A stretch of DNA of 60,324 nucleotides, the filler included. It is 6 parts of 6 records of this genome, joined end to end, with 100 filler letters (N's around TTAATTAATTAA, not from the genome) between each part and the next. Parts side by side here need not be neighbours in the genome. Positions count along the whole stretch, not along the records: positions 43,214 to 51,435 come from SRR2962707_2068; 5 more parts are not named here. The stretch is one strand, 5' to 3'. Below the pieces are notes generated by a model. That model was not told the DNA's origin. It saw only the letters and a program-made list of their open reading frames with translations, and searched no databases. Numbering within the stretch: the first letter of the stretch is position 1; every line of letters begins with the position of its first letter. Position numbers and translations under genes: made by a program. Positions 1 to 60,324 of this stretch are shown here, one piece after another.

Positions 1-1
1 C

Positions 2-391
2 GTCATCGTCACCGACAACCTGTTCGGCGATATCCTGTCTGACTGTGCCGCGATGCTGACCGGATCGCTTGGCATGCTGCCATCCGCGTCTTTGGGTGCG
101 CCTAATGCAAATGGCCGCCCCAAGGCGATGTACGAACCCGTACACGGCTCTGCGCCTGACATCGCGGGCCAAGGCAAGGCAAACCCCATCGCCTGCATCC
201 TGAGCTTTGCAATGGCGCTGCGCTATTCCTTTGATCAGGGCGACGAGGCCACGCGCCTGGAAGCTGCGATCGAAAAGGTTCTGGCCGATGGCGCACGTAC
301 TGCCGATCTGATGGGCCCCGAAGGCGGCACGCCAATTTCGACCACACAGATGGGTGATGCCATCCTCGAGGCGCTCGACGCCAGCCTCTAA
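2..391 (+). CDS. leuB: 3-isopropylmalate dehydrogenase, C-terminal part (5' truncated)
   Basis: Frame from position 2 reads [14 protein letters not shown]...[12 protein letters not shown]...[19 protein letters not shown], the IPMDH signature. Confidence 0.95.
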
Positions 392-456
392 GCTTGAGCG
401 CCCCCCGATTTGAGACCAGATCGGGGGGCTGCACACACGAAACGGGGGCAGACGGT

Positions 457-1467
457 ATGAGCCAGACAAAAATTGTTGCTGAACCGCCTGCGACCCGAAA
501 CACGACCCTACGCGGGATGGTGCTGGGTCTTGCTGCATTCGCAGTCTATGCCACCCACGACGCCGCGATCAAACAACTGGGCGAAAAATACTCGCCGGTG
601 CAGATCGTTTTCTTTGTAGTCCTGCTCAGCTTTCCTGTCGTGACGCTGATGCTGATAAGCGACAAAACGGCTGCGAACTTGCGGCCTCGATCACCCTTCT
701 TGATCTTGGTGCGTACCATCGCTGTCGTTGTCGGCGGGTTTAGCGCCTTTTATGCGTTCTCGGTCCTGCCCTTGGCCGAAACCTATGCCATCCTTTTTGC
801 CGCCCCGATCTTGATCACGATCCTGTCTGTCCCAATTCTGGGCGAGGTCGTGCGCGCACATCGCTGGATCGCTGTCGTCGTTGGGATGCTTGGCGTGTTG
901 ATCGTCTTGCGCCCCGGTACCGCCGAGCTGGGGCTTGGTCACCTTGCCGGATTTGTATCCGCCTTCTGCACCGCCCTAACAGCCGTGGTGATGCGCAAGA
1001 TCGGCGGCGGGGAACGCCGCGAGGTGCTGCTGCTTTACCCGCTGCTGGCGAATTTCGTGGTGATGCTGTGCCTGCTGCCGCTTGTCTATGTGCCAATGCC
1101 TTTGGCTGACCTCGGATTGGTTCTGGCGGTGTCCGTACTGGCGGTCCTCGCGATGACCCTGATGATCCGCGCCTATACCCTTGCCGATGCGGCGCTGGTC
1201 GCCCCGATGCAGTACAGCCAGATCATCTGGGCCGCGCTGTTCGGCTGGCTGTTCTTTAATGAAACAACCGACCTGATGACCTTTGTCGGGGCTGGGGTGA
1301 TTATCACCAGCGGCATCTACATCGTTGTGCGCGAAACCAGTGGCACCGCATCACTGAACAAACCCGTACTGCGCGCCCTAAGCCGCCGCCCTGAAATGGG
1401 CGGTCTGCCCCGCATCAGCCTTGCCAATCCCGAAATTCAGCAAACCGTTGAGGATGCCAGCGATTAG
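457..1467 (+). CDS. DMT/EamA family transporter
   Basis: About 10 hydrophobic segments with LGEVV..RW and P.QYSQIIWA.LFGWLFFNE EamA motifs. ATG at 457 chosen over the track start 394. Confidence 0.88.
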   Translation: MSQTKIVAEPPATRNTTLRGMVLGLAAFAVYATHDAAIKQLGEKYSPVQIVFFVVLLSFPVVTLMLISDKTAANLRPRSPFLILVRTIAVVVGGFSAFYAFSVLPLAETYAILFAAPILITILSVPILGEVVRAHRWIAVVVGMLGVLIVLRPGTAELGLGHLAGFVSAFCTALTAVVMRKIGGGERREVLLLYPLLANFVVMLCLLPLVYVPMPLADLGLVLAVSVLAVLAMTLMIRAYTLADAALVAPMQYSQIIWAALFGWLFFNETTDLMTFVGAGVIITSGIYIVVRETSGTASLNKPVLRALSRRPEMGGLPRISLANPEIQQTVEDASD

Positions 1468-1503
1468 TGCCAGTGTCGCGCTGATCCCAGCCGGAAGACC
1501 CAC

Positions 1504-2595
1504 ATGACCACACCTATTCAAGCCGAAGTATTGTTGCCCACCCAAGAGCTGCGCAGTGATTTGCCGTTTTATACCAAAACACTTGGCCTGCGGCTCGACA
1601 GTATTTTCCCCGCCGATGACCCGTCGGTTGCCAGCTTCTCCGGTCACGGTCTACGCATCCGGATCGAAAAAGGTGCAGACGTACCGCCCGGTAAAATCCG
1701 CATCCTGACCGATGATCCAGATGGCTTTGCCGATGGCGCGCGCGCGTTGGTGGCCCCCAACGGCACCCAGATCGAAATCGCGCCGCTGTCGCCAACGGTT
1801 GACCAGCCGCAAACCCAGCATGAATTTGCAGTGCGCCGCCTGCGTGACGAGGCCCCTTGGGTCATTGGCCGTGCTGGAATGCACTACCGCGATCTGATCC
1901 CGTCGCGGCTTGGCGGGTCGATCATTGCCAGCCACATCCGTATCCCCGACGGGGGGCCGGTGCCGGATATGGTGCATTACCACACGGTCGGGTTTCAGTT
2001 GATCTTTTGCTATCGCGGTTGGGTCGATGTCCTGTACGAGGATCAAGGCGATCTGATCCGCCTGCATGCGGGCGATTGCGTTACTCAACCGCCCGGCATC
2101 CGCCACCGCGTCGTCGAAGCGTCAGCCAATATCGAAGTGATCGAGATTGGCGTACCAGCCGAACATGTCACCACCATCGACCACGAGATGACCCTGCCCA
2201 ATGGCAAGGGCGACCCGATGCGCGAATGGGACGGCCAGCGTTTTGTGCATCACCTGAAAGACGGTGCTGTCTGGCAACCGTTCCGCATCCCCGGCTTTAC
2301 CGCACGTGATACAGGGATCAGCGACGGCACCAAAGGCGTTGCGGGTATCCAAGTGGTGCGCACAGACGGAAAAACCCCGCCGCCCAGCAAACATGACGCC
2401 GACATCCATTTTACCTTTGTCATGGAAGGGTCGATGACCCTGACCGCCGAAGGCCAGGACCCCCGTGATTTGCAGCCCGGTGACGCCTTTGTCATCCCGC
2501 CCGGGATGGTTGCGCAATACACCAACTGCTCCCCTGATCTTGAACTGTTGGAGGCCGCTTTGCGCGGTGACTTTGCCACCACTGTTCTGGACTAG
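1504..2595 (+). CDS. VOC/glyoxalase-like N-terminal domain fused to two cupin domains
   Basis: N-term FYTKTLGL...APNGTQIE resembles VOC. Cupin 1: HYHTVGFQ...GDCVTQPPGIRH. Cupin 2: FVMEGS...PGDAFVIPPG. Confidence 0.75.
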   Translation: MTTPIQAEVLLPTQELRSDLPFYTKTLGLRLDSIFPADDPSVASFSGHGLRIRIEKGADVPPGKIRILTDDPDGFADGARALVAPNGTQIEIAPLSPTVDQPQTQHEFAVRRLRDEAPWVIGRAGMHYRDLIPSRLGGSIIASHIRIPDGGPVPDMVHYHTVGFQLIFCYRGWVDVLYEDQGDLIRLHAGDCVTQPPGIRHRVVEASANIEVIEIGVPAEHVTTIDHEMTLPNGKGDPMREWDGQRFVHHLKDGAVWQPFRIPGFTARDTGISDGTKGVAGIQVVRTDGKTPPPSKHDADIHFTFVMEGSMTLTAEGQDPRDLQPGDAFVIPPGMVAQYTNCSPDLELLEAALRGDFATTVLD

Positions 2596-2604
2596 GCGAA
2601 CAGC

Positions 2605-3801
2605 CTAGCGCCAGAACACCTGTGGGCTTTCGCCATTCGCCAGAAGCGGCACATCCGCCAGTGACTGCCCGTCCCCGCGCACCTGATGCATGTCACAGCC
2701 CATGGATGCCCCAAAACGCTTCAGGTCAGCCTCAAGCGCTGCTTTATCCAGCCGATGCCATGGCCCCGCATCGTCGATCATTCCGTATTTCAACAGCGTC
2801 TGACCCATCGCCGCAAAATCAACCTCGGCTGACATCATCAGGGCAGCACGGCGCACGCCAGCGGGTGCCCAGTAAGACAGGCAGTGATCCAACCCGATCC
2901 CGGTGCCTGCCTCAAACCAGCGGGTTTGATCCAACATATATTGATACTCACGCGATTTGCGCCGTTTGATAATCGCCACGTTGGTGTCAGGTCCGCCAAC
3001 ATAGTTCACCAGATGAAAGGGCGACCCGTCCGGCCCGATGATATGGCACGCCGACCGATAGTGCCTGACCTGATCGGCAAGGCTGTGGTTCTGCGGATGA
3101 AAGATCAGATAGCCCTCAGCGCGCAACAAGTCCTCTAGCGCGCCTTCCCCCAGAATACTGCGTCGTTTCTCGGTGAACTCGGACCGCGAGATATAGATTT
3201 TGTCATGCCCCGTCGGCGCAAGATCATCCCGGAAATGCCCGCGAAGATAGGCGCGGTATTCGGGCGATGACATCATATCGGTTTTGATGCCGCTTCCTTG
3301 GGGCGGGATAATCAACCTGTCCACCTGATAGAACTGATCAACGATCTTCCAGTTGAAAGGCGCATCCAGAATGGAAAACAGATCGTCAAAGCTGGCCTTT
3401 GCCGTGTCTTGGTAGGTGTTGTAGACCGGAAAGAACAAAACGCCTTCGATCTTTTCGTTTATGTGATCCAAGGCCCAGACACGGGCCAATGTCTCGCTGA
3501 AGAAGTGGCCAAATTGCGGATTGTACACGCCGCCAAACAGCCATGTACCCGGCAAATGCGTGATGCGGCCCGGCCTTGGGTGCCCTGCCTCTACCGTGGC
3601 GGGTTGCCCTTGGGAATGCCAGCAAGTCGCCTGAGGCACTTCGCATTGCTGCGCGTCGTAAACACTGGCTTTGATCCGCCACCCTTGGGTTCTGGGGCGA
3701 TGCGCAAGGACGGCGTCGTTTACGGTTTTGATACCCTCCACCAACGGCACCCGAGGGTCGATTGCAAAAGACGCCGGCGGCGCTGAGGGAGATATATTCA
3801 T
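2605..3801 (-). CDS. Glycosyltransferase family 61 (DUF563)-like protein
   Basis: Motifs FGHFFSETLARVW, KIYISRS, PQNHSLADQVRHY..A.HIIGPDGS. GGAGG RBS precedes ATG 3801. Confidence 0.75.
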   Translation of the reverse strand: MNISPSAPPASFAIDPRVPLVEGIKTVNDAVLAHRPRTQGWRIKASVYDAQQCEVPQATCWHSQGQPATVEAGHPRPGRITHLPGTWLFGGVYNPQFGHFFSETLARVWALDHINEKIEGVLFFPVYNTYQDTAKASFDDLFSILDAPFNWKIVDQFYQVDRLIIPPQGSGIKTDMMSSPEYRAYLRGHFRDDLAPTGHDKIYISRSEFTEKRRSILGEGALEDLLRAEGYLIFHPQNHSLADQVRHYRSACHIIGPDGSPFHLVNYVGGPDTNVAIIKRRKSREYQYMLDQTRWFEAGTGIGLDHCLSYWAPAGVRRAALMMSAEVDFAAMGQTLLKYGMIDDAGPWHRLDKAALEADLKRFGASMGCDMHQVRGDGQSLADVPLLANGESPQVFWR

Positions 3802-3976
3802 TTTTCCATCCTCCCCTTTTGGGCCGCTTCGCTTGGTGATCTTAACAGCAGATATGCAATTCAAACAGGGCCGCGCGTCAATTGAATGCGACACCGCGCT
3901 TGCGAAATTGCCCCGCCTTGCCGCATGCTATCCGTAATGCAGCGCAAACACAAAAACACGGCGGGGGGTTACAATC

Positions 3977-4699
3977 ATGGCAGGCACCACATCAGAACCA
4001 GCGGCCGACGTGCGCGCCGCCCTTCATAACGTCGAGGTTCTGGGCGGCAGGCATCTTAAGCGGCGCATTATTGAAACCATGATCGACGGGTCATTTGAAA
4101 AACCCGAAATTGACGCGGGTCTGGCCTGTATCCAGCCGGGCGACCGGGTGATTGAAATGGGTGCAGGGTCAGGCACGGTCGGTGCAATCCTGACCAAGAA
4201 CATCCCGGAAGTTCAGATTCTGTCATTCGAGGCGAACCCGAACCTGCTGCCCGCGATCAACGCGCTTTACGCCCACAACGGGTTAAGCGGCCGCAATACC
4301 GTACGAAATAACGCAGTGGTCGCTGGCAAGGACGCCCCAGAAGCGATCGATTTCTATGTCCGGAGCAATTTCCTTGGGTCACGGATATTTGCCGAGAATA
4401 ACGAACCCGAAACCCAGATGGTTCAGGTCGGAACCGTCCAATACGAGACATTACGCAAAGAGTTCCCCCATAATGTTTTGATGATGGACATCGAGGGGGC
4501 AGAACTGGATTTCCTGCGCGCTGCCGATCTGTCGGACGTGGACCTTGTGATCATCGAACTGCACCGCAAGGTGTATCACCGCCCCGGCATGCAGGAATGC
4601 AAACGCGCCTTTGCGGACCAAGGGTTCATTCTGGACGAAGCCCATTCAAAGCGCAGTGTGTTCACCTATAAAAAGCAAAACCGGATCGACGCGGAATAG
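3977..4699 (+). CDS. FkbM family SAM-dependent methyltransferase
   Basis: Motifs VIEMGAGSG, SFEANP, LMMDIEGAE, IIELH. Confidence 0.88.
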   Translation: MAGTTSEPAADVRAALHNVEVLGGRHLKRRIIETMIDGSFEKPEIDAGLACIQPGDRVIEMGAGSGTVGAILTKNIPEVQILSFEANPNLLPAINALYAHNGLSGRNTVRNNAVVAGKDAPEAIDFYVRSNFLGSRIFAENNEPETQMVQVGTVQYETLRKEFPHNVLMMDIEGAELDFLRAADLSDVDLVIIELHRKVYHRPGMQECKRAFADQGFILDEAHSKRSVFTYKKQNRIDAE

Positions 4700-4722
4700 G
4701 CGCCGATCCGGCGGCGGGGGCG

Positions 4723-5496
4723 TTATGCCTCTGTGCGCCCCTCGAAACACTTCAATGCGATGCCTGCATCTTGCAATGCGGCTTTGACCGACCGCGCGAT
4801 ATCGACCGCCTCTGGTGTGTCACCGTGCAGGCAGATCGTGTCGATGGCGGCGGGGATGTGTTTACCGCTTTCGGTGATGATCGCACCGGCCTGCACCATC
4901 TTGACCATCCGCTGCCCGGCAAGCGCTGCGTCATGAATCACGGCACCGGGTTGGGACCGGTCCACCAGCGTCGCGTTGTCGTTATAGGCGCGGTCGGCAA
5001 ATATCTCTCCGGCCCATTTACAGCCCAGCGATTGCGCGGCGTCCTGTTGCGCCGTTGCAGATAACACCATGATAATCAGATCGGGGGCCACGCTAAGCGC
5101 CGCCTCGTAGAGATCACGCGCAAGGGTTTCATCCTCGGATGCCATATTGGCCAGCGCGCCGTGCAGTTTCAGGTGGCGCACCTGCGCCCCGATGCTGCGC
5201 GCCATGCCGACGCTTGCCGCGACCTGATAACGGACCTGATTTTGCAATGTGCCGCGCGGCACCGACATGCGATTACGGCCAAAGCCTGCGATGTCCATGA
5301 ACCCCGGATGTGCGCCAATACCAACGCCGTTTTCATGTGCCATCTTCATCGTGGCTGCCATCACATCAGCGTCGCCAGCATGCCCGCCACAGGCAATATT
5401 GGCCGAGCTGATGATTTTCAACAAAGCCGCGTCATCGCCCATTTTCCACGGGCCAAAGCTTTCGCCCATATCGGCGTTCAGGTCGACGGTGATCAT
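4723..5496 (-). CDS. pxpA: 5-oxoprolinase subunit A (LamB/YcsF family)
   Basis: DLNADMGESFG, SANIACGGHAGD, GAHPG, KLHGAL, EIFADRAY, TICLHGD. Confidence 0.93.
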   Translation of the reverse strand: MITVDLNADMGESFGPWKMGDDAALLKIISSANIACGGHAGDADVMAATMKMAHENGVGIGAHPGFMDIAGFGRNRMSVPRGTLQNQVRYQVAASVGMARSIGAQVRHLKLHGALANMASEDETLARDLYEAALSVAPDLIIMVLSATAQQDAAQSLGCKWAGEIFADRAYNDNATLVDRSQPGAVIHDAALAGQRMVKMVQAGAIITESGKHIPAAIDTICLHGDTPEAVDIARSVKAALQDAGIALKCFEGRTEA

Positions 5497-5497
5497 G

Positions 5498-6526
5498 TCA
5501 GATGTCCTTTTCAAACGGGTTGTCGGTGGCCGAGGTCACGCCCCCCACCAACTGATAGGAAAGCAGGTTTTTGATGGTTGCGGGATCACGGATCAGCGCG
5601 GTTATCTGGCCCGACAGCGCCTTGATCTCGCGGCGGTGTTGGGTCTCAATCGTGATGGCTTGATCAAGCGTGACAAATTCAAAGGTGATTTTTGTGCCAG
5701 CGGGGGCCTGTGCCACGCGCGGCAAATCACGCGGGATCACTGTGCCAATGCGGGGATAGCCGCCTGTGGTTTGCGATTCACCCATCAGCACAAAAGGCGC
5801 ACCATCGCCGGTGATCTGGATATCGCCCGGTACGATGACTTCGGACAGGATGGTCAACCCGCCCTCGGCATGGAAACCCGCGCCGTTGTGATCCATGCGC
5901 ACGCCCATGCGGTTGGCGCGGGGGTCACGGGCGAATTGCGTGTTGGTAAATCGTTCGCGTTCCTCGAGTGTAAAACGGTCGGTTTGCATGCTGGCGACCA
6001 CACGAACCGTGCCGCCGTCAAACCGGCTATCGCGCGGCAGTTGCATGCCCGTCCCACGGCCCTTGTCGGGGCCAATCGGCAAGCGTTCACCGGATTTCAG
6101 CGCAGCACCCAGACCGGCGCTTAGATGGCTGGCGCGAGCACCCAACAGGGGCTCTGTCGCGATACCCCCGCCGATATGCAGATAGCCATAGGTGCCGGAT
6201 GTCGCCCCGCCGATGGTCAGCTTGGCCCCTGCGGGCAGCAGGTGACTGGCGTTCCAGACGATAGCTTCACCGTCGATATTGGCCGCCATGCTCGCCCCTG
6301 TCAGAGCAATGCGAATGTCTTCGCTAGCAGTAAAGGTGCCACCGGTACCTGTCATTTCGATCGCTGCTAAATCGGCGGACTGGCCCAGCAATGCCGCGCC
6401 TTCGTATAGCGCAACCAGATCGGCGGCGCCGCCTTTGGTTAGCCCTTGGGCCAGCCAACCCGCGCGGCCACGGTCCTGAATTGTCAGGGCGGGACCAGCC
6501 TGCACGATGGTGAGGGTCGTGGTCAT
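5498..6526 (-). CDS. pxpC: 5-oxoprolinase subunit C (KipA / AHS2 domain)
   Basis: TIQDRGR.G, NRMGVR, PGDIQITGDG.P, QTTGGYPRIG. Lies between pxpB and pxpA. Confidence 0.9.
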   Translation of the reverse strand: MTTTLTIVQAGPALTIQDRGRAGWLAQGLTKGGAADLVALYEGAALLGQSADLAAIEMTGTGGTFTASEDIRIALTGASMAANIDGEAIVWNASHLLPAGAKLTIGGATSGTYGYLHIGGGIATEPLLGARASHLSAGLGAALKSGERLPIGPDKGRGTGMQLPRDSRFDGGTVRVVASMQTDRFTLEERERFTNTQFARDPRANRMGVRMDHNGAGFHAEGGLTILSEVIVPGDIQITGDGAPFVLMGESQTTGGYPRIGTVIPRDLPRVAQAPAGTKITFEFVTLDQAITIETQHRREIKALSGQITALIRDPATIKNLLSYQLVGGVTSATDNPFEKDI

Positions 6527-7269
6527 GGCAGCACCTCAGTCTCTGCGCCGCCAGCGCCGGATGTGTCGGATGTGTCGGTGGACAGGATATTATCAAATGC
6601 GCTGCGCGACACAGAGGGAAAGCACAGCTCGTCCCCCGGAGAGAGCGAAAACGGGCTGTCGCTGCGCGGGCGGAACGTCTTAAACGCCGTCTGCCCGATA
6701 TGTCGCCATCCGGTGGGGGACGCGTTGGTAAAGATGATCAACTGTCGGATCGCGACGATCAACGCGCCCGCGGGCACCGATTTCGTCAGTGCCTGTTGGC
6801 GCGGGATATCCCAGTTTTTCGGCAGCTCGCCCATATAGGGCTGTCCGGGGGCAAATCCGATGGTCAGCACGCGCACACGGACCTGCGACAGCTGCGAAAT
6901 CGCGGCATCAGGATCAAGGCCCGCCAGTTCAGCGGCTTCCTCAAGCTGGGGGGCCAGATCGGTGCCGTAGACGGTCGGGATGTGCCACAGCGTGCGGCCC
7001 GCTGGCAAAGGGGCGGTGTACCAGTCTTGGGTGTCCAGCAGATCATGCAGCCGCGTCAGCATCGCATCCAATGGCTGGGTCACCAAATCGACCTGTAAAA
7101 AGGTCGACACCAGCGATGTGCTTGTCTCGGATACTTCAGGCCAATCAGCAACGTCGATGGCGGCGCGAAACGACAAAGCGGCGCGATTTGCAGGCTCTGA
7201 CATGGTGTCGGCAAAGCTGATCAGAATACCGTTGAGGCCGACAGTCTGGATCTTGGGAAACGGTGTCAT
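6523..7269 (-). CDS. pxpB: 5-oxoprolinase subunit B (KipI / AHS1 domain)
   Basis: IPTVYG, IGFAPGQPYMG, VPAG, SPTGWRHIGQT. ATGA overlaps with both neighbours. Confidence 0.9.
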   Translation of the reverse strand: MTPFPKIQTVGLNGILISFADTMSEPANRAALSFRAAIDVADWPEVSETSTSLVSTFLQVDLVTQPLDAMLTRLHDLLDTQDWYTAPLPAGRTLWHIPTVYGTDLAPQLEEAAELAGLDPDAAISQLSQVRVRVLTIGFAPGQPYMGELPKNWDIPRQQALTKSVPAGALIVAIRQLIIFTNASPTGWRHIGQTAFKTFRPRSDSPFSLSPGDELCFPSVSRSAFDNILSTDTSDTSGAGGAETEVLP

Positions 7270-8575
7270 GATGGCCCTTGTCTGATGTTGTCTGGCAACC
7301 ATGTGGCGATGTCAGGAAAGAAGATCAACACGAACACCATGACCACCATGATCGCAAACATCGGCAGCGCGGCCTTGGTGATATAGCCCATTTCGTGGTC
7401 GGTCATACCCTGCAATACGAACAGGTTAAACCCGATGGGCGGGGTGATTTGGGCCATCTCGACGACAACCACAACAAAGATGCCGAACCAGATCAGGTCG
7501 ATCCCTGCGTCGCGGACCATCGGTTCGACCACGGCCATGGTCAGCACCACGGATGAAATGCCATCTAGGAACATGCCCAGCACGATGTAGAACACCAGCA
7601 GCGCCATCAGCAGTTGGAATTTGCTCAACTCCATCCCCGCGATGCCATCGGCCAAGGCACGGGCAAACCAGTGAACCCCATCGACAATTTCAAAAACGCA
7701 GCACCGGCTAAGATCAGCGCAATCATCGCCGAAGTGCGCATCGCACCCATCAGGCTTTCCTGAAAGCTGCTCCAGTTTAGTGACCCTTGCAAAAGCGCCA
7801 GCATCAGCGCGCCGATCACACCAATTGCAGCGGCTTCCGTCGCGGTGGCGAAACCCAGATACATCGACCCGATCACGACCGAAATCAGTGCAAACACCGG
7901 CAACAAGAACCGCGAATTGCGCAGCTTGTCGGTAAAGCTCATGTCGCGTTCAATCGTGGGGTTCCAGTCTTTGGAGGTGAGCGAAACAAATGCCACATAG
8001 GCCATGAACATCACCGCCAGAAACAAGCCGGGCAAGACCCCTGCAAAGAACAGTTTGGTGATGCTTTCGTTGACGGTCACGCCATAGACGATCAACGCCA
8101 GCGACGGCGGGATCATCAGGCCAAGGGTTGCGGCACCGGCCAGCGTGCCGATGATCATCTTTTCGGGGTAATTGCGTGCGCGCAGTTCGGGGATCGACAT
8201 TTTGCCCACGGTGGTCAGTGTCGCGGCGGATGATCCGGACACGGCAGCAAAGACGGTGCAGCCAACGATATTGGTATGGACCAGCCCACCGGGCAGTTTT
8301 GCCAGCCAAGGTGACAGGCCTTTGAACATATCCTCGGACAGGCGGGTTCTGAACAGGATTTCCCCCATCCAGATGAACAGCGGCAGGGCGGTCAATGTCC
8401 ATGAACTGGAGCTGGCCCAGATCGTCGTGACCATTGCGTCACCGACGGGGCGCGTGGTGAACAGCTCCATCCCGACCCAGGCAACGCCCATCAGCGCAAG
8501 GCCGACCCAGACGCCCGTGCCCAACAGAAAGAAAAGAACGACGAGAAAGAGAACGATTGCGTAAAGTTCTGTCAT
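7266..8575 (-). pseudogene. dctM: TRAP transporter large permease DctM, split by a 1-nt frameshift near 7661 (pseudogene or sequencing indel)
   Basis: N-part carries AVSGSSAAT and LGLMIPPS; C-part carries ITPPIGFNLFV. Adding one C to TTGCCC|GTGCC restores ...FTGLPRALADGI... Confidence 0.8.
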
Positions 8576-8579
8576 CGCA

Positions 8580-9104
8580 TCACTCCCCAAAGCTTTGATC
8601 GACAAGATCGCGGGTCAGGCGGTGCTCGCCTTTAACGATCAGATTTATCAGGTTGTCGGTCAGGGCGATGGCAAGGATCGCGCCGCCAACCACCATCACC
8701 GATTGCGGTATCCACAAGGCCGTGGCGTCTTGGGCCTGACTGATCTCGTTGAATTTCCACGACCAATAGACGAACCAATAGGCGTAATAGGTGAAATACC
8801 ACGCAATCGCCGCAGCCAGCCCGAAACACCAGATGTCCAGCAGCCGCTTTGGCCCATCGGGCAGCGCGTTCAGCAGGATCGACACGCGGATATGTGACCC
8901 GCGGTTCAGCGCATTGGCAAAGGCAAGAAAGCTGGCCCCTGCCATGGCATAGCCAGCATAGCTTGCGGCACCAGGGAAAACTTCACCCGTCCAGCGGGCG
9001 ACCATTTGGACGACGATCAGCAACAGGATCGCGACCAGACACATCGCAGCCAAAGCCCCCGAAATCAGGTAAAGTGCATCAAGCGATTTGCGCAGGGCTT
9101 TCAT
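8580..9104 (-). CDS. dctQ: TRAP transporter small permease DctQ
   Basis: 174 aa, four hydrophobic segments, GSHIRV motif, located between dctP and dctM. Confidence 0.88.
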   Translation of the reverse strand: MKALRKSLDALYLISGALAAMCLVAILLLIVVQMVARWTGEVFPGAASYAGYAMAGASFLAFANALNRGSHIRVSILLNALPDGPKRLLDIWCFGLAAAIAWYFTYYAYWFVYWSWKFNEISQAQDATALWIPQSVMVVGGAILAIALTDNLINLIVKGEHRLTRDLVDQSFGE

Positions 9105-9133
9105 AGGGACATCTCCGTTCGGCGGAAAGAAAC

Positions 9134-9157
9134 GGCGGCCCGTTTGAAGGGGCCGCC
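9134..9157 (-). terminator. GC-rich stem-loop after the TRAP binding-protein gene (partial terminator or mRNA stabiliser)
   Basis: GGCGGCCC/GGGCCGCC inverted repeat followed by GTTTCTTT on the minus strand. Confidence 0.55.
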
Positions 9158-9167
9158 AAAGGGATGC

Positions 9168-9527
9168 TTATTGCATCGATTTGTAGCCATCGACGATGGC
9201 CTTGCCGTTGTCACCAGCAGATTCCAGCCATTCCGACGTCATGGTGTCACCCACGGCACGCAGGCCGGTCATTAGCGCATCGCTGGCGGGTTCAACTTTC
9301 ATTCCGCCGTCGCGCAGACCGTCATAGGTGAACTGGGTGTAATCCTTGGACGCTTGCAAACCGCGTGCTTCAGCCTCGGTTGCGCAGGTGGTGATGACGC
9401 CCTTGTTGGCATCAGACACGTCCGACCAGACGTCGCTGTTCACCATGATATAATTGCGCGGCAGCCATGCATCGACTTCGTAAAAGTTGGTCAGGCTTTC
9501 CCAGACCTTTTGGTCATAGCCCGTCGC
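9168..9527 (-). CDS. dctP: TRAP substrate-binding protein DctP, C-terminal part (truncated by contig end)
   Basis: W.PRNYIMVN..W..VSD and GMKVEP..., directly upstream of dctQM. Confidence 0.85.
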   Translation of the reverse strand, partial: ATGYDQKVWESLTNFYEVDAWLPRNYIMVNSDVWSDVSDANKGVITTCATEAEARGLQASKDYTQFTYDGLRDGGMKVEPASDALMTGLRAVGDTMTSEWLESAGDNGKAIVDGYKSMQ

Positions 9528-9627
9528 NNNNNNNNNNNNNNNNNNNNNNNNNNNNNNNNNNNNNNNNNNNNTTAATTAATTAANNNNNNNNNNNNNNNNN
9601 NNNNNNNNNNNNNNNNNNNNNNNNNNN
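9528..9627. other. Artificial contig spacer (44 N + TTAATTAATTAA + 44 N)
   Basis: Six-frame stop linker, identical at five positions in the window. Confidence 0.98.
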
Positions 9628-9651
9628 TTTTTTTTTTTTTTTTTTTTTTTT
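9628..9651 (+). repeat. Poly(T) run at the start of the eukaryotic contig
   Basis: 24 consecutive T. Confidence 0.9.
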
Positions 9652-9913
9652 CCGCCTGCGTGGCACCTTTTTTTCTTTCCTGTGCGGCGGAAGGTTGTGG
9701 AAGAAGCCGGGTTTTTAGCTTTTTGGCGAAATCTCGTGTATTGCTCAAACTGTTGGTTGATCTCGGCGTCAAACTTCGTCGCTGGTCGTTCCGCTTCGGG
9801 CGGACGGCGGCAGCGACGGCTGGCTCTTGGACGGCGGCCCAGCCAGAGCACCCGTATTGTTGCTGAGACTGTGAGGTCTCACCTTGCAGCGGCAGGCAAC
9901 GCAACACGTAGCG

Positions 9914-12344
9914 ATGGCAGACGCTCAACTTGCCGAAATTACAGGGCTCAGCGTCGCTGATGCCCAGTTCTATTTGAGCCGAACGGGCGGAGATGTGGCG
10001 GCTGCTGTCGAGCTTTATTTTGAAGATCCCACGCGACACACACGACCTGCAAGTCCTAGTGCAGGCCCGAGTGCGTCGGCGTCGCTGTTTGGCATGTTCA
10101 GTGAAATGCAAGCTGCTGGCGTCCCGGCACCGGATTGGCAAGATCTGGCAGACTCTCTTGACGGTCCAAGTTATGCTCCGGAGAGCCCAAGTGCGGTGCT
10201 CCTGCGGGCCAGTGAAGGCCGTGGGAGCGGCAGTAGCGCCAGGCATGGTGGGCGCGGTGAAGGACGACGAAGCAGCGGTCGTGGAAGTGGTCGTGGAAGT
10301 GGTCGTGGAAGCGCGTCGACGGGACGCTCACGCCGTGGTTTTCCTGGTGTAGGTGGCAGCTCGGGCGCACAGCTCGCAGCCATTATGTCCGAGGATGGCT
10401 TGCCGTCCTTTGTGGATCGGCATCGCTTTCACATGGAAGGAGATGATGAGGAAGATGATTTTCCTGGTGCATTTGCGGGTGGAATGGAAAACAACCTGTG
10501 GGAGTGGAACCCTCGCGTTCCACCGGTCAGCGGAAGCACCTCCGCACAAAGACCTGCAATTCATTTTGAGCCAGAGTCCGGTACATTCGTCGGTTCCCAT
10601 ATGGACTCAATGAGCCGTATTCATGAACGAGTTGAGGATGCCGAAGAAGCATCATCGCGTCTTTTGAATCTTGTGGGTCTCCCAGTGGATTCAAGCGTTG
10701 CATCGCCCGCTCGGGATGTGGAAGCCGGCCCTGGTTCAACATCCATCGGAGAGGGCAGTGGGAACACAGATGATTTGCACGCCCCTGTGAAACTGGCCAG
10801 AGCGGTTAGCCTTCTCGGTGTCAAGAGACCCCCGCGTGGCAGGCCCCGCGCAGGGGGCAGTGCTCACGGGGCACCTGGAATTGCTTCTGCAACTTCTGAT
10901 CCGGCCAAGCTTTCAGCCTCGGGGTTGTCGTCTGAGGCTGCTGCAGACAGTGGCAACGCTGACCGTGTCCGCGGCCTTCTTGCTGAGTTCAGCAACCAAG
11001 CTGCAAGTTTTAGCCGCGCCACGGCACGATACGCATCCTGGGTCGAAGGTCTAAACGAACGGCAAGACTCGTGTGTACAATCGTTGCGCGAAGCTGTCGA
11101 AGAAGACAATGGGGATGACGACAACGATAGCGGTGACTGTGCTGGCGATGGCTTTCAACATCGCCAGCAGCAGCACCGACGCAGGCAACAAGAGCAGCAG
11201 CAGTCGCAACATGAGCAAGAGACTTTTGGGATGCAACTGCTTCGGCACGTTCGGCACGTTCGACACCTCGAAGAAACCGGCGATGAAGACAGTGCAAATG
11301 CACTGTCACGCATTGCTGGGGCTTTGCTCGCTGCCGGAAATCGTGGTGGAAACGAAGAAGGTTCTACTGCTGCTCCGGCTCCGCGAAACAATCCCAGCTC
11401 GAAAGACAGGCCCGGGGGCAGAGGGACTGCAGATGACATGCAAATGCACCTGATGCTCGAGGCAGCGAGCATGGAGACCATGTTTGATGCTGCTGAAAGC
11501 GTCTTCGATGACGCAACGTCTCGCAAAGACGATGCGGCAACCTCCCTAAACAGGCCACGAATTCTCTCCCCGGAGCAATTGCAACCCTTGGAGACGTTGA
11601 GTGCCGCCGCTGTCGATCTCCGTGCTTATCTGTTGAATTCATATCTTCTCTCCCGGAGCGGATTCGATCGCTGCAACGCGCTGGTGATGAAGGTGTTGCG
11701 CTGGGTTGCCACATGCAGCATGCAACAAGTGGATTATGTTTTCGACAATGTCTCTGTTCTGAGTGCTGAACCGCCATCGACTGGCATCACGAAGTCATCA
11801 ACGTCAGATGCCAGTGGTGAGGTCAGGGCAGAGGCCGAGTCCACCGTCGTCCAGGAATCAAAGACTCTTTCAGTGAAGGAGTTGCGCGCCCGATTGACCG
11901 CCGCCCACATCGACCACTCGCATTGCCTTGAGCGTGGGGACCTCGAAAAATGCATTGTGGAAAATCGTGCAGCTGTTGAAGCTGCTCAGCACCACGCTGT
12001 ATTGGCGCAGTCGCAGGCAGTTGGTAGGCGCCTTCTTCGGTTGCCCAAAATGTTCATCATCTTTTTGCGCAGCCTACAACCTCCTTCTCGGAAGAGCGGC
12101 ACTGCCGACGCTTCGAAGGTCTTGGATTCACCGAGTTCCAAGTCTCGTGCTGCTGCGAGCTCGGCAGATGCCACCCCCACCTCGGCTGGCACTCCTGGCG
12201 CCCCTGGACCCTGGACGGACTGGGAGGTCATCATGCAGCGACGACAAGAATTCCTGGAAACCTCAATGAATCTTGCACAGCGTGTCGTGGCGCATTTTGC
12301 AACAAGGCTGACGACACTCGTAGACCAAACGCCTGTTCTTCCCG
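9914..12344 (+). CDS. Exon 1 of giant eukaryotic E3-ligase-like gene (UBA-like N-terminus, low-complexity region, SAP-like motif)
   Basis: MADAQLAEITGLSVADAQFYLSRTGGDVAAAVELYFE is UBA-like. LSVKELRARL...CLERGDL is SAP/ARMET-C-like. Ends at the GTTCGT donor at 12345. Confidence 0.75.
10277..10312 (+). repeat. 12-nt coding tandem repeat GGTCGTGGAAGT x3 (GRGS x3)
   Basis: Seen directly; last base of the third copy differs. Confidence 0.9.
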
Positions 12345-12454
12345 GTTCGTGGTCAAGTTCACAGCCGTCCTGCTTGTGCGAATGTTGAGTTTTGTGGAAT
12401 TCGTTTGATAGTGTTCGGTGTGTTTTTTGTATCACATACGCTTGTCCGGTACAG
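12345..12454 (+). other. Spliceosomal intron 1 (GT-AG, 110 nt)
   Basis: GTTCGT...ACAG. Removal joins ORF 9884 to ORF 12418 in frame (VLP-A-STARF). Confidence 0.75.
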
Positions 12455-13063
12455 CCTCGACTGCTCGTTTCTTGTCCAACTTTAACCTCGAGTTGGTGAG
12501 CGATTTTACGCTGCCCGTTGTGGGTTTGTTCACCATTGATCAGCAGTACTCTACTCCAATCATTCAAAACTCCCCTGCCCACGAAGCAGTCACGCGCCTG
12601 TTTGAGGCGACATGCTCAGCGCTTCAGGCGGTCAATGCATCCGGCAACTTTCGCTTTGGTGCGACGACAGTTTCGCCACAGAGCTGTGGCAAGCCGGTCG
12701 TTGGCGTAATGGTGTCTGGCTGTTCTCGCCGTGAGGTTAACGGTTTTTATGCCGCAGAATCTATTCCTGGTTACCATGGGGCTCGCACTTTTCGGAAACC
12801 CGGGACTGACCTTGCCGTTTATCGATGGAAGCACCGAATGTGGCTCATCGGCGATCTTGGTTCGCAAATGCGAAGCATCGGCATGGATACAGAGCATGGG
12901 CGCACGCACACGTACTGCCGCGTCGAGTCTAGTGCGGATTTACCACCAGAGGATGGTTGGAGCACGGAGGGCGAAAAATCAGATGTCGTTCGCGTGGCGA
13001 GTGGGACTCTCAATGTTCGTCCAGCAAGCGCAGCTGTTTGGCAGTGGTGCGACGAGTCGTCAG
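12455..13063 (+). CDS. Exon 2 of giant eukaryotic gene (unnamed VNG.Y...PP..GW domain, start of WWE)
   Basis: In frame between introns 1 and 2; ends AVWQWCDESS. Confidence 0.78.
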
Positions 13064-13167
13064 GCAAGTGCAGTCGGCAAACTTCGTTGTGTGAACTGTG
13101 TCGGCTTGAACGGCTCGCTAGAGTGCAGAATTCATGACGCATCGTGTTGTCTTTGCCTTAACTGCAG
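13064..13167 (+). other. Spliceosomal intron 2 (non-canonical GC-AG, 104 nt)
   Basis: CAG|GCAAGT donor and TTAACTGCAG| acceptor. Removal restores WQWCDESSGTKVWYRYD. Confidence 0.8.
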
Positions 13168-13582
13168 GCACGAAGGTGTGGTACCGGTACGATAGTGAAT
13201 CGACCGCCAAGTTAGAAGCTCGGTTTTCGGCTCTCGCTGAAGCAATGGTCAGCTATGCCTACGACGAGCGCCACCGGAATTCGGAATCCGCCCACGGTGG
13301 CAGTTCGAATTCGAAAGAAACACCGAACAAAAACGACGTCCACCGATCAGCAGCTATCCGCCTGAACAACCGGTGGGGAAACTCATGTTGCAGTGAGCTG
13401 GACAAACGAATTTTGGAAAGGTTCTTGCGTAAAAATCGGAGCACAAGCAGATCAGTACTGCTGGAGCTGCCGTCATTTGGGAAGTACTCCGTTGACGTTG
13501 TGTCGATGCGGCAAACCAACGTTGCAAAATCAGACCATCAACGACACGTGCGGCGTTTGGTGGTCGAAGATCCAGCTCATAG
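13168..13582 (+). CDS. Exon 3 of giant eukaryotic gene (WWE domain)
   Basis: WYRYDSESTAKLE ... YSVDVVSMRQTN....QRHVRR matches the WWE consensus. Confidence 0.8.
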
Positions 13583-13686
13583 GTGAGAAATTTCTGCTGT
13601 GCGCCTGCCCAGTAAAATGACTCACATGTCTCACCTGGCCTGGTGTAATCGATGCTCCCTTGTGTGCTGCGCGCTTGTACTGATAG
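13583..13686 (+). other. Spliceosomal intron 3 (GT-AG, 104 nt)
   Basis: AG|GTGAGA donor and TGATAG| acceptor; joins PAH-S-TYVDD in frame. Confidence 0.8.
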
Positions 13687-16600
13687 TACTTACGTGGATG
13701 ACAATTTTGAGTCGCCTGTCGATACTTTGGAGACCTTGCATTTGGCCCTTGTGGATTTAATTTGCAAGTCGGCGGTTGACCTTATTAGCGGAGCCCCGGC
13801 GGAGCTGCACTCGACGAGAGAGCATGATCCTGCACCAGTTGTCGCAGCGCTTGTCCAGCAGTTTCTGCTTGTCCAGCAACGTTGTATTGGTTCCACGGGC
13901 ACTTTGCCTGTTGAAGCAGGGTCGTCAGCTGGACCCACGGCTGCATCCATTTCTAGCACAGCAGTTCCCACCACCGAACCACACAGCGAGGTCGAGCTCA
14001 CCACTGCAGATGCCGCAAACGGGAGCAGCTCTCTCACTCGCGCGTTCATCCACGCCCTGATTCACGGTCGTGGGTCCGCTGCGACTTTCTTTGAGACCTG
14101 GCTTGTGCCTCGGAACGAACCTTTTTGGGTGAAGGCCCGCATTCGCAGCACAGGCATAAAACGCTTGTTTCGGAAACTGTTAGCTGTGATGCTGGTGGAG
14201 TCTGATTTGGTCAAAGCCGGCCTATGCCATGCATTGGTTGTCTTCCTAAACGGTCCCGACGGAACAGGCGAAGACACGTTTTCAATGAAAGCAGGGTTTT
14301 CACCGCACGCACGACTCGCAGACATTGGGGCTCAGTTGAGCCGGTTCAAGCTTGCAATTTACAGGCAGTACAACGAGTGGAAGTCTGCGGCACTCGCCGT
14401 ATCCGACGAGACGGTTGCTGGCCCACCTTCTGAGCTTCCAAGTTTCGATGCCTTTTGCGCGCCAATTGAGCAGGTTTTGGATCAATTGCTGCTAACGCAG
14501 ACAGCATTGCAACCGCCTGGCGGTGCAGCACTCGCCCCAGACTGGGGAGACGACAGCAGTGCGGAGTGGGCAGTTGGCACGATTTTGGATCCATCCGTTA
14601 TCGCCAGTGACGATAGCGTGTTTTGCGGTGCATTTCACCAGCATGGGACTCCGTGGAAGCAGGATGTCCGTAATTTGGTGACCGCTTTGCAGGGCGCCCA
14701 CGGAAGTGATCAGTTCGTGAATGTTGAGGGTGCCCGGGCGCTGGAAGCATCGCTTGCTCGGTACAACTTGCCGCTTGCACTCGCGGATGCACCTGGAGCT
14801 AACGCTGGTCCGGAGCTGGCATCATCAACGCGAGACCCAAACACCCAAGGACTTTCACTTCCACCAGGGCAAGGTCTGGCTTCAGGCACTGCTGGGACAA
14901 ATATTCCTTCAACAATCCTCGCTGTCCTGGAGCGGTCTATGTCTTTGCTTCTCAATCTGCGCGAAGGGCTTCAAACGCAAGACGTGAGAACCTCGCGTCA
15001 AACCGACAGCAACGCTTCGTCAACAAGCGACTCGTTAGATGGCGAGAATGCAGCTTTTGAGGCCGCCGCTGCAGCAGCGGCGGCGCTTGAAACCGAGACC
15101 CCCGCGTTAAGCACAACAACAGCGGATCCCAAACGCTCAGACGTGGACGCAACCGGCGTGCCTTTGCTTCATCCAGCCCACAAACAGGAATCACGCGATG
15201 CAACGTGCCCACTCGGAATCATTCGTGATGTGGCACGATGGATGTTCGAAGTGCAGGCACACCAAGCTAAGATATGCGATCGTCGTGCCATGGGCCTGCA
15301 TTTATTATCGGACGCAATTCGCATGGCGTGTCGCTTTAACACGTCGGCTCAAGTACACCTGAGTGCAATGGAGTGGGTGGTGCAAGAAGCGCGCACGTCG
15401 TTTGCGTTGCTTCGTTGGCAAGACCAAAAGGCAAGGTCGTTTCTGCACACCGTTCTTACAGACGCCGCAGCGAATGGAGACGGTGGCGATGTGGGCTTGG
15501 CCCAGAACCTTGCGCTTGCTGGCGAGTGGGGTGCCGGCGTTCTGGTGGGTGTTGTCGGAAGCCCGCAAGCAGCCCAGCAAGCAATGTTAGGAGCTTGGTG
15601 GTTGCTTGTTCGCGATATCATGGGTTGCCTCGATATCCCCTCTGGGGCAGAGCATGACCTCGCAAGCCTGACGGACCTGCACATTGCTGTGTGCGCTTGC
15701 ATCGGCTCTTTGCCACTGCCCTTCGGAAACCCGACTGCGCAACAGAATGCCATGGACATCGTGCTTTCACTTCACAGTAAGTATCAGCAAATTACAGCTG
15801 CAGTGCAAACACAGACGATCGATGGCGGAGACAGCATCACCAGGCTTAAGCGGCGCCAACTGCGGTTCAAAGCAGCGAGTGACGATGCCGCCATCTGCAG
15901 CAGAATCTCGAAAAAGAAAAAAATCCGCCGCGTAAAGCGTCACGGCAGTGCCGCACGCAGGCGACAGCGCACCCGCAATGTTGGACCAAAGCTCCCACAG
16001 CTGTCTCACCTTTTGAAGCTTTTGCGAGTATGCATTCTGCAGCTTGCGGAAGACCGTGCGCGTACCAATTTAGCAGCTTTGGCGCGCGACAGCGACCGCC
16101 AAATAGTGCGCATCTACAGACTTGTTCTGGATCAGCTGAGTGATGCGGTTGGGGATTTCCGTCTTAAAACAGTGGACCAGACATTGACGAGTGCAGAAAG
16201 TAGTGGCGCCGAGTCTGCCGATGACACCGGTAGCTTGACAGATGGCTCGGTGGGCACTGATGATACTGCGGGCGCCGATGACTCTGTATTTCCACTAGAT
16301 TCAAACGGTAGGCCAATGCCTCTCGTCCCATACCACCCTGGGCGGCACAATGCACCTGCCTACATGGCGGGTTGGCAATGTGACGTATGTGGCTTTACGA
16401 GCTCAGATGCTGATCCTGGGGATGTTCGGGCAATGGTGCGCTTCCACAGCAAGGAACAAAGTCAAGATCTCTGCCTGAACTGTGGCCCTGCGGGGCCTGG
16501 CGTGAAAGTTCAGCGTCCGAATTGTCGGGGGCAACACGGGCTCCAGGAGTTCATCACACCCCACAACCGGTTCAACTGCGACCTGTGCTCTGCCGTCATT

Positions 16601-19600
16601 CCACATCAAACAACGCTGTTTGGTTGCAGAGAATGCGATTATGATGCATGCCCAAAGTGCTATGGCGTCAGTGCTGAACTCTTGGCCGTCTCGCGTGCAG
16701 AGGACAGCGTTAACTCCCAGTTACTGATGGCACTGCTTAATCTGCTCTATCCCGTTCGCGGTGTCGCTTTGCAGTGTCTCCTGGCTTCGCCAGAAGCCCG
16801 TGCTTTGGAAGTGCTCTGCTTTGGCATCTTCTGCGCTCCCACGTCGACCCCCAGTCTTCGAAGGAGAAGCGCAGACATCATCAAAGACACATTGGTGTGG
16901 GTACGACCAGGGCACGGCCCTGCAGGCACAACCCAAGTTCCAGAACTTCTTCAGTTGCCTCAGCGATTTGTCGATGAGCTTCTGCGATCCGTTCAGAATG
17001 CTGCAAGCCCACTACGAGCCCAAGACCAAAGAGGGCATGCAAGTTCGCTGCAGGCCACAGCTGCGTCCAACATTGAAATGCTCCGCTGGGTTCTGCAATT
17101 CGCCCGTCATGGAGCCTCATCAAATCAGCAAACGAAAAACTCGCTTGTGTTGCATAATGTCGCGCAACAGTTGGTTGTTACATTACGCCAAAACGTCAGG
17201 CAATGCGTCGCCGTCTTGCGCCGCCATCACCAGAGTGCTAATTTTCTAACTCCAACATCGAGCAAGGTTCACCCCTTGGCGCCCTCAGCGTCCACTCGCG
17301 ACGCCGAGACCACTGCGCTCAGAATGTCGGCAACAACCATTGCTGAAGACATTGCTGCCCTTGATCTTGGCGCGGCAGCCTTATTTATTTTGGGCGGCTA
17401 TGAAGCGCCATTAGCCGAGGGCAGCTCAGTCGTAATGATGCCCGCGCAACAAAAACTGCTTTTGCACTCATACGAACGCGGGGTTCTCTTTTCGCGTGTG
17501 GGATCCTCGAGCACCCTAATGGACACTGGGGTATTGCCCGCTGATGGGAATCAGCAGGTGGAAGTGATATTTGACTCATGTCCAACAGAGAAACGCAAGG
17601 TGGCTGTTCGTGACATCAAAGCTGTCTGCGGAGAGGTGCCTGACTGGGTGGTCAAGGAATTGCTCCCGCAGTTGACAGAGTTAGTGCAGTATGCTGTCGT
17701 TCTACGACGCGATGTTGAGCACTGCCGTTTCAAAGTCACTGAGCAGACGTCGCAAGCCGGCGCCTCAGGTAGCGCGAAGGTGGGTCAGGGTGAGACAAAG
17801 CTCATGCAGCAAGTTCTGCCTCAATGCCGAACGCTGGTGTTTTCCACTCGGCTGCAAAACGATCGAAAACGGTTAATCGCATTTGGGGATACAGTCGCTG
17901 CCGCCGCTGCCGCCGCCGCTGCCGCAGAGAGCGATGCACACAACGGTGGGACCCCTCGAAACCGTGCTGGTGCGAAAATGCACGTCGGCACTGGTTCTGG
18001 CGCGAGGACACTGTACTGCGGACGACGGCTCGGAGTTGTCCGTATCCCAGGCTCAGATGGACGCTGTGGGCCTAACAATGGACCTCCATGTCCCGACTGC
18101 TTTGCGTATCAGCAAATGCACGGCCTTCCAAAATCGAAACCTGCGGTGCGAAGCTCTTGGGGCTCAAGCAGCGGGGATGGAGCGCCATCCCTGTCACAAC
18201 TGGCATCATCGTCGCTGGCATCATCGTCGTCGTCGTCGTCAGCGCCATCGTCGGGTGTCAATCTGCGCATGCAAAGTGGCCGGCTATCGGCCGGTGCGAG
18301 TGAGTGGCGCCCTCAAAGGATCCAGCACGACCTCGAGGCACTGCAACGACATGTTGCTGCTTTGCAAAGTGCCACAAGCCGCACGGTGGCCGAAATCAGC
18401 GGTAGCAGCGAACCGGACAGTGACGCTCATGCAGCCCAGCCAGAAGACGCTGCGTCCGCACTCGCCTGGGGCCATCATGAAAGCAATAGTGACAGTAGTC
18501 GCAGTAGCAACCATACTAGCAGTGACGACGAAGGGGTTGATGACGAGGACGACGAAGCTGACAGCTTCGGGGAGAACAATGACAGTGACTCATCCAGTGA
18601 CTCCGAGTCAATGAGTGAGTCTGCTGCGATCGCGGCTGCGCTCCGCGCATCGCTGGAAAGCGACCACAGCCTTTCAGAGGACGAACCCGTCGCGACAGCG
18701 CGCAGTGCGTCCTCAGGGCATGTTGAATCTGAGTCGACCGCTGAGAAAGCAAGTGCTGAACCCCCCGTACCGGCTGCTTTCATTGATGTACCATTATCTT
18801 TGGGCACCCAATTGGCATCTTCCAACGTGAAATTGAGATATAGTCGGCTGTGCTACGCTTCAAGCTTCATGCTGCGTGATATTTTGTCTCGGCCGTTTGA
18901 GCTTTCTAAACGCGATGTTGAGAACGTGCCCTATGCGGAGCGTTCGCGGGAGGCAAAAGCAAATGATGCCCAGGTGTTGCCAGTTCTTGTTATCAAATCG
19001 CTGCTGCGCCACCCCGAAATTTGTGCGACTCTTGCAGCAGACTGCGCTGCCCCAATATCCATGTCTACGCTGCGATTCAATCGGAAAGAAGACCTGGAGG
19101 CTTTGCGACGGGAGATTCTGATCATGCGCGGTCAAGGTGCTTTGCCCCCGAATATGTCGGTGTCACAAGCAGCTGACGGGAGTGGAGTGGGAAGCGGATT
19201 CTTGCCGCGCTCGGCACTCATGCGGTTGGCGCCTTCGGCCAGTTACCGCTCCGGTGCTGGACAGCAGCAATACTTCCTCGCAGGTGATCTCGTTCGCGAC
19301 CGAAACACAGTGTCACATTCATCGTCCAGTCGCTTAGACCCTCGCAGCGGGAGCGCACAGCGTGGTGATGGCACAACTAGTGGCAGCAGCAGCAACAACA
19401 AAAGCACCTTAGCTGATCTTGCAGGCGCCTGGGTGGTCTTGTCCATGATGGTCACGAGTGATGGCTTGGCCTACGTCCTCGCAAACATTGCCAACAGCCG
19501 TGTGACTCGTGTTGAGCGCCACGACCGGCTTGAACTTGCTCATCCGCGGCCTCTCCCATGGATGGCTCGGCATCTGCATGAGTTTTACAGACTGTCAAGT

Positions 19601-22600
19601 CAGGACGGACTTCCCAGCAGCGTGAGGGGGAGCCGAAGCGGTTCGGCGACTGACCCTCCCTCTCGCAATGGTGGGTCGCTTGATTTCGTGGCAGTTCAGC
19701 GATTCTTAGAATCTGCGTTTGGGTCTGAAGCATCGCTTGCGGATCAGGCGCGAGTTTTGCAAAAGCTGGTAGCCTCAAGCATTGACAGCAAACACTCAAG
19801 CCGGAACGGGACCACGGCTTCAATTAATGCCGAATGCTACTCAACTGCCCATCGGTACTTCGAGCCAATCCAGGAAAATGCCGGCCGCCACCTTGGGCTT
19901 GGGATGGGTATGCACTACCATCAGATGATGGGGATGTATGGCTACCGCCGTGGGGGAAGCAGCGGGAATACCAATAAGGATCGCAGCGCTGGGTCCGCCC
20001 AAATTCACCCAAGTGCACGTGTTCTGAGGATGCAGGAGCGACTGCAGCCGGTGCGCCTCCCGCCCTCCCAGCGGCAAGTGAACGGTGGGCGTTTTGTAGC
20101 CAGGCAAAAGCAGGCCCGCTCTGAGCTCATCGACATTATGCACAGTGCCGTTGAATACACCGGTCATTTTCAGTTGCCTTCCGCGGCAATCTTTGAGGCA
20201 ATAGCCAATGCACGGTTGGGCGCTGCCGCTGTCAACGACAAACTCTCCGCGGAAGCGTCCAAAGCAGCAGCATCGCGAGCCGTAGAATTAAGCGTGCTGG
20301 ACGACTTTTTGTTCCGAATTGAAGGCTCGATTGCGGTTCAGAATATGCGACACTGCGTATGGACGCTGATTAGTGCCGCAACGAAGCTTGATGAACTTGC
20401 AGCTGCACGCACGGAGAAAGAGGCATCACCGATAACTTCCTCCATTACAGAGCGCGCATTCGGTGCCGCGCAGAAAGAGTTTGCAGCTTTCCAAAAATTG
20501 CGCCGCCAGCAGGCAATCGCAGACCAACAGCGGCTGGTGCAGCTTGATTTTGCGGACGAAGCCGAGGCAAAGGCCCTGCTCTCCAATTTGCCTGCTGGAT
20601 TAGTCGCGAGTTCGGTCGAGAGAAGCAAGCCTAAGTTGGTGAACGAAAAACCTGCTGGGAAAGATTCTCGAACGAATGAGACCAGCGATTGCAACGACAT
20701 TCCCAACCTCTTGGCGCCTAGTTCGGAGGTGCTGGCGCGGATTGCAACTCTCTACGACGTGGGGACCCCGCCAGAGGGGCCAGCGCACTGGGTGACGTCT
20801 TTCCTGCGGTTAGTCGCACACCGTGACAATTTGGGCAGTGCCATGAGTCAACAAAGTTGGTGTGAAGGCTTGCGAGCGCTGGTGCATCTTGGCCAGTCAG
20901 CGCTGCTGAAGGCCGGAGTGAGGGATCTCGTCGAAGCTTCTCGGAATCCGACATTCACTTGCGTGCGGTGGGGCGAAGCATTGCGCACGACCGATCTCGA
21001 CAAGAACTTCGCATCAGCAGCATCGCGGGGCAGCAGCTCAGGACGAACTCAGTACAACGACGTCGAGATTCTGAGTGTTGCCCTGCCTCCAGCAGATGCC
21101 CAGGCCGAAGATAATGTCGTGAATCGACCAAACATTGAGTTGGTCGAAGATGTAGTGTTGACAATCGCTTCACAATTTGCCGGACTGACGGCGGAACCGA
21201 GTTCCTGGAAGGGGAGGGATGACTCAGGCAATCGGGTTCGTGGCCACGCGACGCAGGGCGCCGATGCCTCCTTGCCACCCACGGCAAAGGCTGCATGTGT
21301 TCACTCGGCGGTTACTGTGTCAGGACTTACTGCTGACGACACAGGCTGTGTACACGACAGTCTATTTCGCGCCGTACTACTTTGCTTGGTGCATCCGAAC
21401 CTGACACTGAAGCGCTTTGGATGTACTATGATGGTGGGGTTGGTCCCCAAGCTTTCGGCCAAGCAAATAAAATCCATTCCGGCCTCCTCGCTGACCTCCC
21501 AGCTCCACACATTGCTAGTCGAACAATCTACACCCCACATTCATTCCCAGCTCACGCAGGCATTGGTTGAATTAGTTGTACAGTGCAGCTTGCACGCAAC
21601 CACGAGTGCTGGGGCATCTTTGTTTCTGTCTCAGCCAAGCAAAGGCGGAAAAAAAGCTCGCGGTGGAGGGCGCCGAGGGCGCGGTGGACGCCCGGAAAGC
21701 ACTTCGTTAACTGCTTATTTTGAACAAGTGATGGCCTGCGCAGAGACCGCGGCATCGCCAGACTTCGCTAGCTTGCCGTCCACAACGCCGGAACCCCGAG
21801 TGAAAAAGGCTGATCAAAAGCGCCGTCGACGAGGGCCTTCACCATCGCCATCTCGTGCAAATGGAGCCACAGTTGCTGCTGGAACTGGACTTCACAGCGT
21901 GTCCGACACCAGCAGTGAAGTGGGCCAAAACACTGGCCTTGCATTTGTTGATACCGCGCCAAGCCACCAGAAGCTTGTTTTTTCCAACAAGAACACGACC
22001 GTAGAACTCGGTGACACGAGCTCGGAAACCGAAGGCCATGGGAACAGCAATGGTCGAGGTCGAGGTGGACTTAGAGCAATGCACCAAATGTATGCTCGCA
22101 CTGGCCGCGGAAGACCGCAGCGAGAGAACTGGCGCGTGGCATATATGAATCAAGCCTGGTCCACAGGGACATCAGTTTACTGGGAAGTGGAGGTGGAAGA
22201 CTGCCGTGTTTATGATTCCAGCTTTCGGCCTTTGCTTGAAATGATAGTTGGTGTCGCTAGCACCTCCGCCAAAACATCACGCTCGACTGACACCGTGAAG
22301 TCTTTGAACTTGCATTCATCGTCGCTGCCATCGCGTATGTGGGGCTTAGGCTCGGCTCGTAAATTGTATCAGGATGGGCAGCATGTGCGATTGGGTGGTC
22401 CAATAATCGTTGCTGAAACAACAATTGGAATGCTCTTGGACATGGTCAATGGCGAGCTATCGTTTTTCGCGAACGGGAAGCAATTTGGCATCACATTCAA
22501 CGATCTGCTTCGCCAGCGAGCATCGCAATCGTCCCAAAAACGAGGGTCTCGCGGCGCTGGGCACACTTCGTCGGCCAAGGTCTCTTTTGTGCCTTTTGTT

Positions 22601-23985
22601 GCGTTGAACTGTACAAACGGTGGCCGTATGAAGATATCAGTACGGCCCAATTCACTCGTAGTTGCTCGCGCCCCTGCATTGCACAATCGGCTTTCATCCT
22701 TGGCAGCTGGTGCTCGAATGCTGAAATATATGTTTCCGGGCAGCTCCCCTCCAACACCTGAGCGCTGGGCACGAAGGCAACCGGGTTCGACGCCAACCCA
22801 CCCAGAAGCGGCACCAAACTTTTTCGAACCAGAGGAGCAAGTTCTGTTGCAGTGTTTCCGGCTGTGGAAACTGTGGATCTGCGGGTCCTGGCGGATTGGT
22901 TACACTACTCAGGGCATGGAGCTGGAATTTGCAGGAGTTCCAAGCACTGTCAGCGGAGCCCTTCAGGTCCTGTGTGACAATTATTTTGGCAAGGGTACTA
23001 TTTCCACTCGCGATGCACTCGCTAGTTTGGACGCTGGCTGTTCCCTCGAAGTGTCGGTGACCCACAAAGACGCGCGTGGTCGAGATGTAGTCAAGCAGTT
23101 TGCCGTTCTTGGCGAGTACTTTAATGGGTCACTTGAAGCGGCGGTTTCTGCTTCCGCGTCGCTGGCCTGGCGTGAAGCGCACGGGCGTCTTGTTCTGCAA
23201 GAAGATGGCACTGGCCACATCTCTCTCTGGAGCCGGTCCCAGCTGGCACAATGTCAAGTAGCTCGAAGCGCCGCCGGGTCGTCATCCCGGCACCCGCTTC
23301 TTTCCTCTGCTGTGTGCAAGAGGTTGCTGGCGGCAATAAAAACTGTTGATGATTTTCGAGCTGTGGTGTTCCATCCTGTATTTTCAGATCAGACAGGTGC
23401 TGGCATTGATCGTGACATTTGTAGTTTGGCAAAGGCGCTGAGTTACGATCAGCTTGGAACTGCATTCGGAGTGTCACCAGCTAAAATGCTCAGCACTCTT
23501 GCTGGTCACGATGGCGGCAGCAAAGTTTTGAAGACAAGACGCGCTACCGCGGGCTCTAAGGCAGGGGTAGCTGCTGCCGTGGACGAAGCAGGCAAGACAG
23601 GTGTCGTTGCGGACGTGGTTTTTAATGCTCTTCAAGCGGACGACAAAGTTCCGGAAATTGCTGCCCATGCAGGATTGTCAATGCGTTATGTGCTGCTTTT
23701 GAGACTAAATCAACTACTGAGGCACAATGTGTCGTTTTTGAATCTTGGGCGTCCTTCTGTGACCGGTGTGGTGGACTTGATTCTCCGCAACAAGGCTCGG
23801 GTTTTTACGCAGACCAAAGTTGACTTTTTGAAGGACCTTCTGGTTCGAACAGAGGTGCCAACACGACTGCACGAGGAGAATATGATGGACGATTATGCTC
23901 AGCCGCGCACCATACCCACCATCTGTGTCGACCGACAACGTGCTTCCGCGCTAACACCCATGTCGAAGCCTGACGCGATTCGGCG
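13687..23985 (+). CDS. Exon 4 (10.3 kb) of giant eukaryotic gene: ZZ-like zinc fingers, Cys-rich motif, UIM, SPRY, pre-HECT region
   Basis: Uninterrupted frame with CDLC...CRECDYDACPKC, IAAALRASLES (UIM) and YWEVEV...TIGMLLDMVNGELSFFANG (SPRY). Ends at the GTGCGT donor at 23986. Confidence 0.8.
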
Positions 23986-24087
23986 GTGCGTGTGCTGCCT
24001 GCAACGCTCGGCTGAGCATGACCATGTTTCAGAAGTTTGCTCTGCGAGTGGCTCTAATGTGTGTGTGTGTGTGTGTGTGTGTGCTCG
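23986..24087 (+). other. Probable intron 4, truncated by contig end
   Basis: G|GTGCGT donor followed by sequence running into a (TG)n microsatellite. Confidence 0.65.
24058..24083 (+). repeat. (TG)13 microsatellite
   Basis: Seen directly; likely cause of the assembly break. Confidence 0.95.
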
Positions 24088-24187
24088 NNNNNNNNNNNNN
24101 NNNNNNNNNNNNNNNNNNNNNNNNNNNNNNNTTAATTAATTAANNNNNNNNNNNNNNNNNNNNNNNNNNNNNNNNNNNNNNNNNNNN
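24088..24187. other. Artificial contig spacer
   Basis: 44 N + TTAATTAATTAA + 44 N. Confidence 0.98.
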
Positions 24188-24255
24188 GTAAACTTCAGAA
24201 ATTTGCGACAGAACCGGCCAATGTGTGCAGCAAAGCCCATACAGGATTGTAGTCT

Positions 24256-24984
24256 TTAGCTCTCGTCATTACGGAACAGCGCAACAGCTTGGAAACGCGC
24301 CTCTTCAAGATGTGCTTTTAATTCAAGGCGAAGCCGGGCCACATCTTTTTGACGCAGGGCGTCGATCAAAACATCATGAGATTGCGCGATCTCCCTTGGA
24401 TCATCGTAGGCCCGCCCAAGCAAAGCAATTCCAGCGCGAAGCTGGGTTGCTATTTGATCAAATAGGCGCACGATCCGCAGATTGCCCCCAACGACACACA
24501 ACATTCTGTGAAATTCGTAATCCTGAGCAACCTGCTCCTGCATTTTACCATCAAGGGCCAATTGCTTCAGCAACTCTACCTGCTCGGCAAGGCTGTCTAC
24601 ATCGGCGTCTGTAATTCGCGCCACCGCTGCCTCAGCTGCATGAAGCTCCAAACACTCTCGTAGATCGAATATGTCGTCCAATTCTTCAACGTCATAGGAG
24701 TGCACAAAAAATCCTCGGCGTGGATGCGAAACGATCAACCCCTGGCTTTCAAGCAACCGCAATGCCTCACGTACCGGCGCACGTGACGTCCCCATTTCAC
24801 GCGCAAGCCGTGCCTCTGCTACCTTCTGGCCAGGAATGAGCCGACTATCACCTATGGCTTGCAAAACCTGATTGGCAATTCGGCTTGCCAAATCTGCCGA
24901 GGGTAATTCTGAGAATAGCGCGACATCAGGTTGGGAAGATTTAATCGAGTCTGACACTTTAGTTTTCTTTCCAACATTACCCAA
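24256..24984 (-). CDS. GntR family regulator (FCD/FadR type); alternative GTG start at 24957
   Basis: wHTH motif EARLAREMGTSRAPVREAL..LE..GL; FCD motifs D.EFH and SH..LIDAL. Confidence 0.92.
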   Translation of the reverse strand: MGNVGKKTKVSDSIKSSQPDVALFSELPSADLASRIANQVLQAIGDSRLIPGQKVAEARLAREMGTSRAPVREALRLLESQGLIVSHPRRGFFVHSYDVEELDDIFDLRECLELHAAEAAVARITDADVDSLAEQVELLKQLALDGKMQEQVAQDYEFHRMLCVVGGNLRIVRLFDQIATQLRAGIALLGRAYDDPREIAQSHDVLIDALRQKDVARLRLELKAHLEEARFQAVALFRNDES

Positions 24985-25070
24985 GTCGATCGTCGCACCG
25001 CTGACACGACGCTACATTTTTCAGCAACATTCGTCCATGGCATCTTTGTTAATGAAAAGTCGATATATTT

Positions 25071-25082
25071 ATTGTCGACAAT
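25071..25082. promoter_or_regulatory. Putative GntR operator, palindrome ATTGTCGACAAT
   Basis: Perfect 12-bp palindrome in the divergent intergenic region, with a second TGTCGAC core at about 25088-25094. Confidence 0.7.
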
Positions 25083-25158
25083 CTGCATGTCGACTGCAAG
25101 ATTTTGGTTACCCCGCCTCGATTCGAGGTCGGACCTGTCAAGTTTAGTGGAGACAATT

Positions 25159-25929
25159 ATGAGCCTGCAGAAGTCCGTTCACTCCAGCCTGCCAATTGAA
25201 AAGATAGAGCTGGCGGCAACTTACCGACTGCTTGCCGAATTCGGGATGGACGACAGCATCTTTACCCATATCTCTGCCAAAGCTCCCGTTTCAGAGGGAG
25301 CGCACGCGTTCCTGATCAACCCCTACGGGCTGCGTTTTGATGAAGTTACCGCTGGTAACCTTGTGACCATTGATCTGGATGGCAAAATACTGAACGACCC
25401 AAAAGGTTTTGGCATCAACAAGGCGGGATTTACGATCCATTCTGCTGTCCATGCCGCACGGCCGGAAATTGCATGCGTCATGCATACACACACTGTCGCG
25501 GGTGTTGCCATTGCATCATTAAAAGACGGATTATTGCCATTAAACCAATGGTCCGCGCCATTTTTCAACCGGATTGCGTACCATGACTATGAGGGCATCG
25601 CACTAAACCACGATGAGCGCGACCGCATCGTAAACGATCTGGGAAACAAGCGCGCCATGATACTGCGCAACCATGGTCTTTTGACCTGTGGCCGCTCTGT
25701 CGGCGAAGCATTTCGCACAATGATGGACCTTGAGCGTGCGTGCAGTGCGCAAGTCGCAATCATGGGGACTGGCGGGCAGATGAATATTTTGTCCGATGAA
25801 TTGGCCGAATATACAGCGCAACAAGAAGAAGGTTGGATCGAAAGCCATCAGGCGTCCGGCAAACCAGACACTGAGTGGAAGGCCTACCTTCGCCATTGCA
25901 AAGCACGTCACCCGGAATTTGATCAGTGA
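25159..25929 (+). CDS. Class II aldolase/adducin family protein
   Basis: FTHIS, INPYGL.F.EVTA, GFTIHSAVH, HTHT, LRNHGLLT. GGAG RBS before ATG 25159. Confidence 0.9.
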   Translation: MSLQKSVHSSLPIEKIELAATYRLLAEFGMDDSIFTHISAKAPVSEGAHAFLINPYGLRFDEVTAGNLVTIDLDGKILNDPKGFGINKAGFTIHSAVHAARPEIACVMHTHTVAGVAIASLKDGLLPLNQWSAPFFNRIAYHDYEGIALNHDERDRIVNDLGNKRAMILRNHGLLTCGRSVGEAFRTMMDLERACSAQVAIMGTGGQMNILSDELAEYTAQQEEGWIESHQASGKPDTEWKAYLRHCKARHPEFDQ

Positions 25930-26882
25930 CAGATATGACGTTGCCCCCCCAGTTTACAGTTGTCGCATTGTCCGAGACATTCGATTTGGCCGCTATGATG
26001 GCCGACGCCAATGACCCAAGGGTCCGGCTCTTGCGACCCGACGAAGTAGAAGACCCGTCACTGGTGACCTGCGCTTTGGCTTGGCGGCCCGCAGATGACG
26101 CGTTCACACCCTATCCAAATATGCGCATGGTCTCTTCCATAGCTGCTGGTGTGGACTCAATTATCGCCTGCCCTTCCCTAGGCGATGACATCGTCGTGAC
26201 CCGGATTAGGGACGAAGAACAAGCCCGAATGATGGCTAGTTTTGCGGCTTGGCATGTTGTTCATCACCACCGACAGATGGGAACATACATCGACAATCAG
26301 GCAACCCAAACGTGGGACCGTACTTTCCGGTCAGTTGTGGCGTCCGATGTGACTGTCGGAGTGCTTGGTTTTGGCCTTATGGGTCGTCATACGGCGCGTG
26401 TCTTGACCGCGATGGGATACACCGTGATTGGCGCAAGCCGGTCGGGTGGCACGCCCGAACCCGGCGTCGAGCTTTTGTCAGGGGATGGGGCCATTGCTGA
26501 AACAGCGGCACGGTCGAACATTTTGATTAACTTGCTTCCTTTGACCGCCCAGACACAGAACACTTTGAACGCCAGCTTATTCGATACCATGCCCAAGGGG
26601 GCAGTCCTTATCCAATTGGGCCGCGGAGAGCATTTGGTCGAAGACGACCTTCTTGCGGCGCTCGATTCAGCGCACTTGTCTGCGGCATCCCTTGATGTGT
26701 TTCGGGATGAGCCGCTGCCGGAACAAAGCCGGTTCTGGCGCCATCCCAAAGTATTGGTCACCCCGCATAAGGCATCAGACACGACCCGAGCAGAAATACT
26801 ACGGCAGTTGGCTGATAACTTTGAGGCTGTTGTTCAAGGTTCCCCGCCACCGGGCGCGGTCAACCGCGACGCTGGATATTAA
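25926..26882 (+). CDS. D-2-hydroxyacid dehydrogenase (GhrA-like glyoxylate/hydroxypyruvate reductase)
   Basis: AGVD, GVLGFGLMG, LLPLT, GRG, LDVF..EPLP, TPH. Confidence 0.88.
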   Translation: MTDMTLPPQFTVVALSETFDLAAMMADANDPRVRLLRPDEVEDPSLVTCALAWRPADDAFTPYPNMRMVSSIAAGVDSIIACPSLGDDIVVTRIRDEEQARMMASFAAWHVVHHHRQMGTYIDNQATQTWDRTFRSVVASDVTVGVLGFGLMGRHTARVLTAMGYTVIGASRSGGTPEPGVELLSGDGAIAETAARSNILINLLPLTAQTQNTLNASLFDTMPKGAVLIQLGRGEHLVEDDLLAALDSAHLSAASLDVFRDEPLPEQSRFWRHPKVLVTPHKASDTTRAEILRQLADNFEAVVQGSPPPGAVNRDAGY

Positions 26883-26909
26883 TACCTTTAGGTAGAGAAA
26901 GGCACTTAT

Positions 26910-28538
26910 ATGACCATTCCGTCTCGTATCCTTACCAATGGAAAAATCTGGTGTGGATTGAACGAAGGCTTCGCCGAAGCGATTGCCATTTCTGACGATA
27001 AGGTTCTGGCGGTTGGGTCCACCGCCGAGATCGCCGAAATGGCAAGGCCGGAAACCGACGTGTTCGATCTTGAGGGCCAGCTTGCAACTCCGGGCTTGAA
27101 CGATGCTCACCTGCATCTCCACATGTACGGTATCAGCAAACTCAACTTGGACCTTCGCGAAGCGGCGGGCATGACCACTGTTCAAGCGATCCTTGATCAG
27201 GTGGCCGAGGCTGTAGCCAAGGCCGAACCCGGCACATGGATTACCGGACGCGGCTATGACCATGACAAGCTTGCCGAACTGCGCCACCCGCATCGCCGCG
27301 AACTCGATGCGGTAGCGCCAAACAATCCGGTAATGCTGACACGCGCCTGTGGTCACACAGCAGTTTGCAACAGCATGGCGCTACAACTCGGCGAGATCGG
27401 TCACAACTCTCCCGATCCATACGGTGGTAAAATTGGTCGTTCCGAAGGTGAACTGAACGGTCTGCTTTTTGAAACGGCCCGCGCGCCCGTCCAAAAGGCG
27501 CAACCCGAGCCGACGACTGAGGATTTCGTTGATGCGATTGAGCGCGCGGGCACCGAGCTTTTGTCGCTTGGCGTCACCTCGGTTATGGAAGCAGGGATCG
27601 GCATGGGACCCGGCATATCCGAGTTGCGGGCATATCAGGTTGCAAACCGTGAAGGACGTCTGCCCGTGCGCGTTGCTGGTACATTGATGGGTGATCTGGA
27701 GAAGAACATTCTCGATACTGCTTCTGCCGAAGGGCTGGTCACCGGCGCAGGCGATGACATGTTCCGCATTGGGCCTGTAAAGATATTCACTGACGGATCA
27801 GCCGGCGCCGGGACCGCGTGGATGTCCGTCCCCTATTACAACGATAAAACAAACTATGGCGTCCCCTGCCTGTCACAAGAACAAACTGACGAACTGGTCC
27901 TGAAAGCGCACAGGCTTGGATACCAGATGGCTCCGCACGCGATTGGCGATGCCGCCATCGAAATGGTTTTGAACGCCTATGAGAAGGCATACGCAGATAC
28001 ACCGGCATCCGATCGTCGCCACCGGATCGAACACTGCGGCTGGCACCGTCCCGATCAGCTTGAGCGGATGAAATCCATGGCCGTGATCCCTGCCGGGCAG
28101 CCCTCTTTCCTCTATTTCTTTGGGGAAGGTTATTTTATGGCCCTTGGCCCGGACAGGCCGCATGACTGCTACCCCTACAAGACCTGGCTTGACAGTGGGT
28201 TGCACCCCTCGGCCTCAACAGATTGTCCGGTGACCGACCCCAATCCCTTTGCCAACATCTATGCAATGGTAACACGCAAATCCGATGCAGGGACAGTATT
28301 GGGCGATGGTCAACAACTATCGATAGCCGAAGCGCTGCACCTCTATACTTACGAAGCCGCATATGGCGTACACGATGAAGAACGCAAAGGCCGGCTCATC
28401 CCCGGGCAACTGGCTGATGTGTCCGTCTTCGATACCGACTTCTTTACAGTCGACCCAGAGAAGATCCTCGATGGAAAATGCGTTCTGACAATCCGCGGGG
28501 GCGAAACAGTCTTTGAACGGGGCGCGGACCAGACATGA
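26910..28538 (+). CDS. Amidohydrolase family 3 (YtcJ-like)
   Basis: PGLNDAHLH, KIFTDGS, HAIGD, RHRIEH, STDCPV, G.L.PG.LAD. Confidence 0.9.
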   Translation: MTIPSRILTNGKIWCGLNEGFAEAIAISDDKVLAVGSTAEIAEMARPETDVFDLEGQLATPGLNDAHLHLHMYGISKLNLDLREAAGMTTVQAILDQVAEAVAKAEPGTWITGRGYDHDKLAELRHPHRRELDAVAPNNPVMLTRACGHTAVCNSMALQLGEIGHNSPDPYGGKIGRSEGELNGLLFETARAPVQKAQPEPTTEDFVDAIERAGTELLSLGVTSVMEAGIGMGPGISELRAYQVANREGRLPVRVAGTLMGDLEKNILDTASAEGLVTGAGDDMFRIGPVKIFTDGSAGAGTAWMSVPYYNDKTNYGVPCLSQEQTDELVLKAHRLGYQMAPHAIGDAAIEMVLNAYEKAYADTPASDRRHRIEHCGWHRPDQLERMKSMAVIPAGQPSFLYFFGEGYFMALGPDRPHDCYPYKTWLDSGLHPSASTDCPVTDPNPFANIYAMVTRKSDAGTVLGDGQQLSIAEALHLYTYEAAYGVHDEERKGRLIPGQLADVSVFDTDFFTVDPEKILDGKCVLTIRGGETVFERGADQT

Positions 28539-29473
28539 TCAGCGCTGTCCTCCATCGCTTGGTCCTATCGGTTCCGGTCCTTCTGGGGGTTTTGCTGTTC
28601 GGCTTCCTGCTCGTACAGATTGTGCCCGGTGATCCTGCGATGGTGGTGGCAGGTCCAACCGCCACCGCCGAGGTTGTGGCGGAAATCCGCGAAGAAATGG
28701 GTCTCGACCGACCAGTATTGGTTCAATTCGGGAGCTACCTACAGCGTATGGCAGTCGGTGATCTGGGGCGGTCTATGATCTCGAACAAGTCGGTCACATC
28801 CGAACTGGGTGCCACGATCTGGCCAACGCTGGAACTGATGATCGGCGCAATGATCTGGTCGGTGCCTGTGGGTGTTGCAATGGGGACCCTCGCAGCCGTT
28901 GTGCGCGGCTCAGCTATTGACCGCGGTATAATGGCATTGTCCGTAGCAGGCGTGTCTTTGCCAATTTTCTTCATCTCACTGATGGCAATTCAGCTTTTGG
29001 GCGTGAAATGGCAGATTTTTCCATTCATTGGCCGGCCTGGCCCCTGGTACACAGCCGAAGGATTTATGGCGTTGTTTTTGCCTGCTCTTTCGCTTGGACT
29101 AATCCTGATAGGACCGGTGGCCCGCATGACCCGATCCTCCGTTCTGGAAGTTCTGAAACTTGACCACGTTCGCACTGCGCGCGCCAAGGGGTTATCGGAA
29201 ACAAGAGTGATCTTGGCCCACGGCCTGCGCAACGCGCTCATTCCGGTGGTGACGCTGATTGGTCTGCAAGTCGGCTATCTATTGGGCGGCGCGGTCGTGA
29301 CCGAGACTATCTTCAGTTGGCCCGGCCTCGGACGGCTGGCCGTCGGTGCGATCATGTCGTCTGACTTTACGGTTGCTCAGGGCACAATCATGATTTTCGC
29401 ACTTGGGTTCATCACCGTAAACCTGATCGTCGACATTCTGTATTCGCTGCTAGACCCGAGGGTGAGAAAATGA
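28535..29473 (+). CDS. Dpp/Opp-type ABC transporter permease (DppB-like)
   Basis: PGDPA, GDLGRS, RTARAKGL, ETIFSWPGLG. Confidence 0.93.
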   Translation: MISAVLHRLVLSVPVLLGVLLFGFLLVQIVPGDPAMVVAGPTATAEVVAEIREEMGLDRPVLVQFGSYLQRMAVGDLGRSMISNKSVTSELGATIWPTLELMIGAMIWSVPVGVAMGTLAAVVRGSAIDRGIMALSVAGVSLPIFFISLMAIQLLGVKWQIFPFIGRPGPWYTAEGFMALFLPALSLGLILIGPVARMTRSSVLEVLKLDHVRTARAKGLSETRVILAHGLRNALIPVVTLIGLQVGYLLGGAVVTETIFSWPGLGRLAVGAIMSSDFTVAQGTIMIFALGFITVNLIVDILYSLLDPRVRK

Positions 29474-30402
29474 CCGTGACATCCACGAATATTACCTCTG
29501 CTGCTCAAGTCTCCAACGGCATGAATGATGACATTTCTCAGGAAACTACAGCGCCGGTGCGTGCCCACTGGCTGCGCCGATTGGTACGTGATCGCGCAGC
29601 GTTTATGGCACTACTCACACTGACGATAATAATCTTTGGTGCAATATTTGCACCTATGCTGGCCACGCATGATCCTGCATCCAATTCTAGATCTGTGATG
29701 ACACCTCCGGCATGGATGGCAATGGGAAATGCAGAACACTGGCTCGGCACCGACGGTCAAGGACGCGACATCTATTCCCGTTTGCTATACGGGACGCGGC
29801 TCACGCTACTGATCGGATTTTTGGCAGTAGGGCTGGGTGGCTTTTTTGGCTCTCTTCTTGGCTTATTGTCCGCGTTCAACGAAAAAATTGATCCGTGGAT
29901 AATGCGCAGCATGGATGTTTTACTGTCCTTTCCTGCGATCCTTCTAGCGTTGGCTTTGGTTGCCGTGATGGGCCAAGGCATCGTGCCAATTGTGATAGCT
30001 TTGGGAATTTCATCTATCCCCGATTGCGCGAGGGTTGCACGGGGCATCGCGGTTGGTGTCATGAAGCAGGAGTTTATTGAAGCGGGCCGCGCTGTTGGCC
30101 TGTCCAACCTACAGCTTTTCAACCGCTATCTTGTGCGAAACGCAATTTCGTCAATCATGATCTTTATCTCGCTCCGCTTTGGTCAAACGATCCTCATCGG
30201 CGCGACCCTCTCCTTTCTCGGGCTGGGGGCCAGACCACCCGCGTCTGAACTTGGTATGATGGCATCACAAGGACGCGATTTTTTACTTTTTGCACCTCAT
30301 ATCGCAGTGATCCCGTCAGTTCTAATCTTCATCATCGTTCTGTCAGCAAATGTCGCAGGAGATGCGCTGCGTGATGTGTTGGACCCCCGACTTCAGGCTT
30401 AA
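29470..30402 (+). CDS. Dpp/Opp-type ABC transporter permease (DppC-like)
   Basis: HWLGTDGQGRDIYSRLLYG, EFIEAGRAVG, GDALRDVLDPR. Confidence 0.93.
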   Translation: MTVTSTNITSAAQVSNGMNDDISQETTAPVRAHWLRRLVRDRAAFMALLTLTIIIFGAIFAPMLATHDPASNSRSVMTPPAWMAMGNAEHWLGTDGQGRDIYSRLLYGTRLTLLIGFLAVGLGGFFGSLLGLLSAFNEKIDPWIMRSMDVLLSFPAILLALALVAVMGQGIVPIVIALGISSIPDCARVARGIAVGVMKQEFIEAGRAVGLSNLQLFNRYLVRNAISSIMIFISLRFGQTILIGATLSFLGLGARPPASELGMMASQGRDFLLFAPHIAVIPSVLIFIIVLSANVAGDALRDVLDPRLQA

Positions 30403-30452
30403 CAACAATCTACCAGAAATCCACCAACCCCAAACGAAGGAGTATTTCTAAG

Positions 30453-32036
30453 ATGACACTGACCCCAATCAAGCGCGCCGGCATTGGCATTGCTGCCGCC
30501 ATGGTACTTGCGTTGCCCGCTGCAGCGCAGGAACTGACGATTATTCGTGCACAAGACAGCAACCACTACGATCCACCGCGTACCACTGCGCAATCAGGTG
30601 CTGAAATCATCTTTATGCTGTCCGACACAATTGTCGGTCTGGCTGAGGATATGAAAACCATCGAACCTCTGCTTGCAAGCAGTTGGGATGTTTCCGATGA
30701 CGCGCTGACCTATACTTTCAAGATACGCGATGACGTCAGCTTTTGCGACGGCAAACCAATGACGGCCGAAGATGTTGCCTGGTCGCTCAACCGCTGGCAG
30801 GATCCGGAAACCAAATCCCCTGTACGGTGGCGCATGGGCGACGTAAAGTCGATCACAGCCCCAGATGCCACCACTGTGGTGTACGAATTGAACGCGCCGC
30901 ATTCGGAACTCCTTTATCAACTGGCACAAAGTTTCGGGTCGATTATCGACAAAGACACATTCGAAGCCTTGGGTAAGGATTTTGGCGTCACCGGTTTCAA
31001 TGGCACAGGCCCTTTCTGCTGGGAAAGCTGGACTCCGCGCGACAAGGTCGTGATGACGCGGCATGAGGGCTATAACTGGGGACCGGCCAACTATGAAAAT
31101 ACTGGCCCTGCGCAAGTCGAGAAAGTGACGTGGCAAATCGTTCCCGAGGCCGCGACCCGCACTGTGGCTCTGTTGACTGGCCAAGGTGATATTTCACCGT
31201 ACGTGCCCTTCATCGGATACAGCAAACTGCGTGCCGCACCGAACATCGAAGTAATCAAGTCAGATAATGCCTTTTGGACCAATTACATGGGCTTCAAGAT
31301 CACCAAAGATCTTGTGGAGGACGTGAAGGTCCGTCAAGCGATCAACCTTGCCGTCAATCAAGAGGCCATGGCAGAAGACTTGTTCTTCGGCGAAGTTGAG
31401 CCTGCCTATTCCTATGTTTCGTCCGGCGCACTCGATTACGACACCTCTCTGGATGACACCTTATTAAAGTATGACCCCGAACGTGCCGCTACGCTTTTGG
31501 ACGAAGCCGGTTGGGTTCTGAACAGCGATGGCAGGCGTGAAAAAGAGGGTAAGATTATGGAACCGCTGACCATCTCATTCACGGGTGAGTGGCAGCAGAC
31601 AGCCGAAGCTGTGCAAGCTGACCTTCTGAAGGTCGGCGTTGAACTGCAGATCGAACCTATGGACGCGACTGTATACTGGGGCAAGTCAGCTACAGACACG
31701 TTCGAGATGTACACAATGGGCTATCCCTATATTTCGTCCGGGGATGCGCTTAACCTTTATTTCCGCTCGACCAATATCCCGACACCCAACCGGATGAACT
31801 GGAATGATCCCGAAACGGACGACCTGCTGGTCGCCGGTTCTCAGGCAACCAACGACGAAGATCGCGCGGCCGCCTACTCCAAGGTGATGCAGAAGGTGCA
31901 TGACAATGCAGTCTGGCTACCGATTTACCATCGCCCAATGCAAATCGGCTATTCAACCAAGCTCGCTCCGTTTGTTGCTCATAACATCTACGGCGCTGGT
32001 CTCTACAAGGGCCTGCAACTCGCCTTCGTTGAATGA
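30453..32036 (+). CDS. ABC transporter substrate-binding protein, family 5
   Basis: Signal peptide (ALPAAA-Q); PLLASSW..S.D, TAEDV..S, GTGPF, VRQAINLAVN. Confidence 0.93.
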   Translation: MTLTPIKRAGIGIAAAMVLALPAAAQELTIIRAQDSNHYDPPRTTAQSGAEIIFMLSDTIVGLAEDMKTIEPLLASSWDVSDDALTYTFKIRDDVSFCDGKPMTAEDVAWSLNRWQDPETKSPVRWRMGDVKSITAPDATTVVYELNAPHSELLYQLAQSFGSIIDKDTFEALGKDFGVTGFNGTGPFCWESWTPRDKVVMTRHEGYNWGPANYENTGPAQVEKVTWQIVPEAATRTVALLTGQGDISPYVPFIGYSKLRAAPNIEVIKSDNAFWTNYMGFKITKDLVEDVKVRQAINLAVNQEAMAEDLFFGEVEPAYSYVSSGALDYDTSLDDTLLKYDPERAATLLDEAGWVLNSDGRREKEGKIMEPLTISFTGEWQQTAEAVQADLLKVGVELQIEPMDATVYWGKSATDTFEMYTMGYPYISSGDALNLYFRSTNIPTPNRMNWNDPETDDLLVAGSQATNDEDRAAAYSKVMQKVHDNAVWLPIYHRPMQIGYSTKLAPFVAHNIYGAGLYKGLQLAFVE

Positions 32037-32042
32037 ACAAGA

Positions 32043-32069
32043 GGGCCGTCCGCACTGTTCGGGCGGCCC
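32043..32069 (+). terminator. Intercistronic stem-loop after the SBP gene
   Basis: GGGCCGTCCG/CGGGCGGCCC inverted repeat followed by AATTTT. Confidence 0.55.
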
Positions 32070-32095
32070 AATTTTCGCACAAAAGGACAGAGAAC

Positions 32096-33538
32096 ATGAA
32101 AAGCCCCTCCGTCATCAAAGACGCCGCTTACATCATCGCTTGGGATGCTGAAGCAGATGGTCACACGCTTTTGCAAAACCAAGACCTTGCCTTTGACGAA
32201 ACCGGCATTCTTCAAGTGGGGGGAACTTGGGAAGGACCGGTCGGAGAAGAGATTGACGGGTCTGAACGGCTTGTTAGCCCCGGTCTTGTCAACATCCACT
32301 CTCACCCCTCTTCGGAGGCCATGAACAAGGGCATGCTGGATGAGCTTGGCTCTCCGGGTTTGCGGATGTCGTCGCTATATGAATTCATGCCGCTGTTTCG
32401 CCCCGACGCGCAGGGCACCCCTTTTGCCACCCGCGTTGCTTACTCCGAACTCGCGTTGTCCGGCGTGACAACCGTGGTCGATTTGTCCGTCCCTTACGAA
32501 AGCTGGCTTGATCTGGCGGAGCAATCCGGTCTGCGCGTTGTCGTTGCCCCGATGTACCGCTCGGCGCGCTGGTTCACCAAGACCGGCCACTCCGTCGAAT
32601 ACGAATGGGCCGACGATGACGGTCGCGGGGTGATGGATGAGGCGCTGAAAGTTGTCGATGACTCTATCGCGCACCCATGTGGCCGTTTATCGGGCATGAT
32701 TGCACCGGCGCAGATCGACACGTGTTCCGCTGAACTGATCACGGACAGCTTCGCAGCGGCGAAATCGCGTGGTATAAAAATGCAGATCCATGCGGCGCAA
32801 AGCATGGTCGAGTTCAATGAGATTACAGCGCGTCACGGCCGAACGCCGATTGAATGGCTTGATGATCTGGGCGTGTTGACGGATGGCGTAATTATTGGCC
32901 ACGGCATATTCCTGAATGATCACCCATGGACCGCTTGGCCTGGTGCCGAGGATTTCGAGACCCTCAAAAATTCAGGGGCTGCCGTCGCACATTGTCCGAC
33001 AGTATTTCAACGCCGTGGTGTCACCATGAATACATTTGGTCGCTACATCCGCAATGGCATCCCCATGGGGATTGGCACTGATACCTATCCGCACAACATG
33101 CTTGAAGAAATTCGCCACGCGTTGATAAACTCGCGGATCATTTCCAAAAACCCCTACGATCTGCGTACCACCACCGCCTTCGATGCAGCAACGACCGGCG
33201 GCGCAACGGTATTGGGGATGGATGATATCGGAAAACTGGCGCCTGGGATGAAATCAGATCTCTTTATGGCTGATATCACCCACCGTGCGATGCGGCCGTT
33301 ACGCGATCCATTGGCCTCGTTGATTTATGTCGCAGGTGAACGGGCCGTCACCGACACATTCGTGGACGGTAAAGCTTTGGTGCGCGACGGTGTGATGACC
33401 ACTTTCGATCTGGACGATGCACTTGACGGTCTTGAAGCGGCTCAAGCCCGCGCTGCCGAGATGTTTCAGACACTCGATTTCCGCAACCGCACCCATCACG
33501 AAGCAGCCCCAATCAATTATCTACGAGCCGATTTATGA
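32096..33538 (+). CDS. Amidohydrolase superfamily enzyme (SsnA/AtzA/deaminase-like)
   Basis: [37 protein letters not shown]. Confidence 0.87.
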
Positions 33539-34518
33539 CCCCCCTTCTTGAGGTTCGTAATCTGCAGGTGGAATTCAATACGGACACCGGATCCTTCAAG
33601 GCCGTGGACGGTGTTAGTTTTACGGTCAACCGCGGGGCTACATTAGGTATCGTGGGCGAGTCTGGCTGCGGGAAGTCGGTCACCTCCTTAGGGATTATGG
33701 GACTGATACCAACGCCGCCCGGACGGTACGTTGGCGGAGAAGTCCTGTTTGAGGGGCGAGACCTGCTGACCATGCCCAATTCCGAACGCCGCGCGCTACG
33801 CGGCGGTCGCATGGGTATGGTTTTTCAAGAACCTATGACATCTTTGAACCCAGTTTACACTGTCGGCGCGCAGATCACCGAATGTCTGCATGCACATGGC
33901 ACGACCAACCGTCGCGAGGCGCGCGAACGCGCAATCGAACTCCTTGATTTGGTCCGGCTGCCCTCGCCGTCGAAACGCGTAAATGATTTCCCCCATCAGT
34001 TGTCCGGCGGTCAGCGCCAGCGCGTCATGATCGCGCTTGCCTTGGCCAATGACCCAGACTTGCTGATCGCTGATGAGCCAACGACGGCGTTGGATGTCAC
34101 AATCCAAGCGCAAATCCTTGATTTGATGCGTGATCTTTCAGACAGAACTGGCGCTGCCATTATGCTCATCACCCATGACCTCGGGGTCGTCGCAGAAACA
34201 TGTGACGATGTCGTCGTAATGTACGCCGGCAAAGTCGTTGAACGAGCACCCGCTCGCGATCTCTTCAACGGACCCATGCACCCCTACACGCTTGGTCTGA
34301 TGGCTGCGGTGCCAAGGCTGGATACCAATTCCGACCGGTTGGAAACCATTCCGGGGTCCGTCCCGCCCCCTTGGGCCATGCCTGCCGGCTGTCGTTTCGC
34401 ATCCCGCTGCCCCCTTGCCACTGACGAGTGCCGAGCCAGCCAACCCCCCTTACGCAAAATCGGAAAAGACTGGCTAGTCGCGTGCTGGCGTGCGCCGATC
34501 GAGGAGATATCAGCATGA
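33535..34518 (+). CDS. Dpp/Opp ABC transporter ATP-binding protein (DppD-like)
   Basis: [26 protein letters not shown]-terminal GCRF..RC. Confidence 0.95.
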
Positions 34519-35630
34519 CCGAAGCAGTTATCATCACTGAGCCAACACCGGTTCTGGAAGTTACTGGCTTGACCAAACACTTTCCGTTAAGTGGCGGTTT
34601 CCTCAAGAGATCCAAGTCCGTTGTTCAGGCCGTATCAGACGTGTCGTTTTCAGTCGCGAGCGGTGAAACACTTGCCATAGTCGGAGAATCCGGCTGTGGT
34701 AAATCAACCACTGGCCGTGCACTGCTGCGTCTTTTGGAACCGACCTCCGGCTCGGTCAAGCTGGATGGCGAGGACATATCGCAGCTGCCTTCCAACCGGC
34801 TTCAGGCGCTGCGACGCAATATGCAGATGGTGTTTCAAGACCCCTTCGGATCGCTGAACCCTCGCATGACGATACGCGAAACACTGATGGAGCCGCTGCT
34901 GCTTCACAACATCGCCACGGGACACCGCGCCCATGAAACTGTCGACAAACTATTGGTACGGGTCGGGTTGGCCCCTCACCACGCGGACCGCTACCCGCAC
35001 GAATTTTCGGGCGGTCAGCGCCAAAGGGTTTGCATCGCCCGTGCCATTTCCACCCGTCCTCGTCTCATCGTCTGTGACGAACCGGTGTCGGCGTTGGACG
35101 TGTCAGTGCAGGCGCAAATCGTGAACCTCATGCAGGATTTGCAACGCGACTTCGGAATGGCCTATATTTTCGTCTCGCACGACCTATCCGTTGTTCGCCA
35201 TATCGCAGACCGCGTTGCGGTGATGTATCTTGGTCGTATTGTTGAAGAAGCGCCTGCCGAAACGCTGTTCGCCGATCCGCGCCACCCCTATACCCGTGCC
35301 CTAATACAAGCAGCACCCCGCCCCGTTGCAGGTCTAAGGGCAGCCTCAGAGCCCCCCACTGGCGAAGCGCCATCCGCCCTCGATCCCGGACCAGGATGTG
35401 CGTTTGCGACGCGCTGCCCTTTGGCAACTGAATTGTGCCGAGAAAAGAGGCCTGAAATTGGCACTGCCGATGACGGACCCTCTCGCATTGCATGCCATCA
35501 TGCAAATCAACGCGCGCCAATGGTATTTCCACCCGCACCACCACCGACCCCCGCCCTGGCGGCACGGCTTGAAATCATGGCTCGTGCGCGAAAATTGGTA
35601 ACACAAGACCGTTCGGACTGCGGGTGTTGA
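34515..35630 (+). CDS. Dpp/Opp ABC transporter ATP-binding protein (DppF-like)
   Basis: [35 protein letters not shown] before ATG 34515. Confidence 0.95.
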
Positions 35631-35671
35631 GTGCTTTGGTGGGTATTGCCAAGTTGTTTTTAGCGGGCTGC

Positions 35672-35771
35672 NNNNNNNNNNNNNNNNNNNNNNNNNNNNN
35701 NNNNNNNNNNNNNNNTTAATTAATTAANNNNNNNNNNNNNNNNNNNNNNNNNNNNNNNNNNNNNNNNNNNN
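35672..35771. other. Artificial contig spacer
   Basis: 44 N + TTAATTAATTAA + 44 N. Confidence 0.98.
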
Positions 35772-35817
35772 GTCCTGACCGGGTTGGCGAGCGGTCCGTC
35801 CGCAGCCAGCCTCTCGC
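35772..35817 (-). ncRNA. ffs: SRP (4.5S) RNA, 5' half, truncated at contig edge
   Basis: Minus strand reads GCGAGAGGCTGGCTGCGGACGGACCGCTCGCCAACCCGGTCAGGAC, matching alphaproteobacterial SRP RNA up to the conserved TCAGG.CCGGAAGG core. Upstream TTGCGT-N17-GATATA promoter-like spacing. Confidence 0.8.
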
Positions 35818-36007
35818 CCCCTATATCGCGCAGCAGACAGTAAAACGCAAGTGTTGGCTTGGATTTTTTCGATCCTCGCGCAATCGTGGCTTTTTACCGG
35901 GCTGCCAGCGCGCTAATGTCGGGCACCGTTGCCCCGGAAAATACCGCCCGGACAGCAGCTTGCCTGCGATGTTGGTCGGTAAATGGAATTTAAGGATACG
36001 CGATCTT

Positions 36008-36934
36008 ATGGACAGGCTGTTTTACGAATCCGTTGATCTTGATCGTGATGCGGTGCTGCGAAAGTCAGTAAACTGGCGCCAGAGTCTGCTGGTCGAAGAC
36101 TCGTTACGTATTTTGATCTGCTATGACGGTGATCCGCTTTTTGCCTGGCCCGAAGACATGGATGCGCATGAGCTTGTGGTGATTGGTGGTTTGGCAATCC
36201 GGCATCTGGACGTCGATCTTGAGGCCGCCCAATGGATTTATCTTGGACGCGATGGCATTGGCCCCGTGATGGCCGTGGATATTGCGTCGGTCATTTCGGA
36301 TCGGGAGGAAGCCGTGCGCCGCCTTGGTGGCGGGTTTGGCGATATGCGCACCCGTATGGCGGCTCTTTCAAGTGACGAGGCGGCCCTTGCCGCACAGGCG
36401 CGCGCCCTTTTTAACTGGCATCGCGGGCATCAATTCTGTGGGGCATGTGGCCATGCAAACCGTGTTGCCGAGGCCGGGTATCGTCTTGAGTGTAGCAATC
36501 CTGATTGTGGAAAATCGCATTTCCCGCGCACGGATCCGGCTGTCATTATGCTGATCCATCACGAAGATCACGTTCTTTTGGCCCGGTCACCGCAATTTCT
36601 GCCCAATATGGTTTCGGTTTTGGCAGGGTTTGTGGAACCCGGTGAAACGCTTGAACAGGCGGTGGCGCGTGAGGTTTATGAAGAGGTTGGCATTCGCGTC
36701 AAACGCCCGAAATATGTGGCATCCCAGCCTTGGCCGTTTCCCGGATCATTGATGTTGGGGTTTGTAGCAGAGGCAGAAACCACAGATATCACCATTGATC
36801 AGGATGAAATCGAATTTGCCATGTGGGTGCATCGTGATGAGGTCCCGAACCTGCCAGAAAAGGGCATAAATTTGCCGCGTCCAATTTCTATTGCACGCTA
36901 CCTTCTGGAAAACTGGCAGGACCGCCGTATATAA
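36008..36934 (+). CDS. nudC: NAD(+)/NADH diphosphatase NudC
   Basis: FCGACG...C....CG zinc site, FPRTDPAVI, Nudix box GFVEPGETLEQAVAREVYEEVG, SQPWPFP. Confidence 0.95.
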   Translation: MDRLFYESVDLDRDAVLRKSVNWRQSLLVEDSLRILICYDGDPLFAWPEDMDAHELVVIGGLAIRHLDVDLEAAQWIYLGRDGIGPVMAVDIASVISDREEAVRRLGGGFGDMRTRMAALSSDEAALAAQARALFNWHRGHQFCGACGHANRVAEAGYRLECSNPDCGKSHFPRTDPAVIMLIHHEDHVLLARSPQFLPNMVSVLAGFVEPGETLEQAVAREVYEEVGIRVKRPKYVASQPWPFPGSLMLGFVAEAETTDITIDQDEIEFAMWVHRDEVPNLPEKGINLPRPISIARYLLENWQDRRI

Positions 36935-37025
36935 AAGGGACGCGTTATGCGCCCGCGCCGTGGCCAAATGGTTGGGTCGCCGGGGGCGTACGGTTCATTG
37001 ATCCGAGAATAGCGGGAAAGATGTA

Positions 37026-37826
37026 GTGGCAGCTTTTCGAATAATTCGACATTTTTGCATCATGCTTGCAGCACTTCTGGCGGCGTTTTTTACCGATGGC
37101 GGTGCACCGGCAAAGGCGGCCGAGCCTGTTACGGTTAAAGTCGGTGCGTATGAATACGGCGTTGTTTATTATTTCGAAAATGGCAAACCAAACGGCATGG
37201 TTCCATTGCTGATCGGGCTTCTGAACGGGTTGCAGGACGACTATGAGTTTCAGCTTGTCGAAACATCGTCACGCAGACGCTATAAGGCTCTGGCGGATGG
37301 GGATGTTGATCTTCTGTTGCTCGAAAGTGCGCAATGGGACTGGCAGGACTACGCTGTGCGATTTTCTGACAAGATCGTTACAGAGAAAGATGTTTATGTA
37401 ACCCAAAGCAGCACGGCGAAAACAGATGATCCGTTTGCCGATGTCACCAATCAGTCGATCCTGTGCGTGCTGGGGTTCCATTATGGTTTTGCCAAGTTCA
37501 ACTCTGATCCGGAATTCCTGAAACAATCTTATGACGTGTTGCTGCGCTATAACGAAAAGGAAGTCCTGAACGGTGTTTTGGCCCGCGAAGCGCCAATTGG
37601 CATTGTTTCAGCAGGTTTTCTTGCCCGTGAATTGGCGGCAACGCCGGGATTGGGGGACCTTATTACCGTCGGTGTGCAACCCGACGCCATGTATGACCTT
37701 GTGTCGGTCATTGCCGATCAATCGGTCATTCCTGTTGCTGATTTTGATCAGATGATTGAAAAATTGCAGGCAACCGGCGAGGTGCAGCGCCTTTGGCAGG
37801 AACTTCATGCCAACACGTCGGGTTAA
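37026..37826 (+). CDS. Orphan periplasmic substrate-binding-like protein (SBP family 3-like)
   Basis: Signal peptide (AKA-AE); RRYKALADGDVDL and GFHYGFA motifs. Confidence 0.65.
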   Translation: MAAFRIIRHFCIMLAALLAAFFTDGGAPAKAAEPVTVKVGAYEYGVVYYFENGKPNGMVPLLIGLLNGLQDDYEFQLVETSSRRRYKALADGDVDLLLLESAQWDWQDYAVRFSDKIVTEKDVYVTQSSTAKTDDPFADVTNQSILCVLGFHYGFAKFNSDPEFLKQSYDVLLRYNEKEVLNGVLAREAPIGIVSAGFLARELAATPGLGDLITVGVQPDAMYDLVSVIADQSVIPVADFDQMIEKLQATGEVQRLWQELHANTSG

Positions 37827-37880
37827 GTCCGACAAAGTTTCCGTGCTTTGGCACTGCCCGACTGCGTAATCACACAACAT

Positions 37881-38249
37881 TTAATCCAGTGGCGGAATGC
37901 GGGCGATGACATTGCGGCGCAGGCTGTCGGGGCGTTCACGCCATGCGACAATGCCGTTGTCACTTTCGCTATATCGGATCGCAAGATCGCATAGATCCTC
38001 GATCATCGTATCGGGATCAACGTTGCCATAGACATACCCCCATTTCGCAGCACCACTAAAGGCAACAGAACAGCCAGACTTGCAGTTGGTCAGACATTCC
38101 GCCGGGTGCAGGTCAAAAGGCACATCACGTTCGGCACAGGCGGTTTTTACCCGTTCAAACAGAACCTTGCCGTCGCGGGGATCACTTTGGCCGTCGGCGG
38201 CGGAAAAGGTACAGGTGACACAGATGTTCAGGCGTGGTTTGGCGGTCAT
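37881..38249 (-). CDS. DUF1636 family putative metal-binding protein
   Basis: ICVTC, ECLTNC..GCSVA, KWGYVYG, W.ERP...R..VIARIPP. Confidence 0.85.
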   Translation of the reverse strand: MTAKPRLNICVTCTFSAADGQSDPRDGKVLFERVKTACAERDVPFDLHPAECLTNCKSGCSVAFSGAAKWGYVYGNVDPDTMIEDLCDLAIRYSESDNGIVAWRERPDSLRRNVIARIPPLD

Positions 38250-38299
38250 TGGGGCAATCTTTGTTGATTAATGTAGGGGTATGATGGCGCGGCATCCAA

Positions 38300-39178
38300 T
38301 CAGCTTGCGGCCTGTCTGGTCAAGTCATCATCCAGATTTCGGTTGAGATAATCCTGTATCACGATGGCAAGTTGCCGGTCGACCAGCGGATGGGATGCTT
38401 CGGCAAGCATCAAGGCAACCCCGACTGCCGGAAGGGGCGGAAAACCATCACGCGCCTCAAGAACCTGAAACTCATCGGAAACACTGGCCGCGGCAAGTGT
38501 TGCGACACCAAGTCCGTCGCGTACCAGGTGCAACAGGGACGCGGCCTGTCGGGATGTGGCAAACAGGGTATAGGGGCGATCCGATTTTGAAATGGCATCA
38601 AGCGCCCATGCATGAAACTTGCAATCCTCGGCCGGTAAAACCAGTGGCAAGGGATCAAGTTCATGCTGTTTGTGGATCGGGGATGTGACCCAGACGCCGG
38701 GTTCATGACGCAGGAAGTATCCTTCTTCGCCGGTTTCCGACCGGCTAATGATCGACAGGTCCAATTCCCCCTGATCGAGCATCCGGCGCAGAAGGATTGT
38801 CGGATTGACCGAAACAAAGAATTTTGCGGCGGGGTGGGCTTTCTGGATACCGCGCAGGACCAATGGCAGGATTTTCTGCGCATAGTCATCCGGGCAACCA
38901 ATGCGGATCGGACGTGACGCATCCTGTGTTCGCAACTTGCCCATGGCCTCATCCTGAAGCGACAAGATACGCCGGGCATATCCGACAAAGGTGATGCCAT
39001 CCGGGGTTAAAAGAACATTGCGGCCATCGCGTTCAAACAGTTTGTTGTCGACCAGTTCTTCAAGCCGTTTCATCTGCATGGAAAAGGCCGATGGCGTGCG
39101 GCCAATCCGGTCAGCTGCTCGGTTAAAGCTGCCCGATTCGGCAAAGGCGACAAAGCTGCGCAGCAGGTCAGAATCCAT
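38300..39178 (-). CDS. LysR family transcriptional regulator
   Basis: LLRSFVAFAESGSFNRAA...TPSAFSMQMKRLEE HTH; divergent from a GST gene. Confidence 0.95.
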   Translation of the reverse strand: MDSDLLRSFVAFAESGSFNRAADRIGRTPSAFSMQMKRLEELVDNKLFERDGRNVLLTPDGITFVGYARRILSLQDEAMGKLRTQDASRPIRIGCPDDYAQKILPLVLRGIQKAHPAAKFFVSVNPTILLRRMLDQGELDLSIISRSETGEEGYFLRHEPGVWVTSPIHKQHELDPLPLVLPAEDCKFHAWALDAISKSDRPYTLFATSRQAASLLHLVRDGLGVATLAAASVSDEFQVLEARDGFPPLPAVGVALMLAEASHPLVDRQLAIVIQDYLNRNLDDDLTRQAAS

Positions 39179-39321
39179 AATGGCCTCTATGATCAGAATG
39201 ATTGATCAATGAAATTGAATAGTTGCGTCAAAACTATTCGATTGTTTGCCAATCATCCAGCCGCAAATATCAAACCCGGCCGGCCAATGCTTTTCACGCA
39301 TGTGCCACAAGGACATTTACA

Positions 39322-39930
39322 ATGATTTTGAACGACTATTTGCTTTCGGGAAACGGCTACAAGGTTCGTTTGCTGCTGTCGATGATGGGAACGGCGTTTG
39401 ACTATGTCGAACGCGACATCATGAAAGGGGAAACCCGGACGCCAGAATATCTGGAAAAGATCAATCCAAACGGCAAGATCCCGGCGCTTGTTCTGGATGA
39501 TGGTCGGGTTTTGGCCGAAAGCAACGCGATCCTCACCTATCTGGCCGAGGGAACGAACTTCGTGCCAGATGACCGTTTTGAGCGTGCGGAAATGATGGGG
39601 TGGTTGTTCTTTGAACAGTACGACCATGAACCCAATATTGCGGTGTTGATTTCCTGGTATGAGATCAAGGGATTACCCGAAAATGCCGATATTCTGGCGC
39701 CAATGAAGCAGGCCGGGGCCAAACGTGCGCTTGATCTGATGGAAAAACGTCTATCAAGCCGTAACTGGCTGGTGGGAGATGCTCTGAGCATCGCTGATAT
39801 CTCGCTCTATGCCTATACCCATCGCGCAGAGCTCGGAAAAATCAGTCTTTCGGGGTATCCGGGCATTCGGGCTTGGCTTGACCGCATAGAAGCTTTGCCG
39901 GGGTACGTCCCCATCACCTGGACGCCATAG
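39322..39930 (+). CDS. Glutathione S-transferase family protein
   Basis: SGNGYKVRL, NPNGKIPAL, ESNAIL.YLA, SIADISLYAYT. Confidence 0.93.
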   Translation: MILNDYLLSGNGYKVRLLLSMMGTAFDYVERDIMKGETRTPEYLEKINPNGKIPALVLDDGRVLAESNAILTYLAEGTNFVPDDRFERAEMMGWLFFEQYDHEPNIAVLISWYEIKGLPENADILAPMKQAGAKRALDLMEKRLSSRNWLVGDALSIADISLYAYTHRAELGKISLSGYPGIRAWLDRIEALPGYVPITWTP

Positions 39931-39940
39931 GTCGCCGATA

Positions 39941-40040
39941 AAAAGCAGCCGCCACAGACCGCAGGGGCCAACATGCTTGGAGGAATATGTGTCTGCGGCG
40001 GCTGAAAAGCCCTTGTGCGATTAAGGGGAAACACAAGGGC
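39941..40040 (-). terminator. Two tandem hairpins between convergent GST genes (terminator; possible sRNA)
   Basis: GCCCTTGTG/CACAAGGGC (40009-40040) and CAGCCGCCACAGAC/GTCTGCGGCGGCTG (39946-40004); U-run follows on the minus strand. Confidence 0.6.
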
Positions 40041-40054
40041 GGCGATAAAACAGA

Positions 40055-40723
40055 TCAGGCGGATTTCAGAATCTGATCTGGCAGCAACGGGTCGGTTTGG
40101 GCGGCGGAGCTTCGGGCCTTGAAACGCGTAAAAGCGGCTTTCACATTCGGAGCGTTCGCAATCATCTCTGGCCCGCCGGGCATGGCATTGAGGTAATGGA
40201 GCATCGGCATGATCATCATGTCGGGGATGGTAAAGCGGTCGCCAAAAAGCCAGCCATCGACGTAAGCATCATCGAGAACCCCAAGGTCGTGGGCAATAAG
40301 ATCGCCCATCTGGTTCATGCGCACGGCGAAGCCCGGATCGTGGCGCTGTTTGGTGTCGGCAAAAACCATTGGGATAACAAAGTTCCGGATAATGTTTTGA
40401 TCCAGCCGGGTCATGGCAAGGCTGATCCACTGGTTCATCAGGGCGATTTTTTCTGTGTGAACCGGTCGTAAAAGTGGGCCTGAAAATGTGTCGTCTATAT
40501 ACCGGCAGATGGCCGCTGTTTCATACAAAACCAACTTTCCATGAACCAAGACAGGTACTTTGCCAAACGGATTACGATTGGAGACCTCCGGCGTTGCGCG
40601 CTGCCCGGGGAGCTGCACATTTCGAGTGCTGAACTCAAACGGGATTTCTTTTTCGATACAGGCGATGCGGACCGTGCGCGTCAAGCTGCTGCGGGGCATT
40701 CCGATGATCATCAATTCAGACAT
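40055..40723 (-). CDS. Glutathione S-transferase family protein
   Basis: NPFGKVPVL.HG..LYETAAICRYID, FTIPD. AAGGA RBS before ATG 40723. Confidence 0.9.
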   Translation of the reverse strand: MSELMIIGMPRSSLTRTVRIACIEKEIPFEFSTRNVQLPGQRATPEVSNRNPFGKVPVLVHGKLVLYETAAICRYIDDTFSGPLLRPVHTEKIALMNQWISLAMTRLDQNIIRNFVIPMVFADTKQRHDPGFAVRMNQMGDLIAHDLGVLDDAYVDGWLFGDRFTIPDMMIMPMLHYLNAMPGGPEMIANAPNVKAAFTRFKARSSAAQTDPLLPDQILKSA

Positions 40724-40807
40724 GCTGTCTTCCTTTGCTGCGAGGGTTCCCATTGCCGTTCGTGCAATGTCCGGTGAAGGGAACTTGCAGACAGGATTAA
40801 CGAGGAC

Positions 40808-40831
40808 ATAATATGTTCAAGAACATATTAT
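40808..40831. promoter_or_regulatory. Putative TetR operator ATAATATGTTC-AA-GAACATATTAT
   Basis: Perfect 11-bp inverted repeat between the divergent GST and TetR genes. Confidence 0.75.
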
Positions 40832-40889
40832 CAGGATGTGTCATTGTTTTTGGATCGGCCGCAAAACCACGTTCAAACGGATCTGACAA

Positions 40890-41603
40890 ATGCCCTACAG
40901 TCCCGCCCATAAACCCAAAACCCGTATTCGCATCCTGAATGCGGCAACGGCCCTGTTTAAAAAGAACGGGTTTGAGAACGTGACAATTGATCAGGTCATG
41001 GCCGAGGCGGGGCTAACGCGCGGTGGGTTTTATGCGCATTTCAAAAACAAGGAAGACCTGTTTGTTGCCTGCGTTGAAAACGGCATGTCGCTTTTATCCT
41101 CGCCAATACTGGCAAAGCTGCGCAAAGCGGAACGGGCCGGTGGGGATTGGGTGACATCCTTTGCCGAGCTGTATTTGTCGCGGGTGCACATTGAAAATCC
41201 GGAACTGGGCTGTGCATTGCCAACCCTGTCAGCCGAAGTTTCCCGATCCGGGGTTCGCGCGCAGGAAGCCTTTTCAAAACTGATCAATCAGGCGTCTGAA
41301 AAACTGGCATGGAAGCTGGCAAAAGAAGACGACGTACCGGGTATTGACCGCCACATTGATCTCAAATCAGAGCAGAAATTGCGCAACGTGCCAGTTCAAT
41401 ACGAACAGGATGCTACCGCAATGCTGGCGATGATGGTTGGTGCTGTTGTTCTCAGCCGTGCGGTTGATGATGAAACTGCCGACAAGGTTCTGGCGGCAAC
41501 ACGCGACAGTATCCCGAACTTTCGCCATAAAACGGATGAGACGGACGGCGCGGACAACGTCGGATCAGGAAAAGGTCCGGTTGCCGTCGCTCAGTCGTCT
41601 TAG
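40890..41603 (+). CDS. TetR/AcrR family transcriptional regulator
   Basis: ILNAA..LF...GF..VTIDQVM.EAGLTRGGFYAHFKNKEDL. Confidence 0.95.
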   Translation: MPYSPAHKPKTRIRILNAATALFKKNGFENVTIDQVMAEAGLTRGGFYAHFKNKEDLFVACVENGMSLLSSPILAKLRKAERAGGDWVTSFAELYLSRVHIENPELGCALPTLSAEVSRSGVRAQEAFSKLINQASEKLAWKLAKEDDVPGIDRHIDLKSEQKLRNVPVQYEQDATAMLAMMVGAVVLSRAVDDETADKVLAATRDSIPNFRHKTDETDGADNVGSGKGPVAVAQSS

Positions 41604-41622
41604 CCAGTCATCAGGTCAGAAA

Positions 41623-42762
41623 TCAGTCAAAGAAGCCGTCAAGAATCTCGCCATAGATGGCGACAAGGTTGTCAATATCCTCGACCATCGCATGCTCATC
41701 AACTTTGTGCATGCTTTGACCCACAAGGCCAAACTCCGCGACCTCGCAATACTTCTGAATGAAACGGGCATCGGATGTGCCGCCAGTGGTGCTCATCTCC
41801 GGGCGCTTGCCCGTGATTTTTTCCGATGAATCGGCAATCAGGTTGGCGAGCTTGCCGGGGGTGGATAGGAATGCGTCGCCAGAGATTTTGACCTTTAGCT
41901 CATGCGCGCCAGCATGCTCGGCGCAGACATCCTTGATCCATTTTTCAAGATCGACACCGGTGTGCAGGTCGTTGAAACGGATGTTAAAGGCGGCAGAAAC
42001 TTTGGCCGGGACAACGTTGGTGGCACTGTTGCCAGCATCAACGGTGGTGACTTCAAGATTGCTGGGCTGGAAATGGTCGGTGCCCTGATCAAGCGCGCGG
42101 GCGTTAAGAACATCAAGAACCTTGATCATGCGCGGCACCGGATTGTCGGCCAGATGCGGATAGGCCACGTGACCCTGTGCGCCATAAATTGTCAGCCAGC
42201 CGGTAATTGATCCGCGACGGCCAATTTTCATCATTTCACCGAGATATTTCGGGTTGGTCGGTTCCCCCACCAGACAGGTATTGAACTTTTCGCCCTGCTG
42301 GTCACACCATTCGATCAGTCTGACTGTTCCATTGAAAGCATCAGCTTCTTCGTCGCCGGTGATCAGGAAACTGATGGATTCGTCGAAATCCGGATGTGCG
42401 GCCAAAAACGCATCCACCCCGCCAACAAAACAGGCAATGCCAGTTTTCATGTCAACCGCACCACGCCCAAACAGACGGCCGTCTTTAACCTCGCCGCCAA
42501 ACGGATCGACGGTCCATGCGTCACGGTCGCCTGCTGGCACAACATCGGTGTGCCCGGCAAAACAGAAATTGCGGCCCTTGGTGCCCAGACGGGCATAGAG
42601 ATTGTCAATCGCATCACTGCCATTGCCGTCAAACACCTTGCGTTTACAGTCAAACCCACGGGCTTGGAGCGCCTGTTGCAGAACGTCTAGCGCACCCGCA
42701 TCAGCCGGGGTGACAGACGGGCAACGGATCAGGGACTGGGCAAGTTCAAGGGCGACGGACAT
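41623..42762 (-). CDS. dapE: Succinyl-diaminopimelate desuccinylase
   Basis: FAGHTDVVP, GRGAVDMK, TGDEE, GEPT, GRRGS, QGHVAYP, GGTSDARFI; follows dapD. Confidence 0.96.
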   Translation of the reverse strand: MSVALELAQSLIRCPSVTPADAGALDVLQQALQARGFDCKRKVFDGNGSDAIDNLYARLGTKGRNFCFAGHTDVVPAGDRDAWTVDPFGGEVKDGRLFGRGAVDMKTGIACFVGGVDAFLAAHPDFDESISFLITGDEEADAFNGTVRLIEWCDQQGEKFNTCLVGEPTNPKYLGEMMKIGRRGSITGWLTIYGAQGHVAYPHLADNPVPRMIKVLDVLNARALDQGTDHFQPSNLEVTTVDAGNSATNVVPAKVSAAFNIRFNDLHTGVDLEKWIKDVCAEHAGAHELKVKISGDAFLSTPGKLANLIADSSEKITGKRPEMSTTGGTSDARFIQKYCEVAEFGLVGQSMHKVDEHAMVEDIDNLVAIYGEILDGFFD

Positions 42763-42821
42763 ATGGAATTCTCTTGGTTTTCGGTGAAATAGGTGGGGTT
42801 TCACAACGAGCATTGGCGAAC

Positions 42822-42857
42822 AAAAAGAGGCAGAACACAATGATTGTTCTGCCTCTT
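42822..42857 (-). terminator. Intrinsic terminator-like hairpin after dapD
   Basis: AAGAGGCAGAACA/TGTTCTGCCTCTT 13-bp inverted repeat with a T-run on the minus strand. Confidence 0.7.
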
Positions 42858-42887
42858 ATAAATCATACGTTCTTACGGTGACAGAAA

Positions 42888-43113
42888 TCAGTCACGCAGC
42901 AGTTCGTTGATCGAGGTTTTCGAGCGGGTTTTTTCATCAACACGTTTGATGATCACCGCGCAATACAGGCTTGGACCCGGCGTGCCATCAGGAAGCGGTT
43001 TTCCGGCAGTGCTGCCCGGAACCACAACTGAATAGGCCGGGACGCGACCGACATAGGTTTCGCCGGTGGTGCGGTCGATGATTTTGGTCGATGCGCCAAT
43101 GAAGACACCCATC
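42888..43113 (-). CDS. dapD: Tetrahydrodipicolinate N-succinyltransferase, C-terminal part (truncated)
   Basis: [14 protein letters not shown]...[12 protein letters not shown]...[27 protein letters not shown]. Confidence 0.95.
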
Positions 43114-43213
43114 NNNNNNNNNNNNNNNNNNNNNNNNNNNNNNNNNNNNNNNNNNNNTTAATTAATTAANNNNNNNNNNNNNNNNNNNNNNNNNNNNNNN
43201 NNNNNNNNNNNNN
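43114..43213. other. Artificial contig spacer
   Basis: 44 N + TTAATTAATTAA + 44 N. Confidence 0.98.
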
Positions 43214-43214
43214 T

Positions 43215-43577
43215 GTCCGCGAAGTCGAAGAAAAGAAAAAACTCCCGCCAAATCAGTTGAAAGACCGCGAAGCAGAACTCCTGCTTGGCGCTATTCCTGA
43301 CAATGCCTTTCTGATCGCCCTTGATGAGCGCGGCAAGGAATATGGCTCTATTGATTTTTCACAGAAGCTTGAAGGCTGGATGGATCAATATGCGGGCAAT
43401 ATCGCCTTTGCCATTGGCGGGGCGGACGGTCACGGCGCAGCCCTTAAATCACGCGCCAATACTCTTTGGTCGCTGGGCAAGGCCACCTGGCCGCATATGT
43501 TGGTCCGCGCCCTTATCGCCGAACAACTGTTCCGCGCACACGCCATTCAGACCAATCATCCCTATCACCGCGAGTAA
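43215..43577 (+). CDS. rlmH: 23S rRNA pseudouridine-1915 N3-methyltransferase (5' truncated)
   Basis: LDERGK, FAIGGADG, SLG..TWPH.LVR.LIAEQLFRA..I...HPYHR. Confidence 0.95.
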   Translation, partial: VREVEEKKKLPPNQLKDREAELLLGAIPDNAFLIALDERGKEYGSIDFSQKLEGWMDQYAGNIAFAIGGADGHGAALKSRANTLWSLGKATWPHMLVRALIAEQLFRAHAIQTNHPYHRE

Positions 43578-43803
43578 TCCCGGCATGTGACGACATCTGC
43601 GGTGTATATGGCGATCTTTCCTGGTCGTCACCATTGTTGTTTCCGTCATTAAGCCGCTTCAACTTGTGACCGAATGAACAAGCACCTTCTCTCGTCATTC
43701 GATTATGCTGCCTTGCAACATAACTAAAGCTTGGCTAGAGTTTCACCATAAGAAAAAAACATTCCCAGAAAAATACCCTTGGGCAGTGGTGAGGCTTTTG
43801 ACG

Positions 43804-45564
43804 ATGGAACAAACCGTTTTCGCGGTACGCGACGTAACGTATGACAATGCCAAAACATCTGCACAGGTCGACGACCTGATGCGGGGCATTACAACCGCAC
43901 TTGATTATATCGAGCATCTTTTAAAATTCGCCAATACGGCAGGCGAAAGCCAAGACAGCCTGATGCGCGAGATCGATGTTCGATCCAGCAATCTGCGCAC
44001 TGGCATTGAACAAACCGGTCGCGAAATCGATGAAAGCACCGTCACCGCAAGTGATGTGCAAAACGCCACGCGCGCGACGGTATCGGCAAAAACAAACGCC
44101 ATTCGCAGTGATCTTGAAAAGATCAGTCAGGATCTTGAAACCAAGGCAGAAGGGGCGTCTAAAGTCCTTAAAGCCATTGAAGATATCGGCAAGGGGATCA
44201 AGCTTCTTGCGCTTAATGCAACGATTGAAGCAGCCCGTGCCGGTGAACATGGACGTGGCTTTGCCGTGGTCGCCAAGGAAGTCGGCAACCTTGCGCAAAG
44301 CACCATGCAACGCACCAACGAGGCCGTCGATCTGATCGATCTTTCAGACGTGACAAAATCCCTGCGTGAAAGCATGGGCAATATCGGCAATGATCTTGAC
44401 AGTCTGGGCAGTGAAATCGAAGAGGCTCTTGGCGGCCTTAAAGACCGCTTTTCACAAATGTCGGGACGACTGGAACATATCAGCGGCCACAATCAGGTCG
44501 TTTTCGAACTGCTGGATGCCAGTAAGGAATCATCGGCCAGAACCCGCGGCAAGGTTTCCTGGGCAGAAAGCGAAATCACCAAACTTTCGCGCTGCACCAT
44601 GGATGGCGCAACCGTAACCGGTAAACTTTCGCAATTTCTGGCATCCAACCACATTCATGAAGACCCCGCCTATGACAGACTGGCCGATATCAAGGCGCGC
44701 GGCAAAATCCGGATTGCAATTGATCCGGCATTGGTTGGCGCATCTTTCCGGCCCCAAAAACACGGGCCCCTTCACGGGATCGATATCGACTATGCCGAGG
44801 CCTTTGCAAAATCCATCGGTGTTACCTGCGAGTTTGTTGAACATCCATGGGATTTGCTGACCGAACTTTTATTTGTCGGCAAAAAGGAAGGCCAACCAAC
44901 CGCCGACGTTGTCTGGTGCGCCTTGCCGCCAAGTGATTTCTACAAAGGTGTCGCCTTTTCAGACACCTACACCTATCTGAATTTTTCACTGATCCGCCGC
45001 CCGGACAACACATCGATCAACACCATTGCCGATCTTGAGGGCAAAGTATTGGGTACGGTCAATGATCCGGCTGCCCTTGCCGTTCTCGAAGATGTTGGCC
45101 TGCGCTGGGCCGATAATGAAAACAAGCCGGGCGGCATCGCAAAACTGTCAAACATGATTGCCTATGGCGACATTTCGCGTGTCCATGACGCAGTTGCCAA
45201 CGGGGCGATTGATGCCTTTGCCGGTGATCATCCGGTCTTTCACTGGGCGTCACAAAACCCGCAAAGCCCGTGGCACAAACGCCTTGAAGTCCTGCCCAAA
45301 CCGATCCTGCCCCATCCATTCTTCTATGTTGCTGCGGTTGCTGCGGACCCGGCATCTTATAACCTGTTGACCGAAATTAACGCCTTCATCGCCCAGTTCC
45401 GGACAACCCCAAAACGGGCCGAGATTGAAAAACTGTGGCAAGGTCAGGCCATCGAAAATCACCTGACGTACAAGGACGAGGCAGGAAACCTGATCGGTGC
45501 GGATGAGCTCGCCAGCAGCTATCACGCCCATTGCCGGAAATACGGGCTGGATCCTGCGATCTGA
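43804..45564 (+). CDS. Soluble methyl-accepting chemotaxis protein with C-terminal family-3 solute-binding domain
   Basis: [27 protein letters not shown] hairpin tip (about 44200-44283); no TM segment. From about 44660: [13 protein letters not shown]...GIDIDYA...FSDTY...IADLEGK. Confidence 0.88.
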
Positions 45565-45614
45565 GAGCACATAAACGGCTGGCGTGATGATGCCCTCGGC
45601 AGTATCATCACGCC

Positions 45615-46388
45615 ATGGCAGCAAACAAAAAATCCCTGCGACAACAACGCATTCTAAGTGAATTGGAACACGAACCGTCTTTACGGGTCGCGGATCTGTC
45701 TGGCCGTCTGAACGTGTCGAGCGAAACCATTCGCCGTGACTTTGACGACCTGACAGAACAGGGATTGATCAACCGTACCTATGGCGGGGCAGTCCGCCGC
45801 CAATCAAGCGAACCGGGCCTGAATGAACGCCATAAGCTCCATATTGCCGAACGCGAAATCATCGCCAAACAATCGGTCCCGATTCTGGCCGGTGCGCGCC
45901 ATATCATGATTGGGTCGGGTGCGACCACGGTTCATGTCGCCAAACGGCTTGCCATTGCCATGAATGATCTGACCGTGATTACCCATTCGTTTGGCGTAGC
46001 AACCGTTCTTGCGATTAATCCGACCATCCGCGTGATCATGGCTCCGGGCCTGTATCACGCACAGGAAGGTGCGATGCACGGCGCACAGACCATTCGTTTT
46101 TTGGAAAACTACCGCGTTGAATGGGCCATCCTTGGCGCCAGCGGCCTTGATGACGATGGCGCAAGTGATGCCTTGATCGAGGCAGCAGACGTCTATTCCG
46201 TCATGATGGAACGGGCAACCCGCGGCATGATCGTTGCCGATCACACAAAATTCAATCAGGCCTTCCCAGCCCGATATTGTGACTGGAATGCTGTTGATGT
46301 GCTGGTCTGCGATGAAAATCCGATGGGGTCGCTGGGGGCAACCATCCGGGATGCCGGATGCACGATCAAGGCCGCAAGCAAACCTTGA
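45615..46388 (+). CDS. DeoR/GlpR family transcriptional regulator
   Basis: RQQRIL...VSSETIRRD...RTYGGA; IGSGATT; VADHTKF. Confidence 0.95.
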   Translation: MAANKKSLRQQRILSELEHEPSLRVADLSGRLNVSSETIRRDFDDLTEQGLINRTYGGAVRRQSSEPGLNERHKLHIAEREIIAKQSVPILAGARHIMIGSGATTVHVAKRLAIAMNDLTVITHSFGVATVLAINPTIRVIMAPGLYHAQEGAMHGAQTIRFLENYRVEWAILGASGLDDDGASDALIEAADVYSVMMERATRGMIVADHTKFNQAFPARYCDWNAVDVLVCDENPMGSLGATIRDAGCTIKAASKP

Positions 46389-46400
46389 TTACCTTGGTGC

Positions 46401-47765
46401 CTACCCGCATTCCCGCAACGATTTCCCCAATGCTTCGATAAAGAAATCAACTTCGGACTGCCTCAGGCACAATGGCGGGCGGATTTTTAACGTCTGACCA
46501 TATTTCCCCGCCGCACCAATCAAAACGCGATGTCGACGCATGGCATTGATCACATCCCCGACCAACTGCCCGCTTGCGTCTTCCGGTGCCCCATTCGGAG
46601 ACAAATCCACGCCAAGAAACAGCCCCGCACCGCGAATATCGCTGATACGTCCGTCAATATCGGCCAGATGCTGCAATCCTTCGCGCAGGTATTTCCCGCA
46701 AATCATCGCATTCGCCAAAAGGTTCTCGTCGCGAATAACATCCAGCACGGCAAGTCCGGTTGCCGCTGCCAACGGGCTTGCGGCAAAGGTGTTGAAATAG
46801 CCGACATCTTCGCAAAATGCCGCCAGTAGTTCCGGGCGCACGGCGATCCCCGCCATGGGGAATCCATTGCCCATCGGCTTCCCCATGCTGACAATATCAG
46901 GCGTCACATCATGGCGAAGGAATCCCCAAAACGCATCCCCGGTCCGGCCAAAGCCTGGCTGCACTTCATCGGCGATAAAAAGGCCCCCGGCACGATGAAC
47001 CACCGCAACCGCCAAGCGCAAAAAACCGCGCGGGTTGGAAAACACGCCATCACTGGAAAAGATACTATCAACGATCAGGGCCGCAATCCCGTGACCGCGA
47101 TCTGAAAGAACTGCAATCGCCTTAACAATTGCATCGGCAAAACCCCCGGCGACATCATCGCCGTAAGCCAGTTTACTAGGTGCAGGCACGCACACCACAT
47201 GGTCGGGCAATTCACCACGCTTGAAGGCAGACGGCGAAATATCTGTCACCGTCGCAGTATTGCCGTGATAGGCGCATTCGGTCACGATAATGCCCCGCGC
47301 CCCTGTTCCACGCTGGGCAATCCGCAGGGCAAGATCGTTTGCTTCGCTCCCGCTGCAGGTCAGAACAACATTTTCCAAATGATCGGGGAAAGTTGCCTTT
47401 AGCCGATCAAGATAGGTTTCCGTGGTCTGATGCAGATACCGGCTGTTGATGTTAAGCCGTGCGGCCTGCTCGGCCATGGCAGAAACCACCTTTGGGTGGC
47501 AATGCCCGACGGATGGCACATTGTTATAAAAGTCCAGATAGTTGGTGCCATCAGATGCCATCATCCAGCATCCGGAAGCCGAAACCATTTCAATCGGATC
47601 ACGGTAAAATAAAACCGATGCCGCCCCGACATTCCGGGTGCGACGCATAAGAAGATCATTGCCCTGATTTGCTTTGGCGGACACCTGACCATCATAGGCA
47701 TTCATATCAAGGATGGGGCGCACGGTGGCCGTAGGTATGGTCGGTGGGGTGGCCGTTTTGCGCAT
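46401..47765 (-). CDS. Class III PLP enzyme, probable amino-alcohol O-phosphate phospho-lyase (AGXT2L/ETNPPL-like)
   Basis: YLDFYNNV..VGHCHP, SGSEANDLALR, AYHG, ADEVQPGFGRTG, MGKPMGNG. TGATG-coupled to the upstream kinase. Confidence 0.8.
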   Translation of the reverse strand: MRKTATPPTIPTATVRPILDMNAYDGQVSAKANQGNDLLMRRTRNVGAASVLFYRDPIEMVSASGCWMMASDGTNYLDFYNNVPSVGHCHPKVVSAMAEQAARLNINSRYLHQTTETYLDRLKATFPDHLENVVLTCSGSEANDLALRIAQRGTGARGIIVTECAYHGNTATVTDISPSAFKRGELPDHVVCVPAPSKLAYGDDVAGGFADAIVKAIAVLSDRGHGIAALIVDSIFSSDGVFSNPRGFLRLAVAVVHRAGGLFIADEVQPGFGRTGDAFWGFLRHDVTPDIVSMGKPMGNGFPMAGIAVRPELLAAFCEDVGYFNTFAASPLAAATGLAVLDVIRDENLLANAMICGKYLREGLQHLADIDGRISDIRGAGLFLGVDLSPNGAPEDASGQLVGDVINAMRRHRVLIGAAGKYGQTLKIRPPLCLRQSEVDFFIEALGKSLRECG

Positions 47766-48763
47766 CACACACCTTCAGCCGAAAGGAAGCTTTCTGCCAT
47801 CTGCAGCGTTCCGGTCGTAAAGCCGGTCCCCATTTCCTGTGCCGTCGGTGTTTCCGGATGGCTGGCGATCCAGGCGGTTAACAACAACCGGCGCAGCATG
47901 ACGAAGCTATCAAGCATCGCCGTGTCTGCCGATAGAAATGGTGCTTCGGTGCGATACCCTTCTACCCATGCTTCTTTTAAGGCCGGAATAATAGGATCAA
48001 GTTCGATAAAGCTGATGGCTGCGGCAAAGTCATAGCCAAACCAGCCAAAGCCACAATCATCAAAATCAATCACACCCAACCGGTTTCCATCGACCAACAA
48101 ATTGGCCAATCGTAAATCCGCATGGATCAAGCCAAACCGGTCCTTATCCATCCCGAATGCCATAAGCTTATGCTCAAGGTGATGACAAACCCGTTCCAAC
48201 AAGGCTGTGCTGGCACCATCCAAACCCGGTGCCGCCCGCCAGTCTCCCCAATGGGGTGTCGCGCCAAGGGTCGTGTCAAAGGTCCAGCTTTTGCGGACAA
48301 AGTTAACTGATCGTGCCCATTGCCGCGCATGACCATGAAGTCGCGCACTGATCGCGCCCAGCTTAAAGAACCCGTCAACCAGCGCGTCCCCCGCCGATGG
48401 CTCCACGCCTGCCATAAAGTCAAATGCAACGACATGGCGACTGACCCCGTCCTGATCAAACTCGGCCACCAAACTTCCGTCGCTGCGCAAACGGGGTTTT
48501 GGGGTGTGGACAATCTCGCTGGCACGAAGGGCGTTAATCCATGCCAGTTCGGATTCAATTTCAGCCCGCGTGTGATAGCCCGGACGATGCACCCGCAAGA
48601 TCAGCTTCCCACCGGTCGCGGGATCGGTTGCAAGAAAAGTCGCATTTTCCGAGACGGTCAGAAGCGACACATCGGCATCCTTCCCCATGCCCCATCCCGG
48701 CAAAACCGACATGGCACCGGTCTTTAGGACACCAATCATGTTGTCATCGTAAATGCCACCCAA
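47765..48763 (-). CDS. APH/choline-kinase-like phosphotransferase, probable aminopropanol kinase
   Basis: SENATF, LRVHRPGYH, GLIHADLRLANLLV, IDFDDCGFGW. AAGGAG RBS 7 nt before TTG 48763. Confidence 0.82.
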   Translation of the reverse strand: MGGIYDDNMIGVLKTGAMSVLPGWGMGKDADVSLLTVSENATFLATDPATGGKLILRVHRPGYHTRAEIESELAWINALRASEIVHTPKPRLRSDGSLVAEFDQDGVSRHVVAFDFMAGVEPSAGDALVDGFFKLGAISARLHGHARQWARSVNFVRKSWTFDTTLGATPHWGDWRAAPGLDGASTALLERVCHHLEHKLMAFGMDKDRFGLIHADLRLANLLVDGNRLGVIDFDDCGFGWFGYDFAAAISFIELDPIIPALKEAWVEGYRTEAPFLSADTAMLDSFVMLRRLLLTAWIASHPETPTAQEMGTGFTTGTLQMAESFLSAEGV

Positions 48764-48928
48764 CAGTGATCTCCTTTGGCCCGATACCAGCATCATCCAG
48801 GCAACGCTTCACCAAACCCGAACAAGGCGGGAAACAACAGTTGCGCCGGTTTCAATTCATTCAATTCCCGCCGAACTCTGTGGTTCAGCGCGTTATCTTG
48901 TGAATATTGCGCCTTAAAATATGTAACT

Positions 48929-48947
48929 TGCAACATTTTTTGTTGCA
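48929..48947. promoter_or_regulatory. Putative operator TGCAACA-N5-TGTTGCA in the divergent kinase/SDR promoter region
   Basis: Perfect 7-bp inverted repeat in an AT-rich intergenic region. Confidence 0.55.
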
Positions 48948-49071
48948 TCACGGCAAAAATGACCCAATCATCGGGAAAACATAACGCACTGCATAATCAG
49001 GAAGACCGCCAACAAGTTGAACCGCATCAATGCCGTTCCTGTTGCTGGATGGTTTCACGAAAGGATCGACC

Positions 49072-49851
49072 ATGCTGACTTCAATTTCCGGGAAAAGTGT
49101 CATCGTCACAGGTGGCTCAAAGGGTATTGGCAAAGGTATCGCCAGTGTCTTCGCCAGCAAGGGGGCGAAAGTCATGGTAGCCGCCCGCACGGAACCGGAT
49201 GCTGCGGCTACGGTCGAAGAAATCCGCGCCAACGGCGGTACGGCCGATATGGTTCTGTGCGATGTGTCTGATTGGGATCAGGTTAAAGCCATGGCGGAAT
49301 ACACCGCCAAAACATTTGGCGGCATCGATATCCTGTGCGCCAATGCCGGTATCTTCCCACAGGTCAAAATGGTCGACATGGCGGCAGATGACTGGGACCA
49401 GGTCATGTCAACCAACCTTAAAAGCAGCTTTTTGTGCGTAAAGGCCTGCATTCCGTATTTTGAAAAATCGGGCAAAGGCCGGGTTGTCATCACGTCATCC
49501 ATCACCGGCCCGGTCACCGGTTATCCGGGATGGGCCCATTATGGGGCGTCCAAGGCAGGCCAGCTTGGCTTTATCCGCACAGCGGCTATGGAACTCGCGC
49601 GCTATAACACAACGATTAATGCCGTCATGCCGGGCAATATCATGACCGAAGGTCTGGCTGATCTGGGACAGAGTTATCTGAAGTCAATGGCAAGCTCGAT
49701 CCCGCTTAAACGATTGGGCAGCGTCGAAGACATCGCCAATGCGGCCCTGTTCTTTGCATCCGATGAAGCCGCCTATATCACCGGTCAGTCAATCGTTGTT
49801 GATGGCGGTCAGATCTTGCCAGAATCACTTGATGCGATTGGGGAGATTTAA
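49072..49851 (+). CDS. SDR oxidoreductase, 1-amino-2-propanol dehydrogenase/aminoacetone reductase-like
   Basis: TGGSKGIG, CANAGIFP, TSSITGPVTGYPGWAHYGASKAGQLGF.RTAAMELA, PGNIMTEG, DGGQILPES. Confidence 0.82.
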   Translation: MLTSISGKSVIVTGGSKGIGKGIASVFASKGAKVMVAARTEPDAAATVEEIRANGGTADMVLCDVSDWDQVKAMAEYTAKTFGGIDILCANAGIFPQVKMVDMAADDWDQVMSTNLKSSFLCVKACIPYFEKSGKGRVVITSSITGPVTGYPGWAHYGASKAGQLGFIRTAAMELARYNTTINAVMPGNIMTEGLADLGQSYLKSMASSIPLKRLGSVEDIANAALFFASDEAAYITGQSIVVDGGQILPESLDAIGEI

Positions 49852-49948
49852 CACGTTAAACGTGTTCAGATTGGAAATGATCAATTAAAATTTGCACGAC
49901 TCATCCCCTTTGGATACAGATAGATACAGTGTCCAAAAGGGGAATTTA

Positions 49949-50608
49949 ATGAGATACAATTGTCTTAAGTTTATCGCGATTTTCGGCTGTGCAGCTTTGC
50001 TTAGCGCCTGTGCTGTTTCAAGAAGTGTTGTTCATATTGAACAGAGCGAGACAATAGAAAACCCGGCAGAAGGCCCAGAGGTGCGGATCGTCGAAGTTAA
50101 CGACAATCGTCAATTCGAAATTGATCCGCGAAGCCCTGATATCCCGTCACTTGCGAACGACGAAATTGATGATGCTTCAGTTACTGAGCGCGCTTATGGC
50201 CGCAAGCGAAACACCTATGGCATGGCCCTGGGTGACGTCTTGACCCCAGAAGGCAAAACCGTTTCGGACGCTATCGCGAAAACTGTCGAAAACGGCTTCC
50301 AAGCCGCCGGTTATCGTGTCTTAACGCCTGAAGACAACAATTACGCCAATGCAAAGGATGTCAATGTCGATGTCACCGAATTCTGGTCCTGGCTGGAACC
50401 GGGATGGGAAATAACTGTTCATAATCGCAGTGACATAACCCTGACAGCTGACCGCGCTTTATTCACAGACCCAATCAGAATTAAAGCAGAGTCTTCCCAA
50501 CCCATGCAGATGGTTCTGGACAGTGACTGGCAAGCCAGTGCGATCAAAGCCCTGCAAGAAGTTCGCAAAAAAATCACAGATGCGCTTCTTGCTTTGCCCA
50601 AGCCTTAA
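49949..50608 (+). CDS. Lipoprotein (YajG-like)
   Basis: Lipobox LSAC after a hydrophobic leader; V.D.R, GRKRNTYGMALG. Confidence 0.7.
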   Translation: MRYNCLKFIAIFGCAALLSACAVSRSVVHIEQSETIENPAEGPEVRIVEVNDNRQFEIDPRSPDIPSLANDEIDDASVTERAYGRKRNTYGMALGDVLTPEGKTVSDAIAKTVENGFQAAGYRVLTPEDNNYANAKDVNVDVTEFWSWLEPGWEITVHNRSDITLTADRALFTDPIRIKAESSQPMQMVLDSDWQASAIKALQEVRKKITDALLALPKP

Positions 50609-50626
50609 CCTTGCTCTGAAAAATAG

Positions 50627-50653
50627 AAAACCGCGCTGAACCAGCGCGGTTTT
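50627..50653. terminator. Bidirectional intrinsic terminator
   Basis: AAAACCGCGCTG-AAC-CAGCGCGGTTTT between convergent genes. Confidence 0.85.
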
Positions 50654-50655
50654 TA

Positions 50656-51192
50656 TTATTCGTGCAGTCCGTACTGGCTGCGAACGACCCCGGAGTTATA
50701 CCGTTCGGAGGCCAGTAATCTGGGTTTTATCCCACCGGCATCGCGCCCAAACAGGGATATCCCATCGCCCAGAACTTCGGGGATTGTGAAAATATCAAGT
50801 TGATCGGCAAAGCCACCAAACAGGAACTGCGTCACCACACTCCCGCCGCCAACAACCCAGATATCACCATTGCCATTTCGGCTATCGCGCAACTGATCAA
50901 CCAGTTCGATGATACTACCGCCATAGGACTCGGTATTGGCCGGTCGATTTTCTGGAAGTTCGCGTGATGTCAAAACGATCGTGCGGCGGGCCTCATAGGG
51001 CCAGTCGCCAAATTCCATGACCTGATCAAAGGTATTCCTGCCAATGATCAATGTCCCGACGGAGTCCAGAAAATCCTCAAAGCCAAACTCGGCCGGATCA
51101 TATTCATCCAACCAGTCCACCGCGCCATTGGCGCGCGCAATGAAGCCATCCAAACTGACCGCGATATAAATGCGAAACAGCTTTTTGCTCAT
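50656..51192 (-). CDS. Dihydrofolate reductase-like / RibD C-terminal family protein
   Basis: YIAVSLDGFIA, IGRNTF, DIWVVGGG, P.VLGDGI.LF. Confidence 0.88.
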   Translation of the reverse strand: MSKKLFRIYIAVSLDGFIARANGAVDWLDEYDPAEFGFEDFLDSVGTLIIGRNTFDQVMEFGDWPYEARRTIVLTSRELPENRPANTESYGGSIIELVDQLRDSRNGNGDIWVVGGGSVVTQFLFGGFADQLDIFTIPEVLGDGISLFGRDAGGIKPRLLASERYNSGVVRSQYGLHE

Positions 51193-51435
51193 ATCTATGT
51201 CCAACCTTGGGTGGGGTCTTTGCCCCATTTTTGCGCGATTAAGTATAACAGATTGCCATACACGCGTGACAATAAACCAAACACCCGGCCAGACGACCCC
51301 GTTGCAAAAACGCTAAATTTCCCGGTTTTCCGCCCTATTCTTACGAGGTGGGTCTAACACTCCACCACGTTGACATTGACGGCAAGACCACCCTGACTGG
51401 TTTCTTTGTACTTACTTTGCATGTCGAGTCCCGTC

Positions 51436-51535
51436 NNNNNNNNNNNNNNNNNNNNNNNNNNNNNNNNNNNNNNNNNNNNTTAATTAATTAANNNNNNNNN
51501 NNNNNNNNNNNNNNNNNNNNNNNNNNNNNNNNNNN
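51436..51535. other. Artificial contig spacer
   Basis: 44 N + TTAATTAATTAA + 44 N. Confidence 0.98.
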
Positions 51536-51595
51536 TCTGTTGGTGAAAACACACAACAGTGGCGCAGGACGGAGGAACACCTACAAGGGCTGGAT

Positions 51596-52066
51596 TTATT
51601 CCTCCGATAAATCTACTTTTATAATCTCCCATTTACAGTTTTTTAGAACTAAATCATAGTGCCCAACAATACCCTCATCTATGTATTCATATTCTACATA
51701 AGCTATCTTTTCATCTCTTTTCACTTCCCTAAACTTTAATAGATTATTAGCTCCTGTATTCGATAAAGAGTTAAATGTTAAGCTATCTGTAATTACAAAT
51801 TTCAAACCCCCAACCACATTACCTCCATCTAAGACAAAATCATTCTCTAGCACAATTATTTGATTTTTACTATCGTCATCTACTAGTTGTCTTAATTCCG
51901 TCGAGTTAATCACAGCAAAAATCAATTGTCGCTCAATTTCAATTTCATCACATTGGTGCTCTTCATTTTCATCTGATGATGATGTTTTAACACAACCCTG
52001 AATGATTGACAAAAAGAGTAACAGATTTATCATTATTGTATTCCTTCCACTAAGTATTTGATTCAT
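51596..52066 (-). CDS. Lipoprotein, putative immunity protein for the Rhs toxin
   Basis: Small, acidic, AT-rich ORF starting 14 nt after the Rhs stop; hydrophobic leader with IQGC lipobox. Confidence 0.65.
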   Translation of the reverse strand: MNQILSGRNTIMINLLLFLSIIQGCVKTSSSDENEEHQCDEIEIERQLIFAVINSTELRQLVDDDSKNQIIVLENDFVLDGGNVVGGLKFVITDSLTFNSLSNTGANNLLKFREVKRDEKIAYVEYEYIDEGIVGHYDLVLKNCKWEIIKVDLSEE

Positions 52067-52080
52067 ATCAAAAAATCTTC

Positions 52081-55000
52081 TTATCTATCTTGTGGCCAAT
52101 TTGTCTTTTTCTTCTTTTTCTTCTTTTTCTTGTTATTCCCTCCACTGCTATTTTGATTTGATGAACTGTTAGGAGTTACTATTATTGACAGTAAAGAATA
52201 ACCATTCCCTGAGAAAGTATAACCCTGATTCATCAAGTAATTAGCAAGGACATTTTTGGCATTTTTACCAGAAATATCTTGACCATATGCTGCAACTTCG
52301 AACTTTGTACCTTCTTCTCCAGATTGATCAAGTCCATCCAAATTGTCACCATAATGAACATACTCATGAAGAATAGTTACAGCTAATCTGAATAGCAACG
52401 CCTCTTTCTCAAATCCACTTGCAGCTTCCATTTGCTTGACATATTTCTCATTCAGGTATAGTATATTACCAAACTGAGGAGTGTTAGCTCCAATATAACG
52501 CCCTATACTTTCACCACTAGCGGATTTAAAAGGCCTACCATTTCCATCAGTATTGGAAACTACAATTTTTGGACCTTGTCCCCACTGAAGGTCCTGCATT
52601 ATCTGCTGCTTACTCATTTCTCCATATTTAGATAATGCATTCATTATTCTACTATTATTACCTATCCCTTGGATTGTATTCTTTAGGTAATTAGCCAAAG
52701 TCTTATAAAGCTTCGCTGTTTTTGGATCCATTTCATACTCACCATTGAAATCCCAATATCTAATTGGATTATCAAATCCATATCTGTAAGGAGACCAATT
52801 ACTAAAAGCATGCGTTTGTGGATCAACACTAAACCACCTACCTATCTCAGGTTGATACATTCTAGCTCCATAATCCAACCATCCTGTTTCCTCCTGCAGT
52901 TCCTTACCATTATAGAGGTAGTTCTGGGCTGTTGAAGCGGTTCTGACAGTCTCATTGAAAGTAAGTCCGAAGGGGTAGTAATCCTGCGTGCTCACTACAT
53001 TCGTCTTGCCATGATATACCGTGAAGTCATCGAAGTGAACGTCTAGGGGTTCCTGATTTTCATTACTTAAGTAAGCCAGAATATAACCCTCCCTATCCGG
53101 TCTAATGCTGTTAATACTTATTGTTTCGTGAGCGTTGATCCCCAAAGCAGCTGTAGAAACCTGTTGGAAGCCACCCGAGATAAAAGACATTTCAGAATCA
53201 AAGAATAGGTAATTCAGATAGGCATGTGGTCCTGAGTTACTGGTACTTTTATCGTCCATGGCAGAACTACCTAACGCTTCGCTAAACTGTGAAAGTGATC
53301 CATTAACACCACCTTCAATACCACTGCCATAGTTAATATCAAAAGTTGTAAACAAAGATGAAATAGCCGATCCATACATAAAAGTATATCCGGTTGGTGC
53401 ACTAGTATAATTAGCGGTAACAGATAGATCAAGCGTATCGCCCTTATTTACACTAAGAAATATCATTGCACCTATTTGATCACTTTGAAGTCTTTCCACC
53501 TCATCACCACCGGGAGTGGTGTTTGCACTGGAGCTGGGGAACCTATGCAGGTTTTGCCAACCATTGCTTTCACCCGTTTCAAATGTTTCCACCATGGTAT
53601 AGTTCTCCGGAGTAGTTGAGAGGGTCACCCTCACATTTCCAAGATGATCTTTCAAATGATATTGATAATCCCAGTTGGAATCTTTTGGAATAATTCTACC
53701 TTCCTCATGTTGGATCAAAGCGATAGCTCCGTTCTCATAGATGAACTCTCCTACATAATCTGTAGTCTTGGCCAGGCTACCATCCTCAAATACTTTTTGT
53801 CTTAGCTTAATTCCTCCAGCGTCATAGAGGTACTCGATGTAGTTCTGAGCATCGAAAGTGACTTTAATTGGTAGGTTCAAGTGGTTGTAATCTATATCGG
53901 TAATGCCTTTGTTTGCATCCGCGATCATATTCCCATTAGAATCATAGAAATACTCGTCTGAACTGGCTCCTTCAGAATCTATCTCACTAAAACCATGATC
54001 GTTCGTCTCATTATCAGCCACACGTGTTAATTGATTTCCTTCATAGGTATAAGAAAGATCATCTGTCAGGTCTTCTCCAAAATTTCTTCGCAGGCTCATG
54101 ATATTGCCGTTTAAATCATATTGAATAGTACCTCCTGTATCAGTACCATATGCCGAATAATAGTCGTTTCGATTAAGTCCGCTATACACTGCCTTTTTCA
54201 ACCGGTTTAACCCATCGTACTGGAAGGTGTAAGTATGATCATCCTCTATTGTAGAAGCCGGTGATATCCAATTCATCTGACCAATGTTCCCATTATAATT
54301 ACCTGACTGATCGTATTGTAGTTCCATACCAAACAGATCAGACGGATCATTGAGACTTGTCCCGCTGTTTATATTAGTTAGCCAACCCCTTATGTTATAA
54401 TCATAATCAAGTAGTTGTTCCCCCTCATGAAGATTTTTTTGAACTAATTCGCCTAGTTCATTGTAAGAATTTTCCGAAATAAGTTTCTCTCCATTTGAAT
54501 CAATTTCATGATATGTTTTCAATAATCTATTGATGTTATCATATATGTAACGTCTTTTTATGGTAATCGAATTACTGCCATCCGAATGGACAGTTTGTTG
54601 CTTGCGAACACTTCCTCCAAAATCATATTGACTGCTTGTTCTGTCAATTCCACCAAGGTGATTTTCTGAAACCACCTGAATGGGTCTATACTCATCATCA
54701 TAATAAATAATGGTAGTAATGAAGTCATTTCCTTCCCCCCTAACAAGGGATCCGGTGACTTGACCTTTAACACTTGAATTGTAAGCCGGTACGATATGAA
54801 ATGCATCAGAGGTGGTGTATACCTGCTGAAATGTAGTGCCACTTAAATCAGATCCGGATACAAAGTCGTACGTATCGTAGTACGATACAGAAAAGATATT
54901 CCCTATAGTGCCACCGCTTCCTGTAACAAAAGGATAGGCAGTATTATTATAACCATTAGTTCCTGATCCGTCAAAGGTCAGAAAGCGATTGGCCGAACCA

Positions 55001-56766
55001 AAGCTCATAATATGTGATTGCATGGCGCTATGAGAACGACTGTCAATTATAAGGCCTGTAATCACTGGTCTGTCAAGTGCATCATAAGTAGTGTAGAGCC
55101 ATTGGTTGTTTGCACGCTGATTGCCATCCTGTGTGAGTACCAGTCGATTCCATTGATCATAAACCATATAAACCGGCTCTGCCCCAGGGACTTGCTTTTC
55201 AATCAATCTTCCCCGTTCATCATATAGATATTTGAAGGCTCTTATATCCAGAAAACCGGAGGTAAGTTCCTCTATTGGTTTGATGACAGCACCCGGAGAA
55301 AGAGTTACTCCAGCAGGAACAGTAATAGTTGCATTTGGCGAATAAGCGATGGTCGCCAAAGACTCTGAAGTGGTAAGGGTGTAATCTTCATTTTTAATTT
55401 CAAAATTGCCACTAGTCAAAGCCTGAAATTCATCATTAATCGCTTTACTTGCCTCCGGAGGAATCACTGCCCTTAATCTATTCATATCATCATAGACATA
55501 ATAAGTCTCAGCTGAAGTGCCTGGCGATACAAATGACTTCTTACAAAGCACTCGTCCTCTTTTGTCAGAGAATTCCTGAGACTCATTTCCATCCTCATCA
55601 ATTATGACATTTTTGAAAAGTTCCCCTTGGGAATATGATCCATTTCGGATAATGTTTCCTGAAAGATCAATAATAAACTGGGCTACCTCCCCAGTAGAAT
55701 TGATTTCATATGATAGACCAATTGGTTTATCCCCGCCTAGCAGCCCCCATGCTGAACCCGGAGCATATGATTCTGTTACTCGATTTAATGGTGATGATTC
55801 ATAAATATTTTGAGAAAAAGCAAATCCACCTTCAGATTCACCCTTAAGATTTCGATAAAACATATCTGCACTTCCTTCAAAATCTTCATCTCTGGCTATT
55901 GCATTTGGATCATAGATTTGATCATAAGCATTGCTGGCGTAGGGTAAATAATTTTTAGTTACCATCCCATATTCGTCATATGCATATGGCTTGATCAGGG
56001 ATTGTCCTAAAGGAGATTGCTCGACACCAATTTTTTGCTTAACCCTCCCCAATCCATCATAATATGAAACCGCTTGTGAACGATTGGAAATCGAGGCATT
56101 AATCAAATTCGTTAGTGAGTTTAGACCTGCAACACGACTTGTGTACTCATCTGTTCTATTCTGATCAATTAAATCAGCGTATGAATAGGCATTTATTTTC
56201 TTTGAGTGATGTGTATAACCTTGTTTATAACCAACCACATAATAAACTCCTGTAGCTGGATTATCTATAAATGAACTGACTTGTCCCGATACTGCCACTT
56301 CTTGACCAGTACTCAGCACTTGATACCATTGAAACGAGTCATAGTATGTCCCACCGCCATCTACATCATTGGTTACTTCAAGACGTATTGATGTAGGAGT
56401 TGTCATACTTAGTGCTATCTCAGGGAGTTTTCCGAAGTATTTCACTTCTCCAAATAGTTCAAGTTCATAATTTAGTCCCAAGGGTTGATGAATGAGGTGA
56501 AATGTGCCTGGTGCTGCAAACTGCCCAGTCCATTCATCGCTTTCTGTTGGGGGAACATTGTTAAGAATAGGGCCAGAATAAATCCAATCCCCAAATGTCT
56601 GTTCCTCTACACCATTGGTATATTCTACGTGGGCTGTATAGGTGGCTGAACCACCTACATATACGACAGTTGGACCCTGCATCCACTTATTTTCAACTTG
56701 AGCATGAAGTGAAAAGGCTAAGCAAAAGCAAATTCCAATTAATGTTTTTGTAACTATATTTTTCAT
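52081..56766 (-). CDS. Secreted Rhs-repeat polymorphic toxin (DUF6443-like + RHS core) with C-terminal HEXXH metallopeptidase (Tox-MPTase3-like)
   Basis: Signal peptide; YYDGLGR..Q (DUF6443-like); YD repeats; DHLGNVR, DYYPFG, YNGKELQ..TGWLDYGARMY...GRW.SVDP, NPIRYWDFNG; tip TILHEYVHYGD...GEEG..FE...YG. Confidence 0.88.
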   Translation of the reverse strand: MKNIVTKTLIGICFCLAFSLHAQVENKWMQGPTVVYVGGSATYTAHVEYTNGVEEQTFGDWIYSGPILNNVPPTESDEWTGQFAAPGTFHLIHQPLGLNYELELFGEVKYFGKLPEIALSMTTPTSIRLEVTNDVDGGGTYYDSFQWYQVLSTGQEVAVSGQVSSFIDNPATGVYYVVGYKQGYTHHSKKINAYSYADLIDQNRTDEYTSRVAGLNSLTNLINASISNRSQAVSYYDGLGRVKQKIGVEQSPLGQSLIKPYAYDEYGMVTKNYLPYASNAYDQIYDPNAIARDEDFEGSADMFYRNLKGESEGGFAFSQNIYESSPLNRVTESYAPGSAWGLLGGDKPIGLSYEINSTGEVAQFIIDLSGNIIRNGSYSQGELFKNVIIDEDGNESQEFSDKRGRVLCKKSFVSPGTSAETYYVYDDMNRLRAVIPPEASKAINDEFQALTSGNFEIKNEDYTLTTSESLATIAYSPNATITVPAGVTLSPGAVIKPIEELTSGFLDIRAFKYLYDERGRLIEKQVPGAEPVYMVYDQWNRLVLTQDGNQRANNQWLYTTYDALDRPVITGLIIDSRSHSAMQSHIMSFGSANRFLTFDGSGTNGYNNTAYPFVTGSGGTIGNIFSVSYYDTYDFVSGSDLSGTTFQQVYTTSDAFHIVPAYNSSVKGQVTGSLVRGEGNDFITTIIYYDDEYRPIQVVSENHLGGIDRTSSQYDFGGSVRKQQTVHSDGSNSITIKRRYIYDNINRLLKTYHEIDSNGEKLISENSYNELGELVQKNLHEGEQLLDYDYNIRGWLTNINSGTSLNDPSDLFGMELQYDQSGNYNGNIGQMNWISPASTIEDDHTYTFQYDGLNRLKKAVYSGLNRNDYYSAYGTDTGGTIQYDLNGNIMSLRRNFGEDLTDDLSYTYEGNQLTRVADNETNDHGFSEIDSEGASSDEYFYDSNGNMIADANKGITDIDYNHLNLPIKVTFDAQNYIEYLYDAGGIKLRQKVFEDGSLAKTTDYVGEFIYENGAIALIQHEEGRIIPKDSNWDYQYHLKDHLGNVRVTLSTTPENYTMVETFETGESNGWQNLHRFPSSSANTTPGGDEVERLQSDQIGAMIFLSVNKGDTLDLSVTANYTSAPTGYTFMYGSAISSLFTTFDINYGSGIEGGVNGSLSQFSEALGSSAMDDKSTSNSGPHAYLNYLFFDSEMSFISGGFQQVSTAALGINAHETISINSIRPDREGYILAYLSNENQEPLDVHFDDFTVYHGKTNVVSTQDYYPFGLTFNETVRTASTAQNYLYNGKELQEETGWLDYGARMYQPEIGRWFSVDPQTHAFSNWSPYRYGFDNPIRYWDFNGEYEMDPKTAKLYKTLANYLKNTIQGIGNNSRIMNALSKYGEMSKQQIMQDLQWGQGPKIVVSNTDGNGRPFKSASGESIGRYIGANTPQFGNILYLNEKYVKQMEAASGFEKEALLFRLAVTILHEYVHYGDNLDGLDQSGEEGTKFEVAAYGQDISGKNAKNVLANYLMNQGYTFSGNGYSLLSIIVTPNSSSNQNSSGGNNKKKKKKKKKTNWPQDR
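52105..52131 (-). repeat. 9-nt tandem repeat AAGAAAAAG x3 encoding nine lysines
   Basis: Seen directly at the toxin C-terminus. Confidence 0.9.
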
Positions 56767-56797
56767 TTTATCAGGTTCTGATTTTATTGGATCGCTT

Positions 56798-59700
56798 TTA
56801 ATTACCAGAGATATATTTATACTTGAATCCCTTCAATACATTACCATTGTGATCTTTGATGACCTGAACTCTCCCGTAATTATCATACTCGTAATTGATG
56901 GTTCTATTGTTCACATCGCTGGAGGACGTCATTCCTAAAATTGGCTCATAGTCATATTCTGTTACTTGTGCATCAGATGGATAAATCAAGATTTCATCAA
57001 CATTTATTGGAGTAGTAGAATTGTTGGTTAGTGTTATCCTTCCCTGAGTTGTCAATTCTACCTGATGACTCTTTTTCTGGAAGTTAGATGTGACTGAAAA
57101 AGTAGTACCGGCCACATCCAAATTACCTGAACCACTAGCATAGAATTCGACGACATATTTTCCCGGGGGCACTATTGGGCTACTACAATAACTACCTTGT
57201 TGGGTCAACTCGCCATAACCCCAACCTTTTGGTGTAGTGGCATCGCTTTCGATCGATAAGCCATTTTTTAGCCAGTCTTGATCATCGGCATACTCTTCAA
57301 ATCCATTGTAGAATACATTATTAATTGGAGCATTTACCAAAACGAAAATTGGACTCTCCTGCTGGTAGTTATAGACAAAACTGACAGGTAAACCATTGGT
57401 ACTTTTTTGTTCGATTCTTTGACCAAAAACATTATGCTGGTATTCCATTTGTTTATACATGTATGTTGAATTGGGAGAAAACTGGCCATTGCTAACTGAT
57501 CCTACACTAAAACTGGATTCACTGACAGGCGAACTGGATTTGAAACTATAAAGCTGATCAATATCATAATATCCGTCAAAATCACCATAGTTAAGAAATT
57601 GAGCATTCAACACAGATGTATTTCCATTTTCAGAAATTAAACTCATGATCTCGACAGGTTCTGTTATCCGGAAATCAGAGATCATTGAATTCATTACCGA
57701 TGTTCGCTCTGTTACAGAGTAATCTGAGGTATATCTTACTTGGTTAATAAGTAGCTCACCTCTACTTCCAGCTGTTGAAATAGAACTTAACTGATGATGA
57801 TCAGGTAATACATTTACACCATCCCCTATTACCAAATATTTATCGTCAATGACATAATTATAATCCAGGTGGTCATGGGTATAATCGGTGGTTTTAGAAA
57901 CAGTCAGTCCATTATTGTAAAACTCTTCTGTCCGGCTATTTAGAAACGTAAACCCGGTGTAAATGGAATATGGCGTATAATAGATATAAAAATGATCATA
58001 ATTTTTACGCACTGCATCGAAATCCTGTTCATCAATAACTTGTCTATAGTAGGTTTTGAATTCATTGATAACTTTCTTCAATGGCACTCCAGATTCGTTA
58101 TAATATGTAATGGACTCGGGTTGATTGAAATTAATATATGGTTTCACAACACATTGTGGAAAAGCATCAAGATATGATCCATAAGAGAGGTAGCTATCAA
58201 ATCCCATTTCGTTTCCAGCATCTCCTTCATATCGATACACAGTCGAACCTTTGCCAACCTGTTTTTCAGTTACCTCAACATGCATTACTCGATTATGGGA
58301 TGCATCATTATTGATTGGGTTTGAGAACACCACATTATCAGCAGCCATGTCGCCTTGACATATTTCACCAGCAACAGATTGATGGCCTGCATCTGCTATA
58401 GTTCTAACATCATATTCAGGAGATCCCAATAACAATTGCCCATCTCCATAATCGAATTCCTTTTGAATTTCCGGTCCATCCTTAGGGTCGTAAATCAATT
58501 TTTTAATTACCAATCCACCTGCAGGCCTATTGGCATACTCATAGGTTGCATTAACAGTATTTAATTCACTATAATATGCGTAATCAGAATCGTAATAGAA
58601 CTTGGATACACCTCCTGTTGGATACTTAACTTCATCTAGAATAAATGCTTTTTTTGCATTTGTGTTTACCGACCTGTTCCCTCTTAATTCTAAGGTATAA
58701 TTAGTCGATGTTGTCTTTCGTAGATAGGAAGGAATTAGAGTTGTATTTCCATCGGCACCATTGTAGAATCCCCAATGGTCTGAGGCTTGAGTAAGGCGTG
58801 GTGGTATCCCATAACTTAGATTATTATACTTGTTATAACTAAACTCATAGGATCCAACCTTCGAATTTCCTCCGTCATACATTTCAACCGCATCCAATCT
58901 AAGTCGCTTAAATGAGTATGCCGGAACGTTGGGATAGTTGTTATTGCTATTCGAACCTTGAAAATAGCTTGTGACCAAATGGAACTTCCTTACGTGGAAA
59001 CCAGAGTTAAAGCTTAGTCGATCTATAATTTTAATATTCTCAAGTGATCTGGAACTCCCGTCTATATCACTGCGAAAACTACCATATTCAAACTCAACAA
59101 TTTCCTTCTTTGTTATAATTCGCTGTATTGGCAAAATGGACTGGACACTCGATTTTGTGGAAATATTTAACGACCCAGTGTTATTATAATGATTAACCAA
59201 TTTTTGGCCTCCATAAATTTCTTCCTCAATATTTTCATAGGAGGAAGCATACTCAAATAAAATTGTATCAGATTTTGAAGTTACAATCTCATCAAGCAGC
59301 CAAGATGAAGTCGTGGACTCTGAAGAATACACCCCATCGCTCGTGTGATAGTCTACCCGAGATTTCTCCTCTCTACGAAAATAGAATTTTGTTCCATCTG
59401 ACTTAATCACAACAAATTCGTCAAACATTGTACCTTGACTGATATCTTGGATTAAAACATCCTGTTCTGGAATTAGATGGATATTTGCATCATAATCATG
59501 AACGAATTTTCCGGAAATGCCACCGCATTCAAAGTAGAATAAGTCAGGTTCCGTATCCCACCAAAAAGACCCTACATCAAATATTGTATTTGCACAGGTT
59601 GAATTCTGACCACCAAGACCCAAGGTTCCCGCATTTGTATGTTCTAAAACTTTACTTTTGGTCTGCGGTATGTTATTGCAAACTAAATAACCCGTGTTAC

Positions 59701-60076
59701 TGACCGGACCATTATTGAAGCTTGTTTCTTCGTCTGCTGATAGTCCTTTGACTGTCCTTGTAATGACACCACCGGTGTTTAGTACCCATCCCAATCCAAC
59801 ACTGGTTGCGTTCTGATCCACTTTAATACCTCCTGTATGGTAGTCCAGGGATATGGGCAATTCAAATCCATTCACTTTTAATGTGTGAATTGGTATTGAA
59901 ATATTAACTGCCCCAGAACTTTTGTCGACGGGAAAATCAACATATTTAGCAATACCCGCTGAGTTTGGTGATTTAGGATAAAAGTCCTCACGTGGATTAA
60001 TGAAATTAATCTGTGAATAGCATAGATGTACGACTAATACATTGGCCACTATTATGGAAAATTTTCTAATTGTCAT
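56798..60076 (-). CDS. Secreted YD-repeat Rhs-partner protein
   Basis: Signal peptide; SPNSAG..KY...PVD...G..NISIPI, LDYHTGGI, VGLGWVL..GG.ITR, DTEPDLF, DHWGFYNG, YPTGG; C-terminal YEYDNYGRV..IKD.NG. Confidence 0.82.
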   Translation of the reverse strand: MTIRKFSIIVANVLVVHLCYSQINFINPREDFYPKSPNSAGIAKYVDFPVDKSSGAVNISIPIHTLKVNGFELPISLDYHTGGIKVDQNATSVGLGWVLNTGGVITRTVKGLSADEETSFNNGPVSNTGYLVCNNIPQTKSKVLEHTNAGTLGLGGQNSTCANTIFDVGSFWWDTEPDLFYFECGGISGKFVHDYDANIHLIPEQDVLIQDISQGTMFDEFVVIKSDGTKFYFRREEKSRVDYHTSDGVYSSESTTSSWLLDEIVTSKSDTILFEYASSYENIEEEIYGGQKLVNHYNNTGSLNISTKSSVQSILPIQRIITKKEIVEFEYGSFRSDIDGSSRSLENIKIIDRLSFNSGFHVRKFHLVTSYFQGSNSNNNYPNVPAYSFKRLRLDAVEMYDGGNSKVGSYEFSYNKYNNLSYGIPPRLTQASDHWGFYNGADGNTTLIPSYLRKTTSTNYTLELRGNRSVNTNAKKAFILDEVKYPTGGVSKFYYDSDYAYYSELNTVNATYEYANRPAGGLVIKKLIYDPKDGPEIQKEFDYGDGQLLLGSPEYDVRTIADAGHQSVAGEICQGDMAADNVVFSNPINNDASHNRVMHVEVTEKQVGKGSTVYRYEGDAGNEMGFDSYLSYGSYLDAFPQCVVKPYINFNQPESITYYNESGVPLKKVINEFKTYYRQVIDEQDFDAVRKNYDHFYIYYTPYSIYTGFTFLNSRTEEFYNNGLTVSKTTDYTHDHLDYNYVIDDKYLVIGDGVNVLPDHHQLSSISTAGSRGELLINQVRYTSDYSVTERTSVMNSMISDFRITEPVEIMSLISENGNTSVLNAQFLNYGDFDGYYDIDQLYSFKSSSPVSESSFSVGSVSNGQFSPNSTYMYKQMEYQHNVFGQRIEQKSTNGLPVSFVYNYQQESPIFVLVNAPINNVFYNGFEEYADDQDWLKNGLSIESDATTPKGWGYGELTQQGSYCSSPIVPPGKYVVEFYASGSGNLDVAGTTFSVTSNFQKKSHQVELTTQGRITLTNNSTTPINVDEILIYPSDAQVTEYDYEPILGMTSSSDVNNRTINYEYDNYGRVQVIKDHNGNVLKGFKYKYISGN

Positions 60077-60080
60077 TTTC

Positions 60081-60324
60081 TTAGTTGGTTAACTTTTTTC
60101 TCATTTCATTAATCATAATTCCTTGCTTCTCAATCAACTTCTGCTGGTTTGTGACTTGTAAAGTTAGGTTGTGTTGCTGTTGACTGTTAGCTTTCAACTG
60201 TTGGCTAGTCGTCATTAGCTCTTGACGGAGTACGTTATTCTCATTTTTAACTTGAATCAAATATAAGGTCAACTCTTCCACTTTTTTCAACAACAACATA
60301 TTCATCTCTCCCAGCTGCACGCCA
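60081..60324 (-). CDS. C-terminal end of a Bacteroidota tail-fibre/peptidase-S74-chaperone-like coiled-coil protein (truncated)
   Basis: GVQLGEMNMLLLKKVEELTLYLI motif followed by a heptad coiled coil. Confidence 0.7.
   Translation of the reverse strand, partial: GVQLGEMNMLLLKKVEELTLYLIQVKNENNVLRQELMTTSQQLKANSQQQHNLTLQVTNQQKLIEKQGIMINEMRKKLTN

Follow-up and report, generated by a model that had tools for sequence, protein, structure and literature searches.

Does a group of five genes, whose three enzymes recall those of the M. smegmatis/Rhodococcus RMM microcompartment, encode a pathway for aminoacetone and 1-amino-2-propanol that operates without a shell, and is this pathway coupled to a chemoreceptor encoded alongside it? 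The question arose from a sequence-only reading of a DNA stretch of 60,324 nucleotides, hereafter the window, in which six parts of one genome are joined end to end. In our view, a cytosolic, shell-free aminoacetone/1-amino-2-propanol pathway in a marine Thalassospira (Alphaproteobacteria, Rhodospirillales) is quite probably what the enzyme genes specify. The case for the chemoreceptor is a different one.

The genomic context has to be defined at the outset. The window consists of several contigs strung together with a spacer, N44-TTAATTAATTAA-N44, at each join, and the locus occupies a contig of its own (43214-51435, 8,222 nt) lying between the spacers at 43114..43213 and 51436..51535. Nucleotide similarity to four Thalassospira loci (L001-L004) begins exactly at 43214 and stops exactly at 51435, which rules out the sequences beyond the spacers as native context. 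The native flanks were therefore taken from Thalassospira genomes (L001 and L002). Both flanks had been thought to be visible in the window; in fact, the only true neighbours that it contains are a partial rlmH, a lipoprotein gene and a RibD_C gene. The contig starts within rlmH, the native left flank, of which the 3′ part is present (43214..43577, plus strand; Pfam SPOUT_MTase, NCBIfam RlmH); in a tblastn search, the RlmH protein of L001 matches over residues 51-170 only, directly after the spacer. The predicted lipoprotein (49892..50608, plus strand) has a hydrophobic N-terminus and gives no Pfam or NCBIfam match. Its gene is found in L002 and is missing at the same place in L001, L003 and L004, and it is probably a variable neighbour, outside the system. 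The five genes themselves, for a short-chain dehydrogenase/reductase (SDR), a kinase, a PLP enzyme, a DeoR regulator and a methyl-accepting chemotaxis protein (MCP), were all recovered in the order and on the strands first described. An Rfam scan of the whole window gave no match at gathering score, hence no riboswitch, for instance of the cobalamin type, or other known RNA. Between 43400 and 50700, scans returned one sigma-70 promoter-like site (5.9 expected) and 14 intrinsic terminator-like sites (8.9 expected), the sole convincing site being a bidirectional terminator past the lipoprotein gene.

The SDR is encoded on the plus strand at 49072..49851 (Pfam adh_short), divergently from the kinase. 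Its frame is open from 49030; however, ATG 49072 is the likely start, given the AAAGGA found 6 nt upstream and the agreement with the start of 6ci8. This protein, 6ci8, is the best relative of solved structure (319 bits, E 2e-94), closely followed by 6ci9 (315 bits), and a hand count on the alignment gives about 58% identity with 6ci8. The motifs initially quoted for the SDR are present and align letter for letter with 6ci8, except at the positions left as x. Counted from ATG 49072, TGGSKGIG is at 13, NAG at 91, SSITG at 142 and YGASK at 157, so that the cofactor motif TGxxxGxG and the catalytic residues N-S-Y-K are all kept. The depositors called both 6ci8 and 6ci9 "3-oxoacyl-ACP reductase", and the SDR scores above the cut-off of a FabG-named NCBIfam model (NF004202, 413.7 bits for a cut-off of 333). 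Nevertheless, the best solved chain named FabG reaches 186 bits, and the SDR is nearer to 6ci8 and 6ci9 than to true FabG. We take 6ci8 and 6ci9 to be the aminopropanol dehydrogenase of M. smegmatis. The SDR is accordingly a predicted aminoacetone reductase/1-amino-2-propanol dehydrogenase, and annotation should not give it the name FabG.

The kinase gene (minus strand, 47765..48763; Pfam APH) has an open reading frame that extends back to 48796. TTG 48763 is its likely start, because it is preceded by AAGGAG and yields a protein of 332 aa, to be compared with the 331-333 aa of its homologues. The best solved relative is 6ef6 (280 bits, E 2.4e-82, residues 26-342), named an aminopropanol kinase (PMC7314540). 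The catalytic loop HxDxxxxN is intact (HADLRLAN at 225), as is the metal-binding aspartate (DFDD at 244). From this homology, the protein is predicted to be an (S)-1-amino-2-propanol kinase, and the names aminoglycoside kinase or Ser/Thr kinase should be avoided in annotation.

On the same strand, the gene at 46401..47768 encodes a class-III PLP enzyme (Pfam Aminotran_3), predicted to be an O-phospho-amino-alcohol phospho-lyase. Its best solved relatives are both phospholyases, 5g4i from Arthrobacter aurescens TC1 (336 bits, E 3e-99) and 6tor, the human ethanolamine-phosphate phospho-lyase ETNPPL (319 bits, E 5e-94), whereas the next family and all other chains remain at or below 173 bits (E 1e-49). 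The fold is the same, and DEVQ (at 267) and the PLP lysine (GKP at 296) are kept. The stop codon of the kinase, TGA (47767-47765), overlaps the start of the lyase, GTG 47768 or ATG 47765, which renders the proposed translational coupling plausible. The two genes are tightly associated elsewhere: the lyase directly follows the kinase in 62 of the 73 loci with enough downstream sequence, and 21 of 25 longer kinase homologues are fusions of about 772 aa with kinase and lyase on one polypeptide.

What, then, is the substrate? Each enzyme has as its best solved relative an enzyme of the pathway or a phospholyase, the next family scoring far lower, and this argues for the aminopropanol series; the identity of two of these solved entries was confirmed in papers. 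The two solved proteins nearest to the lyase act on phosphoethanolamine, so that homology alone cannot fix its substrate. One may thus imagine a cassette for ethanolamine, where the kinase would produce phosphoethanolamine and the lyase would release acetaldehyde, ammonia and phosphate from it, with a side reaction left to the SDR. In favor of such a model, the lyase resembles 6tor about as strongly as 5g4i, and the kinase of M. smegmatis shows no more than moderate specificity. However, ethanolamine needs no SDR step, and in 43 of the 47 full-flank loci having the kinase-lyase pair, the pair is accompanied by an SDR with 55% identity or more; moreover, the only strong solved relative of the kinase is the aminopropanol kinase. 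Compared with ETNPPL and 5g4i, the partner kinase and SDR point to the aminopropanol series, and we consider the use of ethanolamine unlikely. Still further from the data is a model where kinase and lyase would have a different hydroxy-amine as substrate, 5-hydroxylysine or a homoserine-like compound for instance, next to an unrelated reductase of the FabG type. The FabG-named model passed by the SDR, and weak matches of the kinase to homoserine kinase models, could be put forward in its favor. Yet these matches amount to 30 and 21 bits for cut-offs of 271 and 256, which speaks against a homoserine kinase; the gap separating the SDR from solved FabG chains has been described above, and the neighbours of the SDR are the kinase and the lyase, not fab genes. 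This model appears highly improbable.

The pathway for aminoacetone and aminopropanol leads back to the RMM. Passages of two papers describe RMM loci as containing a short-chain dehydrogenase, a phosphotransferase and an aminotransferase and as converting aminoacetone to propionyl-CoA (PMC4207490; PMC8156839); a passage of the former also lists an aldehyde dehydrogenase, a permease for amino acids and a regulator of the GntR type (PMC4207490). The likeness proposed between the three enzymes and those of the RMM was borne out, with E values of 1e-82 to 1e-99 for their best solved relatives (6ci8/6ci9, 6ef6, 5g4i/6tor): the families are the same, similarity is high and the predicted chemistry, from aminoacetone to propionaldehyde, is shared. 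In contrast, the locus studied here belongs to a proteobacterial host and is devoid of a BMC shell, of a CoA-acylating aldehyde dehydrogenase and of an amino-acid permease, no permease of any kind being found at the locus, and its regulator is of the DeoR rather than the GntR family. The absence of nearby genes for a shell, a catabolic aldehyde dehydrogenase or a transporter, already suspected, extends to the whole contig and, in the T. lucentensis chromosome, to 10 kb in both directions. Shell domains (PF00936, PF03319) were found neither among the open reading frames of the contig nor within 10 kb either side in L001 and L002, and no shell gene figures among the gene clusters shared by 4 or more of the 80 loci. 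Only one Aldedh match lies nearby; it is weak (63 bits), belongs to the rlmH-rsfS-nadD neighbourhood of L001 and is probably proA. That the Thalassospira locus has neither an importer nor an aldehyde dehydrogenase counts against the pathway as we read it. Shell-free chemistry of this kind has a precedent. Jones and Turner, in the 1970s, reportedly described an amino-alcohol pathway of Pseudomonas proceeding through O-phosphate esters to aldehydes, with no genes assigned at that time; there also, a kinase and a phospho-lyase would lead to propionaldehyde or acetaldehyde. A limited full-text literature search on this classical pathway found nothing.

The cassette is not rare. Relatives of the kinase occur in at least 593 genome stretches, and kinase, lyase and SDR are together in 43 of the 54 loci with full flanks, in Alpha-, Gamma- and Deltaproteobacteria as well as in other phyla. 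The co-occurrence expected for the three enzymes is thus upheld, and that of the MCP is not, since it adjoins the cassette in 4 of these 54 loci. In about 22 of the 54, an ABC importer is encoded between the SDR and kinase genes. Its ATPase resembles PotA/PhnT2, and an NCBIfam search with its binding protein gave no match. An importer of this type, polyamine/aminoethylphosphonate, fits the uptake of a small amine and may define the natural substrate of the cassette. Mallette and Kimber are said to have already noted, in the Journal of Biological Chemistry in 2018, that Proteobacteria have kinase-phospholyase pairs and fusions that are not encapsulated. The present locus would be one of these, and both pairs and fusions are directly observed here; the DeoR regulator, the conserved palindrome described below, the SDR linked in most loci and the importer variant would be additions to that description, though some of them may already be in print. 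A limited literature search for a description of the cassette in Proteobacteria or Thalassospira returned microcompartment papers only, and a description may have been printed elsewhere. As judged from its genes, the cassette is a common, shell-free one.

How would such a cassette be controlled? The DeoR-family regulator (45615..46388, plus strand; HTH_DeoR 60.7 bits, DeoRC 129.1 bits in Pfam) is encoded convergently with the lyase, and 34 of the 43 full-flank loci holding kinase, lyase and SDR also encode a homologue with 45% identity or more. In the region between the kinase and SDR genes, a perfect palindrome, TGCAACA-N5-TGTTGCA (48929..48947), is a candidate operator. With up to 3 mismatches allowed, the window contains 5 matches for 4.66 expected, the intergenic one being the only exact match, and none is located upstream of the receptor gene or of deoR. 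A relaxed form of the palindrome is found in promoter regions of 23 of 42 DeoR-positive loci versus 3 of 37 other loci, and its density is 1.31 per kb in promoter regions versus 0.024 per kb elsewhere (55-fold). The presence of the palindrome tracks that of DeoR across loci, with 19 of the 42 DeoR-positive loci showing none in the regions scanned. From these distributions, we infer that DeoR most likely represses both the kinase-lyase and the SDR promoters by binding TGCAACA-N5-TGTTGCA. By analogy with further regulators of the DeoR family, its effector would probably be a phosphorylated compound of the pathway, for instance aminopropanol O-phosphate, which would release it from the site. Repressor, palindrome and likely phosphorylated inducer together make up a regulatory model that is open to test.

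The fifth gene (43804..45564, alternative start 43705, plus strand) encodes a soluble methyl-accepting chemotaxis protein in which an N-terminal signalling hairpin (MCPsignal, residues 103-227; 87.8 bits with PF00015 for a cut-off of 34.6) precedes a C-terminal SBP_bac_3 domain (residues 302-547). The tip region of the hairpin is invariant across 24 aligned family members, and both domains are common to 106 of the 120 receptor homologues listed. No HAMP domain is matched in Pfam, indicating a non-canonical, soluble form. The highest Kyte-Doolittle mean over 19 residues is 1.19, hence no hydrophobic segment, and the cytoplasmic location initially put forward is reasonable. In an AF2 model (pLDDT 82.3), the C-terminal domain superimposes on two-lobe proteins that bind polar amino acids, with TMt values of 0.74-0.84. 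Sequence searches with this sensor give weak matches only, to amino-acid binders, and in such a weak alignment another sequence seems to stand in place of the usual carboxylate-binding motif. Helicobacter TlpD is a soluble chemoreceptor with a C-terminal zinc-binding domain. TlpD-like receptors likewise have no membrane segment and place the hairpin first and the sensor last; the protein studied here differs by its complete two-lobe SBP_bac_3 fold. Among the passages retrieved in a literature search of limited scope, none describes a soluble receptor combining MCPsignal with a C-terminal SBP_bac_3 domain.

It is tempting to imagine that this receptor serves the pathway. In that case, its SBP-like domain would bind a pathway amine in the cytoplasm, be it aminoacetone, aminopropanol or the phosphate ester, so that flux through the cassette would steer swimming towards sources of amine. 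In the window as in each of the four Thalassospira-type loci, the receptor gene precedes deoR by 50 nt and has the same orientation. The solubility of the protein, a sensor fold that is that of binders of basic or polar amino acids and the apparent replacement of the carboxylate-binding motif are in line with this idea. However, the 4 loci where receptor and cassette adjoin are all Thalassospira-type, and adjacency confined to one lineage may go back to a single occurrence. In Marinomonas and Amphritea, which possess the cassette as well as receptors of this family, the two are not neighbours within 10 kb; the family extends beyond this locus, and the sensor domain is strongly conserved between genera irrespective of context. 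As mentioned above, the palindrome is missing in front of the receptor gene. Finally, a strong hairpin (45581..45614, plus strand; perfect stem of 11 bp, 12-nt loop, no T-run after it) separates the stop codon of the receptor gene from the ATG of deoR; L001-L003 keep it, L003 with one compensatory pair, and it is degraded in L004. A role of the receptor in the pathway appears unlikely to us, as does its sensing of these compounds, and the wiring of the locus to chemotaxis, as first claimed, stands unproven. The reading that we prefer for the receptor is that of a neighbour specific to the genus. If it were coupled after all, it would provide a case of metabolism-linked taxis to amino alcohols.

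The pathway proposed for the cassette draws on homology, gene order, cassette conservation and palindrome enrichment; from these, we infer the substrates, the direction of flux and the cofactor. The SDR would reduce aminoacetone to 1-amino-2-propanol, or catalyze the reverse reaction, probably with NADP(H). The APH-type kinase would then phosphorylate the hydroxyl group, and the class-III PLP enzyme would eliminate phosphate and ammonia to give propionaldehyde, to be taken onward by an unlinked aldehyde dehydrogenase. Kinase and lyase would be translated as a coupled pair, with the SDR transcribed in the opposite direction from a control region common to both, and DeoR, encoded downstream, would act on both promoters through the palindrome until relieved by its phosphorylated inducer.

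Whatever the role of the receptor here, the family to which it belongs, soluble chemoreceptors with a binding-protein sensor, merits study, tied to the pathway or not. As for the cassette, enzymes of the RMM type are also carried without a shell in many Proteobacteria and in some other phyla. Their shell-free carriage bears on the question of why the step forming propionaldehyde is encapsulated in some bacteria only.

The window carries five identical spacers (44 N, TTAATTAATTAA, 44 N), at 9528-9627, 24088-24187, 35672-35771, 43114-43213 and 51436-51535. It is a pseudomolecule of at least six contigs placed end to end, and gene neighbourhoods that run across a spacer are not real. The locus lies on a contig of its own (43214-51435), which starts inside rlmH and ends past the gene of a RibD_C-domain protein. 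This contig is colinear with a sequence of Thalassospira sp. (L002; 95.6% nucleotide identity over all 8,222 bases) and with the chromosome of Thalassospira lucentensis Mv1 (L001; 93.7% nucleotide identity), and in both cases the similarity breaks off exactly at the spacers. The host is Thalassospira (Alphaproteobacteria, Rhodospirillales). Because the spacers bound the locus contig, the DapE, TetR and GST genes on its left and the stretch of 38% G+C on its right are not neighbours of the locus. As read from L001 and L002, the native surroundings contain on one side genes for a polysaccharide deacetylase, S41 and M23 peptidases, a phosphoglycerate mutase, a serine dehydratase and the RibD_C protein, and on the other side rlmH, rsfS, a nadD-like gene, a probable proA and an ABC exporter. 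No shell protein, catabolic aldehyde dehydrogenase or importer was found in these surroundings, and the absence of such genes noted in the sequence-only reading holds there. A 238-residue predicted lipoprotein of no known family is encoded between the SDR and RibD_C genes (window 49892-50608; L002 8189-8905); its gene is missing from this position in L001 and in two further Thalassospira-type loci, L003 and L004.

Two other contigs have features of their own. The contig at 51536-60324 has a G+C content of 38-39%, versus about 55% elsewhere, and encodes on the minus strand a 1561-residue RHS-repeat protein with DUF6443 and a C-terminal Tox-MPTase3 domain (52081-56766) and a 1092-residue SpvB-like protein (56798-60076). 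This composition points to a second organism in the assembly bin or to a foreign island. The contig at 9628-24087 has a poly-T run at its start and a (TG)n run at its end, and contains a 3495-residue ORF with an SPRY domain, listed at 13652-24139, the end of which runs into the spacer; UBA-like and WWE domains are encoded nearby, and these three kinds of domain are typical of eukaryotes.

The five genes proposed at 43804-49851 were all found as described. On the plus strand, a chemoreceptor made of an MCP signalling domain followed by an SBP_bac_3 domain (43804-45564) precedes a DeoR-family regulator (45615-46388). On the minus strand lie a class-III PLP-fold enzyme, hereafter the lyase (46401-47768), and an APH-family kinase (47765-48796), the stop codon of the kinase gene overlapping the start of the lyase gene within GTGTGATG. 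A classical SDR (49030-49851, plus strand) is divergent from the kinase gene. The most likely start codon of the SDR is ATG 49072, preceded by AAAGGA and in agreement with the first residue of the closest solved relative; that of the kinase is TTG 48763, preceded by AAGGAG, which would give 332 residues as in its homologues. Both starts are better placed than those of the longest ORFs.

All three enzymes have intact catalytic motifs. The SDR, in which the motifs cited earlier are indeed present, matches PDB chains 6ci8 and 6ci9 with 319 and 315 bits and two further mycobacterial-type SDRs with 290 and 287 bits, versus 186 bits for the top chain named FabG. Its identity to 6ci8 is 151 of 261 columns, as counted by hand on the printed alignment. 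We take 6ci8 and 6ci9 to be the (S)-1-amino-2-propanol dehydrogenase of M. smegmatis studied by Mallette and Kimber. The depositors' name for these chains is FabG-type, and the SDR passes an NCBIfam model labelled FabG (NF004202). The kinase aligns over almost its full length with 6ef6 (E 2.4e-82), an aminopropanol kinase according to PMC7314540; its other solved relatives are amicoumacin kinases only (E 5e-15 and weaker). The lyase matches 5g4i (E 3e-99), which PMC6750192 gives as the Arthrobacter aurescens TC1 phospholyase, and human ethanolamine-phosphate phospho-lyase, 6tor (E 5e-94), while transaminases, decarboxylases and racemases among the PDB chains reach at most 173 bits. An NCBIfam search yielded no specific name for any of the three enzymes: the lyase is matched only by a fusion family, in the C-terminal half of the latter, and the kinase gives only weak matches, far below cut-offs, to homoserine kinase models. 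Assignment of the predicted enzymes to an aminopropanol pathway, as first proposed, is well supported by these best solved relatives and by conserved gene linkage.

This linkage extends far beyond Thalassospira. Of the 8,000 candidates scored, 5,893 are related to the kinase at E 1e-20 or better. Thalassospira supplies the closest, and the next, at about 60% identity, come from many Alpha- and Gammaproteobacteria. Scanning one genome per species gave at least 593 stretches encoding a kinase relative, of which the best 80 were searched with the proteins of the window and counted. Within these 80, the lyase gene directly follows the kinase gene in 62 of the 73 loci having at least 1.3 kb downstream, and the remaining 11 assessable loci have a kinase relative without a lyase. 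The kinase gene has no less than 7.5 kb upstream and 4 kb downstream of it in 54 loci (full-flank loci); the pair occurs in 47 of these and is accompanied by an SDR (at least 55% identity) in 43. Rarity of the cassette is not supported. A DeoR homologue (at least 45% identity) is present in 34 of those 43 loci. The SDR gene adjoins the kinase gene and is divergent from it in 17 loci, as in the window; in 22 others it lies 3-7.5 kb upstream, and the genes of an ABC importer occupy the gap, encoding a binding protein of the SBP_bac_8 family, a pair of permeases and an ATPase resembling PotA/PhnT2. In 21 of 25 longer kinase relatives, the kinase is fused to the class-III PLP domain, giving proteins of about 772 residues; they come from Methylophaga, Marinomonas and others. 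One 875-residue protein, P0265, carries a BMC shell domain (PF00936) and aligns with 27% of the kinase (55% identity); it is perhaps a fusion of shell protein and kinase, or else an artefact of gene calling. Neither a shell protein nor an aldehyde dehydrogenase is among the gene clusters recurring in at least four of the 80 loci.

The kinase/SDR intergenic region contains a perfect palindrome, TGCAACA-N5-TGTTGCA (48929-48947), which has no second exact copy in the window; it precedes the kinase start by 166 nt and the SDR start by 125 nt. A relaxed form was scanned in 79 loci, promoter regions being the 170 nt upstream of the kinase or SDR gene. It occurs in these regions in 23 of 42 loci with DeoR and in 3 of 37 without detected DeoR, two of the three being contigs too short to assess DeoR. 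Promoter regions hold 27 sites in 20.6 kb, as against 31 sites in 1,303 kb elsewhere. Positive loci come from Thalassospira, Roseospira, Azospirillaceae, Methylophaga, Marinomonas, Amphritea and Xanthobacter-type genomes. We infer that the palindrome is a candidate DeoR operator. Since sensors of the DeoR family commonly bind phosphorylated ligands, the inducer would most likely be the product of the kinase.

The receptor has no hydrophobic segment. Its AlphaFold model, built from 24 family members (mean pLDDT 82.3, pTM 0.70), shows long helices up to residue 264 and then a compact alpha/beta domain, which superposes on proteins that bind arginine, glutamine, lysine and related amino acids; for the two-lobe binders, the TM-score relative to the target is 0.74-0.84, at 17-24% identity. 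Within the family, conservation is highest in this sensor domain, with invariant ALPP, NDP, RW and D-F-D-P-W-A positions; the carboxylate-binding motif usual in amino-acid binders appears to be replaced, although the alignment is weak. Both domains are present in 106 of the best 120 homologues listed, from Thalassospira, Marinomonas, Rhodospirillum, Magnetospirillum, Amphritea, Oceanospirillum, Dongia, Roseibium, Pseudomonas and Denitratisoma. On another contig, a 266-residue ORF (37026-37826) has a weak SBP_bac_3 match (21.9 bits, below cut-off) and no evident relation to the sensor domain.

A functional tie between receptor and cassette would fit the position of the receptor gene, which precedes deoR by 50 nt on the same strand both in the window and in each of the four Thalassospira-type loci, as well as the second, tandem receptor paralogue of two of these (L003 13192-17002, L004 13303-16989; the second copy is about 71% identical to that of the window). 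However, this adjacency is seen in 4 of the 54 full-flank loci, all from one lineage, and the Marinomonas and Amphritea loci have no receptor gene within 10 kb although both genera possess the receptor family. Nor is there a palindrome upstream of the receptor gene, and a strong hairpin (45581-45614) separates its stop codon from the deoR start. The hairpin has an 11-bp stem, ends exactly at the deoR start codon and is kept in L001-L003 with one compensatory change; an 80-nt stretch including it folds at -29 kcal/mol. It is not followed by a T-run, and a ribosome-binding site is not evident; the hairpin could either end the receptor transcript or control deoR translation. The chemotaxis coupling initially claimed has as its basis adjacency in one genus; the receptor is read here as a neighbour, any role of which in the pathway would be hypothetical. 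In L004, the receptor copy beside deoR aligns in two pieces, which suggests a frameshift or a sequencing error.

The RMM1 locus is described as combining genes for shell proteins and a GntR regulator with those for an amino-acid permease and several enzymes, namely an aldehyde dehydrogenase, a short-chain dehydrogenase, a phosphotransferase, an aminotransferase and hydrolases (PMC4207490), and the RMM organelle is proposed to convert aminoacetone to propionyl-CoA, or to use 1-amino-2-propanol (PMC8156839; PMC6787980). The Thalassospira locus has the three pathway enzymes in common with it and nothing else; therefore, it is predicted to work like the RMM pathway, yet it is no RMM locus. Mallette and Kimber (J Biol Chem 2018) reportedly found the kinase to be widespread across Actinobacteria, Proteobacteria and Firmicutes, to be commonly linked to a phospholyase or fused with one, and to occur in the presence as well as the absence of a microcompartment. 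In Pseudomonas, amino-alcohol kinase and phospho-lyase activities that involve no shell are also reported to have been described in the 1970s. The shell-free form is thus of a known kind. What may be new is the pairing of a DeoR regulator with the palindrome, the variant that includes an importer, and the receptor neighbour specific to Thalassospira.
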